IMG/VR virus record: IMGVR_UViG_3300029904_000005
Coordinates: 1-64,000 of that record
Direction: 5' to 3' (one strand)
Source of the DNA: a virus
Length of the DNA stretch: 64,000 bases
Shown here: positions 1-64,000 of the stretch, in pieces
Position numbering within the stretch: the stretch's first letter is position 1
Layout of the letters: each line of letters starts with the position of its first letter
Notes under the pieces: model-generated
Databases searched by the model: none
What the model was told of the DNA's origin: nothing
Seen by the model: only the letters and a program-made list of their open reading frames with translations
Position numbers and translations under genes: made by a program

Positions 1-72
1 TATTATGAGTTCTCATATAATGAGGAGCTTGATGTGTATGTATATACTTTTGTCAGACCTTATGATGATTGA
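1..72 (+). CDS. partial CDS (C-terminal 23 codons) running in from the window start, hypothetical
   Basis: Open frame from position 1 to TGA at 70-72; the next gene starts at 76. Not in the ORF track because it is truncated by the window edge. Confidence 0.3.
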   Translation, partial: YYEFSYNEELDVYVYTFVRPYDD

Positions 73-75
73 GCT

Positions 76-288
76 ATGGCAAGGAAACATACATTTCACC
101 GAGAGAATTGCACTAATTGCATAAGAATGTCCATAGTGGATATGCTCGGCAGAACAATAGTCCTTTCAGGTATTCATGCCTTTGAATGGCAAGTGTCCAT
201 AATTGGCAACAATAGTCTGACTATTATCAAATTTGCCAATAGGGTAGAAGCAACAAAAGAATTTAACAAATATAGAAGAAAAAGATGA
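76..288 (+). CDS. hypothetical protein (70 aa)
   Basis: ORF track entry; tightly packed with neighbours; no recognisable motif. Confidence 0.5.
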   Translation: MARKHTFHRENCTNCIRMSIVDMLGRTIVLSGIHAFEWQVSIIGNNSLTIIKFANRVEATKEFNKYRRKR

Positions 289-374
289 GTACAGAAACTA
301 TTATAACAATCATACTTGTCATTGCCTTCTTTTTGTATCTTGCATCAAAGGATAGAGAAACAAATAAAAGATAA
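285..374 (+). CDS. small hydrophobic peptide (29 aa, one predicted TM helix)
   Basis: ATG overlaps the upstream stop (ATGA). Sequence MSTETIITIILVIAFFLYLASKDRETNKR. Below the ORF-track size cutoff. Confidence 0.3.
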   Translation: MSTETIITIILVIAFFLYLASKDRETNKR

Positions 375-378
375 AATC

Positions 379-480
379 ATGGAAGAAGTAATTTATGCTC
401 CACAATATATATGTCCTAATTGTGACGAGCCTTTTGATGGACATGAATGTGAGAATTGTCATTATACAGAAGAAAGATGA
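379..480 (+). CDS. small zinc-ribbon protein (33 aa, CxxC...CxxC)
   Basis: Sequence MEEVIYAPQYICPNCDEPFDGHECENCHYTEER. Two Cys pairs, and its stop overlaps the next ATG. Confidence 0.4.
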   Translation: MEEVIYAPQYICPNCDEPFDGHECENCHYTEER

Positions 481-701
481 AGACATTCAAACTTATATGC
501 AAAGGTGTGTTACTGTATGTAACCACCTTTGTTGTCATGCTATGGATATGTGGCATTGACAGTATTGTAGAACAGGGATATTTTATACCTTGGACATTGG
601 TGATGGCTGTATTAGTATATGCTTGCTACAAATGTATATCATACAGGGAATTCAATATATTATCATTGAACAAATGGCTTACTAAAATAATGGAGAAATA
701 A
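477..701 (+). CDS. small membrane protein (74 aa)
   Basis: ORF 456..701 trimmed to the internal ATG at 477, which overlaps the upstream stop (ATGA). Two hydrophobic helices. Confidence 0.5.
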   Translation: MKTFKLICKGVLLYVTTFVVMLWICGIDSIVEQGYFIPWTLVMAVLVYACYKCISYREFNILSLNKWLTKIMEK

Positions 702-703
702 TT

Positions 704-1426
704 ATGGTACGAACAATTCATGTAGTATTTGTGGAGGATAAGACACAATATACCTCCAATTTGAAGGAACACATGTTCCTGTGTCCTTTTGACTATGTTA
801 AAGTAGGGGATTTAATCATGGACCCAAGATATACACCCTACATGCAGGTGACAAGAATTACTCCTTGTTGTGCAAGAGTACAGGAAGGTTTCACTCTGAA
901 AGACATCCAGATTGAGAGTTTGAACAAGAGGAAAATAGTAGTAACCCAAGGAAGTGATTTTGACATTGATAAAAGAAACATGGAAAGAAGAGACATTAGT
1001 GTCACTCTTGAAGAGGCAATAGAGTGGTACAACAGTGGAAATACCACACTGAGAACATTGGCATTGAATGCTTACACAAAGGATGAGCTGGAACTCAATT
1101 ATGCTCTGATTGCATCAAGAGTAAGCAAATACCGCAATGCTTTTATCATTCCTTTATGTGAAGAGAGGAAGTTCCAAGTACTTACAAAACTGGCTATTAT
1201 TGCCAATTACTTTAATAAGGATTGGAAAAAGACTGTTTGCAATACAGGATATTTCCTTGGTAATTATAACACTACCAATGGTCCTGTAGTAAACTGCTAT
1301 AATGGTGTTGGTATATACCAGCATAACACAGTACAGTATGCAGGGATTGTCTATTTCAAGAACCAAGAGGATGCTATTAAGGCAGTCAAGATTCTCGGTC
1401 CTGAAGTTAGAGAATTATTCAAGTAG
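704..1426 (+). CDS. hypothetical protein (240 aa)
   Basis: Long ORF; no recognisable motif. Confidence 0.8.
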   Translation: MVRTIHVVFVEDKTQYTSNLKEHMFLCPFDYVKVGDLIMDPRYTPYMQVTRITPCCARVQEGFTLKDIQIESLNKRKIVVTQGSDFDIDKRNMERRDISVTLEEAIEWYNSGNTTLRTLALNAYTKDELELNYALIASRVSKYRNAFIIPLCEERKFQVLTKLAIIANYFNKDWKKTVCNTGYFLGNYNTTNGPVVNCYNGVGIYQHNTVQYAGIVYFKNQEDAIKAVKILGPEVRELFK

Positions 1427-1446
1427 AAATTTATTATTAGCTTTGT

Positions 1447-1483
1447 GTAGGCTCAGTTGTGAAAACTCAGCCTACTTTTTATG
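1447..1483 (+). terminator. rho-independent terminator-like hairpin
   Basis: gtaggct...agcctac gives a 7-bp stem, followed by TTTTTAT, just after the 704..1426 stop. Confidence 0.5.
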
Positions 1484-1518
1484 CTGCCATAGCTTAATTG
1501 GATAAAACTAAAAAAAAC

Positions 1519-1602
1519 GCAGAGGTGGCAGAATGGATAATGCACCAGTCTTCTAAACTGGCTTTCTAAAAGAAAATGAGGGTTCGAATCCCTCCCTCTG
1601 TA
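1519..1602 (+). tRNA. tRNA, type II (long variable arm). Anticodon loop CUUCUAA gives anticodon UCU by hand folding; isotype uncertain.
   Basis: Acceptor gcagagg/cctctgt. 3-bp D stem with a 10-nt D loop. Anticodon stem ccagt/actgg. Variable arm tttct-aaa-agaaa with a 5-bp stem. T arm gaggg-ttcgaat-ccctc. No CCA encoded. Confidence 0.7.
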
Positions 1603-1633
1603 CAATAATAAACCATTTAAATAAGAAAATACA

Positions 1634-1939
1634 ATGAGAAAATGGACAGAAGAGGATAAGAACATCCTCCTTGAGGAAATCTCAAATGACCCAAGTAATC
1701 TACAGAATGTCTTCAGAAGAACTGCTGAGAGGACGGATAGAACCAGAGCCGCAGTTGCAACATACTGGTATCAGGTGCTTGCTCCTAAGAACAGAAATAA
1801 CAGGAGTAATACTGCATTCATGTCCTACAGTAAAGGCAGTATAAACAGCAATAGGAAAATATCCAGAGAGAATACTCAGCAGCCTGTTGTAGTAAGAAGA
1901 AGCAAATGGAGAAGAATACTTGATATACTGTTTGAGTAA
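1634..1939 (+). CDS. hypothetical protein with a Myb/SANT-like motif (101 aa)
   Basis: W-x-EED...L...RT...R...YWY spacing resembles a Myb/SANT DNA-binding repeat. Weak support. Confidence 0.45.
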   Translation: MRKWTEEDKNILLEEISNDPSNLQNVFRRTAERTDRTRAAVATYWYQVLAPKNRNNRSNTAFMSYSKGSINSNRKISRENTQQPVVVRRSKWRRILDILFE

Positions 1940-2204
1940 AGAAACTTTAATAATAAAGAGAGTGATATTAATTCCAGTGATACTGGTTCTTAATAAGGAT
2001 GGTGTAGCTCCTGTGACGCGTACTGCCTACTAACCTCCTGAGTTATCATAGAATCTTCTAGAGACTTGTCGCGAAAGTTGAAAAATAACTCTAGCTCTCT
2101 TTATTTAAATAGAAACAGTTGTGTACAATCCATAATATTTCCATGGCACTTAATATAGACTAAGATGATTTCATAGCTTTATTTTAAGTGCCATTTTCTT
2201 TTTT

Positions 2205-3011
2205 ATGAGTTGTACAAATAATAAAAAGTCATTAATTATGGAATGGAAGATAGGAGAAATATTTGAGTTTGAAGGTGAGTGGTATCAGTGCATACCAGAT
2301 ACCACTGATGATAATTGCAATAATTGCTTTTTTCAAAAGAGATGTAGCAACATCACAGGTGATTGTAGCTCAACTGCAAGAAGCGACGGTAAAAGCGTAG
2401 CTTTCAAGAAACTTGAAAAGATAGGAGAACCTTATAAATTAGGCAAAGTGCTAATTCAACAATATCAGGGACTTGCTCCTGTAATATTACCTAAAAATTC
2501 GGAGTGCTCAAACATTTTTAGGGTAATTAGTAGCATAAACGTTATTGAGATAGAAATCAAACAACCCCAAGAAAATATGGAAGAATATAGAATGCATGAT
2601 GCAAAAGAAGATATTCCCGAATTTGACAAAGTTGTTGACGAGTGTCTATTTGGCGAGGATAAACTAAACTTAAAGCCGTTTGACCTTGAAGCAGCTAAAG
2701 CAGGTAAACCCGTCTGCACAAGGGATGGAAGAAATGCAAGAATTATTTGCTTTGATGCTAAATGTGCAGATACACCAATTATAGCTTTAGTATCACGTAA
2801 TGATGGAGAAATTTTGTTGAGGCATTATAAAGATGGTAAACTTAGTGTTGATAAAGATTCAGATGCTGACCTCATGATGCTCTCTGAAAAGAAAGAGGGT
2901 TGGATTGTCGTTAGACGAAGTGATATCTACGAGAATGAAGAGGAAGCCAGAGAGACATTGCTTAACTCTTACGAGGCAATGATGCTTAGGAATATAACAT
3001 GGGAGGAATAA
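2205..3011 (+). CDS. hypothetical protein (268 aa), Cys-rich N-terminus
   Basis: Long ORF; N-terminal CxxxxxxxCxxC cluster. Confidence 0.8.
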   Translation: MSCTNNKKSLIMEWKIGEIFEFEGEWYQCIPDTTDDNCNNCFFQKRCSNITGDCSSTARSDGKSVAFKKLEKIGEPYKLGKVLIQQYQGLAPVILPKNSECSNIFRVISSINVIEIEIKQPQENMEEYRMHDAKEDIPEFDKVVDECLFGEDKLNLKPFDLEAAKAGKPVCTRDGRNARIICFDAKCADTPIIALVSRNDGEILLRHYKDGKLSVDKDSDADLMMLSEKKEGWIVVRRSDIYENEEEARETLLNSYEAMMLRNITWEE

Positions 3012-3014
3012 ATT

Positions 3015-3191
3015 ATGTGGATAGCAAGAGATTTTGATAACAGTTTGTGGCTTTTTACTGATAAACCATATAAAGATGACTTTAGGTGGCGGTTGCCTAT
3101 TGGTGATGGACGTTGCCAACCATTACTTGAATGTTTGTTTCCTGAAGTAAAATGGGAAGATGAAGAACCAAGAGAATTAATACTGAAGTAA
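3015..3191 (+). CDS. small hypothetical protein (58 aa)
   Basis: Good RBS (ggaggaataaattATG). Its stop overlaps the next ATG (TAATG). Confidence 0.35.
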   Translation: MWIARDFDNSLWLFTDKPYKDDFRWRLPIGDGRCQPLLECLFPEVKWEDEEPRELILK

Positions 3192-3361
3192 TGGACACTA
3201 AAGAGTTATATGTGGAGAAGTACAGAGACTTTATTATTGTCAAAACAGTGATTCCTAATATTCCTTGGGCAGTTTACACTGAGTCCGGACAATTTGTGGC
3301 AACTTTTTTATCTAAATTTTCGGCAATGGCTTTTATTGATTTAAGTTATAAAGAGAAATAA
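3191..3361 (+). CDS. small hypothetical protein (56 aa)
   Basis: Translationally coupled to its neighbours (overlapping stop and start). Confidence 0.35.
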   Translation: MDTKELYVEKYRDFIIVKTVIPNIPWAVYTESGQFVATFLSKFSAMAFIDLSYKEK

Positions 3362-3362
3362 T

Positions 3363-3560
3363 ATGGCATGGGTAGCGACAGATAAGGACGGTACTGAGAA
3401 AATATTTCCTTTTCAGCCCTATAGAGTAACAGATTATTGGACCTGTTCTATGTATATGTTTTTATCTGGGCCTATTCAACTACCAAAAGGTTCCATTAAG
3501 AAACTTATTGGAAGAAATCTCACATGGAAAGATGAATTTGTTGAACTTAAAGAAGAATAG
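3363..3560 (+). CDS. hypothetical protein (65 aa)
   Basis: ORF track entry; tight packing with neighbours. Confidence 0.5.
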   Translation: MAWVATDKDGTEKIFPFQPYRVTDYWTCSMYMFLSGPIQLPKGSIKKLIGRNLTWKDEFVELKEE

Positions 3561-3562
3561 TT

Positions 3563-4042
3563 ATGAATGAAGTTAAAATACAGATACCTGATAATTGTGA
3601 ACTCATCAAGGATGGGGACACATATATTGTGAAGGAAAAGAAACAAAGACCTCCAAGAAGTTGGGAGGAGTTCTGTGAGAGATATCCTATCAAGAAAGGA
3701 GAATCTTATATATCTATCAGTAGTAATATCTGTTCTGCAAGTTTTGATTATGTAGATAGATATTCAAAAAGTTACTGCGCCTCGAAAGAAGAAGCAGAAG
3801 CCTTTCTTGCCCTCATGCAGTTAAGGCAGTTGAGAAAGGCTTGGGTTGGTGATTGGGAACAACCTAAAGGAAAGTTTTGTGCCGGAATACTTTGTAGGGT
3901 ATATCCTACTCATGATGAAGTTGCTGTATCTTATGCTACATTTTGGACAAACATAGTTCTTTCATTCCCAACTAAAGAGATGGCTGAAGATTTCCTTAGT
4001 TGTTTCAAGGACTTATGTGAAAGGGCTAAGACTTTATTATAA
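3563..4042 (+). CDS. hypothetical protein (159 aa)
   Basis: ORF track entry; no recognisable motif. Confidence 0.75.
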   Translation: MNEVKIQIPDNCELIKDGDTYIVKEKKQRPPRSWEEFCERYPIKKGESYISISSNICSASFDYVDRYSKSYCASKEEAEAFLALMQLRQLRKAWVGDWEQPKGKFCAGILCRVYPTHDEVAVSYATFWTNIVLSFPTKEMAEDFLSCFKDLCERAKTLL

Positions 4043-4046
4043 AAAG

Positions 4047-4089
4047 TTCTCAATTTTCTTGCATAGTTGAGAATTTTTACTTATTTTTG
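4047..4089 (+). promoter_or_regulatory. terminator-like inverted repeat plus a Bacteroidetes-type -7 box (TAttTTTG) upstream of the Ro-like gene
   Basis: ttctcaa...ttgagaa is a 7-bp inverted repeat at 4047-4074. tatttttg at 4082-4089 matches the TAnnTTTG -7 consensus, 27 nt before the ATG at 4116. Confidence 0.4.
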
Positions 4090-4115
4090 CAGTGTCAAAC
4101 ATTAAAACAGAAAAG

Positions 4116-5525
4116 ATGAGCAAAGTAAATCCGTCATTAAGGAAAACCTCAAAATTTGATGAGGAAAGATTGGCTGGTGGCTCTGGTGCATTAGCAGCAA
4201 AACAGAGCAATGTGGCTCTATTAAGGAGAGCAGTACTTGCTAACCTCCTTTGGGAGAATGTGGCATATATGGATGGAATAAGGGTTGCTGAGGAAATTCA
4301 GAGACTTGTACCTCTGTGCCCTGCTGAGGAGGTATACAATATAGCCCTTGAAGCAAGGACAATGCAGAAGCTGAGACATACTCCTTTGTTCCTTGCAGTG
4401 GAGATGTGCAAGTATCCTGAGCATAAGATGTTTGTACAGGACTTGCTGCCTCAGATAATCACAAGGGCAGACATGCTCACTGACTTCTTGGCTATCTATT
4501 GGAAGGATGGTAAAAAGCCTATTGCAAATCAAGCAAAGAAAGGCCTAGCACAGGCATTCCATAATTTCAATGAGTATAAACTTGCCAAATATGACAGAGA
4601 TGCAGCTATCAAACTGAGAGATGTCATGTTCTTATGCAGACCTAAGCCAAAGAATCAGTATGAGCAGGAGTTATTTAAAAAGGTAGCAGACAGGACTCTT
4701 GCTGTGCCTGAGACATGGGAAGTGATGCTGTCTACTGGAAAGGATAAGAAAGAGTCTTGGACTAAACTTATCACTGAAGGCAAGATTGGAGGACTGGCCA
4801 TGCTGAGAAACATAGCCAATATGAGAAAGGCAAATGTGGATAGGAGAGTGATTAATGAGGGTCTTAAGAAGTTAAAGTCCTCAATGCTCCTACCTTTGGA
4901 CTTCTTGAAGGCAAACAAGATGAATCCTGAGTTTAGAGGACAAATAGAGGATGCTATGCTAAGTAGTTATGCTAATCTACCTAAGTTAAAAGGTAAGACT
5001 TTGTTTATTGTAGATGTATCAGGCTCAATGAGGGCCCCAATGTCTACTAAGTCTGGATTCAATAGGCAAGATGCAGCATGTGCTATGGCTATGTTAGCTG
5101 CCAATCAGTGTGAGGACTATGAAATAGTCTGCACTGCTGGCAATGACTATGATAGGATTGGAGCACATGAGCATATCATGTATCCTCAAAGGGGATTTGG
5201 CATCTTCTCTCAGATAGAAGATACTAGAAACAGAATTGGATATGGAGGGATATTCACAAGACAGTGCCTTGAATGGTGTGAGAAGAAATTTAAAGGGCAG
5301 AACTTTGATAGAATCATTGTATTCTCAGACTCACAGGATTGTGATTATGACACAATGAAGACTCCTAAGCCTTTTGGTACCTACAACTACATTTGTGATG
5401 TGTCTGCACATACAAAGGGTGTCAACTACAATGGTGTATGGTCTGCTGAAATAAGTGGTTTCTCAGAGCATTTTATCACATTCATTGCAGCAATGGAGGG
5501 TATTCAGAACACCTTTGAGGAATAA
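4116..5525 (+). CDS. rsr: Ro60/Rsr-like protein: TROVE-like helical region plus a C-terminal vWA domain with a MIDAS motif
   Basis: ORF 4092..5525 trimmed to the ATG at 4116. vWA MIDAS motif FIVDVSGSM. N-terminal segments RHTPLFLAV and LAMLRNIANMRKA resemble conserved Ro60 TROVE motifs as I recall them (R.PTHLF.F and LLRNLGKMTA). Size about 470 aa. Confidence 0.6.
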   Translation: MSKVNPSLRKTSKFDEERLAGGSGALAAKQSNVALLRRAVLANLLWENVAYMDGIRVAEEIQRLVPLCPAEEVYNIALEARTMQKLRHTPLFLAVEMCKYPEHKMFVQDLLPQIITRADMLTDFLAIYWKDGKKPIANQAKKGLAQAFHNFNEYKLAKYDRDAAIKLRDVMFLCRPKPKNQYEQELFKKVADRTLAVPETWEVMLSTGKDKKESWTKLITEGKIGGLAMLRNIANMRKANVDRRVINEGLKKLKSSMLLPLDFLKANKMNPEFRGQIEDAMLSSYANLPKLKGKTLFIVDVSGSMRAPMSTKSGFNRQDAACAMAMLAANQCEDYEIVCTAGNDYDRIGAHEHIMYPQRGFGIFSQIEDTRNRIGYGGIFTRQCLEWCEKKFKGQNFDRIIVFSDSQDCDYDTMKTPKPFGTYNYICDVSAHTKGVNYNGVWSAEISGFSEHFITFIAAMEGIQNTFEE

Positions 5526-5540
5526 AAAAAATAAGAGTAC

Positions 5541-5567
5541 TGTGTAGTGTTTTGTCAGACTTACTTC
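5541..5567 (+). repeat. copy A of the ~28-nt motif (gtagtgt...agacttacttc)
   Basis: Lies directly 5' of tRNA-Lys. Its terminal ACTTC forms the start of the tRNA acceptor stem. Confidence 0.5.
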
Positions 5568-5635
5568 ATTAACTAAGTGGTTATAGTACAAAACTTTTAA
5601 TTTTGATGACACAGGTTCGAGTCCTGTATGAGATT
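5563..5635 (+). tRNA. tRNA-Lys (anticodon UUU)
   Basis: 73 nt. Acceptor acttcat/atgagat (one A-C mismatch, one G-U pair). D arm acta-agtggtta-tagt. Anticodon arm caaaa-cttttaa-ttttg. Variable loop atgac. T arm acagg-ttcgagt-cctgt. Confidence 0.8.
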
Positions 5636-5691
5636 GGGGAAACCCAAGTCTGGCATTTGTTCTCACAGTACTCTTTTTGAAATAAAATATT

Positions 5692-5821
5692 GAGGAGTTA
5701 GCTCAGTTGGTAGAGCACTTAATGTACTCTGTCAAAAGTTCCACAGTAAAGTGTTGATGACAGATAGAGTTACTTCGGTCTTTTAAATCAGTGGTCATAG
5801 GTTCGAGTCCTATACTCCTCA
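5692..5821 (+). ncRNA. tRNA-like RNA (130 nt) with a 58-nt insertion between the D arm and the anticodon arm; Lys-like anticodon loop CUUUUAA
   Basis: Perfect 7-bp acceptor pairing gaggagt/actcctc across 130 nt. Canonical D arm gctc-agttggta-gagc. Canonical T arm atagg-ttcgagt-cctat with discriminator A. The insert at 5717-5774 carries repeat copy B. The anticodon stem is weak. Confidence 0.55.
5744..5776 (+). repeat. copy B of the ~28-nt motif (inside the tRNA-like insert)
   Basis: Sequence cagtaaagtgttgatgacagatagagttacttc. Confidence 0.5.
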
Positions 5822-5827
5822 CTAAAT

Positions 5828-5855
5828 GCAGTATAGTGTATAATAGACTTACTTC
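5828..5855 (+). repeat. copy C of the ~28-nt motif (intergenic)
   Basis: Sequence gcagtatagtgtataatagacttacttc. Confidence 0.5.
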
Positions 5856-5939
5856 TGCCATAGTAAATATTGAAAATTTGTTTGGGTTATTGATTTTTTT
5901 TTTCAGTCTATTAGCTTTTCTTACTGCATTTTACAATAT

Positions 5940-6064
5940 GGGGATGTAGCTTAATGGTTATAGTACTCTAATCGTTTTTCTCTGGAAGCAGTAGTGTAGA
6001 TAAGAGTTACTTCAAGCATTTAATTCGTAATTAAAATATGAAAGTTCGATTCTTTCCATCCCCA
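5940..6064 (+). ncRNA. tRNA-like RNA (125 nt) with a 54-nt insertion between the D arm and the anticodon arm; anticodon loop UUCGUAA (CGU, Thr-like)
   Basis: Perfect acceptor ggggatg/catcccc. D arm gctt-aatggtta-tagt. Perfect anticodon arm tttaa-ttcgtaa-ttaaa at 6019-6035. T arm gaaag-ttcgatt-ctttc. The insert at 5965-6018 carries repeat copy D. Confidence 0.55.
5988..6013 (+). repeat. copy D of the ~28-nt motif (inside the tRNA-like insert)
   Basis: Sequence gcagtagtgtagataagagttacttc. Confidence 0.5.
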
Positions 6065-6076
6065 CTAGAATAGACT

Positions 6077-6097
6077 GGTGCATGTAATGGCTACTTC
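6077..6097 (+). repeat. copy E (degenerate) of the motif
   Basis: Sequence ggtgcatgtaatggctacttc. Weaker match to the other copies. Confidence 0.3.
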
Positions 6098-6157
6098 AAT
6101 TATTTTAACTGCATTTGTTTGACTTTTTACACAAGAACCATTACAGAAAGTTCCGTC

Positions 6158-6194
6158 TTAGGGCTACAGTAGAAATATTGTAGCCCTTTTTTGT
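6158..6194 (+). terminator. rho-independent terminator ending the RNA cluster
   Basis: gggctaca-loop-tgtagccc gives an 8-bp stem, followed by TTTTTTG. Confidence 0.65.
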
Positions 6195-6250
6195 TTGAAT
6201 ATATTCGAAACATATACAATATCTGATTTATTAATTTTCTAAAAAAAAAG

Positions 6251-6619
6251 ATGGAAAAGAAAAAGACTGCTCTTAACAGGGCACTGAAAGAACAGCATTT
6301 TGAAATTGCTGAAACAGCCATGAAAGGTGGTGAAGAATCTGGAAGCCTAGAATATCCTGAACTGGTCAGGGGACTTGTTGAAGGATATAAGGGCAAGACT
6401 GCCCATGCACCTATTGAGGTGATTATAACAAGTTCCATCTTCCTTAATGCAAAGGAGCTGATGGGTCTTATAGAGTCACTGAAGCACACTCTTAAAATCA
6501 AGATGGTAGAGGAGCTTAGAGAGAAAGCTGAGAAGGGTGAGGCAACCCCAACAGATGTAATGGCTGCACTGATGTTGGCAGACATGATGAAAACAACAGA
6601 ACACAAAGAGGATGAATAA
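6251..6619 (+). CDS. hypothetical protein (122 aa)
   Basis: Preferred over the overlapping antisense ORF 6127..6624, whose product is Ser/Leu-rich antisense-type sequence. Same strand as neighbouring genes. Confidence 0.7.
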   Translation: MEKKKTALNRALKEQHFEIAETAMKGGEESGSLEYPELVRGLVEGYKGKTAHAPIEVIITSSIFLNAKELMGLIESLKHTLKIKMVEELREKAEKGEATPTDVMAALMLADMMKTTEHKEDE

Positions 6620-6992
6620 CACAACTAAAATCTCCCTGACCATTGAATTGGAGGGGAGCACTCTGGTACGCCAGAGTGAGCCTGAGATTATTAAATACTC
6701 AGTAACAAAAAGAGACCTTGAACCCAGTAAGAAGTGGAAAGGTAAAGATGGTCTGGAAGTAGTGAGAAAGGGTGCTTTCAAACACTATAGTGCCATTCCA
6801 AGACCTGCTTCCCAGCACATCAATATGAGCATTGAGGCATATGAATATATGACCTCAAGTGAATGTCCATACTGGTCCAGACCTAATGTGTGGAGGAAAC
6901 TGAATGAGACAGAAAGGCTTGAGGCTCACTTACAGAGAATCTGTGAGCATATGGGGGGTAAGTCTTTCACCTATGAAGTGTTAGAGGATTAA
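6612..6992 (+). CDS. hypothetical protein (126 aa)
   Basis: ORF track entry; overlapping start and stop with the upstream gene. Confidence 0.75.
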   Translation: MNNTTKISLTIELEGSTLVRQSEPEIIKYSVTKRDLEPSKKWKGKDGLEVVRKGAFKHYSAIPRPASQHINMSIEAYEYMTSSECPYWSRPNVWRKLNETERLEAHLQRICEHMGGKSFTYEVLED

Positions 6993-7009
6993 TTATCTCA
7001 GTGTAAGGG

Positions 7010-7050
7010 GAAAGGAGTATGCTGAATAAGCCTACTCCTTTCTTTTTTTT
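7010..7050 (+). terminator. rho-independent terminator
   Basis: aaaggagta-loop-tactccttt gives a 9-bp stem, followed by a T9 run. Confidence 0.65.
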
Positions 7051-7069
7051 TAGTATAAACTGATTAATC

Positions 7070-7610
7070 ATGGCAGAATTTATATATTTCAGGAATCAAT
7101 GTAGTATGTGGTATCCTACAGGAGAAAACTTCTCACATGCTTTTGGTTATATAGAAGAAGCTGCATTTTCCATTGATGATGTATTCCCAACAGGAAGATT
7201 TATCTTGGTGGTAAGAGGACACTCAGGCTCTATACTTGCAGGAGGAATAGCATACTTACTGAGAAGAAAAGGTAGAGATGTGCAAATATCCATATCAAGA
7301 AAATCAGAATCCACTCATGGTTACAATCTTGAAGGTATATACCCTTTTGATAAAACAGATGAGGTGCATATAATAGTTGTTGATGACTTTACTCAGACAG
7401 GTGAGACCATCAATGCAATACTTAGGGATTTGGCTGAAAAAAAAAATGTACGGGAGAAAAACATTTGACATGCTATGTATTGCTAATCATTGGGATGAAA
7501 GTAGTTTTACCAAAGAGGGAGGAGATGAGTATTGGGAGGCACATAAAGAAGTGGCCTCTCATTTTGAGTATATATTATGTAATTCGAAAATAAGAAAGAA
7601 AAAGAAATGA
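7070..7610 (+). pseudogene. type I phosphoribosyltransferase (PRTase) gene split by a frameshift at an A10 homopolymer (7437-7446)
   Basis: ORF 7070..7468 carries the PRPP-binding motif IIVVDDFTQTGETI. ORF 7377..7610 continues in another frame. Removing one A from the A10 run fuses them into one ~180-aa product, a typical PRTase length. Confidence 0.5.
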
Positions 7611-7780
7611 AAGTATTAGTGATATTACTGTTACTGCTTCTCTTCTTCCTATGGGTATATATCAGATATGACCCTAAGTTGGATAGAATAAGGAATAAAG
7701 ACAACTCATATGTCATATTATGGTATAATAGCTATTGTTGGGGTAGAGAAACAGAAAGAAAATATGTAATTCTATTTTAG
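7607..7780 (+). CDS. small membrane protein (57 aa)
   Basis: ATG overlaps the upstream stop. N-terminal sequence KVLVILLLLLLFFLWVYI is a TM helix. Below the ORF-track cutoff. Confidence 0.4.
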   Translation: MKVLVILLLLLLFFLWVYIRYDPKLDRIRNKDNSYVILWYNSYCWGRETERKYVILF

Positions 7781-7781
7781 T

Positions 7782-7982
7782 ATGAAAACAGGCACAATTG
7801 TGAAAATAGTATTGTGGTTTATACTGTTTATTGCCCTGCTTAGTGTGGGACTGGAGATGGTATCAAACCCAAATACAATGGAGAATGTGATTGGATTCTT
7901 TATTGTGGCAGCTATAGTAATTATTTCAATCAAAACAAAGTGTTTAACAACAATTAAATTCAAAAGAAAACATGAAGAGTAA
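7782..7982 (+). CDS. small membrane protein (66 aa, 2 TM)
   Basis: Hydrophobic helices. Preferred over the antisense ORF 7772..7963. Confidence 0.5.
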   Translation: MKTGTIVKIVLWFILFIALLSVGLEMVSNPNTMENVIGFFIVAAIVIISIKTKCLTTIKFKRKHEE

Positions 7983-8796
7983 AATTATTGTATTTGTAAT
8001 GGCTCTTATGGCTGTAATCAGCCTGAGTAGCTGTAGAGAAAGAATTGATGCAGGATATGAGGGCATCAAGGTGAACCTTTATGGTTCAGACAAAGGTGTG
8101 GATGAAGTATCACTGGTGACTGGTACTGTGTGGTACAATCCTATCACCACTAAAATCTATGAGTATCCTACATTCGTGCAGACTGTGGATTATGCTCCTT
8201 TCAGTATTAATGCAAAGGATGGCAGCTCATTCACAGTAGACCCTACCATCTCTCTGAAGATTGTAGATGGAAAGTCAGCTGAGGTATTCAAGAAATATAG
8301 GAAAGAGGATATTACTGAAGTTATTAATACAACTCTATACAATTATGTAAGGAATGCTTTCAGAATCCAGCTGAATAATTACACTACTGATGAATTGGTA
8401 AGTAAGAGGGAAGAGTTTGAGAAAGCCATTGAGGACAGGCTGGCTGAGGAATTGTTTGCTGAAAATTTCCAGTTGGAGCAGATGACCTCAGGCTTGCAGT
8501 ATCCTCAGACTCTTGTGAATGCCATTGATGCAAAGAATGCAGCAGTTCAGGAGGCACAGAAAGCACAGAATGAGGTATTGAAGATTAAGGCTGAGGCTGA
8601 GAAGAAGATTGCAGCAGCAAATGGTGAGGCACAGGCTCTGAAAATCAAGGGTGATGCAGAAGCAGAATACAATAGAAAGATTGCTGCATCCCTATCTCCC
8701 CTAATTGTACAGCAGATGATGCTTGAGAAGTGGGATGGTAAACTACCTATATATGGTACAGTTCCCACATTATTCAGAAATGTAGCAGAGAAATAA
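7972..8796 (+). CDS. SPFH/band-7 (prohibitin-like) domain lipoprotein
   Basis: Lipoprotein signal MKSKIIVFVMALMAVISLSSC. SPFH-like core, then an Ala/Glu/Lys-rich coiled-coil (EAQKAQNEVLKIKAEAEKKIAAANGEAQALKIKGDAEAEY). Confidence 0.65.
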   Translation: MKSKIIVFVMALMAVISLSSCRERIDAGYEGIKVNLYGSDKGVDEVSLVTGTVWYNPITTKIYEYPTFVQTVDYAPFSINAKDGSSFTVDPTISLKIVDGKSAEVFKKYRKEDITEVINTTLYNYVRNAFRIQLNNYTTDELVSKREEFEKAIEDRLAEELFAENFQLEQMTSGLQYPQTLVNAIDAKNAAVQEAQKAQNEVLKIKAEAEKKIAAANGEAQALKIKGDAEAEYNRKIAASLSPLIVQQMMLEKWDGKLPIYGTVPTLFRNVAEK

Positions 8797-8804
8797 TTAT
8801 AGTT

Positions 8805-8945
8805 ATGTGGTGGATTATTATAGCTGTCATATTTATTGCCTTTACTACCTGCATACTCAAAGATACCCATGTGAAAAAATACAATAGGACTCGGTATAAT
8901 TATTACACACTGGATGAGGAGTATGACCTTAAACTGCCTTTATAG
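8805..8945 (+). CDS. small membrane protein (46 aa)
   Basis: N-terminal MWWIIIAVIFIAFTTCIL is a TM helix. Lies between the SPFH gene and the next membrane ORF. Confidence 0.35.
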   Translation: MWWIIIAVIFIAFTTCILKDTHVKKYNRTRYNYYTLDEEYDLKLPL

Positions 8946-8951
8946 GCATGG

Positions 8952-9158
8952 ATGATTATAGCAGGTTCGTACTTTTTACCTATTATGAATATTGTGGCAT
9001 TTGTAGCTTTCCTTATTTATTACATTTATCATGCAGGACTGGACCCTAAAACCGTAGATAATGGTAATGAGGAAAACTATGCCTTCTCACTGAATGGGAA
9101 TAATTGGGTAACTAAGGGACTTTTGGCAATAAAGAAAGTATTAAACAAGAAGATATGA
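8952..9158 (+). CDS. small membrane protein (68 aa)
   Basis: Hydrophobic N-terminus. Its stop overlaps the helicase start (ATGA). Confidence 0.55.
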   Translation: MIIAGSYFLPIMNIVAFVAFLIYYIYHAGLDPKTVDNGNEENYAFSLNGNNWVTKGLLAIKKVLNKKI

Positions 9159-10369
9159 CAAGAGAAGAACTACAGATACAGTCCCTATCACTAATTAAAC
9201 AAAGTAATAGAGTTGCATTACAATGGTGTACAGGATTAGGTAAGAGCAAAATGGCTATTGATATGGCTAATTATCTGGCAGATAAGGAGTTTAAGGTAAA
9301 CTCAGAACCTCTCAATGTATTACTTGTAGTAGCAGAGACTGCACATAAGTCCAATTGGAAAGAGGAGATTGACAAATGGGAGTTAAGAACAGGAGAATGG
9401 GTAATGGAGTGTTATGCCTCACTGAAGAAGTACAGGAATACTCATTGGGATTTGATTATCTTTGATGAGGCCCACCATCTTGGCTCTGATTTGAGAATGG
9501 ATGTGCTGGCTGAGCTTCATGCAAGCAACATCATTCTATTATCTGCTACTCTTCCTGACCAAGTAATGCAGGCTGTAACTGGAGTTTTTGGGGAATTTGT
9601 TACTTCAAAGGTTACTCTCAAGCAGGCTATAGAATGGGGAATATTACCAACTCCTAAAGTATATCTTATTCCATTAACTCTTGATAGTACATACCCTAAT
9701 TGTACAATCATAGAGGAGTGGGGTAAAAAGGAAAAGAGAGTCACTTACAAATGCAGGTTCCATGAAAGATGGGAGTACTTGAAGAATAAGAACAAGTACC
9801 CTAATGTGACACTGGAAATTTCCTGTACACAACAACAGAAGTATGATTATCTATCTGCCCAGTTTGATTATTGGAAGAATAGATTTCTCTCAACAAGAAA
9901 TGAAGCTGTGAAAAATAAGTGGCTACAGATAGGCTCAAAAAGAAAAAGATTTCTTGGAGAATCAAAGACAGCAGTTGTAAGGCAGCTATTAAAGGACCTC
10001 GAAGGTAAAAGATATATATGTTTTTGTGCTAGTATAGAACAGGCTGAATCTCTTGGAGGGACTAATACCATACATTCAAAGAAAGATAATTCACTTGAGA
10101 TTATTGACAAGTTCAATGCAGGGGATATTAATAGTCTGTTTGCTGTAGGAATGCTTCAGGAAGGACAGAATCTCACAGGAATACAGGCAGGGGTAATTAT
10201 ACAGCTTGATGGTCAGGAGAGAGGATTTATACAGAAAATGGGTAGGAGTATGAGGTCAGATACTCCTATACAATATGTGTTATATTACAGAGATACAAGA
10301 GATGAGGAATATCTTGACTCTGTATTTGAGAATATTGATAAAGATTATATAGCTATTATGGAGAAATGA
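9155..10369 (+). CDS. superfamily II DNA helicase (DEAH box)
   Basis: Walker A CTGLGKSK. Walker B/DEAH IIFDEAHH. C-terminal helicase domain motifs. Confidence 0.8.
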   Translation: MTREELQIQSLSLIKQSNRVALQWCTGLGKSKMAIDMANYLADKEFKVNSEPLNVLLVVAETAHKSNWKEEIDKWELRTGEWVMECYASLKKYRNTHWDLIIFDEAHHLGSDLRMDVLAELHASNIILLSATLPDQVMQAVTGVFGEFVTSKVTLKQAIEWGILPTPKVYLIPLTLDSTYPNCTIIEEWGKKEKRVTYKCRFHERWEYLKNKNKYPNVTLEISCTQQQKYDYLSAQFDYWKNRFLSTRNEAVKNKWLQIGSKRKRFLGESKTAVVRQLLKDLEGKRYICFCASIEQAESLGGTNTIHSKKDNSLEIIDKFNAGDINSLFAVGMLQEGQNLTGIQAGVIIQLDGQERGFIQKMGRSMRSDTPIQYVLYYRDTRDEEYLDSVFENIDKDYIAIMEK

Positions 10370-10938
10370 AACTTATAATAGATGATAAACTATTAGAGAG
10401 ATATGGAGTAAGTCTGGAAGAGTTTTTATATCTCATGCTACTGGATTTAGACAGCTCAACTGAGATTATAGATACTCTTGAGAAAAAGGGATGGCTTGTC
10501 AAGGGACATCTTACAGAGATATCAAGACAGAGATTAGCAGCTGCTCTTAACAAAACTAAGGAAGAACCATCAACTGACAGCAGAATAGATAATCTTGTTG
10601 AAAGACTGATGAACATATTTCCTAAAGGAAAAAAGGAAGGAACAGCTTATTATTGGAGAGGCAACAGAAAGGAAATTAAAGACAAACTTCTTAAGTTCTT
10701 TGTATACTTTGGTGATACCTATACTGATGGCCAGATAGCCAATGCAGCTCAAAAATATGTAGATTCCTTTAATGGAAATTATACATATATGAGATTATTA
10801 AAGTACTTTATCTGGAAGAATGACAAGAAGGCTACTCCTGAGGGACTGGCAGTTGAACAGGTATCTGAGTTAGCTTCTTATATAGAAAATGAAGGGCAGG
10901 AGGACCATGATAATGACTGGAGCACACAACTTATCTGA
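10366..10938 (+). CDS. hypothetical protein (190 aa)
   Basis: ORF track entry; overlapping start and stop with the upstream gene. Confidence 0.75.
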   Translation: MKLIIDDKLLERYGVSLEEFLYLMLLDLDSSTEIIDTLEKKGWLVKGHLTEISRQRLAAALNKTKEEPSTDSRIDNLVERLMNIFPKGKKEGTAYYWRGNRKEIKDKLLKFFVYFGDTYTDGQIANAAQKYVDSFNGNYTYMRLLKYFIWKNDKKATPEGLAVEQVSELASYIENEGQEDHDNDWSTQLI

Positions 10939-12100
10939 ATTGTCCATTAAGGATAGAGTTAAAGCAAGGATAATTGAGAGAAGGGATAGATTAAGTCATA
11001 ATAGAATTAATTCTATTCCCTCTCCTTTTGTCAGATTCAAGAGTGAGTTTCTTGGAGTAGAACAGGGAAAGATGTATTTAATTTCATCCTTTACTAAAGG
11101 TGCTAAGACCCAATTCTCTACATTTATGTTTGTAATAAATGTGTTGATGTATGCCTATAATCATCCTGATAAGATAAGAGTAAGATGGTTTATGTATCTA
11201 CTTGAAGAGACAAAGGAGGATATGATGGCAAGAATCATGTGTCATCTTATATATCATTTGTCAGGAAAAAAGATTGAGGTATCTCCTACTGCACTTATGT
11301 CAAGCGACAATATTCCTGTACCACAGGCAGCACTTGATGTAATGGAATCTCAAGAGTTTAATAGTATAATTGACTTCTTTGAGTCCCATACTGAGTTTTC
11401 TGATAGTACAAACCCTACAGGAGTGTATAATGAATGTCTGTCTTATGCCAAAGCTTATGGTACAATTCATACAAAGAAGAAAAAGTATAGAGATGATAAT
11501 GGTGTAGAGCATGAAATTGACGGTTTTGACTTTTATGAGCCTGATGATGAGGATGAGTACAGGATAATACTAGTAGACCATGTATCCCTACTCTCTCAAG
11601 AAAGAGGCTTTACACTTAAACAAAGTATTGATAAACTGGGAGAATATTGTATTATACTGAGAGACAGATATAAGTTTACTCCTGTACTTATACAGCAGCA
11701 GAATACTGACCAGGAATCCAATGATGCTTTCAAGATGCAGAGACTAAGGCCTACTGTAGCAGGCTTAGCTGACTCTAAGTATACAGCGAGAAATACTACT
11801 GTGTTCCTTGGATTATTTTCTCCTATAAAGTTTGAACTCAACAACTATAAAGGATATAACATTGAGATATTTAGAGACAATATCAGATTTCTTGAAGTTG
11901 TACTGAACAGAGGAGGCAGGCAAGGAGGTATAGTAGCATTATATTTCAATGGTTGTACATGCGACTTTGTTGAGCTCCCTAAACCTGATAACAGAGTAGA
12001 GATGGATAAGTGGTATAGTTGGCTAAAGGCAAAGGATAAAGCAGGCAAGGCTTTCTTTACCTTTGGAATAAGAAAAATGATTAGCAGGTTGCACAGGTAG
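10889..12100 (+). CDS. RecA-fold replicative helicase-like protein (DnaB/T7 gp4-like)
   Basis: Walker B-like IILVDHVSLLSQ and QQQN resemble DnaB-family helicase motifs. The true start may be the ATG at 10907 or 10913, which reduces the 50-nt overlap. Confidence 0.5.
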   Translation: MKGRRTMIMTGAHNLSELSIKDRVKARIIERRDRLSHNRINSIPSPFVRFKSEFLGVEQGKMYLISSFTKGAKTQFSTFMFVINVLMYAYNHPDKIRVRWFMYLLEETKEDMMARIMCHLIYHLSGKKIEVSPTALMSSDNIPVPQAALDVMESQEFNSIIDFFESHTEFSDSTNPTGVYNECLSYAKAYGTIHTKKKKYRDDNGVEHEIDGFDFYEPDDEDEYRIILVDHVSLLSQERGFTLKQSIDKLGEYCIILRDRYKFTPVLIQQQNTDQESNDAFKMQRLRPTVAGLADSKYTARNTTVFLGLFSPIKFELNNYKGYNIEIFRDNIRFLEVVLNRGGRQGGIVALYFNGCTCDFVELPKPDNRVEMDKWYSWLKAKDKAGKAFFTFGIRKMISRLHR

Positions 12101-12111
12101 AGAATATTTCA

Positions 12112-12119
12112 TAAGTTTG
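12112..12119 (+). promoter_or_regulatory. Bacteroidetes-type -7 box (TAagTTTG)
   Basis: Match to TAnnTTTG, 46 nt upstream of the ATG at 12166. Confidence 0.3.
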
Positions 12120-12165
12120 CAGCCTTTTCCAAGCAAAAGTAACATTTAACATTACAAGTGAAACA

Positions 12166-12870
12166 ATGGCAAAAATTGTAGCAATTTTAGGTTCATCAGG
12201 AGATGGAAAGACTACTTCTACTATCATAAATCCTGATGGAAGTTTTGACCTTGAAAATTATCAAGGTATGAGTCCTGAGTCTCATTTTATTCTTAATTTG
12301 GATAGGAAGACACTTCCATTTCCAGCAGGAATGTGGTGTACTGAAAGGAAGAATTATTATGAGCCTAAGGATTTTAAGGAAATCAGAATGATGATTGAAT
12401 GGTGTGCTAAGCAACAGAACATCAAGTCTATATCCATAGACACTGTAAATATTTATCTTGCTATGAAAGAGTTTAATGATAGGAAGAAAATGACCTATGA
12501 CCAGTGGAAGGATGTGGCTAATGATGTTATAGAGCTTAATATGCTGTGTAATACTACTCTCAGAGAGGACCAGATAGTTTATATCATGGGGCACACAATG
12601 CTTCAGACTCAAGCTGATGGCAGTGAGAAAACAGTATTTAGTGTAATAGGTAAGAAATTGACTAAAACACAGCCTGAAGGCTTCTATCCTATGGTCCTTA
12701 TGACAAGAGTTGAATATGGGGATAATGGTGATAATAAGTATTATTTCCAGACTAGAGCCAATCATTCATCTGCCAAGACCCCTTTGGGGATGTTTGATAA
12801 ATTTGAGATTCCTAATAGTCTCAAACTTGTTGATGATACCATAAGAAACTATTATAAGATGAATGGATAG
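12166..12870 (+). CDS. P-loop NTPase (RecA-like/AAA_24-like)
   Basis: Walker A AILGSSGDGKTT at the N-terminus. Size about 230 aa. Confidence 0.6.
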   Translation: MAKIVAILGSSGDGKTTSTIINPDGSFDLENYQGMSPESHFILNLDRKTLPFPAGMWCTERKNYYEPKDFKEIRMMIEWCAKQQNIKSISIDTVNIYLAMKEFNDRKKMTYDQWKDVANDVIELNMLCNTTLREDQIVYIMGHTMLQTQADGSEKTVFSVIGKKLTKTQPEGFYPMVLMTRVEYGDNGDNKYYFQTRANHSSAKTPLGMFDKFEIPNSLKLVDDTIRNYYKMNG

Positions 12871-13150
12871 GGAAGAGACTTTAAGACTGTCAAGATTAGT
12901 TGCTTTTGGTGGATTATCTTTGACTGATTTTTTTAAAGTAATTACAGAATACTGCCTTGAGAAAGGTAAAAGAGACAGTGATATTGCAATACTTAGAGAA
13001 TACTTAGCAAAGGATATTTTTGCATTACACTCCTGTATGACTCAGGCACTGGAATACTTTGAGAAGAAATTTACCATATGCAAGGTATGGAGTGCTCCCA
13101 ATCCATTAAGTAATCAAGGACAAGAAAGAAAAGTAATATTAATCTTTTAA
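12863..13150 (+). CDS. hypothetical protein (95 aa)
   Basis: ORF track entry; overlapping start with the upstream gene. Confidence 0.6.
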   Translation: MDREETLRLSRLVAFGGLSLTDFFKVITEYCLEKGKRDSDIAILREYLAKDIFALHSCMTQALEYFEKKFTICKVWSAPNPLSNQGQERKVILIF

Positions 13151-13162
13151 TTAAAAGAAAAC

Positions 13163-13651
13163 ATGAATACAAAAGTTTTAACAGTAAGACAGTTCGCCGC
13201 CATTAAGAGGGTGGCACAGAATGTAAACCCTTTGGTAGTAAAAAAGAATAAGATTGCTGCCAAGATTAATGAGTTGAATGAGGAATATAATGCCCTCTGT
13301 AATGAGATTATAGGTCATGAGATGGGCATTAAGAATCTGACAGGAGGTCTGACCAGTGAGGACCTTATCACTAAGAGAGTTGAGGACACTGGTAAGGTAG
13401 ATAAGGATGGCAGACCTATCAAAACTACCAAGTATGAGCCTAAAGAGGGAATATTAACCTTCAATGAGGAGAATAATGTGTATGAGATTCATATAGAGGA
13501 AACTCCTGTACCTGAGGCTGTAGACCCTGAGTCTGTTGATGACACTGAGAAAGCTCCTGAGGTAGAAGTGAAAACTGGTGAAGAAGCTCCTATCAGTCCT
13601 GTTGCAGAGTTTACTGAAGAAGACAAGAAAGACATTCCTTTCATGCAATAG
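13163..13651 (+). CDS. hypothetical protein (162 aa), acidic C-terminal half
   Basis: ORF track entry. Preferred over the antisense ORF 13454..13648. Confidence 0.7.
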   Translation: MNTKVLTVRQFAAIKRVAQNVNPLVVKKNKIAAKINELNEEYNALCNEIIGHEMGIKNLTGGLTSEDLITKRVEDTGKVDKDGRPIKTTKYEPKEGILTFNEENNVYEIHIEETPVPEAVDPESVDDTEKAPEVEVKTGEEAPISPVAEFTEEDKKDIPFMQ

Positions 13652-13705
13652 TTAAATAACATATGGTTTTAAATGGAAATATAAACAATAAATAACTAAA
13701 TAAAT

Positions 13706-14647
13706 ATGAAAAGTAATAAATTATTTTTTGCATTTGCCACTGGTAAAGAATCTACAGAGGGTAATGTGGTAAAAAGATATATTGGAGTAGCTCCTGTGTT
13801 TGTTCTGGCAGTAAATCCCTCTAAGGCAGAGCTTGAGAAACTGTATGACACAGAGCTTGAGAATGCTCCTGAGTATATAGGTGAGACTGAGATTGGTCAG
13901 GAAGGTGCCAAGATGAAGGTACCTCAGGTGAGACTTGATTTCATTGTACAGACTGACCCTGACAAGTCTAATGGTATTGACATGAAGACTAAAGTGTCTT
14001 TCTTCCTTGCTAAGGAGGTAAGGTATAATAGGGATGGTAGTAAGGTACAGGTAATCAACAAGTATGGTGAGACTACATGGCTTCCTGTTGAGGATGCCAA
14101 GGCAGGTAGAGTGCCTGAGAGTCTCAGTTGGTTTGAGCCTGCTGATTTCAGGCCTGCATTTATTGGTGAGGAGGAACTCACTGGCTTTATCAAGGCTTAT
14201 CTGAACATCCCTAACAAATCTTACAGAAAGAAGAATGGTGAGGTGGTTGAGATAAAGGATAAGTCTGAGGCAGAGGCAAGACTTGATAAGATTCAGGACT
14301 ACTTCAAGGGAGATTTCTCTGAGTTGAGAAATGTGATTGCACTTCAGCCTAAGAATAAGGTTAAGTGTATGTTCGGTGTAAGGACTACTGATGATAACAA
14401 GCAGTATCAGGCTGTTTATACTCAGAAGTTCCTGAAGAACAATATCACTGATTACAGTAAGCTGGATGAGGAATTGCAGGAGAGGAAGGCTGCTGGTGCT
14501 TATCCTACTACAGAGTTCAGTGTATGTGATTTGAAGGAGTACACAGTGGAGTCTACTGACTTTAGTGGAGGCAGTGAGGATAGTGGTGATATGCCATTTG
14601 ATACTGCACCAAGTGCAGGTGCTCCCTCTCCTTGGTTCGGTAAATAG
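13706..14647 (+). CDS. hypothetical protein; possible ssDNA-binding protein
   Basis: Acidic C-terminal tail DSGDMPFD...PWF resembles SSB C-terminal tips (DDDIPF). Weak support. Confidence 0.35.
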   Translation: MKSNKLFFAFATGKESTEGNVVKRYIGVAPVFVLAVNPSKAELEKLYDTELENAPEYIGETEIGQEGAKMKVPQVRLDFIVQTDPDKSNGIDMKTKVSFFLAKEVRYNRDGSKVQVINKYGETTWLPVEDAKAGRVPESLSWFEPADFRPAFIGEEELTGFIKAYLNIPNKSYRKKNGEVVEIKDKSEAEARLDKIQDYFKGDFSELRNVIALQPKNKVKCMFGVRTTDDNKQYQAVYTQKFLKNNITDYSKLDEELQERKAAGAYPTTEFSVCDLKEYTVESTDFSGGSEDSGDMPFDTAPSAGAPSPWFGK

Positions 14648-14669
14648 TAAAAATTATTGAACATAAGAT

Positions 14670-15674
14670 ATGGCATTCAGTTTTGGTAAAAGTTCTGTGA
14701 ATCTTGAGGATATTCTGAGTAGAGTGACAGAAGCAGATATTCTATCTTACTACTTGGGTATTACAGAGGTTCCTTGTATAATTCACTCTCCTCTGAGAGA
14801 GGACAAAAGACCATCATTTGGCTTATATTCCATTGATGGTAAGAGAATATTCTATACTGACCTGTCCACAAGAGACAGAGGAGGTTTATTTGACCTGCTT
14901 GGTCATATGTGGAATTGCAGTTATGTAAAAGTTCTTGAAAGAATTAATGAGGATATACCCAAATTTGAGATGAGTTCCAATATCAAATCATATACTCCTT
15001 GTAATGTAAAGACTGCAAGTAGTTACAGCAAGTCTGTAGACCTTCAGTGTAAGGTCAGGGAATGGAGGAAGTATGATATTGAGTATTGGGAGTCTTATGG
15101 AATAACTCTAAATTGGCTCAAGTATGCAGAAGTTTACCCCATATCACATAAGATTGTTATAAAAGATGGTCATAAATATGTGTTTGGTGCTGACAGATAT
15201 GCCTATGCTTATGTAGAACACAAGGAGGGTAAAGTTACTCTCAAGATTTATCAACCTTTCAATAAGGATGGTTATAAGTGGAGTAACAAACATGACACAT
15301 CAGTAATAAGCCTATGGACAAAAGTACCTCAATATGGGGAGAGAATATGTATCTGTTCTTCCCTTAAAGATGCCCTTTGTCTGTGGGCTAATACTGGTAT
15401 TCCTGCTTTGGCTATCCAAGGTGAGGGGTACAGAATGAGTGATACTGCCATTAGTGAACTCAAAAGAAGATACAAACAGGTATTTATCTTATTTGATAAT
15501 GATGAAGCTGGCCTTATTGATGGTAGAAAGCTTTCAGAATCAACTGGGTTCACTAATGTAGTATTACCTAAATTTGAAGGAGGGAAGGATATTTCAGACC
15601 TATATCACTCTCTTCAAGACAAAGAAAAATTCAAAGAAATCATGATAGGTCTGTTTATTAACAAAAGTATCTAA
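14670..15674 (+). CDS. DnaG-type DNA primase (zinc-binding plus Toprim domains)
   Basis: Zinc ribbon CIIHSPLREDKRPSF. Toprim segment ICSSLKDALC...ILFDNDEAG. Confidence 0.75.
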   Translation: MAFSFGKSSVNLEDILSRVTEADILSYYLGITEVPCIIHSPLREDKRPSFGLYSIDGKRIFYTDLSTRDRGGLFDLLGHMWNCSYVKVLERINEDIPKFEMSSNIKSYTPCNVKTASSYSKSVDLQCKVREWRKYDIEYWESYGITLNWLKYAEVYPISHKIVIKDGHKYVFGADRYAYAYVEHKEGKVTLKIYQPFNKDGYKWSNKHDTSVISLWTKVPQYGERICICSSLKDALCLWANTGIPALAIQGEGYRMSDTAISELKRRYKQVFILFDNDEAGLIDGRKLSESTGFTNVVLPKFEGGKDISDLYHSLQDKEKFKEIMIGLFINKSI

Positions 15675-15692
15675 CATAAAGAGAATAATACA

Positions 15693-16385
15693 ATGGAAGC
15701 AAGAAAAATTACAGTGGTTTCTACGAGAAACCAGAAGAAGAGTGTAATCATGTCAGCAGCTACTACTCTGGCTGAACTGAAAGCTGACTTGAGACAGAAT
15801 GGTATTGACTATGATGGTATGACCTTCTATGAGGGTGTTTCCAAGATAGAATTGAAGGATGATGCCTCAGTTCTTCCTCATGATATACCCTACAAGGGAC
15901 AGACCACCAATGAGCTGGTATTCATGCTGACCAACACCAACAAGAAAATCAAGAGTGGTGCTGGTATGAGCAGAGCAGATGCCTATGCTGCAATCAAAGC
16001 AAATGGCTTACAGGAAGAGTGTGTAAAGAGATTTGGCAAGAACTTCACCATGTGCAAGACTGCTGACCTCATTGCACTTGTAAATGAGAAGTCTACATCA
16101 AAGCCTGCACCTGTAAAGGAAGAGAAAGTGGCTAAGCCTAAGAAGGAAGAGCCTGATACTCAGACTGATGCTGCTGAGGTTGTAGATACCAAGGCAAGGG
16201 CTGCAATTTCTGAACTGCTTACTATCCTCACAGACAATGGAGTTATCTGTGATGATGAGGTAGAGGAAATTAAAGACATTCTTGGTGGTAAGGTTGAGGC
16301 AGCTGTCTCTGAGGATTACAAGCCTTCTTCTGCATCTCCTTACTCTGATGATGAAATTGACAGAATGTTCGACTTTACAAGATAG
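15693..16385 (+). CDS. hypothetical protein (230 aa)
   Basis: ORF track entry; no recognisable motif. Confidence 0.75.
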   Translation: MEARKITVVSTRNQKKSVIMSAATTLAELKADLRQNGIDYDGMTFYEGVSKIELKDDASVLPHDIPYKGQTTNELVFMLTNTNKKIKSGAGMSRADAYAAIKANGLQEECVKRFGKNFTMCKTADLIALVNEKSTSKPAPVKEEKVAKPKKEEPDTQTDAAEVVDTKARAAISELLTILTDNGVICDDEVEEIKDILGGKVEAAVSEDYKPSSASPYSDDEIDRMFDFTR

Positions 16386-16404
16386 TAAAGTTGGTGTCTA
16401 ACTA

Positions 16405-16443
16405 AAGGTGGGTGGATAGAAATGTCCCCCACCTATTTTTTTT
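16405..16443 (+). terminator. rho-independent terminator
   Basis: aggtggg-loop-cccacct stem, followed by a T9 run. Confidence 0.6.
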
Positions 16444-16450
16444 ACTCTAT

Positions 16451-17743
16451 ATGAATGAATTAATAGAAAGTAAGATAGAGGAACTGTATTCCTTGATTAT
16501 GGACAGGCCTAATCAGGTGCTGGCCATATTCAATGATTTCTTTGGTGAGGATAAGGTGGATATGCAGGGGTTCATAGGGGTTGATGAACTCAAGTCATGG
16601 TTTGATGTCACTCCTATCTCTGACTATGCCCCACGAGTTTTACTTGGTATGAGCAGGGAGGATTATAACAATTATGGAAGAAAGCCCTTAACTGACCTGA
16701 AAGATGAGGTACTTGATTCAGTCCTTAATCAACTTTGCAGTGGACGGATGATAGACAGTATAGGACAGATGAATTTCAGCTCAGGATTCATACTTGTACA
16801 TTTCCCCCATGTGAGGATTACCAATGAATATAATAGATTTGTGGATATTAACCACCTGTATGCAAAGGTCAAAGTGCTGTATAATGGCTCAATGAATGGT
16901 TATTTTTCTCTTAATAGAGCTGAATATACCTATCTTCATATCCGTAATAATTATATGCATTCTCATGTAAGCCAAATTCCTCTACGTAATTTTACAGAGT
17001 TTCAGAGTCCATGTACAGGCTCTGGTCCTATCAATAATACTATGGCCCGTCTCAACATTGATGGAGGATTTGACCCTGATATATGGAAACTGTTCTGTCT
17101 TGAGTTGAGTAAATATGTTGAGGTAGAATCCATTGAAGGAGTTCCTTATCACAGATTGGAAAGTCTTGGCATCTCAGGAATGAATGCTGGAGAAACTGAA
17201 TTTAGACTGGTTAATGAACTTAACTATTATGGAGATGGTATGGATGCGATGATTAAGGACTTTACTTCTCATTTCATCAGACAGGGTAAATTAAGATTCA
17301 ACTATGTGGATGGAAGTTATTCTATTGGTATGTCCTTTACTGAGTACATGCTTGTAATCAGTAATGAGTTCATTGACTGGTATAATAAAAGATTCAATAA
17401 CAAAGAGTCAAAATATATCTTTACCACACTCAAGAGCTGTGGCTTATTGAAAGAATGCATTGTAGCAAACAATAGAATCTATTATGGGGATTCTATTGAT
17501 AGGATAAATTCATATACAGCCTATAATGGTAAGAAAATGTGTACTTTTAAAGGTGAGGATGTACTTATCCACATTACAGACATCAATGAAGTGAAGGAAA
17601 GTAATAAATCTGTTGTACTCAATGTTAATATAGCATTGTATATATTGTCGAAAATTCTCCGTGTAATTAATTACAGATATGGAAAAGCAGAACAAAGAGA
17701 CCAAGAAGGTAATAGAATTAGTGAAGAAGTCAGATACATTTAA
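16451..17743 (+). CDS. hypothetical protein (about 430 aa)
   Basis: ORF 16412..17743 trimmed to the ATG at 16451, because the annotated start lies inside the terminator hairpin. Confidence 0.7.
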   Translation: MNELIESKIEELYSLIMDRPNQVLAIFNDFFGEDKVDMQGFIGVDELKSWFDVTPISDYAPRVLLGMSREDYNNYGRKPLTDLKDEVLDSVLNQLCSGRMIDSIGQMNFSSGFILVHFPHVRITNEYNRFVDINHLYAKVKVLYNGSMNGYFSLNRAEYTYLHIRNNYMHSHVSQIPLRNFTEFQSPCTGSGPINNTMARLNIDGGFDPDIWKLFCLELSKYVEVESIEGVPYHRLESLGISGMNAGETEFRLVNELNYYGDGMDAMIKDFTSHFIRQGKLRFNYVDGSYSIGMSFTEYMLVISNEFIDWYNKRFNNKESKYIFTTLKSCGLLKECIVANNRIYYGDSIDRINSYTAYNGKKMCTFKGEDVLIHITDINEVKESNKSVVLNVNIALYILSKILRVINYRYGKAEQRDQEGNRISEEVRYI

Positions 17744-18002
17744 GCTAATTATACCTGAAGAGGTTGAGAAAAAGATAAGATATATATGCCAGCAAATATG
17801 GAAAGATGAATGGTCTGGCACTCTCTTCTATAAACCAGAAGGGAGGTTTGAGGATGGTACTTTGGCTATCAGATGTGTGGATATTTATGTCATGGATATT
17901 GGAACTGCTGCCTATACAGAGTTTGATATGTCTCCTGATGTAATCAGCTATATGACTGATAATCCTGAGTTGCTTGACTGTCAGATGGGACTCATCCATT
18001 AA
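17679..18002 (+). CDS. hypothetical protein (107 aa)
   Basis: ORF track entry. Overlaps the upstream gene by 65 nt in another frame. Confidence 0.55.
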   Translation: MEKQNKETKKVIELVKKSDTFKLIIPEEVEKKIRYICQQIWKDEWSGTLFYKPEGRFEDGTLAIRCVDIYVMDIGTAAYTEFDMSPDVISYMTDNPELLDCQMGLIH

Positions 18003-18163
18003 GTGTGAGTGGATGTAAAACTGGGTGAATTGCTGGAAACTGGTAGATAAACCACAATCAGCAGCCAAGCATTAGGGTTAAAACCCTTTTGAAGGTTCAA
18101 CGACTAACACTTGAAACTGCTATTGCAGAATATAATAGTGACACGAGTGCCCAGCCCTATAGA

Positions 18164-18898
18164 TTATTTTATAGGTGATGATATAGTCTGAACTTGTTTA
18201 TATTTATCATAAGAGGAATGATTTATTCTTTGTAAGAATTTATCATGTTTCCTTTTATAATAAAAGGTTAAATTATTGTAACAATTAAAGAATTGCATAA
18301 CATCTTTTTTAGATGCAAATGCTAATCTTGGTATGGAATCATATTGTCTTATATGAGATTTATCTATAGATAGGTGGTCACATATTCCTTCAAGGAATTT
18401 CTGTGTACCTCTTATACTTATGTATAAAGAATAATCTTTACACAAGTATCCCCTATCATTAGTTCTTTCTCTATCTAAGACAGTTACACTTCCATCTCCA
18501 TCAAAGTATCCTATTATAAAAGCATTTCTATATTCCATAGGTATATTACATAATATATTATCCATAGATAAGCTTTTATTCTCAGTGATACCATATCTTC
18601 TTAAAGCATTTATTATAGGTCTTTTAGAAATTGTATATCTGATATGATGGATTTCCTTAGTTTTATCAAAGGAACTCTTTCTTCTAATTTCAAGCAATTT
18701 TCTATTAATATCTTGTAACTGATTCTTTATAAAATATAAAACAGCTCTGTCCTCATATTTAACCGTAATGGTTAAAGAAGTGGAAGAGGTTGATGTACCT
18801 TTCACTAAAGCACCATCTGCGGCTATAAACCCTAAGATATAGGCTTTTGAATAAGAATCAATTACATCAAAATAATGTACATTTACTGGGTATTTCAT
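18164..18898 (-). mobile_element. free-standing LAGLIDADG homing endonuclease (two LAGLIDADG motifs)
   Basis: Motifs ILGFIAADGAL and IIGYFDGDGSV. Only minus-strand gene in a + strand block. About 150 nt of non-coding DNA on both sides. Confidence 0.85.
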
Positions 18899-18908
18899 AT
18901 ATCTATTT

Positions 18909-18962
18909 ATTTAATTATGTACAAAGATAAGACTTTTAATTTAATTATGCAACAAGATAAGT
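18909..18962 (-). promoter_or_regulatory. tandem imperfect 24-bp direct repeats with a -7 box (TAtcTTTG on the minus strand) upstream of the homing endonuclease gene
   Basis: tttaattatgtacaaagataagac and tttaattatgcaacaagataagtc. The reverse complement of 18922-18929 is tatctttg, 23 nt before the ATG. Confidence 0.4.
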
Positions 18963-19050
18963 CCCTTTGTTATAATATTTAACTATTTTTATTAAAAACA
19001 AGAATGTTAGGATAAAGAGCCTAACAGATAACAATTAGTCACATAATAAC

Positions 19051-19959
19051 ATGAGTACCTTCTTCAGTGGTACAGATACTGCTACTCTGAAGGAAGAAGG
19101 CATAGACAGGAATCATTTTGTATCTCTGATTGTCAATAATGAGGGTACATATACAGCTGCCATTACAAGAAAGGTAAAAGCTGTAAAGACTATCACAGAA
19201 GATTTCTCCTATCCTACCTTTGAGGATGAGGAAATAACAGATACCAAGACCTATACAGTGGAAAGTGAGGAACTTGAGTGGTTTTATCTGAAGATTGAGT
19301 TTGAGAGCAGTTCCTTTCGTGAGGAACTTAAAGCAAGACTTGAGGAAATTAAGAATGTCAAAGCAGAGAAAGCCAGACAAAAGGCACTTAAGCAGCCTGT
19401 ATATGCTGGTGGGTATGGTAATTGGCAAAGTAGTAAGCCTCAGCAGGGTACTCTGTTCCCTGAAATTGGTAAGAAAGTAACACAATCATATATGGGACAA
19501 GCAGGTCCTGCCAATGAGGTTGTTAGAGAGGATAGTGACAGTTCCCTTTTTGATTATGACTATATTGATAATAAGATTTCAAATGATGTGCCTTATAATC
19601 ATGTAGAGTTCAATAAGGAAACTGTGAAATCACTTGTGCTTCAACTTGTTACAGGAAGTATTATTATACCTAATGCAAGTAAGATTGATGCTAGGAAATG
19701 GGCACAGGGTATGGTTCCTCTCTATGAAAGAAGATTTGGTAAAGGTAAGAAAGGAATGAAGTTGTTTGAGTCATGGGCTGAAGGTTATATTGAGTTCCTG
19801 TGTTGGTTCGCTGAGGATAGTGACCTTATAGAAATGGGACTGTGTGATGATGAGATTGCTGCAATATGTGCTTACAGTATAATCAAGGAACTTACCAAGT
19901 TGCCTGAAAATGTATATATTAAGAAGTATATTGATATTCTTAGAGGATATTTAATTTAA
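19051..19959 (+). CDS. hypothetical protein (302 aa)
   Basis: ORF track entry. The antisense ORF 19039..19485 was rejected. Confidence 0.75.
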   Translation: MSTFFSGTDTATLKEEGIDRNHFVSLIVNNEGTYTAAITRKVKAVKTITEDFSYPTFEDEEITDTKTYTVESEELEWFYLKIEFESSSFREELKARLEEIKNVKAEKARQKALKQPVYAGGYGNWQSSKPQQGTLFPEIGKKVTQSYMGQAGPANEVVREDSDSSLFDYDYIDNKISNDVPYNHVEFNKETVKSLVLQLVTGSIIIPNASKIDARKWAQGMVPLYERRFGKGKKGMKLFESWAEGYIEFLCWFAEDSDLIEMGLCDDEIAAICAYSIIKELTKLPENVYIKKYIDILRGYLI

Positions 19960-19969
19960 AGTAAATGAA

Positions 19970-21106
19970 ATGGAAGAATTAATGGATACAATATCTGATA
20001 GTGTAGAGCCTGCTGAGCCTATAACAGAGGAAACTACTCAAAATGTAATTGGGCCTGAAGCAATTGGTGTATCTTATGTAGATTCTACACAACTTGATAC
20101 AATACTTTTTGGTGTACATCATGGTCTCATTCCCTCTATTGAGCCTTATAGTGAGGCACCTTATACATATCAGCTGTCTTTTGGTAATGGTCATATTCTT
20201 TTCATCAATGACCATCAGTTCAGTATAATAGTTGAGGCAATAAGAAGGCATGAGAATGCAGCAACAGAACATATTGAACCTCTTCCTAACAGTGAACCTG
20301 ACAGTAGTCCTCTTTCAAAGGAAGAAGAGGAACTGTTGGCACAGGTAGTGGAGGAGGCACACAGTGAGATTCCTGTAAATTCAGATTCACTGCTTGTTGA
20401 TGAGTCTACTTCAAGATTCAGCTCTGCTATTTGGTATGAAGCAATTCAGAAGAAGACTATTCTACTTGCAGGTGTTGGTGGTATTGGTTCTTATGTAGGT
20501 TTTCTATTGGCAAGAATGAAGCCTGCTGCACTCTTTATTTATGACCCTGATATAGTTGAAACTGCTAATATGTCAGGCCAGTTATATAGTATGCATGATA
20601 TAGGAAATCACAAAGTAAGTGCTCTCTCAGGGATGATTAGTAGATATTGTGATTATGGCAGTACATTTGCAGTTCCTGAAAGATTTGATGAGACTAGTGA
20701 AGCTGCTGACATCATGATTTGTGGCTTTGACAATATGGCTGCAAGAAGGCTCTTCTTTAGTAAATGGCTAAATCATGTACAGAATAAACCTGCATCAGAA
20801 AGAGCTAATTGTCTGTATATAGATGGAAGACTGGCAGCAGAAGAGTTCCAAGTACTCTGTATTAAAGGAGATGATGAGTTCAATATCAACAGATATGGAA
20901 GGGAGTTCCTATTTTCTGATATAGAGGCAGATGCAACAGTATGTTCATATAAGCAGACTACATTCATGGCTAACATGATTGCATCTGTTATGGTCAATTT
21001 GTTTGTGAACTTTGTAGCAAATCAGAATAATCCTCTTATTGACAGAGACCTGCCATTCTATACTACATACAATGCAGAAACTATGTATTATAAAACTGAA
21101 GCATAA
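19970..21106 (+). CDS. ThiF/MoeB/E1-like adenylyltransferase with an N-terminal extension of about 150 aa
   Basis: Rossmann nucleotide-binding motif LLAGVGGIGSYVGFLL followed by E1-like core conservation. Confidence 0.7.
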   Translation: MEELMDTISDSVEPAEPITEETTQNVIGPEAIGVSYVDSTQLDTILFGVHHGLIPSIEPYSEAPYTYQLSFGNGHILFINDHQFSIIVEAIRRHENAATEHIEPLPNSEPDSSPLSKEEEELLAQVVEEAHSEIPVNSDSLLVDESTSRFSSAIWYEAIQKKTILLAGVGGIGSYVGFLLARMKPAALFIYDPDIVETANMSGQLYSMHDIGNHKVSALSGMISRYCDYGSTFAVPERFDETSEAADIMICGFDNMAARRLFFSKWLNHVQNKPASERANCLYIDGRLAAEEFQVLCIKGDDEFNINRYGREFLFSDIEADATVCSYKQTTFMANMIASVMVNLFVNFVANQNNPLIDRDLPFYTTYNAETMYYKTEA

Positions 21107-21882
21107 TGGAATATAGCTGGAGATATGCAAGCACTCTGAAAAAAGTATTTTCTTGGATTGATGATACTTCAGTAGGTGAGGTAGCTAATGAGTTGATTAC
21201 ACTTGGCAGACATAATGCCTTCAACAGGCTGTTTGTAGTTGATGTGTCCTCAGATGAGATTGAGGTTCCTACTTTTGCAAGGTCTGTTGTAGAGTCTACA
21301 GTCAGGAGGAATCTGGAGTATCCACATATAAGTCATGTAGGAAAAATAGTCATTCCAATGTATGTGAATACATATAATCTGGCAGCAAGAACTGCTGACA
21401 GTATAGTGAATATCTTCTTTTCAAGAACCAACTTCAATCAGAGGTTGCAGAAAGTTACAACAAACAAAGGAGAAGTGTATTACGGAGGCAAGGGGATTAT
21501 ATTGGATAAAGATTTCAATATCCTGCTTCTATGTACTATTGTTTGTAAAAAGACAGAAGATGTAGGGAAACAGATGATGTTTTATTATAAGCCTGTAATA
21601 CATGTAGGCCCACAAGTGTTTTTGAGAAATGAAGGTCTGATGAGCAAGTCCATTCTCAAAAAGATTATTCCTTTCTATATATCACACAATATGGGCTCAA
21701 TCAATACTCATAATTACTTCTGGGATGGCATCCCTGAAGGAACCAAACCTCAGGTACTGATTGATGATGTGAATAGGTTCATAGAACATCCTGCCAAACC
21801 ATCTCCTCAGAAGTGCTCAGATGATGTACTGAATCAATTACTTATAGATAATGTAGATGATGTACTGAATCAATTTCTATGA
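21106..21882 (+). CDS. hypothetical protein (258 aa)
   Basis: Ends with a tandem 20-nt repeat (gatgatgtactgaatcaatt, twice) encoding DDVLNQL/F. Confidence 0.75.
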   Translation: MEYSWRYASTLKKVFSWIDDTSVGEVANELITLGRHNAFNRLFVVDVSSDEIEVPTFARSVVESTVRRNLEYPHISHVGKIVIPMYVNTYNLAARTADSIVNIFFSRTNFNQRLQKVTTNKGEVYYGGKGIILDKDFNILLLCTIVCKKTEDVGKQMMFYYKPVIHVGPQVFLRNEGLMSKSILKKIIPFYISHNMGSINTHNYFWDGIPEGTKPQVLIDDVNRFIEHPAKPSPQKCSDDVLNQLLIDNVDDVLNQFL

Positions 21883-22556
21883 CACTTGAAGAGTATTTTG
21901 GTAGATGGATGAGGGTAATAGACAGAAAGGAGCTTGATTCTGTACTGAATAAACTTGCATTGGAATATAGAAGAAAACCTATTTGTCCTGCACAAAGTGA
22001 TGTGTTTAAAGCATTTGAGGTTTGCCCTTATGACAGTCTTAAAGTTGTAATGGTGGGTTGTGACCCATACCCTCAGAAGGGAGTGGCTACTGGAATACTG
22101 TTTGGTAATAAGAAGGGGACAAGAGATGAAGATTTGTCTCCTTCTTTACAAATAGTAAAAGAAGCTGCAATAAATTTTGAAGTTCCATATAATTGTATTA
22201 TCTTTGACCCCACATTAGAGAGTTGGGCGAAACAGGGGATTTTAATGATTAATTCAGCTCTTACAGTAGAAATGAACAGGATAGGTTCCCATGTAATGCT
22301 GTGGAGACCATTTATAGCAAGTTTATTGAAGAACCTATCTGAGAATGAGCCTGGTATAATTTATGTCTTATTTGGTAAACAGGCTCAGACATTCAAGCCT
22401 TATATAAATAAGCAGTTTAATACTGTATTGGAGGAGAATCATCCTGCATATTTTGCAAGAACAGGTGAGCCTATGCCACATATAGTATTTGAACAAATCA
22501 GTGAACTTACAAAAGATAAATATGGGATACCAATTACTTGGTATCAAGAGTATTAA
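21879..22556 (+). CDS. ung: uracil-DNA glycosylase (family 1-like)
   Basis: Motif VVMVGCDPYPQKG corresponds to the GQDPY water-activating loop. ENHPAYFAR corresponds to the HPSP region. Confidence 0.75.
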   Translation: MTLEEYFGRWMRVIDRKELDSVLNKLALEYRRKPICPAQSDVFKAFEVCPYDSLKVVMVGCDPYPQKGVATGILFGNKKGTRDEDLSPSLQIVKEAAINFEVPYNCIIFDPTLESWAKQGILMINSALTVEMNRIGSHVMLWRPFIASLLKNLSENEPGIIYVLFGKQAQTFKPYINKQFNTVLEENHPAYFARTGEPMPHIVFEQISELTKDKYGIPITWYQEY

Positions 22557-22576
22557 CTTTCTAAAATAAAAAAAAA

Positions 22577-23149
22577 ATGGAGAAATTTGTTTTGAAAAAT
22601 GGCCAAGAAGTTAAAATGGGCGACAGAATTGTTAAGCATGGAGTGACAGGCACCATCTTTGGTAAGATGTTTTCTGTGCAGGAAATTATTGTGAATGAGG
22701 AGACCTTGCCCAAACTGATTGAGGAGGGTGTGCTGATACCCATGAAGGAATGCCCTCATAAGGCTGGCTGTCCTTGCAGTCAGGGTGCAAAAAGTGAGAT
22801 TCCTATGGACATAAACTTCTACATTGAGAAGATTGCAGCCAGACTTGGTTGGAAACCTGAGAAGGTCTATAACTATCTCAATAGTGTGGACTCAATTCTT
22901 CCTGCTGCTGCATTCTCTATGATACTCAGAGAGATTGCCATTGAGTTGGATAAGAAGTATGAAGACCACATTGAGAACAGCCCTGAGATTTATGTAATCT
23001 CTATGACTGATGGTAGAATTACAAAAGCTAATAAGGCTCATATTAAGAACTACAGAAACTTTGCAGCATTCAGGTCTATAAATGACGCAAAGATTGCTTG
23101 TGGAATTGTAAGAGATGTACTCAAGGAAATGTTCAAAAGTGGAAAATAA
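22577..23149 (+). CDS. hypothetical protein (190 aa)
   Basis: ORF track entry; A10 run just upstream of the ATG. Confidence 0.75.
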   Translation: MEKFVLKNGQEVKMGDRIVKHGVTGTIFGKMFSVQEIIVNEETLPKLIEEGVLIPMKECPHKAGCPCSQGAKSEIPMDINFYIEKIAARLGWKPEKVYNYLNSVDSILPAAAFSMILREIAIELDKKYEDHIENSPEIYVISMTDGRITKANKAHIKNYRNFAAFRSINDAKIACGIVRDVLKEMFKSGK

Positions 23150-23615
23150 GAAGATTAGAGGGGCTACTAAGACTAAAACTCTTGGAATCACATTTAAATC
23201 TCAGTTAGAGAAGAGTCTGTATAAGACTCTTCTTGAGCTGGGATTCAAGCCTAAATATGAACCAAGAACCTTTGTGGTATGGGAAGGATTTACATCAATT
23301 ACTCCTTTTTATGATAAGGAAACTGATACTCAAAGAGATAGAAGAGACCCAAGAAGTTCTAAGATTCTGGTAGAGAAAAGTCCTATAGTACATCCTATAA
23401 GATATACTCCTGATATATACTTTGAGTACAATGGTATTGATGTCTGGATTGAAGCTAAAGGTATGGAAAATGATGTCTTTTATATAAAGAAAAAACTATT
23501 CAGGAAATACCTTGACAATATATTAGCTACTACTGGAAAGAAATCATTGTACTTTGAGGTATATACTAAGAAGCAGCTTTTACAGGCAATTGAAATTGTT
23601 AAGAACTATGAGTAA
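23115..23615 (+). CDS. putative PD-(D/E)XK family nuclease
   Basis: TPDIYFEYNGIDVWIEAKG fits PD...(D/E)xK spacing. The start may be later than 23115, which overlaps upstream by 35 nt. Confidence 0.45.
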   Translation: MYSRKCSKVENKKIRGATKTKTLGITFKSQLEKSLYKTLLELGFKPKYEPRTFVVWEGFTSITPFYDKETDTQRDRRDPRSSKILVEKSPIVHPIRYTPDIYFEYNGIDVWIEAKGMENDVFYIKKKLFRKYLDNILATTGKKSLYFEVYTKKQLLQAIEIVKNYE

Positions 23616-23919
23616 GCCAGTAGAGAGAATGAAGGCATTGATGTGCTCTTTGCCTGAAAGAGACATTCCTTTGGGGCATAAGTTCCTAAATGAGAGAGAC
23701 TTTGATTCACTAAAAGAGCTGATAGACTCAGCTATATATAAGGTGAGAAAGAGTCTGAAGAGTGACAATCCAAAAGAAGAGTACCTAATGGTAAGTCTTG
23801 AGGATTTAAGCAGATTGAAGTCTGAGGTAGATATGTACATTATTCAGCTGGAGATGCCTGAAAATGGTATATATGGTGAGGACTTGGATGATTGTGAATT
23901 TGAAGAGGAGTTTTACTAA
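23608..23919 (+). CDS. hypothetical protein (103 aa)
   Basis: ORF 23554..23919 trimmed to the in-frame ATG at 23608, leaving an 8-nt overlap. Confidence 0.6.
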   Translation: MSKPVERMKALMCSLPERDIPLGHKFLNERDFDSLKELIDSAIYKVRKSLKSDNPKEEYLMVSLEDLSRLKSEVDMYIIQLEMPENGIYGEDLDDCEFEEEFY

Positions 23920-24968
23920 TGGAGAGAAAATCTTTATATGATATATCTTGGAAAGTTGATGAGTCTACATACAGAGCTGACCCTGCATTAAGCTATTCCA
24001 CATTAGCAAGGTATGAGAGGGAAGGATTCAATAATCTTGAATATTTATTTGATAAATTGGAGACCCCATCCCTTACCTTTGGCAGTGCTGTAGATGCACT
24101 TATCACAGGTGGTCAGGAAGAGTTTGATAAGGAGTTTATGGTTGCTGATTTTCCTCCAGTTCCTGACAGTATAGTCACTATAGTGAAAGAGCTATTTCAG
24201 TGGCGTCATTCTACTAATAGGACCTTAGAGTCCATAGAGGATGATTTTATTATTGAGATGGCCTCAAAGTATAACTATCAGAATAACTGGAAACCAGAGA
24301 CAAGAGCTAAAGTTATCAAGGAGAAAGGTGCAGAGTATTATAAACTGCTGTATGTGGCAGGTGGCAGGGCTATACTTGATACTGGCACTTATCAAGATAT
24401 ATGCAATGCAGTAAAGGCACTTAAAGAGAGTGGGGCTACCAAGTTCTACTTTGCTGAAAATAATCCCTTTGAGCCTGATATTGAAAGATTCTATCAGCTA
24501 AAATTCAAAGGTGAATTTGATGGGGTAACTTATAGAAATATGGCTGACTTGATTATAGTCAATCATAAGGAGAAGTGGGTAAAGCCATGTGATTTAAAGA
24601 CAAGTTCCCATACAGAGTGGGATTTCTATAAGTCATTTGTACAGTGGAGGTATGATATTCAAGCAAGACTATACTGGGCCATCATAAGGCAGAATATGGA
24701 TAAGGATGAGTACTTTAAAGACTTCAGATTGCTTGATTATGATTTCATAGTAGTCAATAGGAGGACTCTTACACCATTGGTGTGGACTTGCCCATTCACA
24801 CAGTCAGTAGGCACACTTGTTTTTGGTAGGAATGAGCAGATTGAGTTCAGAGACCCATTCAAGATAGGCAATGAACTTCATACTTATCTCTCTTCAAGAC
24901 CAAAAGTGCCTATTGGAATAGAAGAAACAAAGTCAAATGATTTAAGAAAATGGCTTAACATACTATGA
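23919..24968 (+). CDS. hypothetical protein; possible RecB/Cas4-like PD-(D/E)XK nuclease
   Basis: Segment ADLIIVNHKEKWVKPCDLKTS (D...D.K). Weak support. Confidence 0.4.
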   Translation: MERKSLYDISWKVDESTYRADPALSYSTLARYEREGFNNLEYLFDKLETPSLTFGSAVDALITGGQEEFDKEFMVADFPPVPDSIVTIVKELFQWRHSTNRTLESIEDDFIIEMASKYNYQNNWKPETRAKVIKEKGAEYYKLLYVAGGRAILDTGTYQDICNAVKALKESGATKFYFAENNPFEPDIERFYQLKFKGEFDGVTYRNMADLIIVNHKEKWVKPCDLKTSSHTEWDFYKSFVQWRYDIQARLYWAIIRQNMDKDEYFKDFRLLDYDFIVVNRRTLTPLVWTCPFTQSVGTLVFGRNEQIEFRDPFKIGNELHTYLSSRPKVPIGIEETKSNDLRKWLNIL

Positions 24969-27181
24969 TAGAAAAAGAATGGCTTGGAAATAATCAACTC
25001 TCATTGGATATTTGGGATAAGAAGTACAGGATAAATAATGAGAGTTTTGAAGAGTGGCTTGACAGAGTAAGTGGTGGAAACCCTTATGTCAGACAGCTTA
25101 TAAAAGATAAGAAATTCCTGTTTGGAGGTAGAATCCTTGCAAGTAGAGGAGTTACTGATAGAAGAGTTACTTACAGTAATTGTTATGTTATAACTCCTCC
25201 TAATGACAACATAGAATCTATCTTTGAAGCAGGAAGGAAACTGGCAAGAACTTACAGTTATGGTGGGGGCTGTGGTATAGACATCAGCAATCTAAGACCT
25301 AAGAATGCTGTAGTTCATAATGCAGCCAAGAGTACTTCTGGAGCTGTAAGTTTCATGGATTTATACAGTTATATCACTGGTCTTATAGGGCAGTCAGGTA
25401 GAAGAGGAGCACTGATGATTAGTATTGATTGCAGACATCCTGATATTGAGGAATTTATTAACCTCAAGACTAAGCAGGGTGTATGTGAGAAGGCTAATAT
25501 CAGTATCAGGGTATCTGATGATTTCATGCAGGCAGCTATTGATGATAGGGATTGGGTAACTGAATTTACAAGTGAGGAGACTGGTACTATAACTAAGACC
25601 TTTAAGGCAAGGGACTTACTCAAGTTACTTGCCAAAAGGAATTGGGAATGGGCAGAGCCAGGACTACTTTACTGGGACAGAATCACAGGATATAATATGC
25701 TTGACAATGATGAAAGATTCAGTTATGCAGGGGTAAATCCCTGTGCTGAAGAGCCACTGCCGGCAGGAGGAAGTTGCCTATTGGGCAGCATTAATCTTAG
25801 TGAATTTGTAACCAATCCTTTCACAGATAAGGCTTATATAGATTGGGAAGGACTTGAAGAGGCAGTCTCAATAGCAGTGCTGGGCCTTAACCAAGTACTT
25901 AATGAAGGGATGATGCTTCATCCCTTACATGAGCAAAGAGAGTCTGTGAAGAATTGGAGACAGATTGGCTTAGGTACTATGGGGCTTGCTGATATGCTTA
26001 TTAAGATGGGTAGAACTTATGGCTCAGAAGAGGCATTGGCATTGACTGAAAGTGTTTATAGGACTATAGCAATAGCATCTGTAGCAGCATCTCTTGAACT
26101 TGCAAAAGTCAATGGATGCTATCCTATGTGTGATAAGGAGAAATTGGTGGAATCATCATTCATCCAATCTATTGGGCTTCCTAAGTATATGCTTGATGAC
26201 ATAAGAATCTATGGTCTTCACAATAGTCAGTTATTAACCTGTGCCCCTACAGGCAGTATAGCTACTATGTTACAGGTAAGTACTGGAGTGGAGCCTAACT
26301 TTGCATTGAAGTACACAAGGAAGACTCAATCATTGAATGGTAAGGACACTTATTATGATGTCAATGCCAAGATAGTTGATGACTATTTTTATACTCTCAA
26401 GAGTAAATATGCTACACCTAGAGAGAATGAGGAACTTCCCGACTACTTTGTAGAGTCTAAAGATATAGCTTCTATTGACAGAATTAAGATGCAAGCAGTG
26501 CTACAGAAGTACACTGATGCTTCCATCAGTTCCACCATTAATCTTCCTAATGAGGCCACTGTTGATGATGTGTATAATATCTATGTGGAAGCATGGAAGA
26601 ATGGATTAAAGGGGGTTACTATCTATAGGGCTGGATGTAATAGAGAAGGTATTCTGACTATAAAGAAGCCAGAGAGTATTCCTGTGACAGGTGCTCCTAA
26701 GAGACCTACAGTATTGCCTTGTGATATTTATAAAGTGAAGGTAGGAGGAGAATATTTCATAGTATGTGTTGGTCTGTATGAGGATAAGCCTTATGAAGTA
26801 TTTGTATTCAGACTGAAGAAGAATGTGAATATCACAGATGCTAAAGGAACTCTTACTAAGGTGAAGAAGGGGGTATATAATCTGTACTCAAAAGACCTGG
26901 TAATAGCTAATATTCTTGATACAGACATTTCTGTAGAAGAGAAGGCAGCTACACTATATAGCAGTATGCTCCTCAGGCATGGAGTCAATATCAAGTATAT
27001 TATCAAGACAGCAAAGAAGGTAAATGACAATATATCCTCATTCTCATCAGCTATGTGCAGGGTACTTGCCAAGTATATGCCTGTTGAGAAAGGAGGTACA
27101 TGTCCTGAATGTGGTGCTGAATTGGTGCATTCTGGGGGATGTGAGTCATGTCCTTCCTGTGGTTACTCAAAATGTGGATAG
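24965..27181 (+). CDS. ribonucleotide reductase catalytic chain (no small subunit nearby; probably class II)
   Basis: Active-site NPCAEE. C-terminal Cys tail CPECGAELVHSGGCESCPSCGYSKCG. 738 aa. Confidence 0.75.
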   Translation: MIEKEWLGNNQLSLDIWDKKYRINNESFEEWLDRVSGGNPYVRQLIKDKKFLFGGRILASRGVTDRRVTYSNCYVITPPNDNIESIFEAGRKLARTYSYGGGCGIDISNLRPKNAVVHNAAKSTSGAVSFMDLYSYITGLIGQSGRRGALMISIDCRHPDIEEFINLKTKQGVCEKANISIRVSDDFMQAAIDDRDWVTEFTSEETGTITKTFKARDLLKLLAKRNWEWAEPGLLYWDRITGYNMLDNDERFSYAGVNPCAEEPLPAGGSCLLGSINLSEFVTNPFTDKAYIDWEGLEEAVSIAVLGLNQVLNEGMMLHPLHEQRESVKNWRQIGLGTMGLADMLIKMGRTYGSEEALALTESVYRTIAIASVAASLELAKVNGCYPMCDKEKLVESSFIQSIGLPKYMLDDIRIYGLHNSQLLTCAPTGSIATMLQVSTGVEPNFALKYTRKTQSLNGKDTYYDVNAKIVDDYFYTLKSKYATPRENEELPDYFVESKDIASIDRIKMQAVLQKYTDASISSTINLPNEATVDDVYNIYVEAWKNGLKGVTIYRAGCNREGILTIKKPESIPVTGAPKRPTVLPCDIYKVKVGGEYFIVCVGLYEDKPYEVFVFRLKKNVNITDAKGTLTKVKKGVYNLYSKDLVIANILDTDISVEEKAATLYSSMLLRHGVNIKYIIKTAKKVNDNISSFSSAMCRVLAKYMPVEKGGTCPECGAELVHSGGCESCPSCGYSKCG

Positions 27182-27182
27182 T

Positions 27183-27323
27183 ATGTATAAGGTAGCTTAT
27201 TACACAAGAGATGACAGACTGGAGGAGAAAATAAACTCAGTCTGTAAGGATGGTGAATATGAAATAGCACAACTTACAGTTGATGAAGAGTGCTACACAG
27301 TAATTTATAAGAAAGTACAATGA
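27183..27323 (+). CDS. small hypothetical protein (46 aa)
   Basis: ORF 27024..27323 trimmed to the ATG at 27183 just after the reductase stop. Confidence 0.35.
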   Translation: MYKVAYYTRDDRLEEKINSVCKDGEYEIAQLTVDEECYTVIYKKVQ

Positions 27324-27541
27324 CAATTAACACAAAATTTAACATAGGAGATGAGGTGTATTTCATGCATAATGATAAAATTCAAATAGGCCATGTCTGG
27401 AGTATAAGAATAGGAATAAGTGGACCTAATTGGATAAGTGAGGAATATACAATGCAAGAGCATGGGGGAAGTACTTATGCTCCAAGATTTGCCCCTCATC
27501 AGTTATTCAGAACAAAACAAGAACTAATAGAATCATTATGA
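27320..27541 (+). CDS. hypothetical protein (73 aa)
   Basis: ORF track entry; overlapping stop and start with neighbours. Confidence 0.6.
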   Translation: MTINTKFNIGDEVYFMHNDKIQIGHVWSIRIGISGPNWISEEYTMQEHGGSTYAPRFAPHQLFRTKQELIESL

Positions 27542-28062
27542 AACTGAAGATAAAAGTAAAAGTTTTAACAGATGGCTGTATGCCTGAAATCAGTGAGAAA
27601 GGTGACTGGATAGACCTTAAGTCTGCTATAGACATACATATACCTGCGGCTCAAGCTGGAGTACAATATCAAGAGAATAATGTAAAGTACAGAGATGTCC
27701 ATATGCCTGTAGAATATATTCCTTTAGGAATTGCAGCTAGACTTCCTAAAGGATTTGAAGCTATAGTTGCATCAAGAAGCAGTGGTCCTAAGAAAATGAG
27801 GATTTTCATCCCAAATGGGCAGGGTATCATTGATAACTGCTATAATGGAAATAATGATGAGTGGAAATATGTAATATCTCCTATGGAAGGTACTGATATT
27901 CATAAAGGAGATAGAGTATGTCAGTTCAGGATACAGCTAAGTCAGAAGGCTACTATGTGGCAGAAACTGAAATGGGTGCTTAGCTCAGGTATCAGGCTTA
28001 TACAGGTTGATGACTTAGGTGATACTAATAGAGGCGGATTAGGAAGCACTGGAATTAAGTAG
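27538..28062 (+). CDS. dut: dUTP diphosphatase (dUTPase)
   Basis: Motifs IVASRSSG and C-terminal RGGLGSTG. 174 aa. Confidence 0.85.
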   Translation: MKLKIKVKVLTDGCMPEISEKGDWIDLKSAIDIHIPAAQAGVQYQENNVKYRDVHMPVEYIPLGIAARLPKGFEAIVASRSSGPKKMRIFIPNGQGIIDNCYNGNNDEWKYVISPMEGTDIHKGDRVCQFRIQLSQKATMWQKLKWVLSSGIRLIQVDDLGDTNRGGLGSTGIK

Positions 28063-28086
28063 TAACCAAAAAAAAAAGCATGAAAC

Positions 28087-28575
28087 ATGAGTTTGGAAAT
28101 AATTGGTGTGGTTATCTTGGTATTGGCAGTAGTAATTATTGCCAATACCATTGATAGTAGAAGGAAAAGGAACAATAGTAAAATCTCCTTTAAGGAAGCT
28201 ATGGATTTGGTAGAGCTGCCTGTGGTGACATTTTATAATGGCAATAGGAAACTGAACTTTCTGTTGGATACAGGAAGTAATGTATCTTACATCAACAGCT
28301 CTATCATTTCTCTTCTTGACCATGAGAAGACTGGTAAGAAGATGGATACTATTGGAATTGAAGGGAATAAAGTTAGTAACCAGTTCTGTAAAATGTCTGT
28401 GACATACAAGAATCAGGTATTTGAAGAAGAGTTTAGTATTGCTGATTTGGATGAGGCATTCAGTGTAGTAAAGCAGGAGTCTGGAGTTCAAATACATGGT
28501 ATCTTAGGAAGTAAGTTCTTTGAGAGATATAAGTATGTCCTTGACTTTAAGGAACTTATAGCATACATTAGGTGA
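28087..28575 (+). CDS. membrane-anchored retropepsin-like aspartic protease
   Basis: N-terminal TM helix. NFLLDTGSNVSYI is a D-T/S-G active-site motif. GILGSKFFERYKYVLDF is a retropepsin-like flap/dimerisation motif. Confidence 0.55.
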   Translation: MSLEIIGVVILVLAVVIIANTIDSRRKRNNSKISFKEAMDLVELPVVTFYNGNRKLNFLLDTGSNVSYINSSIISLLDHEKTGKKMDTIGIEGNKVSNQFCKMSVTYKNQVFEEEFSIADLDEAFSVVKQESGVQIHGILGSKFFERYKYVLDFKELIAYIR

Positions 28576-28844
28576 TGGAAGATATTATCAGGCTACATTC
28601 AAGAGGTGGTTCCAATAATTACCTCAAGAAGATGAGAAAACCAAATGGTGAGGAATCAAAGACTTATGTAATCAAGACTGATATACCTACTCTTAGAATG
28701 GGGTATGTTGATGATAAGAGAAAGTTCATTGACCCATCAGGAGGCCCTATGATAGTTGAAGGTTCATTGCTTGAAGAGGCTGATGCAATAGTCAAATCAA
28801 TTGACTTTGTTGTTGGATATGGTCATACTATAACATTTGAATGA
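28572..28844 (+). CDS. hypothetical protein (90 aa)
   Basis: ORF track entry; overlapping stop and start with neighbours. Confidence 0.65.
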   Translation: MMEDIIRLHSRGGSNNYLKKMRKPNGEESKTYVIKTDIPTLRMGYVDDKRKFIDPSGGPMIVEGSLLEEADAIVKSIDFVVGYGHTITFE

Positions 28845-31155
28845 TATGATATATTTTGTCACTGGTCAGAGAGAACTATTTGAATTTCCTGATGCCAAGT
28901 ATAAGTGTATCTCTGTAGAGGAGTCCTTAAGAATACTGGAGCCTCTTAGGATTGTAGGCTTGGATACTGAGACTACAGGTACAGAAATATGGCAAGGCTG
29001 GTTGCTTACCCTTCAATTAGGTAATAAAGAGAATCAAGTAGTAATAGATTGCTTGACCACTGATGTCAAACAGTATAAAGACTATCTTGAAAGTGACAGA
29101 TTATTCATCATTCATAATGCAAAATTTGACTTAAGATGGCTATATAAGGAACATATTGTAGTCAGAAATGTCTATGATACTTATTTGGCTGAAAAGATTC
29201 TATATCTTGGTTTTCCTCCGGGCATTATCTCCCTCTCTTTACAGGCTTGCTGTGACAGATATTTGAATGTCTTTCTTGACAAGACTGTGAGAGGGCAGAT
29301 ACATGCAGGAATGACTGAGGATGTCATAGTTTATGCTGCAAATGATGTAGTGTATCTTGAAGATATTATGAACAGTCAGTTACCAATTATCAGTGCAAGA
29401 GGCCAGAGAGTTGCACTTGATATTGAGAATGAGTTTGTAAGAGTTCTTGCATATATTGAATTTTGTGGTATCAGACTTGACCCTGAGAAGTGGAAGGCCA
29501 AGATGGTTAAAGATGCAGAGAGGTTGAAAATTGCCGAGCAGAAACTGAATGAGTGGGTAGTTGATTATGTGATGAAGAAGAATGACCCTTCTTTAATTGC
29601 AAATAACTATGACTCTCATAAGAAGGGTAAGCCAGTCAAACTTGCTGACAGTGTATATGTAGTTATACCTGCACCAACACTATTTTCCGAGTTTGATACT
29701 GGACCTCAATGTATTATTAACTGGAACAGCTCCAAACAGGTAATCAGGTTGTTTGAGGAACTTGGATTTGACTTATGGGTTAAAGACAAGAAGACAGGCA
29801 AAATGAAGAAGTCTGTGGAGTCCAAGTATATAGAATTGCAAGCTGACAAGAGTACCATTGTTCCTTTGTATCTTGAGTATTCAGCAGCCTTCAAGGTAGT
29901 GACATCCTTTGGTCAGAATTTTCTTGATGCCATTAACCCTGTGACACATAGAATCCATCCAACATTCAATCAAATGATGGATACAGGTAGATTGTCTTGT
30001 GGTTCAGGAGGAAAAGGAAAGGGAGGCAGGACTAAGGATGATGATATTGCAGAGGAAGAGGATGAGAATAAGGATACTGCAACTCAATCAAATGATAAGA
30101 GTGTCAATATCCAACAACTTCCTGCTACAGAAGAGACAAGAGCAGCCTTTATCCCTGAAGAGGGACATATGCTGGTAGACTGCGACTATGGAGACCAAGA
30201 GGGTCATGTATTCACAGAGCTGTCTGGTGATAAGGAGTGGATTGATTTCTATAATGACCCTAATCAAAGAGACGGACATTCATTTGTAGCTAAGATGTGT
30301 TTTCCTAAAGACCTTGATGGTATTGAGGAAAAAGATGTCAAGAAGAAGAGAAAAGACCTCAGAGATTTGGCTAAGAAAGCAAGGTTCTGTTTCAATTATA
30401 ATGGGCAAGCTCCTACAATGGCTGCTAATTGTAACATTCCTGTAGATTTTGCAACTGAGATTTATAACAACTATTTCAAAAGATTCTATGGTATAGCAGG
30501 CTATTTCAAAGTCCAGAAAAGGGATATGTGGAATAGGGGCTATATCTTGATTTCCAAGATAACTGGACTTCGGGCATACATTTATGACTATCCTATACTG
30601 AAAGGTATAGAGAGGAGGAAGAATAGTATGGAGGATTTCTGGGATATTTATAAAGCTGCAAGAGACAGTGGCAGGGTAATATCAGAAATTCCACCATCAG
30701 TCATGCAGGAGATAGCCAAGAGATTTGCTGAAGGAAAGTCTATTGAGGAAATAGCTGTCAGATATTCATATAAAGTAAAGAAAGCAGGTAAGGTGGAAGA
30801 GAGATTCATTGATATTAATAGAGAGACTGTATATGTATCAGTGATGAAACATCTTTGGAAAAGAAGGAGTGCTTCTGATAACCAGTCATGTAATTATCCT
30901 TCTCAGGGAACTGCTGCTGCAATGACTAAGATTGCTGGTATCAGATATTTCAATCATCTTGTGAATGATGGACTTATATTCAAAGTCCTCATTCCTAATG
31001 ATGTTCATGATGAATATCTGATTGAACCACCAGCTGAGATTGCAGAGCAGGAAGCTAAGAAGTTGAGTGAATGTATGGAGTACGCAGCAGCAATCTTCTG
31101 TAAGAAGGTGACTATCAGGGCTGTACCTGAAATTTCTGACAAATGGGTACATTAA
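28837..31155 (+). CDS. family A DNA polymerase (3'-5' exonuclease plus polymerase domains)
   Basis: Exo I VGLDTETTG. Pol motif A CDYGDQEGHVF. Motif B RDLAKKARFCFNYNG. Motif C VHDEYLIE. Low-complexity acidic insert at about aa 390-440. Confidence 0.85.
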   Translation: MNDMIYFVTGQRELFEFPDAKYKCISVEESLRILEPLRIVGLDTETTGTEIWQGWLLTLQLGNKENQVVIDCLTTDVKQYKDYLESDRLFIIHNAKFDLRWLYKEHIVVRNVYDTYLAEKILYLGFPPGIISLSLQACCDRYLNVFLDKTVRGQIHAGMTEDVIVYAANDVVYLEDIMNSQLPIISARGQRVALDIENEFVRVLAYIEFCGIRLDPEKWKAKMVKDAERLKIAEQKLNEWVVDYVMKKNDPSLIANNYDSHKKGKPVKLADSVYVVIPAPTLFSEFDTGPQCIINWNSSKQVIRLFEELGFDLWVKDKKTGKMKKSVESKYIELQADKSTIVPLYLEYSAAFKVVTSFGQNFLDAINPVTHRIHPTFNQMMDTGRLSCGSGGKGKGGRTKDDDIAEEEDENKDTATQSNDKSVNIQQLPATEETRAAFIPEEGHMLVDCDYGDQEGHVFTELSGDKEWIDFYNDPNQRDGHSFVAKMCFPKDLDGIEEKDVKKKRKDLRDLAKKARFCFNYNGQAPTMAANCNIPVDFATEIYNNYFKRFYGIAGYFKVQKRDMWNRGYILISKITGLRAYIYDYPILKGIERRKNSMEDFWDIYKAARDSGRVISEIPPSVMQEIAKRFAEGKSIEEIAVRYSYKVKKAGKVEERFIDINRETVYVSVMKHLWKRRSASDNQSCNYPSQGTAAAMTKIAGIRYFNHLVNDGLIFKVLIPNDVHDEYLIEPPAEIAEQEAKKLSECMEYAAAIFCKKVTIRAVPEISDKWVH

Positions 31156-31171
31156 TGAGGATTCACCTGAA

Positions 31172-31462
31172 TTGTTAAGTATGATGTCAAATTATTTGAG
31201 AAGTATGGAACAGAAGATTGATAATGTTAATCATCCTCCCCATTATACTTGGTTAAAAGACAAGTGTGGGATTGAAGTTATTGATATAACAAGACACATG
31301 GATTTTTGCTTGGGTAATGCTATCAAGTATATCCTTAGAGCAGGCCATAAGCAGGATGCCTCTCTCTCTGACAAACAGAAGGAGATTGAGGACTTGAAGA
31401 AGGCTATTTGGTATATTAAGGATAGAATTAAACAATTAGGAGGAGATATGAAAGATGATTGA
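31172..31462 (+). CDS. hypothetical protein (96 aa)
   Basis: ORF track entry; no recognisable motif. Confidence 0.7.
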   Translation: MLSMMSNYLRSMEQKIDNVNHPPHYTWLKDKCGIEVIDITRHMDFCLGNAIKYILRAGHKQDASLSDKQKEIEDLKKAIWYIKDRIKQLGGDMKDD

Positions 31463-31808
31463 TTTAAATAAAGTTTCTACAAGTCCTGATAGGGGAGGTT
31501 ATCATGCCTCCCCTTCTCCTAAACAGGAGTCTTGGAGAAAGAGAGTTCATTTTCTTTGGAGAATTAAAGGAATGACAGTTCCTATAGATGCACCAATGAC
31601 CAAAGAGGAAAAAGAGAAATTCTCACAAGCCCAGACTCTTATAGGAGAAGTAATCAAGGACTTTACAAAGAGTAGTGTTGCCCTTGGATTCAATGCAGTA
31701 AACAGGTGCTACTATTGTGGTAAGCCTGCTGTAACTATTGATAATAAAGGGTATTATGTATGTGAAAAGTGTAAGAATGAATATGCGAGGTTATTGAATA
31801 TGTCATAA
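31455..31808 (+). CDS. hypothetical protein with a C-terminal zinc ribbon (CYYCG...CEKC)
   Basis: ORF track entry; two Cys pairs near the C-terminus. Confidence 0.7.
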   Translation: MIDLNKVSTSPDRGGYHASPSPKQESWRKRVHFLWRIKGMTVPIDAPMTKEEKEKFSQAQTLIGEVIKDFTKSSVALGFNAVNRCYYCGKPAVTIDNKGYYVCEKCKNEYARLLNMS

Positions 31809-32005
31809 TGAGGCAATATACACAGAGAGAGTTCATTAGGATAGTAGAAAGAAGTGGCTTCTATTATGACAGAAATAATGGAAGCCATGCTATCTATGTC
31901 AATAGTAAAGGAAAGCACATCAGCATTCCCCATAAACTTGAGTGTGTAATTGCTCGGCGTTTAATAAAAGAAAATAATTTAGGCATTAATTTAAAAAGAA
32001 AGTAA
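31808..32005 (+). CDS. hicA: HicA-like toxin (YcfA family mRNA interferase fold)
   Basis: QREFIRIVERSGF...NGSHAIYV...ISIPHK matches the HicA pattern as I recall it (xEF..xLE.xG...GSxH......P.H). 65 aa. Confidence 0.6.
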   Translation: MRQYTQREFIRIVERSGFYYDRNNGSHAIYVNSKGKHISIPHKLECVIARRLIKENNLGINLKRK

Positions 32006-32006
32006 A

Positions 32007-32360
32007 ATGACTGAAAGTGGATATTATCCCCCTGGTGCAGAATATAATCCTAATGCACCTTGGAATGAAAAACCTCAGCCAAAGAAGCTTATTCCAGTTA
32101 CAATCAGTATTACAATGAGCAAGTCTGCATATATCTATGTAGATGATTATAAAATACTTGCAACAGGAACTGATGAGGACGGAGCTTACTTTGAGGATAT
32201 AGACTATTCTGATTGTAATCTGAAGAAGGCAGTGGAAGAGCAGATTACACTACCTCAAAATGCTTGGGATTATATAGCTCCTAAGTCAAAGAAGGAAGTG
32301 CAGGCTATCTTTGATTTGAAGGGGTGGAATGTTGATGAGATGGAAGTTGTTTTAGAGTAA
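32007..32360 (+). CDS. hypothetical protein (117 aa)
   Basis: Directly downstream of the HicA-like gene. No recognisable HicB features. Confidence 0.7.
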   Translation: MTESGYYPPGAEYNPNAPWNEKPQPKKLIPVTISITMSKSAYIYVDDYKILATGTDEDGAYFEDIDYSDCNLKKAVEEQITLPQNAWDYIAPKSKKEVQAIFDLKGWNVDEMEVVLE

Positions 32361-32372
32361 AAGAAAAATCTT

Positions 32373-32672
32373 ATGTATATAGTCAAGAAATATCATTATA
32401 GACCTGCTTATAGAAAGGGAGATTTAGAGGATGAGACTGTGATGATAGGAGCTTACACCTTTAATACCCGCAAGGAAGCTAAGGCTTATATAGAAAGAGA
32501 GTTGCAGGGTAGAAAGGATGTAACAAGAAATTATAAGAAAGGAAAAGAAGCCAGTTTATGTACTTACTGGACAGGAAAGACATGGGTTCATGAGAATACA
32601 GGAGAGACTTGTAGGGAAGATTATACCTACATCCTTGAAAATGCAAAATATCCATCAAAGTATAATTTATAG
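32373..32672 (+). CDS. hypothetical protein (99 aa)
   Basis: ORF track entry. The antisense ORF 32479..32706 was rejected. Confidence 0.7.
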   Translation: MYIVKKYHYRPAYRKGDLEDETVMIGAYTFNTRKEAKAYIERELQGRKDVTRNYKKGKEASLCTYWTGKTWVHENTGETCREDYTYILENAKYPSKYNL

Positions 32673-32680
32673 TATAACTT

Positions 32681-33478
32681 ATGATAGATAACTTTGAACT
32701 AATCAAGTCTATGTTCTATTTCAATGAGGCAAATGATATGTTCTTTCATTGCCAGATTGTACAAAGAGCAAAAGACCATAAAGGAGAAAAGATAAGAGAA
32801 GGTGCAATCAAGACTTACTTTATAAGAAGTGCTGAACATCTTATGAGAGTAAGAGATGAAATCATTCTCTTATGTGGGCACTATAAGGCAAGAGCATATA
32901 TTAATGTTGCAGGAAAGGATTTTAGTGCATTACAATCTTTGATGCTTGTTAAACTTGCAAGTGATATTCATCAAGGTCTTGTAAGGAATCCAAGAAAGTG
33001 TCTTAACAGTGCAGCAGGTGAACTCAAGTCAAGAATGCCTAAATGGATTGTGGATATAGATGATGTATCCATGAAGGACTCTATCAAGGAGAAACTCTTT
33101 GAGTTGTATGCAGAGGCTTGGAAGAGGAAAGGTTCTGATATTTCAGTAGAAGCACTTAAAGAAGTAGGAGATAATTATATCTATGCTGAAGTGCCTACTA
33201 AACAAGGAATCCATCTCATTGTAAAGCCTTTCAACACTAAGGCACTCAGTGAAGTATTTCCTGATGTGGATGTTCATAAGAACTCTATGGGAACCTTGCT
33301 GTATTGTCCTGATAATTTGGAAAAGCCTACATATTGCTGTAGCAAATGTGGTGGTACTAATATTCAGGTACAGGCATGGGTTGATGCTAATACTAATAAG
33401 TACATAGATGACATAAGTGATGGAGAATGTTGGTGTGAAGATTGTCAGCTGCATACCAAAATAAAGAGAATAAAATAA
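32681..33478 (+). CDS. hypothetical protein with a C-terminal Cys-rich zinc-finger-like tail
   Basis: CCSKCGG...CWCEDCQ. Preferred over the antisense ORF 33143..33514. Confidence 0.75.
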   Translation: MIDNFELIKSMFYFNEANDMFFHCQIVQRAKDHKGEKIREGAIKTYFIRSAEHLMRVRDEIILLCGHYKARAYINVAGKDFSALQSLMLVKLASDIHQGLVRNPRKCLNSAAGELKSRMPKWIVDIDDVSMKDSIKEKLFELYAEAWKRKGSDISVEALKEVGDNYIYAEVPTKQGIHLIVKPFNTKALSEVFPDVDVHKNSMGTLLYCPDNLEKPTYCCSKCGGTNIQVQAWVDANTNKYIDDISDGECWCEDCQLHTKIKRIK

Positions 33479-33485
33479 AGAGATA

Positions 33486-33650
33486 ATGAGATATGTAGTA
33501 ATTGAGGACTTCAATGGGTTAGTGAATTTTGTTCTTGACCCTGTTGAAGGAATGACAGCAGTATTTGATAATCTTGATGATGCTGTAAAGGCAGCTATGG
33601 ATTGTCAGAATGGTAAAATAGTAGATTTGGATAATTATGAATTTAATTAA
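33486..33650 (+). CDS. small hypothetical protein (54 aa)
   Basis: Acidic product. Its stop overlaps the thyX start region. Confidence 0.35.
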   Translation: MRYVVIEDFNGLVNFVLDPVEGMTAVFDNLDDAVKAAMDCQNGKIVDLDNYEFN

Positions 33651-34602
33651 ATCTTCGCATGAAATATGGGACCAGCCTTCAGGATTTGAAGGAATGTTGG
33701 AGCACATAGAGAGAGCAGGTAGAGTCTGCTATAAGTCAGAGGACAAAATAACTGAAGGCTCAGCTAAGTCCTTTGTAGATAGAATGATTAAGTCAGGTCA
33801 TGGAGCTATGTTGGAGCATGGTACTGTATATTTGCATATCAAAGACTATTATAATTCTGAAGCAAGTAAAACTATAGCTCACTATACTGGAACTGGTACT
33901 ATACTTAGTAATAACTTTAGTGTAAAAGAGATGAGGTCTAATCCCTATTCTAAATGTAATATTATGGGATTGGGATTACATGGAAGGCAGGCTTATATCA
34001 CCACTAACTACAGGGTACTTGTGGAAAATGGTTGGCTTGATGACCTTAAGTTTCTTTGTGAACCTACTGAATATCATGCAAAGAGAATCACTGTTCACTT
34101 TGTGTGTGATAGAGGTGTATCTCATGAATTTGTAAGGCATAGGGTGTTTAGTTTTGCTCAGGAAAGTACAAGGTATTGTAACTATAGTAAGGACAAGTTT
34201 GGTAATGAAGTTACTTTCATTGAGCCTTGCTGGTTGAATATTCCTGAAGGTAAGTACACTAACATAACCAAGCTAAGTTCTGAAGATGGAGAGTATAAGC
34301 AAATAATGTTACATGAGAATAATATCAATGCTTATCCTTTAACTACCACTCCTGAAGGTAGATTCTTATGGGGTTGCCTTTGGTCTGAGCATGACTACTT
34401 TGATTTAATAAGTCAAGGATGGAAACCTCAACAGGCAAGAACAGTACTTCCTAATGCACTTAAAACAGAACTTGTAATGACTGGCTTTGTGGATGATTGG
34501 AAACACTTTTTTGAATTAAGATGTGCTTCTAATGCTCATCCCCAAGCTCAGGAACTTGCCAAACCTCTGCATGAAGAGTTTATTAGGAATGGTTGGCTAT
34601 GA
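33637..34602 (+). CDS. thyX: flavin-dependent thymidylate synthase ThyX
   Basis: ThyX signature FVRHRVFSFAQESTRY (RHRxxxxxS). Confidence 0.85.
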   Translation: MNLIKSSHEIWDQPSGFEGMLEHIERAGRVCYKSEDKITEGSAKSFVDRMIKSGHGAMLEHGTVYLHIKDYYNSEASKTIAHYTGTGTILSNNFSVKEMRSNPYSKCNIMGLGLHGRQAYITTNYRVLVENGWLDDLKFLCEPTEYHAKRITVHFVCDRGVSHEFVRHRVFSFAQESTRYCNYSKDKFGNEVTFIEPCWLNIPEGKYTNITKLSSEDGEYKQIMLHENNINAYPLTTTPEGRFLWGCLWSEHDYFDLISQGWKPQQARTVLPNALKTELVMTGFVDDWKHFFELRCASNAHPQAQELAKPLHEEFIRNGWL

Positions 34603-34790
34603 ATATAGACAAACTAAGAGAAGCATGGCAGTTAGGTAATCCTAAAGTATTCAGATTCAAGAGTATATTTGGATTTATGCAGTTTTGTTGGGAGAATAAA
34701 TTAACTCCTGACAATTCTGCTACTGTCTATGATGAGAAAGAAGAAAGAATGTACTTAGTAAGAAAGGAATATGAGAACGAATTTAATTAA
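34593..34790 (+). CDS. hypothetical protein (65 aa)
   Basis: ORF track entry; overlapping start and stop with neighbours. Confidence 0.6.
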   Translation: MAMNIDKLREAWQLGNPKVFRFKSIFGFMQFCWENKLTPDNSATVYDEKEERMYLVRKEYENEFN

Positions 34791-35538
34791 AAAGAAAGAA
34801 AAGACAGAGAAGAAAGAGCTGTCTTCCAGTGATGGTAAGCTTGACATGGTGATTGCATTTGATACTACTGGCTCCATGAGAAGTTATATTGATGCAGTCA
34901 AAGAGCATGTGAAAGAGCTGATTCCTAAACTGTTCAAGCAGAATCCTGATTTGAGGATAGGAATAGTGGCTTTTGGTGATTATTGTGATATGCCAAGCAA
35001 AGATAGATTTGGTAAGGCATATCAAGTATGTGAGCTTACTGATAATGAGAATAGACTTATAGAGTTCATCACTAAGGCACAGAATACAAGTGGAGGTGAT
35101 AGTGATGAGTTCTATGAACTTGTCATCAAGAAGATAGTAGAGGAAACCAACTGGAGGGAAGACTCTACTAAGGCAGTTCTTCTTATTGCAGATGCAAGAC
35201 CTCATTCTATAGGGTATTCCTATTTTGATAGAGTAGTCAATAATCAGATTGATTGGAAAATAGAGGCTCAGAAGGCTGCTGAGAAAGGAATCAAGTTTGA
35301 TACACTGGCTATAGGAGGTAATCAATGGTATAAAGAGCTCTCAGAGATGACTAATGGAGTCAGTGCTCCATTTAGTACAAGCTCAAAAACCTCACAACTT
35401 GTTGAAGCTGCTGCATTGGCAAGAGGAGGAGAGGCTACTAAGGCAATGTACTATACTACTATGGACAGCTTCAAATTCAAAGATGATGCTGAAATGACTG
35501 CTGTATATGCAGCCTATTCAAAAGAAGTAATATCTTAA
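34771..35538 (+). CDS. vWA domain protein (stand-alone)
   Basis: MIDAS motif DMVIAFDTTGSM followed by a vWA-like beta/alpha pattern. The antisense ORF 34783..35325 was rejected. Confidence 0.65.
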   Translation: MRTNLIKKKEKTEKKELSSSDGKLDMVIAFDTTGSMRSYIDAVKEHVKELIPKLFKQNPDLRIGIVAFGDYCDMPSKDRFGKAYQVCELTDNENRLIEFITKAQNTSGGDSDEFYELVIKKIVEETNWREDSTKAVLLIADARPHSIGYSYFDRVVNNQIDWKIEAQKAAEKGIKFDTLAIGGNQWYKELSEMTNGVSAPFSTSSKTSQLVEAAALARGGEATKAMYYTTMDSFKFKDDAEMTAVYAAYSKEVIS

Positions 35539-35550
35539 AATCAATAAAAT

Positions 35551-36177
35551 ATGAGAATAAATCTTGCAGAAATTGAAGTAGGAGATATCTTTTCAGAAGA
35601 GTCTCATTACATTGTAAAAGGAGTAAAGAAAGACAGTATTGTATTTGAGCACCTTGAGAGTGGGAAGACTGTCAGTCTTAGTAATGAGTATGTTCATAAT
35701 ATGCTCAATACCTCAGACCAGTATGAAAAGGAAGTAAAAGTTACTAAGGAGGATAAGAAAGATGGTACTCCTGGTATAAGGACTATCTTTGAGAGTATCA
35801 AGTCTTCTGAGGTATTTACTGTAGTCTTCAAGAAACAGGATAAAGTCAAGACTAAGAAACAGTTTGAGGCTGAAAGAGAGGCTCAGAGAGTTGAGGCTAT
35901 TGCTCTGATTGACAAGGCTAAGAAGCAGAAGAAATCTATGGCTGTAGCCTATAAGGAAGCTCTTGAGTTTATTCAGAATAATCCTGTAAAGGATTATATT
36001 GAAGGTGAGGATAGAGTACTGAGAGGTTACAAAATGCAGTTTGTCTCAAGAGATGGTAAATACAAATGTATGGACATGGATATTGAGAGGACTGAGAAGG
36101 AGACAGGCGAGAGATTAGTGAATATCAACACCATATCTCAGCTTATCTATAATGGAGTAAAATATGTAGTAGAATAA
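35551..36177 (+). CDS. hypothetical protein (208 aa)
   Basis: ORF track entry; Lys/Glu-rich. Confidence 0.75.
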   Translation: MRINLAEIEVGDIFSEESHYIVKGVKKDSIVFEHLESGKTVSLSNEYVHNMLNTSDQYEKEVKVTKEDKKDGTPGIRTIFESIKSSEVFTVVFKKQDKVKTKKQFEAEREAQRVEAIALIDKAKKQKKSMAVAYKEALEFIQNNPVKDYIEGEDRVLRGYKMQFVSRDGKYKCMDMDIERTEKETGERLVNINTISQLIYNGVKYVVE

Positions 36178-36207
36178 TCTTGGTTGTTGCACATAAATTA
36201 GTTTGTT

Positions 36208-36250
36208 GTGAGGAGGAGAGTAAAATACTTTCCTCCTTATTTTTTCTTAT
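36208..36250 (+). terminator. rho-independent terminator
   Basis: aggagga-loop-tcctcct stem followed by TATTTTTTCTT. Confidence 0.55.
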
Positions 36251-36301
36251 ATGCTGCACTAATAGTTATACTAGTATTTCCTTAATTATTACATTTAAGG
36301 A

Positions 36302-36333
36302 TTTGTGTAAATGAAAATCTTTTTATACATTTG
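36302..36333 (+). promoter_or_regulatory. Bacteroidetes-type promoter (-33 TTTG, -7 TAcaTTTG) for the giant gene
   Basis: TTTG at 36302-36305 and tacatttg at 36326-36333 with a 20-nt spacer. 26 nt upstream of the ATG at 36360. Confidence 0.45.
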
Positions 36334-36359
36334 CAATTAAAACAATTAATTAAACCAAT

Positions 36360-39300
36360 ATGGGAAATATAACATGTATTGCTCCTACTAAAGAGATAAC
36401 GGAACTGCATAAGGAAATTAATTCTAATATTCCACAAATATCATCTTCTACAGTATTCACAGAATCAAGAACCTCAAATTATCAGCAGAGAACCAAAGAG
36501 AATGCTGACTGGTCTGATGCAACTATTGCATTTGCAGTAGATTTTAATACTGCTGGAGAGAGACTTACCAAAAAAGTAGCTGGAGATAAATGGAATGGAA
36601 TAAAACTGATAGTATCTAATGATAATCTGTATTATTCAGAAGTAGAACTGGATGAGATAGCCAGAAGATATAAAGGGGAAAGTATAAAACTGAATATAGC
36701 GGGAAATGGATTATATACTTTTAATAAAAGTGGTATAACCCAAAGTAAGGTCAATGATGTCATTACTTCTGCTATAATATTTCTGCGTAGCAACAGAGTC
36801 AATATATCTGAGATAAGAAGTGGTGGTCAGACTGGAGTTGATGAAGCAGGCATCATAGCAGCACAGAGACTAGATATCCCAAGCAGTGTCCATGCTCCTA
36901 AGGGTTGGAGATTCAGAGGAGTTGATGGTATTGATATATCTAATGAACAGCAATTCAAGGAAAGATTCTCACAGTATGAGAAAACTGCGGAGGTATCAAT
37001 AGACCAGATACTTAACTACATAAGAGAGTTCTGTGTTGCAAAGAATATACCTCAGAAGTTCTGGTACAGATATAAGGATGAGGCTTTTGACTATGTAAGG
37101 AGCAGAGTGACTGGTGAGAATCCTGATGTAAAGCCTTTTGATGATATAGAGATGTCTGAACTTATACTGCAGGATATTGTTGATTACTTTAAGTCTGTAG
37201 TAAGAGAGTCTGATGATTTTAGAAATGACCATACTTATTATGTTATAGGTTCTGATGGCAGAGAGAGACCAGCTGATATATCTGTATCTACTTATGGAAA
37301 AAGAGACTTTAGGACATTTTCAGCTGAGGCTTATAGAAGAGAGCGTAAATACCATACTGATAGTCCTGCTATGGCTATAGGTAGAGCATTTGATACTATA
37401 ACAAGAGACTTCTTTAATGGAGAATTGAAGAAGAATTACTCTAACATGGATAATAATAGACTGGAAGGTGTAATCAAAGGTCTTGAAAAAGTAAAGAACT
37501 GGCTTGATAGGAAGTTTCCTGATGGATATAGAGTAATGGCTACTCCTTTTCCTATAGCAGCACAGCTTACTGACTATAAAGGAGAACCTTTTTCAGTAGC
37601 AGGAGAAATGGATTTGCTTGTTATAGACTCAAAGGGAAATCTTTATATATATGATATGAAGACAACCAGTAGAGGGCCTAAAGGTAAGACAACTGCAAAT
37701 GATATTATTGAGAGTAATAATGAGCTCAGCAGTGAATATTCAAATCAATTGTCCCTGTATTCCAAAATACTGAAAACTGCATTTCCTGAAAGAAGTGTAA
37801 GAGGTATGGGACTTATTATAGCGGATACAATATATCCTTCAGGAAGAATAGGAGAACTGTATTCACTTGATGCTGATGACCAGCTCTATGTTAATAATAG
37901 ACCTATACAGGACCTTGCCACATCAGAATATTCTATATCTATAAGACTTATTAATCAGAATTTTACTCCCGCAAGTGTTGAGACTTCCTCATCAGTTGCT
38001 CTACTGGAGTTTGAAAAACTCACTCCTGAGGAAAAAGAGGCTCTCTCTGATTCTCCTATAGGAGGAATGTTTTCATCTGAAGGTATGATGCAAGATGCTA
38101 TTGATATGGTTGAAGCTGAGACTATTACAGAAGAAGCTACATTACAGGATGTAGAAGATTCAATACCTGAGATATTACCTTCAATAAAGTATAAACTTGG
38201 AATAAGTCTTACTAAGATATTATCAAAGATAGTTGAGTTTCTTAGAACTGATGACTCTCTAAGAGCAGAGTTGTTCCCTTCTCTTAAAGAGAATTTCTTT
38301 ATAGGAAAGAGTGTCAATCAGATAGTAACTCCCAGTACACTGCCTGTTCTTATGAACTATGCAAAGGAGAACTATTTTCTAAGTCCTGACAATATTAACC
38401 CTGAGGCTCCTTTATATGTCAAGTCAGCACAGAAATGGATGAGAGGACATTTTAATGAACTACTTACAGCAGCACCCTCAAGATTACTTCATGAACTTGG
38501 AATATCTCCTGTATTCTCATCTGAGGAAAGTACTCAAGAAGGACCTGAGACTCTTTCTCAAGAAGAGGAGAGTGATAGGGAGGCATGGTCTTTTGATAAT
38601 AGAGAAATACCTGTTGAAAATAAGATGTCTGAAGTACTTAAACAATTACTCTCCACTCTTTATAAAATAGAATATACAGAGAAGATAGATACTGATGGCA
38701 ATCCTTATTGGGAAGCAGGAGATTACATCTTCAATGAATTTGGTGTAATTGAGTTTCTTGAGAGAGGTGAGGTAGTATTAGGGCTACTTGATGGTTTACA
38801 TACTGCTAAGACTGGAGAGGATATGATTGCCAGATTAAAGGATAGTAGACTTGTAACCAAATATCCTTGGTATCCCCAAATAGCACAGCTTCTTGAAAAT
38901 AATCCTGAGATACAAGCAGAGTTCTTTAAGATATTTCATACCAACAGAACTGAATATGTAAATACCTTTATAGATGAAACAGTTAAGTATGAGAAGGGAA
39001 AGACTGTAACTAAAATAGATGTCAGAAAAAATAATCTTATAGAATATCAACAGAAACTTAAGATATTAGGAGACTTTAAGAAGAATGTACTAGCAGGTGA
39101 TTCAGAGGTATTCAAAATAGTTGACTCATCAGGTCTTGGTCTTGTAAGGACAGATGTAAATACTGTAAGAAGTATATTTGACAGGCTGGATAAAATAGGA
39201 CATGCCAATAGAAGAAGAGACAGAAGAGACAATATAGAAACTATCTCTGATGTTCTTAAGAGTATAGGATTTGGAGATTATTATGCTGTACTGTCATCTA

Positions 39301-42300
39301 TGCCTTATAAACAGGCTACTCTTATAGTAGGACTTATCAGAGACTTGCTTACCAGTGCTAATGGAAGAAAAGGCACAGTCTATGTTCCTTGGAATAAAGA
39401 TGAGCTTCTTAATAAGAGAAAGCAGGATACTATGGCAATGCTGATTAACTTCCTTAAGACTGCTGTTCCTGTTAGTGTCTCAACCTCTACAGTATACAGT
39501 AATGGTAAGAATTATCAGGTATATACAGCTCCATCAGCTCTGGGTAATCTTATTGAATGGATGTCAGACTCTTATTATGATGATGGAGGAGAGGGATTTG
39601 AGAGATATGTAAGGTCTTTTATTGATAATAAGTATGGCAAATCAAGACAGACTTGTTTCAATCCTGAAATACTTCCCAGCAGTGATGGTGTAAGAAAATT
39701 ACAATTTGTAAGTTCTTGGCTTCAGAAGATTTATGATAATCCATCAAGAGCAAGAGTACTTAAGCATCTGGTAGAAACATCAGGACTTGGAAGTCAATAT
39801 AAAGATATGAATTTGTACAAGTATCCTCTTGCCTCTTTGGTACAATATTTTACTGCAGGTAAATCTGGAGACAATGTATATATAGATTATGCTAACTACT
39901 ATGTTCCTGTAATGTCAGATAAGAACTCATCAGAGTATATCACATTTGAGAAATATCCTTTTAGGAGAAATCCTACCTCAGCTAAGGAGGCAATTGCAGA
40001 AGATGCTACTCAAATTATACTGTATGAGATAATAAGGATGAGAGATGTGTTTAGGACAAGTATTGATAATACTCCTAAGATTGATGTGTACTCATCTGAT
40101 ATTCCATCAAGTATAATTGATAAGCTGAAAGCTGGCAAGACTCTTGTAAAAAGCGATATAGTATCTAAAGGTGAATTGAAATCCTTTATGAGAACAGGTG
40201 GAGCAGGTTTTAACTTCTTCCCTGCTCTTAATAATGAATTTGTTGCAAATACTGATTTTGCAAAGTTTATTCTTAAGTATATCAGTGGAAAGATTGATAT
40301 GGATGCAACTGATGAAAGAAGTAGGTCTGTAATATATAACTTGGCCAAAGATGCTTTTATGAGATTCATGGAAAGTGACTTTCATAATTCATTTCTTCCA
40401 ATGATGGATTCTGTAGGAGTAACAGCCAGAACTGACTTGCTAAGTAGTGAACTGACAGGATTTACTGATATTACTGAAGCTCTTGGGGAGTTTTATTGGA
40501 ACAGTACTCTTGCATCAGCTAACATATTTGCAATGACTATTATAGACCCTGCATTCTATAATGGAGCAGTACAGGTGCAGAAAAGATTTGCACAGGTACA
40601 TGCTATGACTGACAGAGTTGATATTACTGCTAAATTTACTGATAGAGATGGTATAGTAAGAAGACTGTCTGATGGCCAGCATAGGTTCATAATAATTGAT
40701 GATGTTCATGCTGCATCTGACAGTATAGACATTATAAGTAGATTTTATGATAAGAAAATAGCAGATACATCTGATAATAAGAGGAAAGATTTCTTAAAAT
40801 CACAGAAAGAGACAGCTATAAAAATGCTTAGTGATATAAAGTTTACTGATGGTCAAGCTATTACTTCAATAGATGGTTATTTTAAGAAGACAGGTATGCT
40901 TGGTGTATTGACACCTTCCTTTAAGGAGTCCTATTATAGAATACTTGATGGAGATTTCTTAAACAGTGACCTTCAGCAGGTGTTCAGTGTAATAAAGCCT
41001 TTCACATTCTCTTGGGAGAATATATCTTCTGATGAAACTCCTTTCTATGTTCCATTACAGGTAAAGGACAGTGAGTATGTTCTCATGATGCTTCCTGCAA
41101 TGGTAGACAACCTAAAGAAAAATGGAGTACTTGGAGAGGATAATCTTCTTGCAAACCTGTTTGACTTCATGCATCAGTCAGCATATGACAATGATGAGTG
41201 GAATGGAAGGGGAGTAGATACTATAGTATTCGCGTCTGCAGTAAAGGGAGGAGCATCTAATGTGTTAAGTCAGGAGAAACTTAAAGAGATACTTGACAAT
41301 GACCCTGAGGAATTATGGGACTATGTACATCTGCATGACTTTTATGATTGGGGCAAACAGCAGGAAACACCTGACCACCTACAGGACCATGAGCAGGCAA
41401 TGCCCTCACAGACAAGAGTACTTATACCTGCTAAGATTGACAGGGAATCTGCAGTCATATATCAGGGAAAAAGAGTTAATGCAGGTGAGGTAATAGATAG
41501 ATATAATTCTGCTATTGCTGATGATATGAGACAGGGAATAGAGGATGTTGTCAGTATGTTTTCTCTTGAAAAAAGTAGATTGCAAAGAAATAAGAGCATG
41601 TCTGAGTTCCAGAAGAATAATCTTCTTAGGGACAGTAGGTCAACTGGAGAGGAATATAGAGCTGTATCATTAAGAAATGGAGAGTTCAATGTCCCTCTTG
41701 GAGACCCCATAAATATGGAGAAGTATGTAAGCAATACCCTTTCAGCAGTCAAGAAAGCTGTAAACAAGCAGCTTATTCCTGGAGGTCCTACAGTCCAGGT
41801 ATCTCCTTATGGCTATAATATGCCTAAAGTAGTCTTTGGAGATAATGGGGAGCTTAAGTACTTTGAGGTATATGTTACATTTCCATCCTCAGTTCTTGAG
41901 AGAAAGATGACTCCTACTCCTGAAGATAAAGTATGGAAAAGACTTAGTGCTGCTGAACAGAGGGATGCCCAGCTTGGACTTCCTCTCAGTGTGGCAAGAG
42001 GTCTTGAACTTAAGCTCATATCTGAGGATGACTTAAAGGCTATTGCATCAAGGATTCCTGTAGAGGAGAAGTATTCAATCTGGCCTATGAGGATAGCAGC
42101 TTTTCTTCCTAGAGTGATGGGAGAATATGCTATTATTCCTCCTGAGATTGTAGTGCTGTCTGGAGGGGACTTTGATATTGATAAAATTTATATTGAGTTG
42201 AAGTACACAAAGTCTAAAGAGGATGGGATGAATGATAGACAGATATTAAAGAATGATATTGTTGATATGCAATTCTCTCTTCTTACATCTGAGGATGCAG

Positions 42301-44531
42301 CTATATCACTCTTTACTCCTCAGGATGTATCCCCTTTAAAGAGGATAGCTGAAAAAGTAAATCCTTCTTATAAGAATGTTCCATATGCTATCACACAACC
42401 TCAAGGACAGTTCTATTTCCAGAACCAGAATATGATTGGTAAGGATATGGTGGCTATATCAGCTTCAACAAATGCTGCTCATGCTATGGGAACTATGACA
42501 CAAGTAGGAATAGCACTCCCAAATATATTATTTAATGGAGTTTCTTTAAGAGATTTAGGAGAGAATGGATTTACAAGACTTGACCCTACAGTATCTCCTT
42601 TTGACAGCAGTACAGTAGGAAGAACATCAGGAATGTTTGTAGGAGCATCAGCTGATAATGCAAAAGACCCTGTTGATGCAGCTGTAGGGTACCAGAAAAA
42701 GACAGCAAACTTCTATACAGGACTTATTAGACTTGGACTTTCTGCTGAAACAGTATCACTGCTTCTTAATCAGAAAGTAGTACTGGATGTAGTGAGAAAT
42801 GCAGAGTTGTCTGATTCTTCATTTGATAGTGCTCTAGAGGAAGCTGTAAACAGTACAGCTGAAGAATTAGGAATACTTCCTGAGACTATATTTGCAGTAT
42901 CTGATGGTATGGACTTCTCTGATGAATGGCTGCTTAAACAACTTAGGAATCCTGATAAAAACTCACAGGATAAGATACTGTTCTCTCTATATGCTCTAAA
43001 GGAGTCTATGGATGTTATATTTAGAATATCAGACCTTTATAAACTTAATTCTACACAGAATGCCGTAGGACCTAATGCTTGGAAGACATTAAGGAATATG
43101 GTTAAGTTGAATGAAATCAGCAGGGATATGAGTGACAAGGACAGTCCTATGTCCATACTTGCCCCTGATGCAGTAATGTCAATCTATGATAATCTGCCTT
43201 TCATACCTGAGTTGAAGAAAGTGTATGATGAGCTGGTACCTGAGCTGATGGGAAACTATTTCCCTGCATTCAGTGAGGTATATATAGGCCTTCTTCAGTT
43301 TATGTCCAACATGGGATTCAGTATAGGAAGAATGAGTGACAAAGATATGAGAACATTGTTTAAGGAGTTCACTGTGTATTATGGTACAGGAAACTTTGAA
43401 GGACAGACTCTTATTGACGGCTCTTTAAGAAACAGACAAAGATTGTTATATGAGCTTCCTTTCAATATTCTTAAGAAGAGAAGTAATCTACTCAGGTTTC
43501 CTATAATGTCAGCTCTTGAGTTTAAGAGCAGGGCCAGTAGGAAAGTTAATCTACCCTCACTTAGTATAGATACTTCAACTATGTCACCTATTGAGAAAGA
43601 TATGCTGTCAGCCTCATGGTGGGGACTTATGAATCCTATGGCAAGAACATATAATCAGACTAAATCTACAGCTGTAGACTTATTTGAGTATAATATATTC
43701 AGGTCAGGTTTTTATTTCTCACCTACAGGATTTGTTAACCTTGCCCCCAATATTATAAAGAACAGTTATAATAATGGAGCATACAGGAAACTCTCAGATG
43801 CTTCTTACTGGACAGGAAAGCTGTCTCCAGAGGATTATTATAATTTCCTACAACAATATGCAAGGAATCATCCTTATGGAAAGTTTGTACATGAGTGTTC
43901 AAAGAGAGAGCTGATTGAGACAAAGTATGGAGTGCAGGCAGCTGAGGGAGTCACTATACCTTCAAATACCGTACTGCTTAAAGTAGGGAAAGAACTGTAT
44001 GTAAGACTGTCCAAGAACAGTGATACATTTGTACCTACTACTAGACTTGGTTTTGATAATCAGGGATTTGAATATGACAGGCTGACAAATGGAGCAAAGA
44101 TGAGAACTGCAAGGTCAAATGAGGTCTATAAGAAGGTTGCAGGAGACTATCAGCAATATCTTGAGAGCATACATGAGCTGACAGAAGAAGAAAGTGTTGA
44201 GGATGAGTCTATTGACAGCAGCAGGTCAGTTCCTGAAGAGCCTGAATCCTTCTCACCTGATGTTAAGACAAGAAATAGTCTTCAGAAAATGGGAAGTGTA
44301 TCATTCAGTGAAGATAAGAGCCTCAGGAATACTATTGATACAATATTAAGTGATTCTGAGGTAAGACAATGGATTGCTACACTACCATCTGATAGGACTG
44401 ATGCTCTCTGGGAGGATAATGATAATCTTGTTAAGGATACATTACTGAGTCTTGCTGAGGATAATATGAGTGAGGAACAGTTCAAAAATGTAAAGAATAA
44501 AGTTAAAGAATCATTAAAAGGATATTGTTAA
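36360..44531 (+). CDS. giant multidomain virion protein (2723 aa); candidate crAss-like virion RNA polymerase with extra N-terminal domains
   Basis: GGDFDIDK at about aa 1937 recalls the DxDxD catalytic motif of two-barrel RNAPs. N-terminal SGGQTGVDEAGIIAAQRL is a DprA/SLOG-like motif (about aa 154). GEMDLLVIDSKGNLYIYDMKTT is PD-(D/E)XK-like (about aa 417-438). Confidence 0.5.
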   Translation: MGNITCIAPTKEITELHKEINSNIPQISSSTVFTESRTSNYQQRTKENADWSDATIAFAVDFNTAGERLTKKVAGDKWNGIKLIVSNDNLYYSEVELDEIARRYKGESIKLNIAGNGLYTFNKSGITQSKVNDVITSAIIFLRSNRVNISEIRSGGQTGVDEAGIIAAQRLDIPSSVHAPKGWRFRGVDGIDISNEQQFKERFSQYEKTAEVSIDQILNYIREFCVAKNIPQKFWYRYKDEAFDYVRSRVTGENPDVKPFDDIEMSELILQDIVDYFKSVVRESDDFRNDHTYYVIGSDGRERPADISVSTYGKRDFRTFSAEAYRRERKYHTDSPAMAIGRAFDTITRDFFNGELKKNYSNMDNNRLEGVIKGLEKVKNWLDRKFPDGYRVMATPFPIAAQLTDYKGEPFSVAGEMDLLVIDSKGNLYIYDMKTTSRGPKGKTTANDIIESNNELSSEYSNQLSLYSKILKTAFPERSVRGMGLIIADTIYPSGRIGELYSLDADDQLYVNNRPIQDLATSEYSISIRLINQNFTPASVETSSSVALLEFEKLTPEEKEALSDSPIGGMFSSEGMMQDAIDMVEAETITEEATLQDVEDSIPEILPSIKYKLGISLTKILSKIVEFLRTDDSLRAELFPSLKENFFIGKSVNQIVTPSTLPVLMNYAKENYFLSPDNINPEAPLYVKSAQKWMRGHFNELLTAAPSRLLHELGISPVFSSEESTQEGPETLSQEEESDREAWSFDNREIPVENKMSEVLKQLLSTLYKIEYTEKIDTDGNPYWEAGDYIFNEFGVIEFLERGEVVLGLLDGLHTAKTGEDMIARLKDSRLVTKYPWYPQIAQLLENNPEIQAEFFKIFHTNRTEYVNTFIDETVKYEKGKTVTKIDVRKNNLIEYQQKLKILGDFKKNVLAGDSEVFKIVDSSGLGLVRTDVNTVRSIFDRLDKIGHANRRRDRRDNIETISDVLKSIGFGDYYAVLSSMPYKQATLIVGLIRDLLTSANGRKGTVYVPWNKDELLNKRKQDTMAMLINFLKTAVPVSVSTSTVYSNGKNYQVYTAPSALGNLIEWMSDSYYDDGGEGFERYVRSFIDNKYGKSRQTCFNPEILPSSDGVRKLQFVSSWLQKIYDNPSRARVLKHLVETSGLGSQYKDMNLYKYPLASLVQYFTAGKSGDNVYIDYANYYVPVMSDKNSSEYITFEKYPFRRNPTSAKEAIAEDATQIILYEIIRMRDVFRTSIDNTPKIDVYSSDIPSSIIDKLKAGKTLVKSDIVSKGELKSFMRTGGAGFNFFPALNNEFVANTDFAKFILKYISGKIDMDATDERSRSVIYNLAKDAFMRFMESDFHNSFLPMMDSVGVTARTDLLSSELTGFTDITEALGEFYWNSTLASANIFAMTIIDPAFYNGAVQVQKRFAQVHAMTDRVDITAKFTDRDGIVRRLSDGQHRFIIIDDVHAASDSIDIISRFYDKKIADTSDNKRKDFLKSQKETAIKMLSDIKFTDGQAITSIDGYFKKTGMLGVLTPSFKESYYRILDGDFLNSDLQQVFSVIKPFTFSWENISSDETPFYVPLQVKDSEYVLMMLPAMVDNLKKNGVLGEDNLLANLFDFMHQSAYDNDEWNGRGVDTIVFASAVKGGASNVLSQEKLKEILDNDPEELWDYVHLHDFYDWGKQQETPDHLQDHEQAMPSQTRVLIPAKIDRESAVIYQGKRVNAGEVIDRYNSAIADDMRQGIEDVVSMFSLEKSRLQRNKSMSEFQKNNLLRDSRSTGEEYRAVSLRNGEFNVPLGDPINMEKYVSNTLSAVKKAVNKQLIPGGPTVQVSPYGYNMPKVVFGDNGELKYFEVYVTFPSSVLERKMTPTPEDKVWKRLSAAEQRDAQLGLPLSVARGLELKLISEDDLKAIASRIPVEEKYSIWPMRIAAFLPRVMGEYAIIPPEIVVLSGGDFDIDKIYIELKYTKSKEDGMNDRQILKNDIVDMQFSLLTSEDAAISLFTPQDVSPLKRIAEKVNPSYKNVPYAITQPQGQFYFQNQNMIGKDMVAISASTNAAHAMGTMTQVGIALPNILFNGVSLRDLGENGFTRLDPTVSPFDSSTVGRTSGMFVGASADNAKDPVDAAVGYQKKTANFYTGLIRLGLSAETVSLLLNQKVVLDVVRNAELSDSSFDSALEEAVNSTAEELGILPETIFAVSDGMDFSDEWLLKQLRNPDKNSQDKILFSLYALKESMDVIFRISDLYKLNSTQNAVGPNAWKTLRNMVKLNEISRDMSDKDSPMSILAPDAVMSIYDNLPFIPELKKVYDELVPELMGNYFPAFSEVYIGLLQFMSNMGFSIGRMSDKDMRTLFKEFTVYYGTGNFEGQTLIDGSLRNRQRLLYELPFNILKKRSNLLRFPIMSALEFKSRASRKVNLPSLSIDTSTMSPIEKDMLSASWWGLMNPMARTYNQTKSTAVDLFEYNIFRSGFYFSPTGFVNLAPNIIKNSYNNGAYRKLSDASYWTGKLSPEDYYNFLQQYARNHPYGKFVHECSKRELIETKYGVQAAEGVTIPSNTVLLKVGKELYVRLSKNSDTFVPTTRLGFDNQGFEYDRLTNGAKMRTARSNEVYKKVAGDYQQYLESIHELTEEESVEDESIDSSRSVPEEPESFSPDVKTRNSLQKMGSVSFSEDKSLRNTIDTILSDSEVRQWIATLPSDRTDALWEDNDNLVKDTLLSLAEDNMSEEQFKNVKNKVKESLKGYC

Positions 44532-47500
44532 TGAATACTAGTTGTGTATGGATTCCACAGAAAAATGGAAAACCAAGTAAATTATTTACTGACCTTATGC
44601 GTATTACAGAGAACAGGGAGAAAGCCAAGGAGCTTTACTCCCTTGTCTCTATACCTGAGGTACAGGAGGCTATAGGACTAAAGGAAAAAGACTCTCTTAA
44701 TGAGCCTGTTATAACTGAAGTACTGGAGAAAGTAGGCAACCCCCGGATTTTTCTGGGGGATAATGCCTATAAAAAGTATGTTACAGAGAAAGAAAATCTT
44801 GATAGATTATATTCTGACTTTGATGAGGCTTATAACAGACTTAAGAGCCTTATAACAAATTATCAGGACTATGCTTTCAGTATAGTACCTGATGGCAATA
44901 GCTTTAGAATAGCTATGGAGGATAAGGCTACAGGTATAAGAGGAATGAGGCATACTGTATTTAATGGAGAACTGCAAAACCGTCTTCTTAGTATATTAAG
45001 GTCATTGGGCTTTGATGTAAAGACTGACTCTACTGTTGGAAATACAAACAGATTCTCTCCTCTTACAGCACAGAAGAATGCTGATAATCTAAGAGAAGTC
45101 ATAAGAATAGCTAAAGGACAAAAAGGAGAAGAGGCTTTTCCTGAAGAGTTTGCACATGTGATGATTGAAGGACTTCAAAGACATCCTCTTGTAAGGAGGA
45201 TATTGGATATGATGTCTGATAAAGAGACTGTCCAGTCAGTACTTGGAGAAGACTATGAAAGATATAGACAGTTATATAATGGAAATGAGGAGATGCTGAA
45301 AAAAGAGGCTGCAGGAAAGGTTCTTGCTCAGTCTATAATAAATAAATCCTCTATACCTATTGTAGATAGAGTCTATAAAGTATCTCTTGAAAGATTCTCA
45401 AGAGCTGATGCCACAAAGATAGCTGAAGCTATAGTAGCAGCTGAAGATGCAGCTGACTCATTAGTTGATGCTTTTGATGAATCTGATACCTATGCTTATT
45501 TCAGCAGGGAAGATGTAATAAGTGGAAATGGTCTTAGCAGTCTGTCAAAGGAAGTAAAAGAGCTGGAAGAAGCTGCTGTAGCTGCCTATGATACACTTAC
45601 AAGAAAAATGAGAATCTCCTCTGCCAGAAGTAAAGTAAGAAGACCTGACTCAAGAGAAAACAGGGCACTTGCTGACATGAGAGACAGAATGCAGAAGAAA
45701 GATTATGCTGGAAGTATTTATTCTGCTCTTACTTATGTATTGGATGATGTAGAGGAGCTGTATGGTAGAATAAAGGATTTTAATGAACAGTATAAAACAG
45801 AAGGAAGATTTAAAGCAGGTAGAATAAATCAGTCCTTTAAACTTCTCAGAAGAGTTGCTGACTCACTTAATGCCTACTCTGATGTAGTAGGGAGGCTTGC
45901 TGCTATAAGAGATATGCCTAATATACAGGATGCTCTTGATGAAGGAGATATAAGTGAGATAGAAGATAAAGCAGTACAGATAACAGCTGTATGCAATAAT
46001 TTAAAAAGAGTATATGAGAACTCACGAAGAAATACCATATTTGAGTTTTTCAGAGGATGGTTGGGAGATGAGAGGATAACAGGAAGGGATGGTACAGGAG
46101 TAAATATAAATGAGATACTTGACCAAGCTCCTCATGATGTGACAGACTTGGCAAGACTGTTCAATTCTATGGAGGACTCTTCTGACTCACTGCTTGTTAT
46201 TCTAGATAATATACTAAAGAAAGTACTGCATGTAAGAGACAGGAAGACTGTAGAGATATCCCGTACTATAAAGGCCATACAGCATAATTATTATAATGAA
46301 AGTGGCAGCAGAGATACATCATTTATGTATGAGAGAGATTCTGAAGGTAAGCTTACAGGAATGATTATCTCTGATATAGACCATGCTAAGTACTATAAAG
46401 AAAGAAAAGAGTATATATTGATGTTAAGAGACAGAGGGGTAAGCGAAGATGAAATCTCCGCTAATCTTGAAACTTGGACTCTCAATCATACTAAACTTGT
46501 ACAGAACAAACTTGGTAAGAAAGAAAGAATACCAAGACAGGATATGTATCCTTCTGACAATCTGAAAAAGTTAAATACAGCTCAAAGAAAGTACTATGAT
46601 GCAATGATGGAAGTGAAACAGTGGAGTGACTCTATGCTTCCATCAAAGTATATGAGAACTTATAGAGCACCTATGAAAAGGGCCTCTACTGCTGATGCTG
46701 TTATGACTGCCTCATCAACCAGGCAGGCTGTACAACAATTAAAAGGCTCCTTTAGAAATGCGTGGGTCAGGACAGTAGATGATACTGAGTATGGTGCTTT
46801 AGGAGAATCTGCTATAGATGTAGAGACAGGAGAACTTACAGATGTTGTAAAAGCAAGAAGTGTACTTCTTGATTTTGCAGGAAATCCTGTAGCTAGGATT
46901 CCTTTGCCATATACCTCAAGACTTGATGATATGTCAGCTTTAAGTACTAATTTCACTGACAGTATTCTGGCCTATGCTGCTATGTCTGTAAACTATAATG
47001 AGATATCAAGAATAGCTGATGCTATGGAAGTTATTAAAAGTTATGTGGCAGATAGAGATGTAGTTCAGACTACAGGAGCAAGTAAGTTGATTGAACAGAA
47101 GAAGAACTTTGAAGGAAAGAGGGAAAGCACTCCTGTAATTAAAAAAGGATTTGATTCAAAAATCTATAAAACTCTTGAAGGGTATATAAATAGGAATATA
47201 TATGGAAGAACAAAGAATGAGGATAGAGTATATATAGGAAATAAGGAGATAAATGCAGGAAAAGTACTTGATAATTTTAAATGGTACACCACACTGCTTG
47301 GAATGGGTTATAATATATTCTCATTTGGTTCTAATGTAACTATGGGAAATGCTCAGCTTTTATTGGAGGCACTTAGTGGAAGATGGGATAAAACCACATT
47401 TAATCTTAAGGATTTAGCTAAGGGTGTTGCATTCTATACAAAACATACTACAGGAGTATTTGCAGATAGATACAGAGATATAAAGAGAGATAAGTTGTCA

Positions 47501-48535
47501 CTTCTGTTAAGAGAGTTTGACCCTGAGGAAGAGATTTATAGAGGACTGTTAAATGATAATACTGCACAAGGTGTAGTTAAGAGAAGTATGTCATTATTGA
47601 CTCCTCTGCAAGGTATGTCAGCAGGAGAGCATTATCTTCATTCAGTAATCATGGCTGCATATCTCAATCATATAAAAGTTAAGGTTGGAGATAAAACCAT
47701 GTCACTTCTTGATGCCTATACTACAGAAGAAGTAGAAATTGGAAAAGGCATGACTGACACTATACTTAAGCTTCCTGAAGGAATTGAATTTGTAGATGGT
47801 AATAAGATAACTGACGAATCTCTCTTTGATATAAAAAGAAGGATACAGGTAATATCTCACAAAATAAATGGTGCTTATAGTGATATAGATAAAGGTCAGA
47901 TAAACAATAGTGTGTATGGAAGACTCCTTATGCAGTATAGACAATGGATGCCTGCCTTTTATATGAGTAGATTTAAATCATCAAGGTATAATGCTGTTAC
48001 TGACAGAATGGAGGAAGGCTACTATAGAACTATGGGAAAATTCATGCTTCAGCTGCTTAAAGATATAGGAGACTTAAAGTTTACATTCTTTACCAGATTT
48101 AAACAACTGTCACCATATCAGAAGGCTAATATAATGAAGAGTATATATGAGCTTAGTTTATTTGGTTTATTAAGTCTACTTCTTAGATTTGGCGGAGAAC
48201 CTGATGATGAGGATACTTATGCACTTAACTATCTGAGGTATATGGCTTATAGATTAAGACTTGAATTAGGTAGTGGTGCTCCATCTCTAGCTTTCTTTGA
48301 GAATTTAGGAACTCTGGTACAAAGTCCTGTGCCTGCTATGGAGAAGATGGAATATATAGTTAATATATTTAATTTTGGAGATATAGGCCAGACTATTGAG
48401 ACAGGAAAATACGCAGGATGGAATAAGTATCTAAGAAATGTCTACTTTGCTCTACCTTTTGCAAGAAATATAGGAAGAGCTGTAGAACTAGGGCAGGGAC
48501 ATTTTGATATGTTCAATCCTTATATAAAAGATTAA
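44525..48535 (+). CDS. large virion-associated protein (1336 aa)
   Basis: Overlaps the giant ORF stop. No recognisable motif. Confidence 0.8.
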   Translation: MLMNTSCVWIPQKNGKPSKLFTDLMRITENREKAKELYSLVSIPEVQEAIGLKEKDSLNEPVITEVLEKVGNPRIFLGDNAYKKYVTEKENLDRLYSDFDEAYNRLKSLITNYQDYAFSIVPDGNSFRIAMEDKATGIRGMRHTVFNGELQNRLLSILRSLGFDVKTDSTVGNTNRFSPLTAQKNADNLREVIRIAKGQKGEEAFPEEFAHVMIEGLQRHPLVRRILDMMSDKETVQSVLGEDYERYRQLYNGNEEMLKKEAAGKVLAQSIINKSSIPIVDRVYKVSLERFSRADATKIAEAIVAAEDAADSLVDAFDESDTYAYFSREDVISGNGLSSLSKEVKELEEAAVAAYDTLTRKMRISSARSKVRRPDSRENRALADMRDRMQKKDYAGSIYSALTYVLDDVEELYGRIKDFNEQYKTEGRFKAGRINQSFKLLRRVADSLNAYSDVVGRLAAIRDMPNIQDALDEGDISEIEDKAVQITAVCNNLKRVYENSRRNTIFEFFRGWLGDERITGRDGTGVNINEILDQAPHDVTDLARLFNSMEDSSDSLLVILDNILKKVLHVRDRKTVEISRTIKAIQHNYYNESGSRDTSFMYERDSEGKLTGMIISDIDHAKYYKERKEYILMLRDRGVSEDEISANLETWTLNHTKLVQNKLGKKERIPRQDMYPSDNLKKLNTAQRKYYDAMMEVKQWSDSMLPSKYMRTYRAPMKRASTADAVMTASSTRQAVQQLKGSFRNAWVRTVDDTEYGALGESAIDVETGELTDVVKARSVLLDFAGNPVARIPLPYTSRLDDMSALSTNFTDSILAYAAMSVNYNEISRIADAMEVIKSYVADRDVVQTTGASKLIEQKKNFEGKRESTPVIKKGFDSKIYKTLEGYINRNIYGRTKNEDRVYIGNKEINAGKVLDNFKWYTTLLGMGYNIFSFGSNVTMGNAQLLLEALSGRWDKTTFNLKDLAKGVAFYTKHTTGVFADRYRDIKRDKLSLLLREFDPEEEIYRGLLNDNTAQGVVKRSMSLLTPLQGMSAGEHYLHSVIMAAYLNHIKVKVGDKTMSLLDAYTTEEVEIGKGMTDTILKLPEGIEFVDGNKITDESLFDIKRRIQVISHKINGAYSDIDKGQINNSVYGRLLMQYRQWMPAFYMSRFKSSRYNAVTDRMEEGYYRTMGKFMLQLLKDIGDLKFTFFTRFKQLSPYQKANIMKSIYELSLFGLLSLLLRFGGEPDDEDTYALNYLRYMAYRLRLELGSGAPSLAFFENLGTLVQSPVPAMEKMEYIVNIFNFGDIGQTIETGKYAGWNKYLRNVYFALPFARNIGRAVELGQGHFDMFNPYIKD

Positions 48536-48559
48536 TAAAAAAAAAATAGAAAAAATAAA

Positions 48560-48605
48560 AAAAAAATAAGGGAAAGGAGTAAATCTTTTCCCTTATTTTT
48601 TTTTA
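48560..48605. terminator. bidirectional rho-independent terminator at the convergent strand switch
   Basis: taagggaaa-loop-tttccctta hairpin flanked by A-runs upstream and T-runs downstream. Lies between the + gene ending at 48535 and the - gene ending at 48616. Confidence 0.7.
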
Positions 48606-48615
48606 TATTATTGTT

Positions 48616-51600
48616 TTAAAACGGCATACAAGCCCCTGTTTCTACCATATATCTGTAAGTCTCTTCTATAGAGTGAGTTTTAGCAAAATCCTCTATGAAC
48701 TCCCATGCACCTTTAGCATTTTCAAGATTCTCTACCAGCTCATCATTATCTACATTTGATAGAGTACTAAGTGCAGCTTTACAAAACTGTTCATAAGTTA
48801 TACTTGTCCCTTCAGTAGGAATGTTACTTACAGCCTTTTTTGTGGGTATTCTACTTGCAACAGGCTTATTGGTTACTTTTTTATCAGCCACTTTCTTAAC
48901 ATTTTTCTCTTGTTTAGCCTCAGGCTTTCCTTCTTCTGCTCCTGTAGGTGTGGAGAGTCCAAGAACAGAGTCAAATAATCCTTTTCCTTTAGGCTTTGGA
49001 ATAGAGGGTTTCTTGGTACTTGGAGCAGAAACTGAGGTAGGATTTTCTGTACTCTCTGACTCAGATTTTACTCTATTTCCTGTCTTAATATCAACTTGAA
49101 CCCATTCTATTAAACCTTTTTCCTGTATAACATTATCTTTTATTATAGCTTCCTTCCTAATTACAGGAATAAACCCTTTCTCAGGAGAGCCTATATAATC
49201 AAACAGTGTAGGGAAAGTCTGCTCTTCTTTAAACATTGATGTAAGAACTCCTCTAACAGAATAATCAGGAACAATAATAGTAGTACCATCATCCTTTTTA
49301 TATCCCTTAAGAGGGTCAAGTTCAGAATAGGTTGCAGACTTAACATACTCCCCAGAGTTATTTACTCGGATAGATATATCAGGAGTATCCTTATGATGTG
49401 TTTTTCCAAACTTAACTGCTGCAATATAGTTATTTCCAATTCTATATCTTATAGTCTCATCTTTCTTAGTACCTCTTCCCTTTCTATCTGCTTGCCATTC
49501 ATGTATTTCACTATCTGTCATTTTCCTAAGATTAGTACCATCAAGTAGATAGAACTCAAACAGGTTAGACATAGGATTCAGTACTTCATAAATAGGATTA
49601 TTCTTATTTTTAAACCAATATCTTGACTGGGCCATATTCCTAACTATATCAGAGTAAAGCTCAACAAGTATTATCTGCATAGGGTCTGTAACCTGCTTTC
49701 TACTACTGTCAAGATATTTACCACTATCAGAAGTCTTATAGAAAGTCTCCCCATTTATAGTAAACTTATCTGATGACTTGTCCTTTTGGAATCCTTTGAA
49801 TCCTGAATGTACTGAAATAGTCTTACCAGCCTCAGATTCAATCATACTCCATGTACCATCATCATGTATCTCTATCTGGTTTATTATATATGAACTATTA
49901 ACATTCTGTACTCTTGCAAGGTCTGTCTTAAGCATATCAGATGCTATAAGGTCCTCCTTACTCCATATATCATGAAAAGATATATTAAATGTATAACCAG
50001 CATCATATATAAGTCTTAACAAATCATCCTCTGCATTTACAGAAGTAAGGTCAGATGTCCCTCTACTATTGGCTGTCTTAGCTATTTTAGTATCTACATC
50101 TATAATGAGTTTCTTATTCTCGGGTATCTGTAGATACTGCCTGAGTGTATGCAGTGCATTCTTAACAGCATTAAGGTCTTCTTTTCTAGCAGCTGAGACA
50201 ATATCTGAGACAATAGCTTTTATTCTCTTCACTACAGGAGCATTAGTATGAGAGCCTGAAGGATATTCCTCTACATTGAATTTCTTAGGACTCACATATT
50301 TATGAGTAATCTGTCCATTAGATTCCAATACTCTCATCCATACAGTCCCTGCTCTATTAGAAGTTATTCCATGAGGATTATAAGAATTAAGAGGTATTAA
50401 TCTACCTGGCAAATCAGCACCTATAGTATAAGTATCTCCCATTCTTGTCTGTACACAGAACTGAACCATAGAAGAATCTACATTCCCTTCCTTATCTCTA
50501 GGCATAATATCAAGCAGGTTCTTATCAGCATCAGCATTAGGATAATTTTCATCAGCCTTAACCATTCTACCTGTATATGCAAATACTATATTAGAATAGT
50601 ATGGCAGTATAAATCCTGCACCTTTACCTGACCCAACTTCCTCTATAGTCTTTGAAGCATAAGCCCCTCCTGTATGGATGGCTGTATCAAAAAACTTTTG
50701 CCAAGACTCTTCTGTTTTGCTTGTTTTATTAACAGCTCCTAATACATGAGCATGATATGTATTTCCTGCAGCATCCTTTAATATAAGAGGCCCTTTTTCA
50801 TCCTCAATTACTGCAAGAATTGTATTTAGAGAATCATGGGTAGCCTTTCCTGTATCAGGGTCAAGAACAAGAACTCTTGCAAAATTCACAGTAAGAGGTT
50901 GTCCCTTACTCTCTCTTTCATTTTTCCACTCGGCAAACCCTCCGGATTGTAACCACTCTTCTTCTCCAAGGATTCTCATAAGCCTTCCTACAAAAGAATT
51001 AGATGAGTTATCTATAGCTCTGTGATTCTCTTTTAATTCCTTTATATTATATAAGGTACCATATCTTCCTATTTGAAAAGCATCTTCATCACCATAATAT
51101 TCTCCATATCCTCTAGGCTCACTCTCAGCATAGTTGTCTCTTTGTCTTTTTCCTGCACCTCTTATCCAAAGATTGTCAGTTTTTCTATTAGTTTTAGCTT
51201 TCTTTGATTCAGCAGCACCATTACTTATACCACCTTCAACAGCCTCATCAGATGTTACTATTTTTCCTGATGTTGTTGAAGATTCCTCAGGCTTTGACTT
51301 TGGTTTATAAGGATTACTGGGACTGAGCTTTCCTGCATCATCCTGTCTTAATGCCTCTCTAAGGTCATCATCAGAGTAATTATGATAGTCAGGAGCTAAG
51401 TCTTCAAAAGTATATCCCTCAACTTTTGTTATACCTTTTACTTTTCTTGTTTCTACTTTTCTACCCTCAGCAGTTTTAATGAGTTCTTCTCTTGTCTTAT
51501 CATCATAGCTGTCATCCTCATCACTTTCATGAGGGTCAGATTCTTCTACTGAATCTTCTTGATTGGCAGTACCTTTTGAAAACAAGCCTCCCTTTGCCTG

Positions 51601-54189
51601 TTTTGACTTTACCATATTATCTACTTTATCAAGTCTATCTTTCTCAGCCTTTACTTTATCAGCATCTTCTTTAGAAAGGGTTTTCTCCATTTGGTCATAT
51701 AAGGCATCATTGAAAGAGGCAGCATTATCATACTTATTTGCAGCTAATACATTATCAATAATATTAAATATATTAGAATCCTCAATTCCAGCTTTTCTCA
51801 TACTCTGGACAAACTTTCTCATATCATCTGCCAGTTTCTGTATTTCATTTGCTCTTACAGGACCAGTACCACCCTCATCATCAGAGAGCATGTCCATTAC
51901 TGTATTAAGGTCAGAAGTCTGATAATTTTTCAACATATCAGCTGCTGTATTGATAAAACCTGATTCATTAGATTGAATCTCATTATAAATAGGAGTCAGT
52001 CTTTTTCTTTCAGATTCAATAAAATTAGACTCTATTTCTTCAGCTTTCTGACTTGCAGTCTCTATATTATGCAGAGCAGGATTATCCCAGATTTTCTGTA
52101 GAGAAGCAGCTGTAGCTAGTGCAGCCTTATCTATTCTGCCCAAATCATCTATCTTTTTGATATATGATTCCCTTACATCTGGAGTAATATAAGTGTCATT
52201 CTCAAGAAACTTTTTAACTCTGTTTCTATATTCAGAACTATCCCAGTTTGCATATCCATCATTATCAAGTTTATTTCCTATATATCCAGTCAGCTCTTCT
52301 ATAATAGTATTTCTTCTACTTTCTAAGTCTCTGAGAAGTGCTTTACCAAACAGATACTGTCCTGTTGTATCTACAGAGAAATCATGACCAGAACTTTCAA
52401 GTGCTGCCTTGTCATCAAGATAATCTTTCTTTATCTGTTTTACTCTCTCAGCATTCTCCCCCAGAATCCTTCTCACTTCAGTGACAACTCCTTTGTCAGT
52501 CTGGTCTGTAAGTGTAGCTATACCATCAGGAGTTATAAGAGAATCTCTAAGACTTAAAGCCTCTTCATCTGTTATATTCTGTGACTTATCTATTATAGCA
52601 TCAAGAACATCCATTCTGCCTATGGAGTCAAAAGTCTGTACAGTTGACAATAACTCACCGAGGTCATAGTTTTTAAAATTAAAGTCATCTCCTACTATAG
52701 CTGACTCAATTCTTCTATTTGAAAAGGCTTTAGTTCTTACAAGATTATCTATTAATGTTTTGTAATTTCCTTCTTTAAGTTTCTTATCAATAGTATTTAC
52801 TGTATTTCTAAGTGCTTTATCCTCATTATATCTTTGTATAAACTCAGATATACCACCTCCCCATGAAGGACTTGGATATGTTTTTCCTGATGAGGCCTGT
52901 CTTTTTCTGAATGACGGGACTCCAAGTATTGAAGTGAAGGCCCCCATCAATCCTTCCATTACAGTCTGTTTCTCACCAATGGCAGCACCTACAGCTGATA
53001 AAAAAGCATCTCCAAGTGTATCTATATTTTCTCTTTCATCAAGGTCTTCCTCATAAAGTGTATAGTCATAGACACTAGGCTGCTTTGTAGAAAAATCAGA
53101 TATGATTCCTTGAGAGATTTCTTCTCCAGCCTCACTTAGAGCCTCTTTTACTCTTCCTCCAATAGTACGCAAAGTAGAGGCTGTTTTACCTCTCATTTTA
53201 AGTCCCATTCCCTCTATAAGAGATGCATCCTTTTCAAGGGCCTTTACTGTAAGTTTCTGTCCATTTTTATCTACAAGTTTTACTCCACGCTCAGCAAGAG
53301 ACTTATTGACAGTCTGCTTAGAAAAAGTAGCTCCTCTTCTAAGAGTACTACCCCAACCCAACATATTGGTTGCCATCAGTAGGGCGGCATTTATACCATA
53401 GGTAGTATTTCCTGCCATATTAGAGTCAGCAACTATTTCATTATATTTATCAGAATACCATTTATTTAGAGCATTAAGTTCTTCAATGTCAGTAATAAAA
53501 GCCTTTCTCCTATTATACTCCATAGTTAAAGGATTAAGTCTTTCACTTATTACATCATTCTTAACCTGTAGTCCCTCTGTTCTTGCCTCAGCTAATGCTG
53601 ACATAAATGCAGGAACAATCATAGACATAGCTCCTGTAAGTCCAAGAGCACCTCCAAGAGCACCTGCTCCCATCATACCAACAGTAAATCCTGCATTTTG
53701 TATAAGGTCTCCCCAGAATACAGATGAGAACAGTTGCTGTCCTATAGGAAGTTCTTCATAACCTCTTGGTCTGTATATTTGATGTCTGTTGAGTACATTC
53801 TCTTGCCATTTGTTCAACTGTCTAGTCACAGGATTAAATGTTCCATTACCTGTAGCCAATGATAAAGCTTCAAATATATTACCAAGAGTAGCATCAAGAA
53901 ATGTAGTACCTGCTATGGCACCCATATTTCCCAATCCTCTTGCCAATCTATTTATTCCTGACTGTGCTCTATATCTTCTATCATTGATATCATCAGGACT
54001 AAGATAGGATACATCTCCTATATTTCTATCTATTCTTCTGTCTATTCTCCCAATAACAGGATTATATTGAGAGACAGCTCTTTGATTGACAGACTGTTCT
54101 AGAGCTTCCTCATATGTTGTCTGAGGGTCTTTAATAGGGGCTACTCCACTTCTTTCAACTTTTCTATCAAGATATGATAAATCCGCCAT
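48616..54189 (-). CDS. very large virion protein (1857 aa); putative tail or ejected cargo protein
   Basis: Gly-rich hydrophobic segment MGAGALGGALGLTGAM near the N-terminus. The internal + strand ORFs are antisense artefacts. Confidence 0.8.
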   Translation of the reverse strand: MADLSYLDRKVERSGVAPIKDPQTTYEEALEQSVNQRAVSQYNPVIGRIDRRIDRNIGDVSYLSPDDINDRRYRAQSGINRLARGLGNMGAIAGTTFLDATLGNIFEALSLATGNGTFNPVTRQLNKWQENVLNRHQIYRPRGYEELPIGQQLFSSVFWGDLIQNAGFTVGMMGAGALGGALGLTGAMSMIVPAFMSALAEARTEGLQVKNDVISERLNPLTMEYNRRKAFITDIEELNALNKWYSDKYNEIVADSNMAGNTTYGINAALLMATNMLGWGSTLRRGATFSKQTVNKSLAERGVKLVDKNGQKLTVKALEKDASLIEGMGLKMRGKTASTLRTIGGRVKEALSEAGEEISQGIISDFSTKQPSVYDYTLYEEDLDERENIDTLGDAFLSAVGAAIGEKQTVMEGLMGAFTSILGVPSFRKRQASSGKTYPSPSWGGGISEFIQRYNEDKALRNTVNTIDKKLKEGNYKTLIDNLVRTKAFSNRRIESAIVGDDFNFKNYDLGELLSTVQTFDSIGRMDVLDAIIDKSQNITDEEALSLRDSLITPDGIATLTDQTDKGVVTEVRRILGENAERVKQIKKDYLDDKAALESSGHDFSVDTTGQYLFGKALLRDLESRRNTIIEELTGYIGNKLDNDGYANWDSSEYRNRVKKFLENDTYITPDVRESYIKKIDDLGRIDKAALATAASLQKIWDNPALHNIETASQKAEEIESNFIESERKRLTPIYNEIQSNESGFINTAADMLKNYQTSDLNTVMDMLSDDEGGTGPVRANEIQKLADDMRKFVQSMRKAGIEDSNIFNIIDNVLAANKYDNAASFNDALYDQMEKTLSKEDADKVKAEKDRLDKVDNMVKSKQAKGGLFSKGTANQEDSVEESDPHESDEDDSYDDKTREELIKTAEGRKVETRKVKGITKVEGYTFEDLAPDYHNYSDDDLREALRQDDAGKLSPSNPYKPKSKPEESSTTSGKIVTSDEAVEGGISNGAAESKKAKTNRKTDNLWIRGAGKRQRDNYAESEPRGYGEYYGDEDAFQIGRYGTLYNIKELKENHRAIDNSSNSFVGRLMRILGEEEWLQSGGFAEWKNERESKGQPLTVNFARVLVLDPDTGKATHDSLNTILAVIEDEKGPLILKDAAGNTYHAHVLGAVNKTSKTEESWQKFFDTAIHTGGAYASKTIEEVGSGKGAGFILPYYSNIVFAYTGRMVKADENYPNADADKNLLDIMPRDKEGNVDSSMVQFCVQTRMGDTYTIGADLPGRLIPLNSYNPHGITSNRAGTVWMRVLESNGQITHKYVSPKKFNVEEYPSGSHTNAPVVKRIKAIVSDIVSAARKEDLNAVKNALHTLRQYLQIPENKKLIIDVDTKIAKTANSRGTSDLTSVNAEDDLLRLIYDAGYTFNISFHDIWSKEDLIASDMLKTDLARVQNVNSSYIINQIEIHDDGTWSMIESEAGKTISVHSGFKGFQKDKSSDKFTINGETFYKTSDSGKYLDSSRKQVTDPMQIILVELYSDIVRNMAQSRYWFKNKNNPIYEVLNPMSNLFEFYLLDGTNLRKMTDSEIHEWQADRKGRGTKKDETIRYRIGNNYIAAVKFGKTHHKDTPDISIRVNNSGEYVKSATYSELDPLKGYKKDDGTTIIVPDYSVRGVLTSMFKEEQTFPTLFDYIGSPEKGFIPVIRKEAIIKDNVIQEKGLIEWVQVDIKTGNRVKSESESTENPTSVSAPSTKKPSIPKPKGKGLFDSVLGLSTPTGAEEGKPEAKQEKNVKKVADKKVTNKPVASRIPTKKAVSNIPTEGTSITYEQFCKAALSTLSNVDNDELVENLENAKGAWEFIEDFAKTHSIEETYRYMVETGACMPF

Positions 54190-54191
54190 AA

Positions 54192-56225
54192 CTATTTCCT
54201 CTTTTTCTCAGTATCATAAGTTACATTTATTATATCCTCAAGGAACATCTGAGGCTCACTGCCCATAAAGCTATATGGATTAGATACTCCTATACATACT
54301 CCTGTTTCTGTAGTTACTATCTTATGAGGTACTCCACTAGCATCATTTACAACCAGCACATATCCTATAACATTACCTCCAGCCATAATAGGAGACATAT
54401 TCTCTCTTTTGAAAGGAGTAAAAGGAACTCCTTCTATATTAAAATCTTCAAATAGATTCTTTCCTTTCCAAGACTCCCAGTTAAGAGATACAAATTCAGG
54501 CATAACAGCTCTTTCTTCAGAAGTTCCTATACCTGGAACACTAACACCGTCTATATTATAACCATCCCTGCTAAAATCAAGCAAACCATCCATTCTACCT
54601 TGTATACCTCTTCTCCTCTTAACATCATCAACACTGCCTTCAAGATAATAATAGTTAGTTCCATCAGTTACACATACTCTTCCCTCACTATCAATTGAAT
54701 AGTATCTATTATCTGCTTCCAGAAGAGCAGCAATCTCTTTTTCACTTGCCAGTTTCCCTACACTCTGATTGTCCTTGTCATACTTAAATACTCTTCCATT
54801 AGTTATTCTATTAATATAGTTTCTATCATCTATTGAGAATCCTGCAGTAGTTTCCTTATCAAAATTAAATCTTGTAGGAGATATTTGTACTTCAGACATT
54901 CTTATAGCTGTTCCTATTCTTACATTATTAATAGGGTCATCAGATATATAACTATATTTATCTGCTAAAGCTTGGAATCTCTCCTTATCTCTTCTCTTTA
55001 TTTTCTCTGATTGTTTCTCACTATATTTAGGATACTTAGAATTAACTAAGTCATTTATAGTACTCATCGTGTAAGCAGTACTCCATAAATTATTCTCATC
55101 AGCATATTTAATAAGAGAATTACGATATTCCTCTCTTAATTCATTATATCTTTCAGGGTCTTCATCATAGACCATCATAGCAGCAAGTTCAGGAGATACA
55201 AGCATCATTTGACCATCAACTTCTGCTTCAATATACATATAATCCGAATTATTATCTCCAGTCATTAAACCTGAATATGCCTCATAATCAGATACAGCTT
55301 GCTCATAATCTCTTCTAGGTACAAGATTAACAGGAGCACCTTTATATGTATTAAGATTTGTATTATAAGAAGTTTCTGGAATACCTTCACTATCCCCAGA
55401 TGGTGGAATTACTCCATATGCTCTATTCTGCATATACTCTACTTTAGTTTCTCCAGACAGCCCTGCCTGCATACCTTCAATAATATATCTCTCGGCTCTG
55501 TCTCTGTCTTCTTCAGTAAATCCTTCAGAGTATATACCAGAGTTATCCATAATTTCTTGAACTTGACTATCAAGTTCAGGTATAGCTTCTATTACACCTC
55601 CCATAAAAGCTTTAGCCTGTTCAGAATCAGGACCATATTGACTGACTATCTCCCAATACTGCTCCTCCATAGCAAGTCTTGCAGATTCAGGAACTGACCT
55701 TATACTATTTGAGAAAGCCTGTGCAAGTGCTTGTCCTCTACCATAAAGTTCATTACCACTCACATATGCTGCTTCAGGAGACATACCATTCATATATCCT
55801 GCCACTCCTTGATAGTAAGGATTTGCATTTGTCATAAGGGTAGGGTCTTTGGATACTTTTTCATCCCAGAGTTTTCTTGCTTCAGCTCTTGCAAGAATAC
55901 CTTGCTGTATAGGTACTATCTCATTATTATACTGCCTTCTTAAAGTATTAATAGTCTTTCTACTGCCTGCTGTAAGACCATTACTGGCAAGTTCCTCAGC
56001 AGCACTCTCTACAGCATTCCTGTAAGGAGTATAAATATTATCAAGCAGTTCAGAGTCATACTCTCTACTTAACTGTGCTCCTATTTGTCCTAAAGCATCT
56101 GAATAAGTATTATATAATTCCTCCTGTCTTTGATGCTCCTGCTCTGCTGCTAAAACTGGAGCAAGAATCTCCTCATAACTAAAAGGCTTAAATTTACTAC
56201 CTATTACTAAATAATTAGCTGCCAT
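54192..56225 (-). CDS. virion structural protein (677 aa), hypothetical
   Basis: Contiguous with neighbouring minus-strand genes (overlapping stops). Confidence 0.8.
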   Translation of the reverse strand: MAANYLVIGSKFKPFSYEEILAPVLAAEQEHQRQEELYNTYSDALGQIGAQLSREYDSELLDNIYTPYRNAVESAAEELASNGLTAGSRKTINTLRRQYNNEIVPIQQGILARAEARKLWDEKVSKDPTLMTNANPYYQGVAGYMNGMSPEAAYVSGNELYGRGQALAQAFSNSIRSVPESARLAMEEQYWEIVSQYGPDSEQAKAFMGGVIEAIPELDSQVQEIMDNSGIYSEGFTEEDRDRAERYIIEGMQAGLSGETKVEYMQNRAYGVIPPSGDSEGIPETSYNTNLNTYKGAPVNLVPRRDYEQAVSDYEAYSGLMTGDNNSDYMYIEAEVDGQMMLVSPELAAMMVYDEDPERYNELREEYRNSLIKYADENNLWSTAYTMSTINDLVNSKYPKYSEKQSEKIKRRDKERFQALADKYSYISDDPINNVRIGTAIRMSEVQISPTRFNFDKETTAGFSIDDRNYINRITNGRVFKYDKDNQSVGKLASEKEIAALLEADNRYYSIDSEGRVCVTDGTNYYYLEGSVDDVKRRRGIQGRMDGLLDFSRDGYNIDGVSVPGIGTSEERAVMPEFVSLNWESWKGKNLFEDFNIEGVPFTPFKRENMSPIMAGGNVIGYVLVVNDASGVPHKIVTTETGVCIGVSNPYSFMGSEPQMFLEDIINVTYDTEKKRK

Positions 56226-59002
56226 TATCTTCTCCTCCTATTTCTAGTACTTTTAGTAAGCATTCCTCCATGTTTCTTATATCCAGTTCTACCATCTGGA
56301 AGACTCATATATCTCCAAGCATCATTGCTATTTACTTGATTGAATATAAAGTTCTCTCTTCCTATATCTCCAAGAGTATCAAATAATCCTGTAAAGTTAG
56401 CACTTCTGTTCTGTTCAAGTGCAGCATCAGCAGCCTCTCTCATTCCAGCTATAGTTCCTATGGTGCTGAGTCTTCTTGCATCATAAGTATTCTGGAGTCC
56501 TGAATTATAAGTATCTGCCTGCATTGCACCTTGTGAATTGAACATGTTGGTTCCTCTGTTAAACTCCTCAACTTGTCTCATTAGATTGTCATTGTATTGC
56601 TCTGCTTTCAGATAGGCATCTCCTAGTGCATCCTGAGCACTTCTGTTAAGACCTATGAGTGAGTTCCTGACAGCACCTGCATTTCCACCTCCTGTATTTT
56701 CCAATGCTCTTCTTGAAGCAGCTGTCTCAGCTCCCAATCTATTCATAAGATATGAGGTATTAAGAGGATTGTATCTCATGTAGTTTGATATAGGCTTAAA
56801 TCTTACTCCTCTAGGTCTCTGTCTGTTAAGTTCATTAAGTATGGTATTTGAGTGCTCATAGTCAGGCTTTGAGAAAGCACTCACAAGAGAACCTATTGCA
56901 GAGCCTATAGCAGGCATATACCTCATCCATGTAGACCTGTTCTTAGGCTTAACTGGGCTAGGAGTCTGAACTCTTTCCTCTAAAGGAGTGCCAGTCTCTG
57001 CTCTTACTGTAATCTTAGGTAGTACACTAGTTATACGAGGGATTTCTTGCTTTATAGGAAGCTCATCTGCGGGAATTGTTTCAGGTATCAATTCAACAGG
57101 ACTAGTCACATCTACTTTTCTTGGAGTAAATGGAAAATCAATGGGATTTGAAAGCGGGTTTCCTAATACCTTATTTAAATACTGAATCTGCTGAAGCCTA
57201 GAAGGAGGAGGCACTCTATTGCTCAAATCAAAAGGCAGTATCTCATCTTTAGTAGGAAAGATATCAAAAACCCCACTATATTTCCTACCTCCGCAGGACA
57301 TTAGTCTATTGGTTCCCATTATATCATTACTTCTTCTCATTGTTTCTTGTACTGCCATTAATTTACCCATACTATCTTCAAGTCCTCTCTTGCTTATAGG
57401 GTCATTAGGTCTCTCCTCTGACTCTTTCTGCAAGTCTTTTGCTATCTGAGCAAAGGTCTTATTCTTATAACCTTTAAGTCCAGATGCCTTCAAAGTTTCC
57501 TTCTTAGGCTTCAGCCTATTTGAGAAAACATAGTCATTGAATATAACCTCACCTTCCTCAACAAGATTAGGAAGTCCATCAGGAGCTATACCCATAGGTA
57601 CACCTTCCATAGGATTCTGTTCATGCTGGCCCCCATTATTTATCTGTGTTATACCATTTGAGAACTCCCCACCATGAGTAAGAAATCCTCCATGTGCTTT
57701 TGCATGTTTTTCCATATTAACAGCCTCCCTTGCTCTGTTAAATCTTGCTTTTTCCTCAGCAGGTCTTATGTATCCCTTTGTATAATACAATGCTGCACTA
57801 TCAGTATAAGGAGTGGACCAAAACTTATCATAACCATCTTTTAATTTTCCTATATAAGGCTTTCCACCACCACCATCACTCCAATAAGGCTGTTCTGAAA
57901 TTTCTGACTCATTCAATAGCTTTGTTATCTGCTCTTCAAAAGATAAGTCTTCAGGGTACCTCTCTTTGCTCCATTGAGCTATACCTCTAAATTTTCCTGT
58001 GGCATCTATTGCATTAGGGTCTCCTCCTGATTCATGAAGTATATTAGATAGTACTGTATATCTTTGTGGCTCTGGATATCCTCTATTTATCATAGAGTCC
58101 TGAAGAGCACTCATATTTTTAGGAATAAAACTCCTATCATATAAGGGATTGTATGTGGTAAAGTCTACTCTTCTTGGATTTTTACTATTTTTTGATTTTA
58201 GTCCCTCTACTTGTTTTCTGAGTATATCTTTAGCCTGTTCCTTGTATCCTCCCTCATCCTTTCTGTGTCCTCCAAAATTCCTCGCAAAGTTTGCCTTCTT
58301 GACCATAGCAGGAGAATAGTTGCCTTTATTTGCAAGAACCTTACTTGCAAATTCCTGTACTCCCATACCTCTCTTCTTGGCAGCAGCTGTAAAAGTACCT
58401 CTCTTTGAAGGTTTAATGTATATCTTCCCACCTTTTGAGAACAAAGTAGACATATTGGCAAGATTCTGCTGATTCATTATACTCTGAGCATTTGAGGAGA
58501 AAGCAAGTTGCTGTCTAAGATTTGCTTCATTAGCCATTTTATTCAATTCAGCTGCCTTATTTCTAGCTTTCTGATTACCTACTGCTGCTCCTATACCTGA
58601 ACCTAAAAGACCCGCAGCTCCTCCAATAATAGTCCCTATAATTCCTCCCTGTGCTCCTGCTGCTGCACCTGATAATCCTGCTCCAAGTATATTACCAGCC
58701 ATCTCACCTTCTGACATTCTCCTCACATCTCTCCAACTTGTCTGATTACCAAAATTTGAAGTAGCCCCCCACTGCTCCATAAGAGAGTCAAGACTTGAAG
58801 CCTCTACATTCTTACCTGCATTATCCATAGTACTTTCTATGGCAGATGTATCAGCTATCTGAGCATTTTGCATTGCAGAATCAAGTGTGCTTGATACCCC
58901 ACCTAATACACTGCTTACAATACCCATTGCATTTCCACCTCCTGCAAACTTTCTCCTTAGAGGAAGATATACTGTTAGCATCCTATTATTTTTTCTTTTC
59001 AT
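56225..59002 (-). CDS. large tail-associated protein (925 aa) with a lytic transglycosylase (SLT)-like segment
   Basis: Gly-rich N-terminus AGLSGAAAGAQGGIIGTIIGGAAGLLGSGIGAAVG. LHESGGDPNAIDATGKFRGIAQW resembles the SLT motif E-S...PNA...G.GLMQ. Confidence 0.6.
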   Translation of the reverse strand: MKRKNNRMLTVYLPLRRKFAGGGNAMGIVSSVLGGVSSTLDSAMQNAQIADTSAIESTMDNAGKNVEASSLDSLMEQWGATSNFGNQTSWRDVRRMSEGEMAGNILGAGLSGAAAGAQGGIIGTIIGGAAGLLGSGIGAAVGNQKARNKAAELNKMANEANLRQQLAFSSNAQSIMNQQNLANMSTLFSKGGKIYIKPSKRGTFTAAAKKRGMGVQEFASKVLANKGNYSPAMVKKANFARNFGGHRKDEGGYKEQAKDILRKQVEGLKSKNSKNPRRVDFTTYNPLYDRSFIPKNMSALQDSMINRGYPEPQRYTVLSNILHESGGDPNAIDATGKFRGIAQWSKERYPEDLSFEEQITKLLNESEISEQPYWSDGGGGKPYIGKLKDGYDKFWSTPYTDSAALYYTKGYIRPAEEKARFNRAREAVNMEKHAKAHGGFLTHGGEFSNGITQINNGGQHEQNPMEGVPMGIAPDGLPNLVEEGEVIFNDYVFSNRLKPKKETLKASGLKGYKNKTFAQIAKDLQKESEERPNDPISKRGLEDSMGKLMAVQETMRRSNDIMGTNRLMSCGGRKYSGVFDIFPTKDEILPFDLSNRVPPPSRLQQIQYLNKVLGNPLSNPIDFPFTPRKVDVTSPVELIPETIPADELPIKQEIPRITSVLPKITVRAETGTPLEERVQTPSPVKPKNRSTWMRYMPAIGSAIGSLVSAFSKPDYEHSNTILNELNRQRPRGVRFKPISNYMRYNPLNTSYLMNRLGAETAASRRALENTGGGNAGAVRNSLIGLNRSAQDALGDAYLKAEQYNDNLMRQVEEFNRGTNMFNSQGAMQADTYNSGLQNTYDARRLSTIGTIAGMREAADAALEQNRSANFTGLFDTLGDIGRENFIFNQVNSNDAWRYMSLPDGRTGYKKHGGMLTKSTRNRRRR

Positions 59003-59015
59003 AGCTATAAAAAAT

Positions 59016-59057
59016 TATATTGCAAATATAAGTAGTATTACTCATATTTGCAATATA
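59016..59057 (-). promoter_or_regulatory. 15-bp inverted repeat (tatattgcaaatata / atatttgcaatata) carrying a minus-strand -7 box TAtaTTTG: intergenic terminator/promoter element
   Basis: Near-perfect inverted repeat with a 12-nt loop. On the minus strand the hairpin is followed by a T-run. tatatttg lies 21 nt upstream of the ATG at 59002. Confidence 0.45.
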
Positions 59058-59075
59058 ATAAGTTAATTTATTGTT

Positions 59076-62000
59076 CTACTCATAATAATATACAGTAAGG
59101 TCATGGAATATATTTCTTCTTCCTTCATCCCCACTTAATACTTTTTTTGTAAGTGTAAGATTTACCCACGGATTTCTTATTCTATTTAATCCATAGGGAT
59201 TACTATCTTTATTCTTAGCATCTCTTGGTATATTTACTCTCCATATCCTAAACTTCTTTTTTGCTGAGGATGGCTGTAGAGTATTACTTACAATCCTTAT
59301 CTGCCCATGCTGATATTCAGTTTCAGCAGTAAGAGTATCAAATGTATCAAATGGAACTTCAGTATCTCCTTCAAACATATCTGACCTATATTCTATATTG
59401 GTAAATATCTTATCACCATAAGGGTCAGGAGTTATTCTATATTGCATTGAGTAATCCTCATAGTTGCCATAGAAATTGTTATACTCACCTTCCTGCATAT
59501 ACCACAGACTGCCATTTCTCTCAGTTATTAGATGTCCATTAAAGTTGTCTATCATTGAAGTGCTCCTATAGGGCATGAAAGACATAAACTGCTGAAGAAG
59601 CTCAGAATATACAAGACAATAATCTTTTGAACTCCAATAAATATCATTTAATGATTTATCATAGAATCCCCTTACATTAGTATATTTATATGGAGTCCAT
59701 ACATCAAGAGTGGAGTTGTTATTAATCCAAGTCTTAAATCCTTTAGTGTCAGATAGTGATATAAGTTGTGGGTTCATTACATTAATTGACCCACTGATAT
59801 CATCTATAAAGTACAAAGAATTATCTCTTTCAACTATTGACCATTTGTTGATACATCCTGCATTGTTATAAAGATATCTCTTACCATCAACCTTGCCTGA
59901 GTTTGCCAGCTCTATAGGAAGTCCCTGAGTAGCTTGCAATTGGGCATAGGAATTAAACATTATCTCAGCTATTCCCTTATCCTGAAAAGATATAATACTA
60001 TTACCAAGTCTATTAAGTGACCTTAGCTCTCCTTTATCACCATCAAGATAAAGTACACTTGATGAATATAAATGAGTCCAGTTGTCTATCTCAGCTCCTG
60101 GATTCTTAGGAAGAGACCAGATAATTGAGGTCTTGAATTTTTCAGTATTAAACAATCTGCTATTAAGGATAGTTCCTGTTATGAAATTATCAGATTGATT
60201 ATATACTGAATTAAAAAGATTAAAATTCAAGGGAGACATAAATGTATTATTCTGACTTCCTCTATTTCTATCATATCTTCCATTAGTATTCACATAGGAC
60301 TCCAATACAGTAGATACTATATCAATAACAGAATTTTCTGACTCACTGTCATAAGCATAAGTTCTTAAAATATCATATCTCTGTAACCATGTATCTCCAT
60401 ATGTATTAGTAACTTTCTCTCCTATATTAAAAGCTTTTGAGCAAGGTATCCAATTTTGGTTTGTATCTACAGTAGCCTCAGTGTCCCTATACAGCTCTCC
60501 TATAAACATATAAGAGTCACTGGTTTCAGACAATAGATAAGTGTAAAATGTAGTAGGGGCAATAACAGATGAGCTGACCCAATTAAATTTACTCATTTTA
60601 GCCGCAGGATAATTATCCATTGACTCTATATTGTTTATATATAGATAAAAATCCTCCGTACTATAAAATTTATATGTAGTACTCTCATATGAGAATACCA
60701 TATCAGGATTTACTCCCTGAAGTTCATCTATAGTTACTGCTTTCCACACATCAACTATACCACTTCTTGTCTCTAAATCCTCTGCCACTAATCTTAACAC
60801 AGTTTGGTTAAACTGCTTTAGTACCTCATTAGGCTGAAGAGGAGATGCAGAACCTATATCACCATATAAGAAAGGCTCTGTTGATTTCCATCCCATAGCA
60901 CCACCAGAATAAGAATCATCTCCTATAGAAGTAAGCACAATATAATCTCCTATAGCAGGATTAAAATTAGATGGGTACTCTTTCTTCTTTATTCCTACAA
61001 TACTAAAATCAGGGTCAGAGAGCTTATATTCTTGCATATACGCTATTTGTACCCAACCAGTAAGTAGTATATCTAAAACTCCCATAAATTTTAAATTTAT
61101 AGAAGTCTTAGTAAAATCCTCTTTTTCAGTGTTCCAGAACTCTCTATTTCCATAAGGACCTTGAAATAAAGGAATTGTATTTAATCCCGGAAGAATAACA
61201 GTACTTCCTATAGCAGTATCTTTAAATCTTAATATTGCATGGGGAGTTGATTTGTATTTCATTGATACCCCTGTAGTACCAAAATCCAAAGAATTATTCC
61301 AAATACTATCATTCCATGTAGCCCCTTGTACATCATTACTTTTAACATGACATTGTACAGGACTTATGGTATTAATATTAGGACTTCCTCCATAAATATT
61401 TGCTGCTAATATAGGATATGCAGGCAAAGTTACTATATCATTAAATTCTATGGTTCTAGGATATAGGACTTCATTAATATTACCTTTATAGTAAAGATTA
61501 GTATTATCATCGCTATTCTGAAGTAGTACTGCTATATCTTCAGTTTCCTTAAATAATACTGGACCATCTATACCTTGAGGAGGAGTCCACATATTCTTTC
61601 TATATATGGTAGGCCCACCATAATGAAGGTTGGATGTTATGTTACTTTGAAGTATATCAGTAGAAGCAGTACTGTCTATATTTACAGTTCCTGTTTTATG
61701 CCACGGAAAAATAATATATCCTAATTTTTTAGTATCCACTAATTCATTATCATTACCATCATGCTTATATGGAAATGAATAATAAAATGGGCCACTTATA
61801 AGAGAATTACCACCATGGTCTCCATCTCTTGAAGAGAATCCTGATTGTACCTGATACATATTCATACCACTGGATACTCCTGCGGGATTAGTAATGTTAA
61901 GAAATTTAGCTCCTACATTGCTGACAATCTCAGTATATCCTACAATACGAAATTTAACATTTTCTCCTAGTGATATATTCTCATCAATATCAGGAGAATA

Positions 62001-63797
62001 AAATCCTATAATATTAGTATCTACAAAGAAGGAGTTTTTATGTTCAGTAACAAATTCCTGTCTTTCAGTAGTAGTACCATTTTTTATATAAGGACCTATT
62101 GTATATTCTGACCCATAGTTACACTGTATTTCCGCCTTAAGTACATTATTAAACTCCGAGTATCTCTTATTCCCCAAAAGAAACGGCTCTCCATACTCAG
62201 GTATAACTGCATTATGTCTAAATTCAGCAAATTGGCCTACTTCAAAAATATCACTAATATTCTCATCCCATAATTCTTTTGAAGAGAAAGGCCTGGCAAA
62301 CCAAGAAGCTTGACAGTAAGCTGTATTATCATCTCTAGACCCTACTTTAAATACTGTAGGACATACCAAACCTTGAGCTATAATCTCCCTAGAGGAATTT
62401 TGAAGTCTGACAGCTCTCATTTTTCTATACCCAGCATTTAAAAGTGCTGTAGCTAATGAATCAGTCACATATAGTGATGGTGTATATACAGTATATTCAT
62501 CTCCATAATTATTTATTGTAGGATAATTGGAAGTCTGCCATGTTCCTACTTCAACTACATTAGACCACTGTCCATATTTATTTTGAAACTGTATGCCTAT
62601 ATTATATGTATTACCAGCCTTAAATATTCTATTTAAGGAATCAGTAGCATAATCCTGATAAATATATTTATAATTAGGACTACTACTATAATCAGCAGTA
62701 ATCTTTCTACTATCAGACAGTAATTTTACATTTGTCTTAATACTCTCAATCAAACTATCATCTAATGTATAGGATTCTATTACATTATTTCCAAGAAATA
62801 ATGTATTATCTTTTGATGTCATAGTTGATGGGTATATTAAGTCTCCTCCCTTATATAGAATTTCTGAGGCATCAATAGACTCATATACCATACCTGTATC
62901 AAGTATAGTCATTATAGGCATTAATGAAAACTCAGTTTTAAGGTCTCTTCTTATAACTCTTCCTTGAGGAGTACCATCTAATGTAGTTCTTATAATTGAA
63001 TAGAGATTAATTCTATCAAAGAACTCATCAAAATTAGCAACTGTGATAATAAAAGATGTTGATTGATATTCTTCAGGAGATAATCCCCTATCATCAGTAG
63101 TAAGGTTTATAACATCTGATTGCCATATTACAGGAGTCTCTCTTCCAAAGTAATTTGAGTAAGTAATAAAATATTGAATTGTACCTGAAGGAAATTGTCC
63201 TTCTATATTAGCTCTTCTTACTGCAATAGTCTCATTTAACTTTAATTCCTGTAATAGAGAGAAAGGGTCTTCTTTAAGTCCCCATTTTATTTTTTCTGCA
63301 CTATCAGCAACAATATTAACATATCTTACTTGATGAACTCCATCTATCCAATATACCTTCTGTACAGTTTCAGTCTCATAGTTGAATAAAGTCTCCACAG
63401 GCCTATCCATACTAAGACCTAAATCCCCTTCATATAATACTTCCCCAACTAATCTATAGCCACTCTTTTCTGCTTTATTATAAACAAGTGTCAGGTAATC
63501 TGCACTATATTCCTTCCCATCATCAGGAAACTCAGGAGCATCTCCTTCTAATTTTCTAAATGTGCTGAATAGAAGAATCTTGTCATTACATAGACAATAT
63601 CCTATTACAGTGCCATTAATAGTAATATTAGGCACTTTATAAGTTCCCTTTTCATTAGAAACTGAAAGCAGAGTACTTTCTTTATCAGGAGTAATTCTTA
63701 TATTTTGATTGTCAAAGGCAAACTCATTGTTTATCTTGCTTATGGCAAGGTCCTTAGACATTCCTTTATTGATAAACCTTGCTACTTTTCTTTCCAT
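59076..63797 (-). CDS. very large virion protein (1573 aa); putative tail fibre or receptor-binding structural protein
   Basis: Single uninterrupted minus-strand ORF. Asn/Tyr/Ser/Thr-rich, as in beta-rich tail proteins. Confidence 0.8.
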   Translation of the reverse strand: MERKVARFINKGMSKDLAISKINNEFAFDNQNIRITPDKESTLLSVSNEKGTYKVPNITINGTVIGYCLCNDKILLFSTFRKLEGDAPEFPDDGKEYSADYLTLVYNKAEKSGYRLVGEVLYEGDLGLSMDRPVETLFNYETETVQKVYWIDGVHQVRYVNIVADSAEKIKWGLKEDPFSLLQELKLNETIAVRRANIEGQFPSGTIQYFITYSNYFGRETPVIWQSDVINLTTDDRGLSPEEYQSTSFIITVANFDEFFDRINLYSIIRTTLDGTPQGRVIRRDLKTEFSLMPIMTILDTGMVYESIDASEILYKGGDLIYPSTMTSKDNTLFLGNNVIESYTLDDSLIESIKTNVKLLSDSRKITADYSSSPNYKYIYQDYATDSLNRIFKAGNTYNIGIQFQNKYGQWSNVVEVGTWQTSNYPTINNYGDEYTVYTPSLYVTDSLATALLNAGYRKMRAVRLQNSSREIIAQGLVCPTVFKVGSRDDNTAYCQASWFARPFSSKELWDENISDIFEVGQFAEFRHNAVIPEYGEPFLLGNKRYSEFNNVLKAEIQCNYGSEYTIGPYIKNGTTTERQEFVTEHKNSFFVDTNIIGFYSPDIDENISLGENVKFRIVGYTEIVSNVGAKFLNITNPAGVSSGMNMYQVQSGFSSRDGDHGGNSLISGPFYYSFPYKHDGNDNELVDTKKLGYIIFPWHKTGTVNIDSTASTDILQSNITSNLHYGGPTIYRKNMWTPPQGIDGPVLFKETEDIAVLLQNSDDNTNLYYKGNINEVLYPRTIEFNDIVTLPAYPILAANIYGGSPNINTISPVQCHVKSNDVQGATWNDSIWNNSLDFGTTGVSMKYKSTPHAILRFKDTAIGSTVILPGLNTIPLFQGPYGNREFWNTEKEDFTKTSINLKFMGVLDILLTGWVQIAYMQEYKLSDPDFSIVGIKKKEYPSNFNPAIGDYIVLTSIGDDSYSGGAMGWKSTEPFLYGDIGSASPLQPNEVLKQFNQTVLRLVAEDLETRSGIVDVWKAVTIDELQGVNPDMVFSYESTTYKFYSTEDFYLYINNIESMDNYPAAKMSKFNWVSSSVIAPTTFYTYLLSETSDSYMFIGELYRDTEATVDTNQNWIPCSKAFNIGEKVTNTYGDTWLQRYDILRTYAYDSESENSVIDIVSTVLESYVNTNGRYDRNRGSQNNTFMSPLNFNLFNSVYNQSDNFITGTILNSRLFNTEKFKTSIIWSLPKNPGAEIDNWTHLYSSSVLYLDGDKGELRSLNRLGNSIISFQDKGIAEIMFNSYAQLQATQGLPIELANSGKVDGKRYLYNNAGCINKWSIVERDNSLYFIDDISGSINVMNPQLISLSDTKGFKTWINNNSTLDVWTPYKYTNVRGFYDKSLNDIYWSSKDYCLVYSELLQQFMSFMPYRSTSMIDNFNGHLITERNGSLWYMQEGEYNNFYGNYEDYSMQYRITPDPYGDKIFTNIEYRSDMFEGDTEVPFDTFDTLTAETEYQHGQIRIVSNTLQPSSAKKKFRIWRVNIPRDAKNKDSNPYGLNRIRNPWVNLTLTKKVLSGDEGRRNIFHDLTVYYYE

Positions 63798-63798
63798 A

Positions 63799-64000
63799 TT
63801 ACGGCTGTACTTTTAAATATTCCTTTCTACCATTGTCCCTAAATCCCCTACTGTGCTCATTGTCTCTTATAATCAGAGTTCTCCATGAGTTGAAGAATGA
63901 CTCAGCCTTGTCAAGTGACAGTCTGTTAAATTCAGATTGGCAATCACCTGCTGCCCATGCATAGTCCTGTAAGGCTTGATTAAATACTACTGTTGATATC
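63799..64000 (-). CDS. partial CDS (C-terminal 67 codons) of an upstream minus-strand gene continuing beyond the window
   Basis: Minus-strand frame open from the window edge to TAA (plus tta at 63799-63801), 1 nt before the ATG of the 1573-aa gene. Confidence 0.4.
   Translation of the reverse strand, partial: ISTVVFNQALQDYAWAAGDCQSEFNRLSLDKAESFFNSWRTLIIRDNEHSRGFRDNGRKEYLKVQP

Follow-up and report, generated by a model that had tools for sequence, protein, structure and literature searches.

Group I introns of coliphage T4 lie in conserved enzyme genes, those of td (I-TevI), nrdB (I-TevIII) and nrdD (I-TevII), as does the phage intron described here, and like it they carry the homing endonuclease gene (HEG) in a peripheral loop, with its own promoter inside the intron. 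T4 introns also have in-frame stop codons near the 5′ splice site. In the case of I-TevI, a homing-site-like operator (15/20) overlaps the promoter of the enzyme's own gene (PMC2988022). HEGs in antisense orientation, each with its own promoter on the opposite strand, have been described in the myxomycete rDNA introns Dir.S956-2 (I-DirII) and Dsq.L2066 (I-DsqI), the latter with the HEG in a P9-region loop (P9.2) (PMC9548176, PMC3073962). In crAss-like phages of the Delta and Zeta groups, Yutin et al. 2021 reported LAGLIDADG ORFs inside group I introns of the genes for MCP, PolB, primase, ATPase and RNAP; these were detected through their endonuclease domains, and JAB, MPN and ThiF are absent from the main text of that paper (PMC7886860).

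The locus considered here lies in a window of 64,000 nucleotides, by which is meant the whole stretch of viral DNA that was analysed (positions 1 to 64,000 of IMG/VR record IMGVR_UViG_3300029904_000005). The relatives of the window are crAss001-like (Steigviridae). Positions 18000..19038 are very probably a mobile, self-splicing group I intron in a crAss-like phage JAB/MPN gene, with an antisense HEG cassette in the P9 loop. The grounds for this reading, all drawn from sequence, are a ribozyme signature, the P1 and P10 pairings, a terminal G, covariation, restoration of the reading frame and absence from relatives.

Host gene and intron structure

The host gene and the intron comprise the following features, all on the plus strand.

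17679..17999: exon 1, JAB/MPN (JAMM) metalloprotease (crAss001 gp77 homologue); relatives align through 17998
18000..19038: group I intron, 1039 nt (Rfam RF00028, exact indel, restored reading frame)
17993-17999/18009-18015: P1, CAUCCAU/GUGGAUG, with the splice-site wobble U17999.G18009
18004-18008/19039-19043: P10, UGUGA/UCACA, read from the sequence, the second strand being the first exon 2 bases
18021..18199: ribozyme core (Rfam alignment and hand-derived structure mapped on the alignment)
18021-26/18149-54: P3, ribozyme core
18031-36/18058-63: P4, ribozyme core
within 18021..18199: P5, P6/P6a, P7.1/P7.2 and J8/7, ribozyme core
18102-06/18184-88: P7, ribozyme core
18156-62/18169-75: P8, ribozyme core
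18193-18199: P9 5′ strand, ribozyme core
18996..19038: 3′ ribozyme part, consisting of the P9 3′ strand, P9.1 and the tail AGAUAACAAUUAG, whose last base is G19038
18996-19002: P9 3′ strand
19006-11/19020-25: P9.1 hairpin (helix 14; 100% paired, 6/6 pairs compensatory)
19039..19959: exon 2 of the JAB/MPN gene, starting SHNNMSTFFSGTD; relatives resume at 19039

When 17679..17999 is joined to 19039..19959 the frame is kept and a 413-amino acid JAB/MPN protein results, with the motif HSHx7SxxD (HxHx7Sx2D) intact. Exon 1 ends in the residues GLIH, its final base, U17999, being the 5′ splice site, and the 17999/19039 junction restores HSHNNMSTFFSGTD. The intron site is located between the codons for GLIH and SH, within the JAMM active-site motif. 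The Pfam Prok-JAB match spans the junction of the spliced protein, and each half alone gives no match. Over 98-100% of its length the spliced protein aligns in one piece to 44 crAss-like phage records, one of which is crAss001 gp77, a 'metalloprotease domain containing protein' and neighbour of ThiF; the JAB gene is uninterrupted in these 44 records and in 77 of 78 IMG/VR relatives. A near-identity DNA search of 17000-20500 against a phage collection returned no match, and the relatives were found at the protein level. Judged by this alignment and the continuous reading frame, the ORFs at 17679..18002 and 19051..19959 are exons of a single gene and the two-gene call is wrong. The initial annotation, which placed the insertion between two replication-module genes, has to be corrected on this point, as does the downstream coding start at ATG 19051, since coding resumes at 19039.

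The intron opens with an in-frame TAA (18000-18002) and closes with a terminal G (G19038). The Rfam model RF00028 (Intron_gpI) matched 17950..18209 on the plus strand with 66.4 bits (gathering score 50, E = 3.5e-16), which is the sole Rfam intron match in the window; homologous introns score 70.9-71.5 bits and that of Flavobacterium phage Fpv1 43.4, below the gathering score of 50. Because the Rfam alignment put P1 and P2 on exon sequence, P1 and P10 were re-derived by hand. In L091, L095 and Fpv1, changes in the exon are accompanied by matching changes in the guide sequence. The J8/7-P7 pattern GANGATATAGTCTGAAC is generic, matching >120 unrelated phage introns, and served only as a background set. 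The presence of both P7.1 and P7.2 indicates that the intron is probably of the IA type.

Covariation was assessed in nine introns. Pairing was found in 92.8% of the cells, compared with 33-44% in slid controls, and 40 of the 71 proposed base pairs showed compensatory changes; the observed values were reached by none of 500 shuffles. Covariation thus supports the conserved core helices P3-P9, with the P3/P7 pseudoknot among them. The P9 stem (CTTGTTT/AAACAAG) was 100% paired, with compensatory changes in 6 of its 7 pairs, while helix 1 (P1) was paired in 83.6% and helix 2 (P10) in 93.3% of cells. P7 is invariant and hence uninformative in this test. MAFFT misaligned the 5′ ends of the Fpv1 intron and of L082 intron 2, so that P1 cells were scored as unpaired and the test is conservative.

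The antisense endonuclease gene and its upstream region

The insert in the P9 loop and the elements associated with it are the following.

18164..18898, minus strand: LAGLIDADG HEG, 244 aa, antisense to the intron
18200..18995, no strand assigned: P9 terminal-loop insert, 796 nt, holding the HEG promoter region and the HEG itself apart from its last 36 nt
18922..18929, minus strand: candidate Bacteroidetes-type -7 box TATCTTTG (TAnnTTTG), 31 nt upstream of the HEG ATG
18903-18932 and 18933-18962, no strand assigned: tandem repeat of two 30-nt units, 80% identity, in the HEG upstream region
18944..18965, minus strand: pseudo-target GGGACTTATCTTGTTGCATAAT, candidate operator, 16/22 match to the intron-less target

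A two-motif LAGLIDADG gene had been proposed at 18164..18898 on the minus strand, and it was recovered by Pfam, with matches to LAGLIDADG_3 (PF14528, 5.1e-8) and LAGLIDADG_1 (PF00961, 1.4e-6), both above the cut-offs. The motifs are LGFIAADG (D28) and IGYFDGDG (D135), their acidic residues are invariant in 21 homologues, and dN/dS is 0.07-0.22. The AlphaFold model (pLDDT 81.7, pTM 0.81) shows an alpha-beta-beta-alpha-beta-beta-alpha unit twice, with residues 233-244 disordered. A PDB sequence search with the HEG product gave no match; with Foldseek, the top 50 matches in the PDB were all LAGLIDADG enzymes, at a probability of 1.0. Its conservation and modelled fold mark the product as a genuine, selected, monomeric two-domain LAGLIDADG protein, for which endonuclease activity is predicted.

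The GC content is 27.5%, compared with 36.4% for the window. As was claimed at the outset, this is the only credible reverse gene in the plus-strand block (to 48535); four other minus-strand ORFs of at least 150 aa overlap plus-strand ORFs and are taken to be shadow ORFs. The flanks of about 150 nt that had been described as non-coding do lack protein-coding ORFs, but they are not spacers, the left one being the ribozyme core and the right one containing the HEG promoter region, the P9 3′ strand, P9.1 and the 3′ splice site. The final 36 nt of the HEG (18164-18199) overlap the P9 5′ strand, J7/9, the P7 3′ strand, J8/7 and part of P8, the ribozyme core supplying the last 11 codons and the stop codon. 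The tail QVQTISSP is conserved; the C-terminal tail encoded by the ribozyme core is dispensable, and a naturally truncated form of 233 aa exists.

HEG copies were located via a large protein database and the ribozyme DNA pattern; searching IMG/VR with a peptide pattern of the HEG gave none. Every carrier examined (L082-L095, L219-L221 and Fpv1) has the HEG in this antisense orientation and in the JAB gene. In a sample of 123 the antisense HEG orientation was encountered in one doubtful case.

Promoters of the Bacteroidetes housekeeping sigma factor have the consensus -33 TTTG / -7 TAnnTTTG. The initial annotation had pointed to a minus-strand -7 box and to a host-type promoter belonging to the HEG itself. 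The box, TATCTTTG at 18929..18922, is present, and the HEG apparently does have such a promoter, since 9 of 10 homologous loci, Fpv1 among them, have a TAnnTTTG box of Bacteroidetes type at a distance of 19-35 nt before the ATG. The motif is without enrichment in the window (70 matches, 64.9 expected), so that the value of the box lies only in this positional conservation, and the putative -33 element is approximate, simply TTG-like. A scan for sigma-70 promoters and terminators stayed at chance level; no terminator was predicted after the HEG, and the single terminator-like hairpin is the antisense of P9.1.

Two tandem 24-bp repeats had been noted upstream of the HEG. There are indeed two tandem units, though of 30 nt each (18903-18932 and 18933-18962; 80%), and they are target-like. 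Compared with the 22-bp intron-less target, GGGACTCATCCAT|TCACATAAT, the pseudo-target at 18944-18965 is identical in the outer 6+6 nt and diverged in the centre. It lies on the same strand as the HEG, 46-67 nt ahead of the start codon, where it overlaps the putative promoter, and on its sequence it is a candidate autorepression operator.

It is an even question whether the repeats and the target-like sequence have any regulatory role, or reflect chance in AT-rich DNA or a footprint of recombination of the HEG cassette into P9. Significant similarity is confined to the short-form HEGs, a group of mutually related members: p was about 0.005-0.013 for the window, 0.10 for L082 and 0.23 for L094, three window lengths having been tried, and at the long-form HEG loci no target-like site was seen (p 0.67-0.87). 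L083 has a target-like site matching at 18/22, a value attained in none of 200 shuffles. Against a lack of function, only three sites with at least 16/22 exist on both strands of the 64-kb window (~128,000 positions), and one of them falls upstream of the HEG on the HEG strand; perfect outer 6+6 nt with a diverged centre are what binding without cleavage would need; and the overlap with the putative promoter is like that of the I-TevI operator (15/20; PMC2988022).

Movement between phages and proposed mechanism

Relative to the closest intron-less relatives (83-86% aa) the intron is an exact 1039-bp indel, window positions 17998 and 19039 corresponding to positions 4320 and 4322 of L004. The earlier view that the element is mobile and absent from close relatives is borne out, 77 of 78 IMG/VR relatives being empty at the site; alignment with related phages does reveal an indel, with the boundaries 18000..19038 in place of 18003-19050. 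Between L082 and the window the JAB protein is 45-61% identical, the HEG 95% and the ribozyme 98%; for L094 the corresponding values are 55-66%, 90% and 95%. Since the HEG and the ribozyme outmatch the host-gene similarity while the nearest relatives are without the intron, recent lateral movement is required, and these comparisons of sequence show that the unit of intron and HEG moved between otherwise very divergent phages.

L082 also contains a second, ORF-less sister intron 18 nt downstream, with a short P9 hairpin where the HEG insert sits. All copies of the intron found at this site carry the ORF and none lacks the HEG, so that only part of a gain-and-loss cycle is seen. With respect to co-conversion tracts, raised identity of the exon flanks was inseparable from active-site conservation.

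In the proposed mechanism the plus strand would be transcribed and ribosomes would halt on reaching the in-frame TAA at the start of the intron. Folding and self-excision of the ribozyme would then give the predicted ligated exon junction ...GGGACTCATCCAT|TCACATAATAAC... (...ATCCAT|TCACAT...), from which the 413-aa protease could be made. The P9 loop would hold an expression unit of its own, pointing the other way and made up of the HEG and its own host-type promoter (TAnnTTTG). The HEG enzyme would, from what is known of its family, cut intron-less alleles in co-infecting phages at a site of ~22 bp encoding GLIH|SHNNM; taken from the exon junction alone, the proposed cleavage target is GGGACTCATCCATTCACATAAT. 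Such a target would be conserved because the catalytic site is encoded there. Intron-less relatives have synonymous variants of it, for example ...ATTCAC|TCCCAC... in L006-L008. Repair off an intron-bearing genome would copy the whole unit into the cut allele (homing).

A bolder extension, which we consider unlikely, would make this the first phage or prokaryotic group I intron with a HEG as an independent antisense transcription unit that is doubly wired to the intron, through a target-like operator and through complementarity between mRNA and ribozyme, with the ORF-less intron of L082 as the pre-invasion state. The promoter operator would then confer autorepression as in I-TevI, independently evolved in a LAGLIDADG enzyme. 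The 3′ end of the HEG mRNA would be complementary to P7, J8/7 and P8 of the ribozyme, so that HEG expression and splicing of the JAB mRNA might be antagonistic, via RNA-RNA pairing or convergent transcription. The two introns of L082 could then capture the stage at which a HEG cassette with its own promoter enters an intron already in place.

A real intron whose ORF is a decaying relic or acts solely as a splicing maturase, the whole element being vertically inherited, is a much poorer explanation and is judged very improbable. The best structural match is indeed the bI3 maturase, followed by the bifunctional I-AniI, and retention of the ORF in every copy found would fit a host-beneficial role; yet the catalytic Asp of both motifs is invariant, dN/dS is 0.07-0.22, and HEG and ribozyme are far closer between phages than the host gene is, with the nearest relatives intron-less. 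The protein might serve as a maturase alongside homing. The free-standing HEG of the initial annotation, with two distinct replication-module genes on either side of an intergenic spacer that holds it, is scarcely credible: the ORF is on the opposite strand, with an apparent promoter of its own and lower GC, and both the Fpv1 annotators and metagenome gene callers took the flanks as separate genes, but the flanks are a group I ribozyme (RF00028, 66.4 bits) with the HEG in its P9 loop, and the two 'genes' are halves of a JAB gene that is continuous in relatives and whose JAMM motif exists only in the joined product.

If the locus is a mobile intron, as we favour, a conserved JAB/MPN gene has been miscalled in this window, in the Fpv1 RefSeq record and in many metagenomic crAss-like contigs, where it appears as an 'endonuclease' and a pair of small ORFs with no relation to each other, and the protease, partnered with an E1/ThiF-like enzyme, would be whole only after splicing. 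Antisense orientation and a promoter of its own would make ribozyme and endonuclease separable partners, and the antisense cassette supports the model in which a promoter-bearing HEG invades an existing intron. It also raises the question of how a phage system that has no compartments tolerates an mRNA able to pair with the core of its own ribozyme. Placement of the proposed target over the codons of an invariant catalytic motif would be the textbook homing-site strategy, and the enzyme offers a new compact LAGLIDADG scaffold (233-244 aa) whose 22-bp target can be predicted. In crAss-like phages of the human gut the unit is abundant, and where phages co-infect it could skew the inheritance of markers.

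Comparison with known systems

The HEGs of the T4 introns are of the GIY-YIG or HNH type and lie on the same strand as the intron, whereas the present one is LAGLIDADG and antisense; unlike them, its 3′ end overlaps the catalytic core and its promoter is of Bacteroidetes type. The two-domain fold is shared with the bI3 maturase (2ab5), I-AniI (1p8k), I-OnuI and I-SmaMI (Foldseek probability 1.0, TM about 0.5-0.64), but sequence identity to these LAGLIDADG enzymes is just 11-20%. All four are organellar and sense-encoded.

Among phages, LAGLIDADG proteins 27-30% identical to this one and annotated as intron-encoded are those of the cr6_1 ATPase intron, the cr114_1 endonuclease and the Bacillus phage 0305phi8-36 DNA polymerase intron. 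In cr6_1 the intron terminates in a hairpin-GATAACAAAATTG element resembling the one here. In cr6_1, cr114_1 and 0305phi8-36, however, the HEG has the orientation of its host gene and lies in a different gene than here, the host ATPase of cr6_1 being split at the P-loop, GTG|KT. The cr6_1 gene annotated as 'proteasome non-ATPase regulatory subunit' was considered as the same JAB gene with a sense HEG and rejected, its sequence being that of an ATPase split at the P-loop; an Rfam scan of this gene found no intron at E < 0.1.

The myxomycete introns share the antisense HEG, and Dsq.L2066 also its placement in the P9 region, in the P9 loop itself in the present case. They are eukaryotic, of group IE, in rRNA genes and with His-Cys box enzymes, in contrast to a LAGLIDADG enzyme in a phage protein-coding gene. 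Their HEGs have Pol II promoters, spliceosomal introns and poly(A), and nucleolar compartmentation has been proposed as a safeguard against antisense interference, whereas the phage host here is a bacterium without compartments. When the open-access literature was searched for phage or bacterial group I introns with an antisense HEG, the sole finds were the eukaryotic rDNA cases and the free-standing T4 segD. The element belongs to a known kind, the mobile group I intron, and has an unusual antisense configuration that in this literature was found only for slime-mould rDNA introns.

A group I intron within the JAB/MPN metalloprotease gene

Screening against Rfam revealed a group I intron at 17950..18209 of the plus strand (66.4 bits against a gathering score of 50, E = 3.5e-16), the only such match in the whole 64-kb window. 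The plus-strand ORF upstream of the homing endonuclease gene (HEG) ends in ...MGLIH*, and the frame of the downstream ORF, extended back from its ATG at 19051, reads SHNNMSTFFSGTD. When 17999 is joined to 19039 the frame is kept, and the 413-aa product contains HSHNNMSTFFSGTD, in agreement with the JAMM metalloprotease motif HxHx7Sx2D. Pfam Prok-JAB spans the exon join at E = 3e-4, which falls short of the Pfam cut-off; neither exon half singly matched Pfam. The Rfam match, the frame-keeping join and the domain across the junction therefore define the intron as 18000..19038. P1, P10, the final intron base (G19038) and an in-frame TAA at intron bases 1-3 were all verified in the sequence. By what is known of phage introns, this TAA should keep ribosomes out of the ribozyme.

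18000..19038, plus strand: group I intron, 1039 nt
17993-17999 (CAUCCAU) with 18009-18015 (GUGGAUG), plus strand: P1, with wobble pair U17999.G18009
18004-18008 (UGUGA) with 19039-19043 (UCACA), plus strand: P10
18193-18199 with 18996-19002, plus strand: P9, 100% paired, compensatory changes in 6 of 7 pairs
19006-11 with 19020-25, plus strand: P9.1, 100% paired, compensatory changes in 6 of 6 pairs

The hand-derived structure (P1, P10, P3-P9, P7.1/P7.2, P9.1) was projected onto an alignment, with the P9-loop insert removed, of the window intron, its homologues at eight other loci and a sister intron that lacks an ORF. Standard pairs filled 92.8% of cells, against 33-44% with partners slid 1-3 columns; both-sided changes occurred in 40 of the 71 ribozyme pairs, and none of 500 shuffles attained any observed pairing measure. 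The guide sequence tracks the exon, being AUCCAU:GUGGAU in the window, CUCCAU:GUGGAG and GUGCAU:GUGCAC in loci L091 and L095, and GGUCAU:GUGACC in Flavobacterium phage Fpv1. P7 is invariant, and thus speaks neither for nor against the model. The Rfam alignment places P1 and P2 on exon sequence, a placement considered erroneous. The intron is probably of subgroup IA, given that it has P7.1 and P7.2.

Unbroken alignments of the spliced protein (98-100% coverage) were obtained with 44 crAss-like phage records, among them crAss001 gp77 ('metalloprotease domain containing protein'), whose neighbours, gp78 and the ThiF-like gp76, form the same neighbourhood as in the window. The motif was uninterrupted in 77 of 78 related IMG/VR loci; the exception, L080, is broken by a contig end, and its contig carries the intron (L220). 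In the closest relatives (83-86% at the amino acid level) the alignment runs to window 17998 and resumes from 19039 at adjacent bases, so that the 1039 bp constitute an exact insertion, an indel such as the initial annotation had supposed.

The split JAB/MPN gene is the middle member of a conserved trio (16412-21106), its partners encoding a 443-aa protein and a ThiF/E1-like enzyme (Pfam ThiF 2.4e-15). In relatives the trio lies between primase and uracil-DNA glycosylase, and it resembles a ubiquitin-like conjugation/deconjugation module.

The antisense LAGLIDADG gene and its upstream region

The initial annotation had taken the HEG for a free-standing gene between replication-module genes; it lies, instead, backwards inside the group I intron of one JAB gene. 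Its identification as a LAGLIDADG enzyme was borne out by Pfam matches of the product to LAGLIDADG_3 (5.1e-8) and LAGLIDADG_1 (1.4e-6), both above curated cut-offs. It is also, as claimed, the sole credible minus-strand gene (ORFs of at least 150 aa) in a plus block reaching to 48535; four further minus ORFs of at least 150 aa in this block each overlap plus ORFs and are taken to be shadow ORFs. The GC content of the HEG is 27.5%, against 36.4% for the window, and the intron holds no plus-strand ORF of at least 40 aa.

18164..18898, minus strand: HEG ORF, 244 aa
18200-18995: insert enclosed by P9, 796 nt, holding the greater part of the HEG coding sequence together with the region upstream of it
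18164-18199, minus strand: last 36 nt of the HEG, antisense of the P9 5' strand, J7/9, the P7 3' strand, J8/7 and part of P8
18929..18922, minus strand: candidate -7 box TATCTTTG, a TAnnTTTG match upstream of the HEG
18903-18932 and 18933-18962: tandem repeat units, two 30-nt copies, 80% identical
18965..18944, minus strand: target-like sequence GGGACTTATCTTGTTGCATAAT, the distal repeat copy on the HEG strand

Elsewhere in the window, very large ORFs occupy 36360-63797 (2723 and 1336 aa on the plus strand, then 1857, 677, 925 and 1573 aa on the minus strand), the strand switching near 48.5 kb, and there are three tRNA genes:

1519-1602, plus strand: tRNA gene, Rfam 62.9 bits
5563-5635, plus strand: tRNA gene, Rfam 58.9 bits
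5990-6064, plus strand: tRNA gene, Rfam 34.1 bits

The catalytic aspartates D28 and D135 are invariant among homologues, and dN/dS against six of these was 0.07-0.22. A confident AlphaFold model (pLDDT 81.7, pTM 0.81) contains two alpha-beta-beta-alpha-beta-beta-alpha units. In the PDB, the 50 best Foldseek matches were without exception monomeric LAGLIDADG enzymes or maturases (probability 1.0), including bI3 maturase, I-AniI, I-OnuI and I-SmaMI; searching the PDB by sequence gave no match.

The ORF extends beyond the P9 insert into the ribozyme. Since its 3' end is the antisense of ribozyme parts, the C-terminal QVQTISSP is kept even in the Flavobacterium phage homologue, which is ~45% identical overall. 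In locus L083 (protein P0010) a compensatory P9 change, CTTGT/ACAAG to CTTAC/GTAAG, keeps the helix and creates a premature HEG stop; this 233-aa form, without the ribozyme-encoded tail, was present in 11 contigs. The tail is dispensable, and it alone in the AlphaFold model has pLDDT < 50.

In 9 of 10 loci, Fpv1 included, the HEG ATG is preceded at a distance of 19-35 nt by TAnnTTTG, the sequence of the Bacteroidetes -7 element. The box as such shows no enrichment in the window (70 found, 64.9 expected), and the case for a promoter therefore rests on this conserved position, by which the HEG would have its own candidate Bacteroidetes-type promoter. Sigma-70 promoter and terminator scans were at chance level. 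The sole terminator-like hairpin of the region, 19026..19005 on the minus strand (TGTTAGGCTCTTTATCCTAACA, then a T-rich tail), is P9.1 and the P9 3' strand read in antisense (1 found against 0.9 expected, chance level). Lying directly upstream of the HEG promoter and on the HEG strand, it could insulate the gene from antisense read-through.

The tandem repeats described upstream of the HEG are real, with a unit of 30 nt rather than 24. The target-like sequence in the distal copy is identical at 16 of 22 bases to the 22-bp intron-less target GGGACTCATCCAT/TCACATAAT (slash, junction), the outer 6+6 bases being the same and the centre diverged. Only three positions in the window, both strands considered, match the target this well (shuffle test, empirical p ~0.005-0.013). 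In L083 the corresponding sequence matches its own target at 18/22 (0/200 shuffles); the signal is weaker in L082 (p = 0.10) and L094 (p = 0.23), and none was found in the promoter region of loci encoding longer forms of the enzyme. A parallel exists in the I-TevI operator, which overlaps the promoter and agrees with the homing site at 15/20 bases; the enzyme binds it but cuts it ~100-fold less efficiently (PMC2988022). The balance is about even between such an operator and a recombination footprint or chance.

Mobility and related elements

A large protein database contained 605 relatives of the HEG. Those of one group (83-96% identity) have 244 aa; those of a larger group (~70%) have 290-355 aa, with an N-terminal extension that faintly matches HTH domains. 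Most homologues are such long forms (P0011, P0052, P0108 and others; loci L087-L095), with one or two extensions faintly matching HTH_23, HTH_28 or GerE, and the short form is common to the window and Fpv1. Many relatives lie on ~100 kb contigs, and in all contexts inspected the HEG is antisense between ORFs of ~100 and ~280 aa, with ThiF adjoining.

Relative to the window, L082 has JAB exons 45-61% identical in amino acids, an HEG 95% and a ribozyme 98% identical; for L094 the values are 55-66%, 90% and 95%. The phages nearest by JAB sequence lack the intron. An element more alike than its host gene, and absent from the nearest relatives of that gene, requires lateral transfer. The initial observation was largely correct, its free-standing placement aside, and right in describing the gene as mobile and absent from relatives.

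The proposed endonuclease target is the codons for GLIH/SHNNM, invariant at the protein level in empty alleles, with synonymous differences only and 15-20 of 22 bases identical. The closest intron-less relatives (L006-L008) read ...ATTCAC/TC[CT]CAC... at the site equivalent to 17997-19044; the differences are synonymous, and the last exon-1 position is C where U is needed for the U.G wobble pair of P1. This C may reduce endonuclease recognition, and these could be resistant alleles.

L082 possesses a second group I intron that has no counterpart in the window (2616-2868, minus strand of the locus; 264 nt, ORF-less, Rfam 87.5 bits). Only 18 nt, the mini-exon TCACATAATAATATGGCT, separate it from the first intron upstream. 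Read by eye, it has P1 AUGGCU:GGUCAU and P10 AAUGU:ACAUU; its ribozyme is 68% identical to that of the window intron and agrees with it in P9.1 and the 3' tail. Its P9 is a short closed hairpin, and it has the look of an intron not yet invaded by an HEG.

Fpv1 (L003, NC_031914; 3924..2904, minus strand) carries the same intron family in the same gene, with an antisense HEG 43% identical (tblastn), inserted 6 nt (two codons) upstream of the window site (VGH/IHSH versus GLIH/SH). The guide is re-fitted (P1 GGUCAU:GUGACC, P10 UGUAU:AUACA), and there is an extra P2-like hairpin. In RefSeq its exons are annotated as two unconnected genes for hypothetical proteins, gp56 and gp54.

Comparison with known introns

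Judged from its sequence, the element belongs to a known kind, the mobile group I introns, and its layout is unusual: P9 holds a LAGLIDADG cassette in antisense, which extends into the catalytic core and possibly carries a target-like operator; splicing, HEG transcription and target cleavage are predicted. Group I introns with LAGLIDADG ORFs have been reported in crAss-like phages, mainly of the Delta and Zeta groups (PMC7886860); the terms JAB, MPN and ThiF are absent from the main text of that paper. The more distant HEG relatives of cr6_1, cr114_1 and Bacillus phage 0305phi8-36 are sense-oriented with respect to their host genes, whereas the window HEG is antisense. In cr6_1 (L217, NC_055894; 2008-3967) the P-loop of a gene annotated 'proteasome non-ATPase regulatory subunit' / 'ATPase' is interrupted (GTKGTG/KT) by an insert with a sense-oriented LAGLIDADG gene and a 3' end, GTTAGGATAAAAAGCCTAACGATAACAAAATTG, much like that of the window intron; Rfam gave no match on this insert at E < 0.1.

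Of 123 IMG/VR phage intron cores with the J8/7-P7 motif in common, a single one adjoins an antisense ORF of 150 aa or more, and that ORF lacks a LAGLIDADG motif. The words 'antisense' and 'opposite strand' are absent from a 2014 review of bacterial group I introns, and no description of an antisense-HEG intron in a phage or bacterium was found in the open-access literature. Antisense HEGs are documented in myxomycete nuclear rDNA introns (PMC9548176, PMC3073962), which share this arrangement with the window; their enzymes are of the His-Cys box family and their promoters Pol II, whereas the window enzyme is a LAGLIDADG protein.

Follow-up and report, generated by a model that had tools for sequence, protein, structure and literature searches.

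A Proposed Ubiquitin-Like Tagging System Encoded by crAss-Like Gut Phages

Described Systems Based on Ubiquitin-Like Proteins

The bacterial ubiquitination-like pathways, i.e., type II CBASS, Bil, and Bub, are currently seen as host defences against phages, and the crAss-like phages rank first in abundance among human gut viruses. Among searchable papers linking crAss-like phages or Crassvirales to ThiF, JAB, or ubiquitin-like terms, none was found to describe the gene module dealt with here. The Bil operons (bacterial ISG15-like, Types I and II) encode the ubiquitin-like protein (Ubl) BilA, the E2 protein BilB, the JAB protein BilC, and the E1 enzyme BilD (PMC11601596). In the Bub systems (6E/DUF6527), which offer a precedent for the processing of a Ubl-fusion precursor by a JAB protein (PMC11601596), conjugation proceeds via Ser/Tyr oxyester intermediates without a catalytic cysteine, and Ubl-E2 and JAB-E1 fusions are accompanied by the DUF6527 protease BubE. 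Type II CBASS employs Cap2, an E2-E1 fusion, together with the JAB protein Cap3. For TAPI and TAPK of the tail module of phages lambda and T1, TAPK being a JAB-NlpC/P60 protein, it has been proposed that the JAB domain releases a Ubl from a fusion precursor (PMC1779556).

The present locus lies in a window of 64,000 nucleotides (positions 1 to 64,000 of the IMG/VR virus record IMGVR_UViG_3300029904_000005), and all coordinates refer to this stretch. Like Bil, it has the four kinds of components as separate genes, arranged likewise as Ubl, E2-like, JAB, E1 (PMC11601596). An invariant cysteine is found in the E1 and another in the E2 candidate, which makes a Cys-based chemistry plausible. Unlike Bil, which is a bacterial defence locus, it is situated in the replication block of a lytic-type phage; its E1 is a single ThiF domain of ~245 aa (match at residues 156-352) and not of the IAD-AAD-CYS type, its Ubl is produced with a fused C-terminal part of ~140 aa, its E2 candidate has 430 aa with extra domains and is unrecognizable by sequence, and p258 comes as an additional conserved gene. 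None of the module proteins was matched by the Bil models of PADLOC. The invariant cysteines distinguish the module from Bub, whose fusions and BubE are missing here as well; DUF6527 had no Pfam match in any module protein. Type II CBASS is approached by the JAB partner and by the E1, whose sole PADLOC matches are the "E1-E2" (Cap2) models (up to 2e-11) and for which Cap2 is a close solved relative; however, E1 and E2 are unfused and a dedicated Ubl is encoded here, the likeness to Cap2 spans only ~90 Rossmann residues, and no CD-NTase family was matched in Pfam by the module proteins scanned. With TAPI and TAPK the module shares a Ubl ending in a conserved Gly, a linker, a C-terminal domain, and a JAB protein (PMC1779556), while the phage tail module lacks E1 and E2 and the present one possesses an E1 and an E2 candidate in the replication region.

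Gene Organization and Conservation of the Module

The module is a tightly packed string immediately 3' of the primase gene, with the order p230 (Ubl-fusion precursor), p443 (E2-like candidate), JAB, E1, p258, and UDG. Its features and the evidence used are as follows.

15693-16385, + strand: p230, Ubl-fusion protein (AF2 model, Foldseek, conservation)
16451-17743, + strand: p443, candidate E2-like Ubl carrier (invariant residues, tentative fold)
17679-17999, + strand: JAB/MPN+ metalloprotease, exon 1 (PHROG 21448, in-frame join to exon 2)
18000-19038, + strand: group I intron of 1,039 nt (Rfam Intron_gpI)
18164-18898, - strand: LAGLIDADG homing endonuclease gene, 244 aa (Pfam, PHROG 4645)
19039-19959, + strand: JAB/MPN+ metalloprotease, exon 2 (Prok-JAB only when spliced)
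19970-21106, + strand: E1-like ThiF-family adenylyltransferase, 378 aa (Pfam ThiF)
21106-21882, + strand: p258 (present in 81 of 81 loci)
21879-22556, + strand: uracil-DNA glycosylase (UDG), last gene of the coupled string (NCBIfam, Pfam)

From p443 through UDG, neighbouring genes overlap or are at most 10 nt apart. The UDG, which the earlier note had placed downstream of the E1 gene, matches its NCBIfam model at 1.7e-40 and Pfam UDG at 7.8e-9. The gene order is kept in 77-81 of 81 IMG/VR crAss-like loci as well as in DAC15, crAss001, the divergent L086, and the Flavobacterium phage FpV4; co-occurrence across genomes had been suggested as a check in the earlier note. Strict co-occurrence of Ubl, JAB, and E1 reaches as far as FpV4, in which the Ubl has a GG tail. 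When the p443 profile was run against 185,579 prokaryotic genomes, only four contigs matched, all of them binned into MAGs; three match at 42-54% identity, and the fourth is L086, a divergent crAss-like contig that has retained the block. The module genes belong to phage genomes and do not constitute a bacterial anti-phage defence operon.

The exclusive matches of the E1 to Cap2 models, together with Cap2 being among its nearest solved relatives and JAB proteins being natural antagonists of Cap2 or Bil conjugation (PMC11601596), could be taken to indicate counter-defence, by which JAB and E1 would disturb Cap2/Cap3 of host CBASS or Bil and could strip or mis-route host conjugates, with the Ubl maybe serving as a decoy. 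This is deemed decidedly unlikely, as the block keeps its synteny as a core piece of the replication region across Bacteroides and Flavobacterium phages and is not a variable accessory locus, the likeness to Cap2 is restricted to the Rossmann segment, and an own Ubl and a candidate carrier would be superfluous for a simple antagonist.

The JAB Metalloprotease and Its Group I Intron

Judged from its sequence, the third gene of the module is that of a JAMM/MPN+ metalloprotease interrupted by a group I intron. Exon 1 comprises 107 codons, ends with GLIH, and matches PHROG 21448 at 3e-18; exon 2 consists of SHNN plus the 302-aa ORF 19051-19959, holds the second His, the Ser, and the Asp of the JAMM motif, and also encodes a conserved C-terminal domain. 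The motif HxHx7SxxD is interrupted by the intron, and in the spliced protein of 413 aa the restored motif HSHNNMSTFFSGTD spans the exon junction. The five catalytic residues, E44, H107, H109, S117, and D120, are shared without exception by 14 diverse homologs. Pfam Prok-JAB (PF14464) is matched by the spliced protein only (residues 84-142, E=3.1e-4, with 21 bits under the gathering score of 25), the PADLOC JAB model gives E=0.015, and homologs carry the JGI label "proteasome lid subunit RPN8/RPN11." The exon-1 and exon-2 matches abut in 78 of the 78 related loci having both halves.

The stretch 18000-19038 is assigned to the group I introns and predicted to be self-splicing. Rfam RF00028 (Intron_gpI) matches positions 17950-18209 over the full model positions 1-253 with 66.4 bits (gathering score 50, E=5.8e-16), which places the catalytic core in the 5' part of the intron, up to ~18209. 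A guide sequence at 18003-18015 pairs with both exons, forming P1 with exon 1 (17993-17999 with 18009-18015, 7/7 pairs, with U17999.G18009 at the 5' splice site) and P10 with exon 2 (18003-18008 with 19039-19044, 6/6 pairs); the last intron base, G19038, is the omega-G. The intron-less homologs P0123 and P0131 read GLIHSHNNMSTFFSGTD, which is exactly the predicted splice product. A genuine split of the JAB gene by a free-standing endonuclease was rejected: the intron has the Rfam core, P1, P10, and the omega-G, and its removal brings the motif back exactly in frame.

Two proteins without annotation, of 302 and 258 aa, had been reported to flank the E1 gene. The 258-aa ORF was confirmed; the 302-aa ORF is not a whole gene, since 19051-19959 is part of JAB exon 2 and was called unknown because the intron had been overlooked. 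The suggestion that these neighbours could be the missing partners of the E1 accordingly holds for the upstream one, which is the JAB protein once spliced, but not for the downstream one, in which the Pfam, NCBIfam, PHROG, PADLOC, and PDB sequence searches showed no Ubl, E2, or JAB signal. The intron-split JAB gene implies that annotation of crAss-like genomes at the level of ORFs hides catalytic genes.

The Ubl-Fusion Protein p230

The N-terminus of p230, a protein of 230 aa, is confidently modelled as a ubiquitin-like beta-grasp. This portion comprises residues 1-89 (15693-15959) and ends with the tail K-K-I-K-S-G89; beyond it, a three-helix segment (94-134) is followed by a low-complexity linker, two helices, and the acidic C-terminal tail SPYSDDEIDRMF. 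The AF2 model has a mean pLDDT of 88, with values of 95-98 over residues 1-80 and below 50 at the tail (85-90). Foldseek against the PDB retrieved ubiquitin, SUMO, the TINCR Ubl, DIX, and UBX domains with a probability of 0.99-1.0 and a target TM-score of 0.5-0.7; neither ThiS nor MoaD was among the top 50 fold matches. With coordinates of 15693-17743, the Ubl and the E2 candidate are upstream of the segment 19051-21882, in whose neighbouring proteins such partners had been suspected; the Ubl was found as a beta-grasp with a conserved C-terminal Gly, albeit outside that segment.

The p230 family comprises 857 representatives at 50% identity. Among 150 diverse representatives, G89 is conserved in 149, S88 in 143, and K84 in 141, and G89 is followed by a junction of 2-9 residues that is variable in length and sequence. 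Most members of the family have a single Gly instead of Gly-Gly, while the tail of FpV4 reads KSGG. In four phages (L049, L051, L056, and L082), an HNH endonuclease gene splits the p230 gene shortly past the conserved Gly, so that the Ubl ORF ends with SG plus two residues and the C-terminal part has its own start codon. No intron was detected at these splits, and the own start codon together with the missing intron implies that the halves work as separate polypeptides. A split by a free-standing endonuclease is hence seen in p230 of other phages. The helical segments of p230 give a weak HeH-like signal (E=0.044); informative matches in Pfam, NCBIfam, PHROGs, and PADLOC were obtained neither for p230 nor for p443 or p258.

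The E1-Like Enzyme

The ORF 19970-21106 contains LLAGVGGIGSYVGFLL, and the Rossmann GxGxxG motif and the E1 core that the earlier note had read from it were borne out by a match of residues 156-352 to Pfam ThiF (PF00899, E=2.4e-15, 56.8 bits against a cutoff of 28.1). The nucleotide loop G168-x-G170-x-x-G173 is invariant in the E1 family, as are R149, D192, N200, K215, D254, and C325; position 203 is an invariant Gly where the canonical NLxRQ motif has Arg (the ATP-binding Arg73 of MoeB). In an hhalign alignment with an approximate MoeB sequence, K215 and D254 correspond to K86 and D130, respectively, while R149 fits the N-terminal Arg of MoeB (R14) by eye only. C325 is invariant including the homologs from FpV4 and Xanthomonas; its correspondence to the crossover-loop cysteine (ThiF C184, MoeB C187) is likewise by eye only, as the hhalign alignment did not extend to this residue. 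The N-terminal extension of about 150 aa noted before is present (~133-155 aa) but clade-specific: residues 1-133 precede a conserved core of ~134-378, an acidic stretch takes their place in DAC15, and the 228-aa ThiF of FpV4 is without this region.

The nearest solved relatives are UBA5, MccB, TcdA, PaaA, and Cap2, with the match limited to the Rossmann part. The best NCBIfam matches are ThiF models, yet at 64.5 bits these stay far short of the cutoff of 159, as does MoeB with 25.4 bits (cutoff 449). Membership in the PRTRC system was rejected (PRTRC_ThiF equivalog, 39.4 bits against 144.75), and so was membership in thiamine or molybdopterin biosynthesis, the NCBIfam scores being far under the cutoffs. 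The GenBank label "thiamine biosynthesis protein" is probably wrong; it goes back to a name taken over from Pfam ThiF, as happened with Gp76 of crAss001, and that the E1 is an ordinary enzyme of either pathway is highly improbable given the ThiF and MoeB scores and a conserved block with JAB, Ubl, and proteins without assignment as partners but no ThiS, ThiG, ThiH, or Moa genes. An E1 devoid of the catalytic Cys or the adenylation residues, or one clustering with the biosynthetic ThiF/MoeB enzymes, which would have argued against the idea of a module, was not found, since C325, the candidate for this Cys, is invariant, most adenylation residues appear to be kept, and the ThiF score of 64.5 bits compares with a cutoff of 159.

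A further possibility is that the Ubl acts as a sulfur carrier in the manner of ThiS, MoaD, or CysO, where JAB would expose the Gly, E1 would adenylate it, and a thiocarboxylate would donate sulfur to a nucleotide, a nucleic acid, or a cofactor made by the phage during replication. Precedents of trimming by JAB proteins are Mec+ acting on CysO and QbsD acting on QbsE. The single domain of MoeB/ThiF type with ThiF models as top NCBIfam matches, the resemblance (by eye) of C325 to ThiF C184 and MoeB C187, and the location amid genes of nucleotide metabolism and replication such as UDG and RNR would fit this role, and the combination of Ubl, JAB, and E1 is a classic one for gene clusters of sulfur incorporation (PMC1779556). 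It is nevertheless considered unlikely: Pfam and NCBIfam revealed no rhodanese, cysteine desulfurase, PP-loop, or other sulfurtransferase domain in the module proteins, the ThiF and MoeB equivalog cutoffs are missed by far, ubiquitin, SUMO, and DIX but neither ThiS nor MoaD appear among the 50 best fold matches of the Ubl, the Ubl continues into a fused helical part with an acidic tail, and p443 looks UBC/RWD-like.

The E2 Candidate p443 and the Protein p258

The ORF of p443 opens with GTG at 16412; the likely start is ATG at 16451, giving 430 aa. An N-terminal helical region is followed by a central beta-meander domain and a C-terminal alpha/beta domain. The central domain, with the invariant residues Y168-x-H170-S171-H172 and C188-x-G190, is tentatively regarded as UBC/RWD-like, and the E2 role is equally tentative, with H170-S171-H172 and C188 as candidates for the HPN-like motif and the catalytic Cys of an E2. 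Foldseek of the p443 model against the PDB gave nothing at E < 0.5, hhalign of the profile with an approximate UBE2D2 sequence gave no match, and PDB sequence-profile searches with the profiles A2, A3, A4, and A9 (central domain) returned nothing significant. A zinc site formed by H170, H172, C188, and C216 was rejected, C216 being kept neither in FpV4 nor in L086. The link to a Xanthomonas protein of 892 aa was dropped after hhalign had found no match with the p443 profile.

The gene of p258, a protein of 258 aa, shares 1 nt with the end of the E1 gene and 4 nt with the beginning of the UDG gene and is translationally coupled to both. The protein has few invariant residues (Y125, G130, D134, and P169), and no match was obtained in Pfam, NCBIfam, PHROG, PADLOC, or PDB sequences.

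The weak E2 assignment of p443 is one of several observations that would suit a locus without Ubl transfer, in which the beta-grasp would belong permanently to a protein binding DNA or the replisome, the E1 would act like MccB, PaaA, and TcdA by adenylating a peptide, a small molecule, or a tRNA base, and JAB would be a general processing protease. The others are the presence of MccB, PaaA, and TcdA among the closest solved relatives of the E1, its missing Arg of the NLxRQ motif, the weak HeH-like signal (E=0.044) of the p230 helices, and the SSB-like acidic tail. Such a locus appears quite unlikely in view of the near-invariant Gly on a flexible tail with a variable junction, which is the signature of a processed Ubl, the natural splits of p230 right past this Gly, and the strict co-occurrence of Ubl, JAB, and E1 up to FpV4 with its GG tail.

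Proposed Pathway

The reading given somewhat better than an even chance is that of a phage-encoded Ubl module in which the Ubl is released by JAB, activated by E1, and passed on by the E2-like protein. The proposal that the E1 belongs to a ubiquitin-like module with partners nearby is supported by JAB and the Ubl with its conserved Gly close by; a neighbourhood devoid of such partners was not encountered, the JAB motif being restored and the Ubl fold modelled there.

In this module, removal of the intron from the peptidase mRNA, for which the splice sites are shown, would restore the HxHx7SxxD active site. JAB would then cut p230 after Gly89, yielding an 89-residue Ubl with a free C-terminal Gly. 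Subsequently, E1 would adenylate the carboxylate of the Ubl and possibly hand the Ubl to Cys325. The most tentative step would be the transfer of the Ubl via Cys188 of p443 to lysines of phage or host targets. p258 may be an adaptor or a target, and JAB may also reverse conjugation. Counted against the module are the JAB score below the Pfam gathering score, Gly203 in place of Arg in the E1, the mostly single Gly of the Ubl, and the build of the E1, which in contrast to that of Bil has just one short adenylation domain.

It is conceivable, albeit rated below an even chance, that crAss-like phages and their Flavobacterium relatives run a complete, self-contained Ubl cascade within the core replication programme, and that this cascade would covalently tag replisome or host proteins. 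If true, this would be the first known ubiquitination-like system of a bacterial virus rather than of bacterial anti-viral defence, and the Ubl, E2-like, JAB, and E1 block in the replication core would place the same chemistry on the viral side. Five widespread genes that are "hypothetical" or misnamed (Gp75-Gp79 of crAss001) would gain a testable function, and a minimal single-domain E1 as well as a very divergent E2 candidate would become available for studies on the evolution of such cascades. Since both crAss001 and DAC15 can be grown in culture, the hypothesis lends itself to direct testing.

The Intron Endonuclease

The LAGLIDADG gene lies within the intron, in antisense orientation, and reaches into the 3' end of the Rfam core match. 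Its product matches Pfam LAGLIDADG_3 (5e-8) and LAGLIDADG_1 (1.4e-6) as well as PHROG 4645, "endonuclease" (4.5e-35). As in other phage group I introns with homing endonuclease genes, the insertion has hit an enzyme gene at its most conserved catalytic motif, the intron shows P1, P10, and the omega-G, and alleles with and without the intron coexist in the population; the antisense orientation and the overlap with the 3' end of the core match are different here. In the related L082, the intron is found 18 nt further downstream and its endonuclease, to which the present one is 32% identical, is encoded on the sense strand, on the other side of the core.

The conserved gene block

The window derives from a crAss-like phage. 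Only Bacteroides phage DAC15 and the uncultured phage cr85_1 match its DNA, at ~75% identity and over short stretches; its gene order is shared by DAC15 and crAss001, both members of the Steigviridae. At ~48000, GC skew and AT skew change sign, which fits a coding-strand switch between the replication/early block and the remaining genome. The features under consideration are:

15693-16385, p230, ubiquitin-like (Ubl) fusion protein
16451-17743, p443, candidate E2-like protein (likely ATG start)
17679-17999 and 19039-19959, JAB, exons 1 and 2 of a JAMM/MPN+ metalloprotease
18000-19038, group I intron
18164-18898, minus strand, LAGLIDADG endonuclease gene
19970-21106, E1, ThiF-family adenylyltransferase (378 aa)
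21106-21882, p258, 258-aa protein
21879-22556, UDG

The order p230, p443, JAB, E1, p258, UDG, and p190 is kept in 77-81 of 81 related loci and likewise in DAC15; in crAss001, the corresponding genes are Gp79 to Gp73, ordered as in the window. A very divergent crAss-like contig, L086, retains the whole block, which is also present in Flavobacterium phage FpV4, with UDG relocated (hmmsearch E-values: p230, 3e-15; p443, 3e-20; JAB, 8e-46; E1, 2e-50). A p443 profile searched against 185,579 prokaryotic genomes found matches in only four contigs, all MAG-binned, namely three at 42-54% identity (two of these contigs being 29 and 94 kb) and L086.

The intron-split JAB gene

The 302-aa unknown protein that an earlier note had placed before E1 is actually half a gene, that is, JAB exon 2 behind a group I intron. 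A 107-aa ORF (17679-18002) ends in ...GLIH, and the reading frame of the ATG at 19051 gives SHNN-MSTFFSGTD immediately past a TAG; the minus-strand LAGLIDADG gene sits between the two ORFs. The intron core was located by Rfam at 17950-18209 (66.4 bits; gathering score, 50). When 17999 is joined to 19039, the product has 413 aa and a perfect JAMM motif, HSHNNMSTFFSGTD, that spans the junction; Pfam Prok-JAB is matched by the joined protein only (residues 84-142, below the gathering score). An uninterrupted guide sequence (18003-18015) pairs with both exons: at 7/7 positions with the end of exon 1, where a U.G pair marks the splice site, and at 6/6 positions with the six bases that open exon 2. 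The last intron base is G. The intron-less relatives P0123 and P0131 read GLIHSHNNMSTFFSGTD, identical to the predicted junction, the homolog DAC15_89 is continuous, too, and the two exon matches abut in 78 of 78 IMG/VR loci possessing both halves. The catalytic residues E44, H107, H109, S117, and D120 are invariant. Interrupted alleles are common, since exon-2-only ORFs make up 23 of the 120 JAB homolog clusters listed.

The annotated JAB start is overlapped by the 3' end of p443 over 65 nt (17679-17743). In some homologs (P0121) the start lies 14 codons later, which would cut this overlap to 23 nt.

The putative Ubl precursor

p230 starts with a highly conserved region of ~90 aa. Past a junction that differs in length among relatives come a helical segment, a low-complexity linker, and an acidic tail. 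With 150 diverse relatives as input, AlphaFold2 gave a model (mean pLDDT 88; 95-98 over residues 1-80) in which strands and helix follow the order of a beta-grasp and residues 85-90 form a disordered tail. Foldseek against the PDB retrieved ubiquitin, SUMO, the TINCR Ubl, and DIX and UBX domains with probabilities of 0.99-1.0 and target TM-scores of 0.5-0.7. The tail K84-K-I86-[KR]-S88-G89 is almost invariant, with G89 found in 149 of the 150 relatives, and the sequence past G89 varies in length and composition; the FpV4 Ubl reads ...KQVKSGG. In four phages, an HNH endonuclease gene (degraded in L056) lies two codons past the Ubl glycine:

L049, 3234-4447
L051, 3108-4409
L056, 3479-4408
L082, 1-1252

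The result is a 91-aa Ubl ORF ending in SGIC, SGKF, or SGIY and a C-terminal ORF with its own start codon, beginning MNTNNMTR or MNANNVTR. At these four split sites no group I intron was found, only ~60 nt being non-coding. Thus, the two parts of p230 are naturally separated at the predicted processing site.

Three helices, weakly similar to HeH/SAP domains (Pfam HeH, E=0.044), lie within residues 94-230 (15972-16385). The C-terminal tail of the protein, SPYSDDEIDRMF, is conserved, acidic, and aromatic and resembles the partner-binding tips of SSB proteins; the p230 gene lies directly downstream of SSB-like and primase genes.

The E1-like enzyme and p258

That a ThiF/E1 gene is encoded at 19970-21106 was borne out by the motif LLAGVGGIGSYVGFLL and an above-threshold Pfam ThiF match (residues 156-352). 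Judged by its sequence, the enzyme appears to retain most adenylation residues; Cys325 is invariant, and Gly203 replaces the Arg of NLxRQ. The N-terminal extension noted before does exist, the conserved core starting near residue 134, and is clade-specific: DAC15 carries an unrelated acidic stretch at this position, and the FpV4 homolog has just 228 aa. The nearest solved relatives are UBA5, MccB, TcdA, PaaA, and Cap2, the match being limited to the Rossmann segment. In PADLOC, Cap2 'E1-E2' models were the only matches. E1 scores far below the cutoffs of the biosynthetic ThiF, MoeB, and PRTRC models.

In GenBank phage records, E1 homologs are widely labelled 'thiamine biosynthesis protein (ThiF)' (crAss001 NC_049977 Gp76; FpV4 gp50). 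Model scores and genomic neighbours make it very likely that this name was transferred in error. Among the crAss001 block genes, Gp77 carries the annotation 'metalloprotease domain containing protein' and Gp76 that of a 'thiamine biosynthesis protein'; one record reads 'E1 enzyme family protein', and the remaining block genes are 'hypothetical'. In the searchable literature, no paper was found that ties ThiF, JAB, or ubiquitin-like proteins to crAss-like phages, and these proteins go unmentioned in a 2021 comparative-genomics paper.

The 258-aa ORF is present as described and shares 1 nt with the stop of E1 and 4 nt with the start of UDG, which lies two genes after E1. The suggestion that the neighbours of E1 might be Ubl, E2, or JAB partners holds for the 302-aa ORF, which belongs to JAB; p258 had no match in family-model or PDB-sequence searches.

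The E2 candidate and the proposed pathway

p443 is without sequence-level relatives of known function in family-model and PDB sequence-profile searches. In its model (pLDDT 82, pTM 0.68), a central beta-meander leads into a loop with invariant H170-S-H172 and C188-x-G190, and helices come after it. We tentatively regard it as a candidate E2-like protein, the assignment being tentative because neither Foldseek nor hhalign supported it. A zinc site is unlikely, since C216 is not kept in FpV4 or L086. The ORF opens at a GTG (16412), whereas relatives seem to start at an ATG 13 codons further on, past 16412-16450.

Bil operons have the gene order Ubl, E2, JAB, E1, and in Bub systems JAB processes a Ubl-fusion precursor (PMC11601596); such processing has also been proposed for lambda TAPI/TAPK (PMC1779556). 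The phage block parallels Bil in components, order, and tight coupling. Based on this parallel and the JAB precedents, we lean towards a phage-encoded module for Ubl processing, activation, and transfer. JAB would process p230 after the conserved Gly89, E1 would activate the Ubl, and the latter would then be transferred in an E2 step, possibly involving p443. The evidence for a functional link among Ubl, JAB, and E1 is stronger than that for the E2 step. Rival explanations are a sulfur-carrier pathway, a role in counter-defence, and an E1 acting on some other substrate. By the defining features tested, the block is not Bil, Bub, type II CBASS, PRTRC, or ThiF/MoeB biosynthesis.

In Xanthomonas phage PhiXhv-15 (1760-6515), a 227-aa protein that keeps the Cys is distantly related to E1 (28% identity), with no JAB gene nearby. 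By eye, a nearby 141-aa protein ends exactly in ...KASGG, and IHPHM...GSLCLG in an adjoining 892-aa protein resembles the E2 HPN...Cys motif; Pfam and hhalign supported neither likeness.

Homing endonucleases and further introns

The endonuclease gene of the window is antisense to its host intron, its 3' end overlapping that of the Rfam core match (18164-18209). The start codon of this gene is closely preceded by a promoter-like site (18973-18944, minus strand), and that site by a terminator-like hairpin (19026-19005, minus strand). L082, a Hadza metagenome contig, has a related JAB intron (2587-4906; Rfam 72 bits at 3723-3979) with a core 71% identical over 196 nt, which cuts the same JAMM motif 18 nt farther downstream, past HSHNNMS. 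The LAGLIDADG gene of this intron is sense-oriented and lies 5' to the core, the reverse of the window's layout. The two introns share 48 nt next to the endonuclease gene in inverted orientation, which suggests that the endonuclease cassette travelled separately from the intron core. Further group I introns (Rfam 77-88 bits) were found in block genes of other phages:

L031, 9494-9710, UDG interrupted
L051, 9613-9856, UDG interrupted
L060 (a phage with UDG interrupted), 9456-9696 and 13014-13309
L065, 8577-8838, at or past the E1 3' end
L082, 4903-7078, E1 split into 285-aa and 46-aa ORFs flanking a LAGLIDADG gene

Follow-up and report, generated by a model that had tools for sequence, protein, structure and literature searches.

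No viruses of the human gut are more abundant than the crAss-like phages, and the first minutes of their takeover of the host are poorly understood. The locus considered here raises the question of what a single giant protein of such a phage might bring to those minutes. Working from motifs, the initial annotation of the window (a 64,000-nt stretch of IMG/VR virus record IMGVR_UViG_3300029904_000005) had proposed that a 2723-codon open reading frame encodes a candidate virion RNA polymerase with SLOG/DprA-like and PD-(D/E)XK-like modules fused to its N-terminus. Below we consider the identity of the polymerase, the nature of the two modules, and the ways in which they recur in related phages.

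The polymerase and its gene neighbourhood

The features on which this part of the argument depends are the following.

36360..44531, + strand: gene of the giant protein, complete in the ORF list and translation (2723 aa), with homology to the virion RNA polymerase (crAss001 gp50 / phi14:2 gp66)
38562..44039, + strand: body of the RNA polymerase (aa ~735-2560), with homology to crAss001 gp50 and phi14:2 gp66
42168..42182, + strand: DFDID, putative catalytic metal-binding Asp triad, aa 1937-1941, aligned to phi14:2 DFDID 1361-1365
44531..48535, + strand: gp49-like gene, 1334 aa, also called in the public contig; phmmer E=1.2e-111 to crAss001 gp49; Cys5
48616..54189, - strand: convergent gp47-like gene, 1857 aa; phmmer E=1.9e-29 to crAss001 gp47; Cys1854, the fourth residue from the end

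The giant gene opens with an ATG and encodes a product of ~308 kDa, and five public contigs of 50-200 kb encode a 2723-aa protein identical to it. The reading frame and the three quoted motifs were all recovered where the initial annotation had placed them, with SGGQTGVDEAGIIAAQRL running from aa 154, GEMDLLVIDSKGNLYIYDMKTT from aa 415 and GGDFDIDK from aa 1935. By themselves, the motifs do not exceed chance: DFDID is the sole DxDxD in the protein, where a chain this long and this rich in Asp would be expected to hold ~1.1, and there are 31 occurrences of D-x(8-20)-[DE]-x-K. We treat DFDID, the SGGQTG loop and the D...DxK signature as real sites on the strength of homology and structure, and not of the motifs themselves.

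Sequence comparisons show that the giant is the ortholog of the characterised crAss-like virion RNA polymerase, and the polymerase proposal was thereby borne out. A profile built from 15 orthologs, with phi14:2 left out, matched the phi14:2 virion RNA polymerase (PDB 6VR4_A) with E=2.3e-66 and 227 bits over chain residues 239-2103. BLASTP against crAss001 gp50 gave E=1e-73, with the alignment beginning at giant aa 735 (the polymerase body itself may start closer to aa 600), and a direct pairwise BLASTP against the phi14:2 polymerase gave E=1e-11 and placed the two DFDID sites opposite each other (GGDFDIDKIYIEL / GSDFDIDKMYVML). In the alignment of the 15 orthologs, D1937, F1938, D1939 and D1941 are invariant. 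Single-sequence phmmer searches of the PDB with the giant, a 1336-aa protein and the 1857-aa gp47-like protein returned nothing useful, and the family profile was needed to reach 6VR4. Because the giant is homologous to this solved structure, a double-psi barrel is predicted around aa 1900-2000; the active site of the single polypeptide would be built from a pair of double-psi beta-barrels, with DFDID as its metal site.

The gene order is that of crAss001: ThyX, a vWA protein, a 208-aa protein, the giant, the gp49-like gene, the convergent gp47-like gene, cargo 2, cargo 1 and the muzzle. The stop codon of the giant and the start of the gp49-like gene overlap (TAATG). As in the window, a gp49-like gene follows phi14:2 gp66 (PDB 6VR4; locus tag Phi14:2_gp077, 2180 aa), whose DFDIDK is identical to and aligned with that of the giant, but gp66 carries neither SLOG nor nuclease, is 543 aa shorter and has a pairwise identity of only ~24%. 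Similarly, crAss001 gp50, a virion protein of 2412 aa labelled 'putative RNA polymerase', is an ortholog in the same neighbourhood that lacks any accessory module. BLASTP of the window's gp47-like protein covers only aa 54-841 of crAss001 gp47, and the protein has no nuclease module and no HExxH. Mass spectrometry of crAss001 virions has found gp47, gp49 and gp50 in them (PMC10172136), and the database record of the phi14:2 ortholog annotates it as a structural protein on the basis of MS/MS proteomics.

Two modules behind a short leader

The N-terminal region resolves into two folded modules, with a connector between them and a linker leading to the polymerase body.

36447..36959, + strand: SLOG-superfamily domain, aa 30-200, assigned to the circularly permuted YpsA (cpYpsA) family; its Gly-rich loops are NIAGNG (~aa 112-117) and SGGQTGVDEAG (aa 154-164)
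36960..37196, + strand: helical connector between SLOG and nuclease, aa 201-279, from AF2 secondary structure (pLDDT 50-73); kept in the closest relatives only
37197..37964, + strand: RecB-family PD-(D/E)XK nuclease domain, aa 280-535, without cysteines
37392-37394 (D345), 37611-37613 (D418), 37653-37655 (D432), 37659-37661 (K434), 37746-37748 (Q463) and 37758-37760 (Y467), + strand: predicted catalytic residues
37992..38159, + strand: acidic linker, probably flexible, aa 545-600, from composition and pLDDT <55 at aa 535-553

For the first module, the superfamily half of the SLOG/DprA-like label held, and the DprA/LOG half did not. PF12694 (cpYpsA) matches aa 26-204 with 45.7 bits against a curated cut-off of 26.2, is the sole family matched in Pfam, and encloses the SGGQTG loop; neither the DprA nor the LOG family matched the giant in Pfam scans at E<=0.01, and any likeness to them is at the superfamily level only. 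The Gly-rich loops are conserved in the alignment of relatives, with G164 invariant, and the domain is predicted to adopt a Rossmannoid alpha/beta fold like that of the solved cpYpsA structure (PDB 3IMK); Foldseek with the two-domain N-terminal model gave generic Rossmann-like matches only. The module thus has its family and fold in common with the cpYpsA or 'putative molybdenum carrier' proteins (PF12694; PDB 3IMK), and is 38-40% identical to the ICP1 cpYpsA protein encoded beside helA. The free-standing cpYpsA proteins of ICP1, Vibrio and Pseudomonas phages are stand-alone products of ~160-180 aa, whereas that of the giant is one module of a 308-kDa protein. To our knowledge, no cpYpsA domain has a known substrate or ligand. 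Homologs of the domain are fused to ART-PolyVal, NADAR, ADP-ribosylglycohydrolase, DUF4326 or an SF1 helicase, and viral YpsA-like SLOG domains with such fusions have been described as part of an NAD+/ADPr network (PMC9503650).

The second module, flagged earlier as PD-(D/E)XK-like, proved to have a true RecB-family nuclease fold on the combined evidence of Pfam, conservation among 149 relatives and predicted structure. Pfam PDDEXK_1, whose cut-off is 22, scores 23.4 bits on a 560-aa fragment but 20.5 bits when the whole protein is scanned, and matches the nuclease segments of 31 of the 34 relatives in the N-terminal alignment, with a best E of 1.1e-7. All elements of the expected residue layout are present: the first core helix supplies its acidic residue (D345), strand 2 its D (D418), strand 3 the (D/E)xK (D432-x-K434) and the helix after it the QxxxY (Q463-x3-Y467). 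These residues are kept in 143-148 of the 149 relatives, with D418, D432 and K434 each kept in 148. The predicted structure recovers the PD-(D/E)XK fold, its nearest neighbours being AddA, Dna2, AdnAB, RecE and lambda exonuclease, so that the Rossmannoid and nuclease folds anticipated from the N-terminal motifs both form in the models. The best match of the N-terminal alignment profile in the PDB was human Exo5, with the catalytic motifs aligned at an E (0.12) that is not significant alone. The four-Cys Fe-S cluster of the Cas4, AddB, Dna2 and Exo5 subgroup is absent, with zero cysteines between aa 226 and 1098, and on this ground we liken the nuclease to the cluster-free type represented by AddA, RecB, RecE and MGME1. 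Judged by its sequence, then, the module belongs to the RecB/AddA/Cas4 branch and has an intact putative active site.

Matches to the relatives P0068-P0071 start at giant aa ~205 and therefore cover the connector as well. Over aa 546-640, a stretch overlapping the acidic linker, there are 21 D/E and 8 K/R.

Recurrence, relocation and possible roles of the modules

A homolog search with aa 200-560 gave no match, and an exhaustive search of representative proteins did find relatives, placing the nuclease module in 191 of them. A polymerase core with DFD[IV]D lies beside the nuclease in 58 of the best 149 of these 191, and nuclease and polymerase are combined in at least 58 protein clusters at 50% identity. 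The nuclease HMM also matches crAss001 gp47 at aa 1573-1905 (E=2.7e-44), with no match in the window's 1857-aa gp47 ortholog or in the three phi14:2 giants. Across 80 IMG/VR loci, the module is found in 39 of 46 gp47-like ORFs versus 2 of 78 polymerase ORFs. The nuclease thus changes places between the polymerase and gp47-like proteins, and some lineages pair it with SLOG. SLOG again adjoins the nuclease in P0075, P0076, P0184, P0134, P0170, P0001 and P0010.

The SLOG module, by contrast, is an accessory that turns up sporadically and behaves like a cassette. An illustrative case is that of crAss001 gp50 and PhiCrAssBcn1_13 (2608 aa), which are 98% identical and differ by a 196-aa SLOG insertion located after the first ~80 residues, the leader included. 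The inserted cpYpsA SLOG domain is 49% identical to that of the giant and occupies the same site behind the leader; neither protein has a nuclease on the polymerase chain, and in crAss001 the nuclease is found on gp47 instead. SLOG-polymerase fusions are thus present in cultured Kehishuvirus isolates, and a search of the literature for SLOG together with a crAss RNA polymerase found none.

In light of these counts, the initial description of the protein as a distinctive domain fusion appears overstated: at least 58 clusters join nuclease and polymerase, Kehishuvirus joins SLOG and polymerase, and Yutin et al. 2021 had already reported PDDEXK domains in crAss-like 'large proteins associated with transcription' (PMC7886860). 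Since both additions recur in related phages, the fusion is best regarded as a variant on a known theme. The PD-(D/E)XK domain described there likewise sits in a transcription-block giant, but without family assignment, active-site analysis or fold; the placement in the RecB/AddA/Cas4 branch, the relocation between gp47 and polymerase and the pairing with SLOG in some lineages go beyond that report.

A broader parallel is provided by the polyvalent proteins, virion-delivered giants that, like the one studied here, join an early-function core to varied effector domains, and which include N4-like virion RNA polymerases with fused domains of the ART, peptidase, lysozyme and RNase types (Iyer et al. 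2017, PMC5512222). In the window, SLOG, nuclease and polymerase lie on one chain beside cargo and muzzle genes, and ART-PolyVal, a domain named after the polyvalent class, is carried by two of the giant's relatives, P0001 and the cr116_1 polymerase. Two differences should be noted: the N4 polymerase is of the T7-like single-subunit kind whereas the giant's family is a two-barrel enzyme, and the usual processing partner of polyvalent proteins, a fused zincin peptidase, is missing from the window giants. The zincin motif HExxH, present in crAss001 gp47 at residue 2157, is absent from all three of them, so that the idea of a fused protease setting the modules free finds no support and was rejected. 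Two annotation labels in related genomes were also set aside: the 'Exonuclease V' label of the cr118_1 giant, considered as a nuclease precedent, corresponds in Pfam to a C-terminal RecD-like SF1 helicase, and the 'DprA-like' label of the cr113_1 giant received no confirmation from Pfam, with only an SGGAVGSD motif visible. The cr113_1 giant gene contains 73 in-frame TAG codons.

Building on these domain identities, folds, conserved active-site residues, orthology and module mobility, we consider it probable that the giant is a virion RNA polymerase with inserted SLOG and nuclease modules, which is injected and whose modules are active early. By analogy with phi14:2 gp66 and crAss001 gp50, the giant would be packed in the capsid, pass through the tail at infection and transcribe the early genes. 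Two self-contained enzymatic modules would be inserted behind the short leader and tied to the polymerase body by the acidic linker. Travelling with an injected protein, both would be in the host cytoplasm before any phage gene is expressed, most likely as early effectors delivered with the polymerase. The crAss cargo giants almost always carry the nuclease, on gp47 in crAss001 and on the polymerase here, and it most likely cuts DNA early, be it host DNA or DNA-based defences. The fusion of SLOG relatives to NADAR, ADP-ribosylglycohydrolase and ART suggests that the SLOG domain most likely binds or cleaves immune signals derived from NAD+ or ADP-ribose. The injected polymerase would then double as a carrier of swappable enzymes, and the well-conserved RecB-type nuclease and SLOG could be tested for a part in early host takeover or in anti-defence, for which crAss001- and PhiCrAssBcn1-type isolates, set apart by the SLOG cassette, offer a natural comparison.

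A different and rather unlikely arrangement is that SLOG and nuclease form one ligand-gated unit, in which a nucleotide second messenger (a cADPR isomer or another NAD+-derived signal) switches the nuclease; the CARF-plus-PD-(D/E)XK nucleases Can1, Can2 and Card1 supply the model. The two occur separately in most relatives and hence need not work jointly.

It is improbable, in our assessment, that the nuclease serves transcription or genome handling, whether by resecting or nicking incoming phage DNA (to expose an ssDNA template or entry site for the virion polymerase) or by processing ends. Such a role would agree with the near-universal presence of the module in gut crAss-like transcription-block giants (as in the gp47-like counts above), with the almost constant retention of its catalytic residues, which suits a core function over an arms-race accessory, and with nearest folds that are all end-resecting enzymes. 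However, the phi14:2 polymerase is active although all three giants of that phage lack the module, which makes the nuclease dispensable for polymerase function as such; we found no tie between the nuclease and the phage's own DNA; and a module that moves among cargo proteins need not be physically on the polymerase.

That the N-terminal modules are catalytically dead adaptors for capsid cargo packing or tail threading is very improbable: the N4 virion RNA polymerase does use its N-terminal region for injection and its C-terminal region for encapsidation (PMC5512222), and conservation is seen at the extreme ends of the crAss protein, but it is seen as well in the six nuclease residues and the Gly-rich SLOG loops, and modules that are present or absent between near-identical polymerases are not essential structural parts.

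Cysteines at the termini of the cargo giants

The two ends of the giant carry a further conserved feature.

36360..36446, + strand: N-terminal leader with Cys6, aa 1-29, conserved among orthologs
44040..44528, + strand: acidic C-terminal tail with Cys2723 as last residue, aa 2561-2723, 34 D/E vs 21 K/R

The giant has 5 cysteines in 2723 residues, C6 and C2723 among them. A cysteine lies within the first 10 residues in 40 of 41 full-length orthologs, whose overall Cys frequency is 0.4%, and in 64 of 73 proteins from the IMG/VR loci; within the last 8 residues, the counts are 40 of 41 and 70 of 75. Together, the three giant cargo proteins show the pattern gp47…C, C…RNAP…C and C…gp49, the gp47-like protein keeping a cysteine at its C-terminus alone and the gp49-like protein at its N-terminus alone. 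As a control, we counted a C-terminal cysteine in 24 of 43 'other' ORFs of >=700 aa across the 80 loci, a class that is not clean and probably contains divergent, unclassified gp47-like proteins.

One possible interpretation, which we advance tentatively, is that the giant forms the middle link of a gp47-polymerase-gp49 chain tethered end to end by disulfides or a shared metal site. If so, the three proteins would be present in the capsid in equal numbers and would pass through the tail in order, like a thread; cross-links of this kind, if real, would help to explain the packing of several 150-300 kDa proteins and their ejection through so narrow a tail. A literature search for terminal cysteines in crAss cargo proteins found none. 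In the giant, the leader precedes the modules, the same layout as in crAss001/PhiCrAssBcn1, where SLOG lies downstream of the Cys leader; an insertion at that point would leave the tether intact in both. Across the 5398 residues of the three phi14:2 giants there are 4 cysteines in all, each no more than 3 residues from a terminus; those of the phi14:2 polymerase are C3 and the penultimate residue, compared with C6 and the last residue in the giant.

Identity and genomic setting of the giant polymerase

The initial annotation had read an ORF at 36360-44531 (+) as a giant protein, proposed as a candidate virion RNA polymerase with N-terminal SLOG/DprA-like and PD-(D/E)XK-like modules. The ORF is real: it opens with ATG and encodes 2723 aa (about 308 kDa), and gene calls on five public contigs in the 50-200 kb range, including one of 97 kb, give the identical protein. 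We located the three motifs originally quoted for it at aa 154, 415, and 1935. By themselves such motifs carry little weight; DFDID is the sole DxDxD in the giant, whose size and Asp content would yield about 1.1 by chance, and which contains 31 instances of the D…(D/E)xK pattern. The functional status of these particular occurrences is shown by tests of homology, family membership, and conservation.

Searched with tblastn against 50,697 phage records, aa ~735-2540 of the giant match crAss-like phages only, including crAss001 gp50 (annotated 'putative RNA polymerase') and a 2180-aa structural protein of Cellulophaga phage phi14:2, which is the 'DNA-dependent RNA polymerase' of PDB 6VR4. A profile of 15 orthologs, from which phi14:2 was purposely left out, matches 6VR4 chain A over chain residues 239-2103 (E=2.3e-66). 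Pairwise alignment places GGDFDIDKIYIEL of the giant opposite GSDFDIDKMYVML (residues 1359-1371 of the phi14:2 protein), and D1937, F1938, D1939, and D1941 are invariant across the 15 orthologs. Because of this profile match and the aligned, invariant DFDID motif, we identify the giant as a virion RNA polymerase ortholog, as had been proposed, and infer its double-psi barrels from homology. The phi14:2 protein record is annotated as structural from proteomics; the crAss001 cargo giants gp47, gp49, and gp50 have been detected in virions by mass spectrometry (PMC10172136), and the enzyme family acts in early transcription after injection, as summarized in PMC7886860.

Other crAss polymerases are decorated with an ART-PolyVal domain (cr116_1) or a RecD-like helicase (cr118_1); the label 'exonuclease V' on cr118_1 reflects that helicase and no nuclease. 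In the uncultured phage cr116_1 (L003, 4101-14966), a small inserted gene splits the polymerase gene just past the DFDID region, leaving an upstream piece of 2507 aa, which bears ART-PolyVal at its N-terminus, and a separate ORF of 833 aa for the C-terminal part. The polymerase giant of another uncultured phage, cr113_1 gp38 (L008; 4328 aa), contains 73 in-frame TAG codons and therefore points to stop-codon reassignment; its GenBank label 'DprA-like' was not confirmed by Pfam.

The window derives from a crAss-like phage. The order ThyX, vWA protein, 208-aa protein, giant, ~1335-aa protein, convergent giant is that of crAss001 gp54 to gp47, and the 1334-aa protein downstream of the polymerase is the gp49 ortholog (E=1.2e-111).

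Features of the window outside the polymerase gene
1519-1603, +, tRNA-Arg(TCT) gene in the plus-strand arm
4092-5525, +, Ro60/TROVE protein with Ro60 vWA domain (Pfam E=5e-14; PHROG 'RNA-binding protein' E=2.7e-33)
5563-5635, +, tRNA-Lys(TTT), after the Ro60/TROVE gene
5990-6064, +, weak tRNA-like element after tRNA-Lys(TTT) (Rfam 34.1 bits; no ARAGORN call)
17950-18209, +, group I intron between ORFs 16412-17743 and 19051-19959 (Rfam 66.4 bits, E=1.2e-14)
18164-18898, -, 244-aa ORF overlapping the intron (PHROG endonuclease family, E=4.5e-35)
19970-21106, +, ThiF/E1-like family protein in the replication arm (Pfam E=2.4e-15)
Plus-strand arm, replication genes: family A DNA polymerase, ribonucleotide reductase, Toprim primase, SNF2 helicase, ThyX
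48616-54189, -, convergent gp47 ortholog, 1857 aa (E=1.9e-29)
From 54 kb onward, -, crassvirus cargo protein 2, cargo protein 1, and muzzle protein genes (Pfam models; muzzle E=7e-218)

The Ro60/TROVE gene may encode a phage Ro60 that has its Y-RNA-like partner in the weak tRNA-like element, and the 244-aa ORF opposite the group I intron is probably a homing endonuclease.

The nuclease module and its carriers

The nuclease module (aa 280-535) scores close to the 22-bit cut-off of Pfam PDDEXK_1, just below it when the whole giant is scanned (20.5 bits) and above it for a 560-aa fragment (23.4 bits); the nuclease segments of 31 of the 34 relatives in our alignment match the same family, with a best E-value of 1.1e-7. 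An exhaustive search with aa 200-560 against 1.84 billion representative proteins yielded 191 relatives, including 81 with E≤1e-10. Conservation among the best 149 of these is near complete at D345 (146), D418, D432, and K434 (148 each), Q463 (143), and Y467 (147), which together make up the RecB-type nuclease motifs, QxxxY helix included. The PD-(D/E)XK-like assignment is thus supported by both the retained motifs and the family matches, and judging by these residues the active site looks intact. Since the domain contains no cysteine, it belongs with the cluster-free AddA/RecB/RecE type, which has no Fe-S cluster.

It had been suggested that such a combination of domains would be a distinctive fusion, a view that did not hold up. 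At least 58 of the best 149 nuclease relatives also hold the DFD[IV]D-bearing polymerase core, the nuclease lying N-terminal to the core in nearly all of them. Several separate clusters likewise have SLOG and nuclease directly adjacent, with either one coming first, and one partial relative (P0001) carries ART-PolyVal, an HExxH motif, SLOG, and nuclease in series. PDDEXK domains in giants of the crAss transcription block were, moreover, previously reported by Yutin et al. (PMC7886860). The fusion varies a known theme by position and is no new kind of system.

What varies is the carrier. The nuclease-family HMM matches crAss001 gp47 (L009, 6120-13145) at aa 1573-1905 (E=2.7e-44), and finds no match in the window gp47 ortholog or in the three phi14:2 giants. 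The window ortholog is ~480 aa shorter than crAss001 gp47, aligns only to gp47 residues 54-841, and lacks the HExxH motif present at residue 2157 of crAss001 gp47. Across 80 IMG/VR loci retrieved via the polymerase, the nuclease occurs in 39 of 46 gp47-like ORFs versus only 2 of 78 polymerase ORFs. A further ~2500-aa family, kin to the p-crAssphage 'RNAP associated protein fused to zincin protease' (KP06_gp45), carries it C-terminally. On these comparisons, the nuclease is a near-constant passenger of crAss cargo giants whose host polypeptide varies, and in the window phage it has moved to the polymerase. We consider new both the definition of this nuclease at the level of fold and active site and its shift between gp47 and the polymerase.

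Within the KP06_gp45-homologous proteins, P0087 and 22 related proteins (about 2450-2800 aa) have the same nuclease at aa ~2100-2500 and end in a conserved …NELNYxC(x) motif.

The SLOG module and proposed roles

The SLOG module (aa 30-200) matches a single Pfam family, cpYpsA (PF12694; 45.7 bits, cut-off 26.2), formerly named 'molybdenum cofactor carrier'. Pfam scans of the module gave no match to DprA or LOG, so that the SLOG half of the SLOG/DprA-like label stands and the family becomes cpYpsA; with this correction, all three domain assignments of the initial annotation are supported by homology, Pfam, and conservation. The module also matches PHROG 10774 (E=5.5e-34). Stand-alone homologs occur in ICP1 (adjoining helA), other Vibrio phages, and Pseudomonas phages, and metagenomic homologs are fused to ART-PolyVal, NADAR, ADP-ribosylglycohydrolase, DUF488, DUF4326, and SF1 helicase domains. 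It was on these partners that Iyer and colleagues drew in proposing, for viral YpsA-like SLOG domains, a role in sensing or degrading immune signals derived from NAD+/ADP-ribose (PMC9503650).

The module is rarer than the nuclease (4 of 78 polymerase ORFs in the IMG/VR loci). crAss001 gp50 (L002, 6234-13472) and its 2608-aa SLOG-bearing variant PhiCrAssBcn1_13 (L001, 5793-13619) are 98% identical once the 196-aa SLOG insertion that follows residue ~80 is set aside; at the protein level, an LSPxFExP / LSNAFDTP repeat stretch flanks the insertion. Because of this repeat-flanked insertion between near-identical polymerases, the SLOG module seems to behave like a mobile cassette, a property we likewise consider new.

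The best-supported reading is that the giant would be an injected polymerase doubling as a carrier, in the sense of 'polyvalent proteins', a term used for phage head proteins, N4-like virion RNAPs among them (PMC5512222). On that reading the two modules would enter the cytoplasm of the host before phage genes are first expressed. There the nuclease would serve an early core task, probably the cutting of DNA, the candidate targets being the DNA of the host, a defence element, and the phage's own ends; its near-universality and strict active-site conservation argue for such a task, and since phi14:2 is without the module, the nuclease is no part of the polymerase mechanism itself. For the SLOG module, the sporadic, cassette-like distribution and NAD+/ADPr-linked relatives would fit a counter-defence role. 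It is possible that SLOG and nuclease instead form one ligand-gated nuclease, like CARF-nuclease proteins, a reading weakened by the mostly independent occurrence of the two. Release of the modules by cleavage finds no support, since none of the window's three giants has a fused zincin protease.

Cysteines at the termini of the cargo giants

The window polymerase has only five cysteines in 2723 residues, among them residue 6 and the final residue, and its neighbours also carry terminal cysteines.

Terminal cysteine codons in the window
36375-36377, +, polymerase Cys6
44526-44528, +, polymerase Cys2723 (final residue)
44543-44545, +, gp49-like Cys5
In gene 48616-54189, -, gp47-like Cys1854 of 1857

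In 40 of 41 full-length polymerase orthologs, sampled from 50%-identity clusters, a cysteine falls within the first ten residues, and in 40 one falls within the last eight; at their overall Cys frequency of 0.4%, chance would give ~0.04 and ~0.03 per protein, respectively. Orthologs of gp49 have cysteine near the N-terminus only (the sole Cys is residue 5 in crAss001 gp49 and 3 in phi14:2 gp076), and those of gp47 near the C-terminus only (the sole Cys is 2339 of 2341 in crAss001 gp47 and the last residue in its phi14:2 ortholog, gp078). Apart from these ends, the three cargo giants contain hardly any cysteine; the phi14:2 trio has 4 Cys in 5398 aa, all ≤3 residues from a terminus. In the 80 IMG/VR loci, many of which are closely related and for which the 'other ORF' control was not clean, terminal cysteines are found in polymerases (64/73 N-end, 70/75 C-end), gp49-like proteins (68/70 N-terminal, 0/68 C-terminal), and gp47-like proteins (46/46 C-terminal, 0/4 N-terminal). 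The pattern was noted in the window and in L002, L004, L009, and L011-L090.

Written out as gp47…C, C…polymerase…C, C…gp49, the pattern follows the gene order of phi14:2. Many inter-protein disulfides are present in crAss001 virions (PMC10172136); our search of the searchable literature found no mention of cysteines at cargo termini, and we consider the pattern new. It suggests, as one reading, end-to-end tethering of gp47, polymerase, and gp49 for packing and ordered ejection. Such tethering, if true, would account for the position of the SLOG cassette in crAss001/PhiCrAssBcn1, which follows the N-terminal region and does not occupy the extreme N-terminus; in the window giant, the modules likewise sit behind an N-terminal region.
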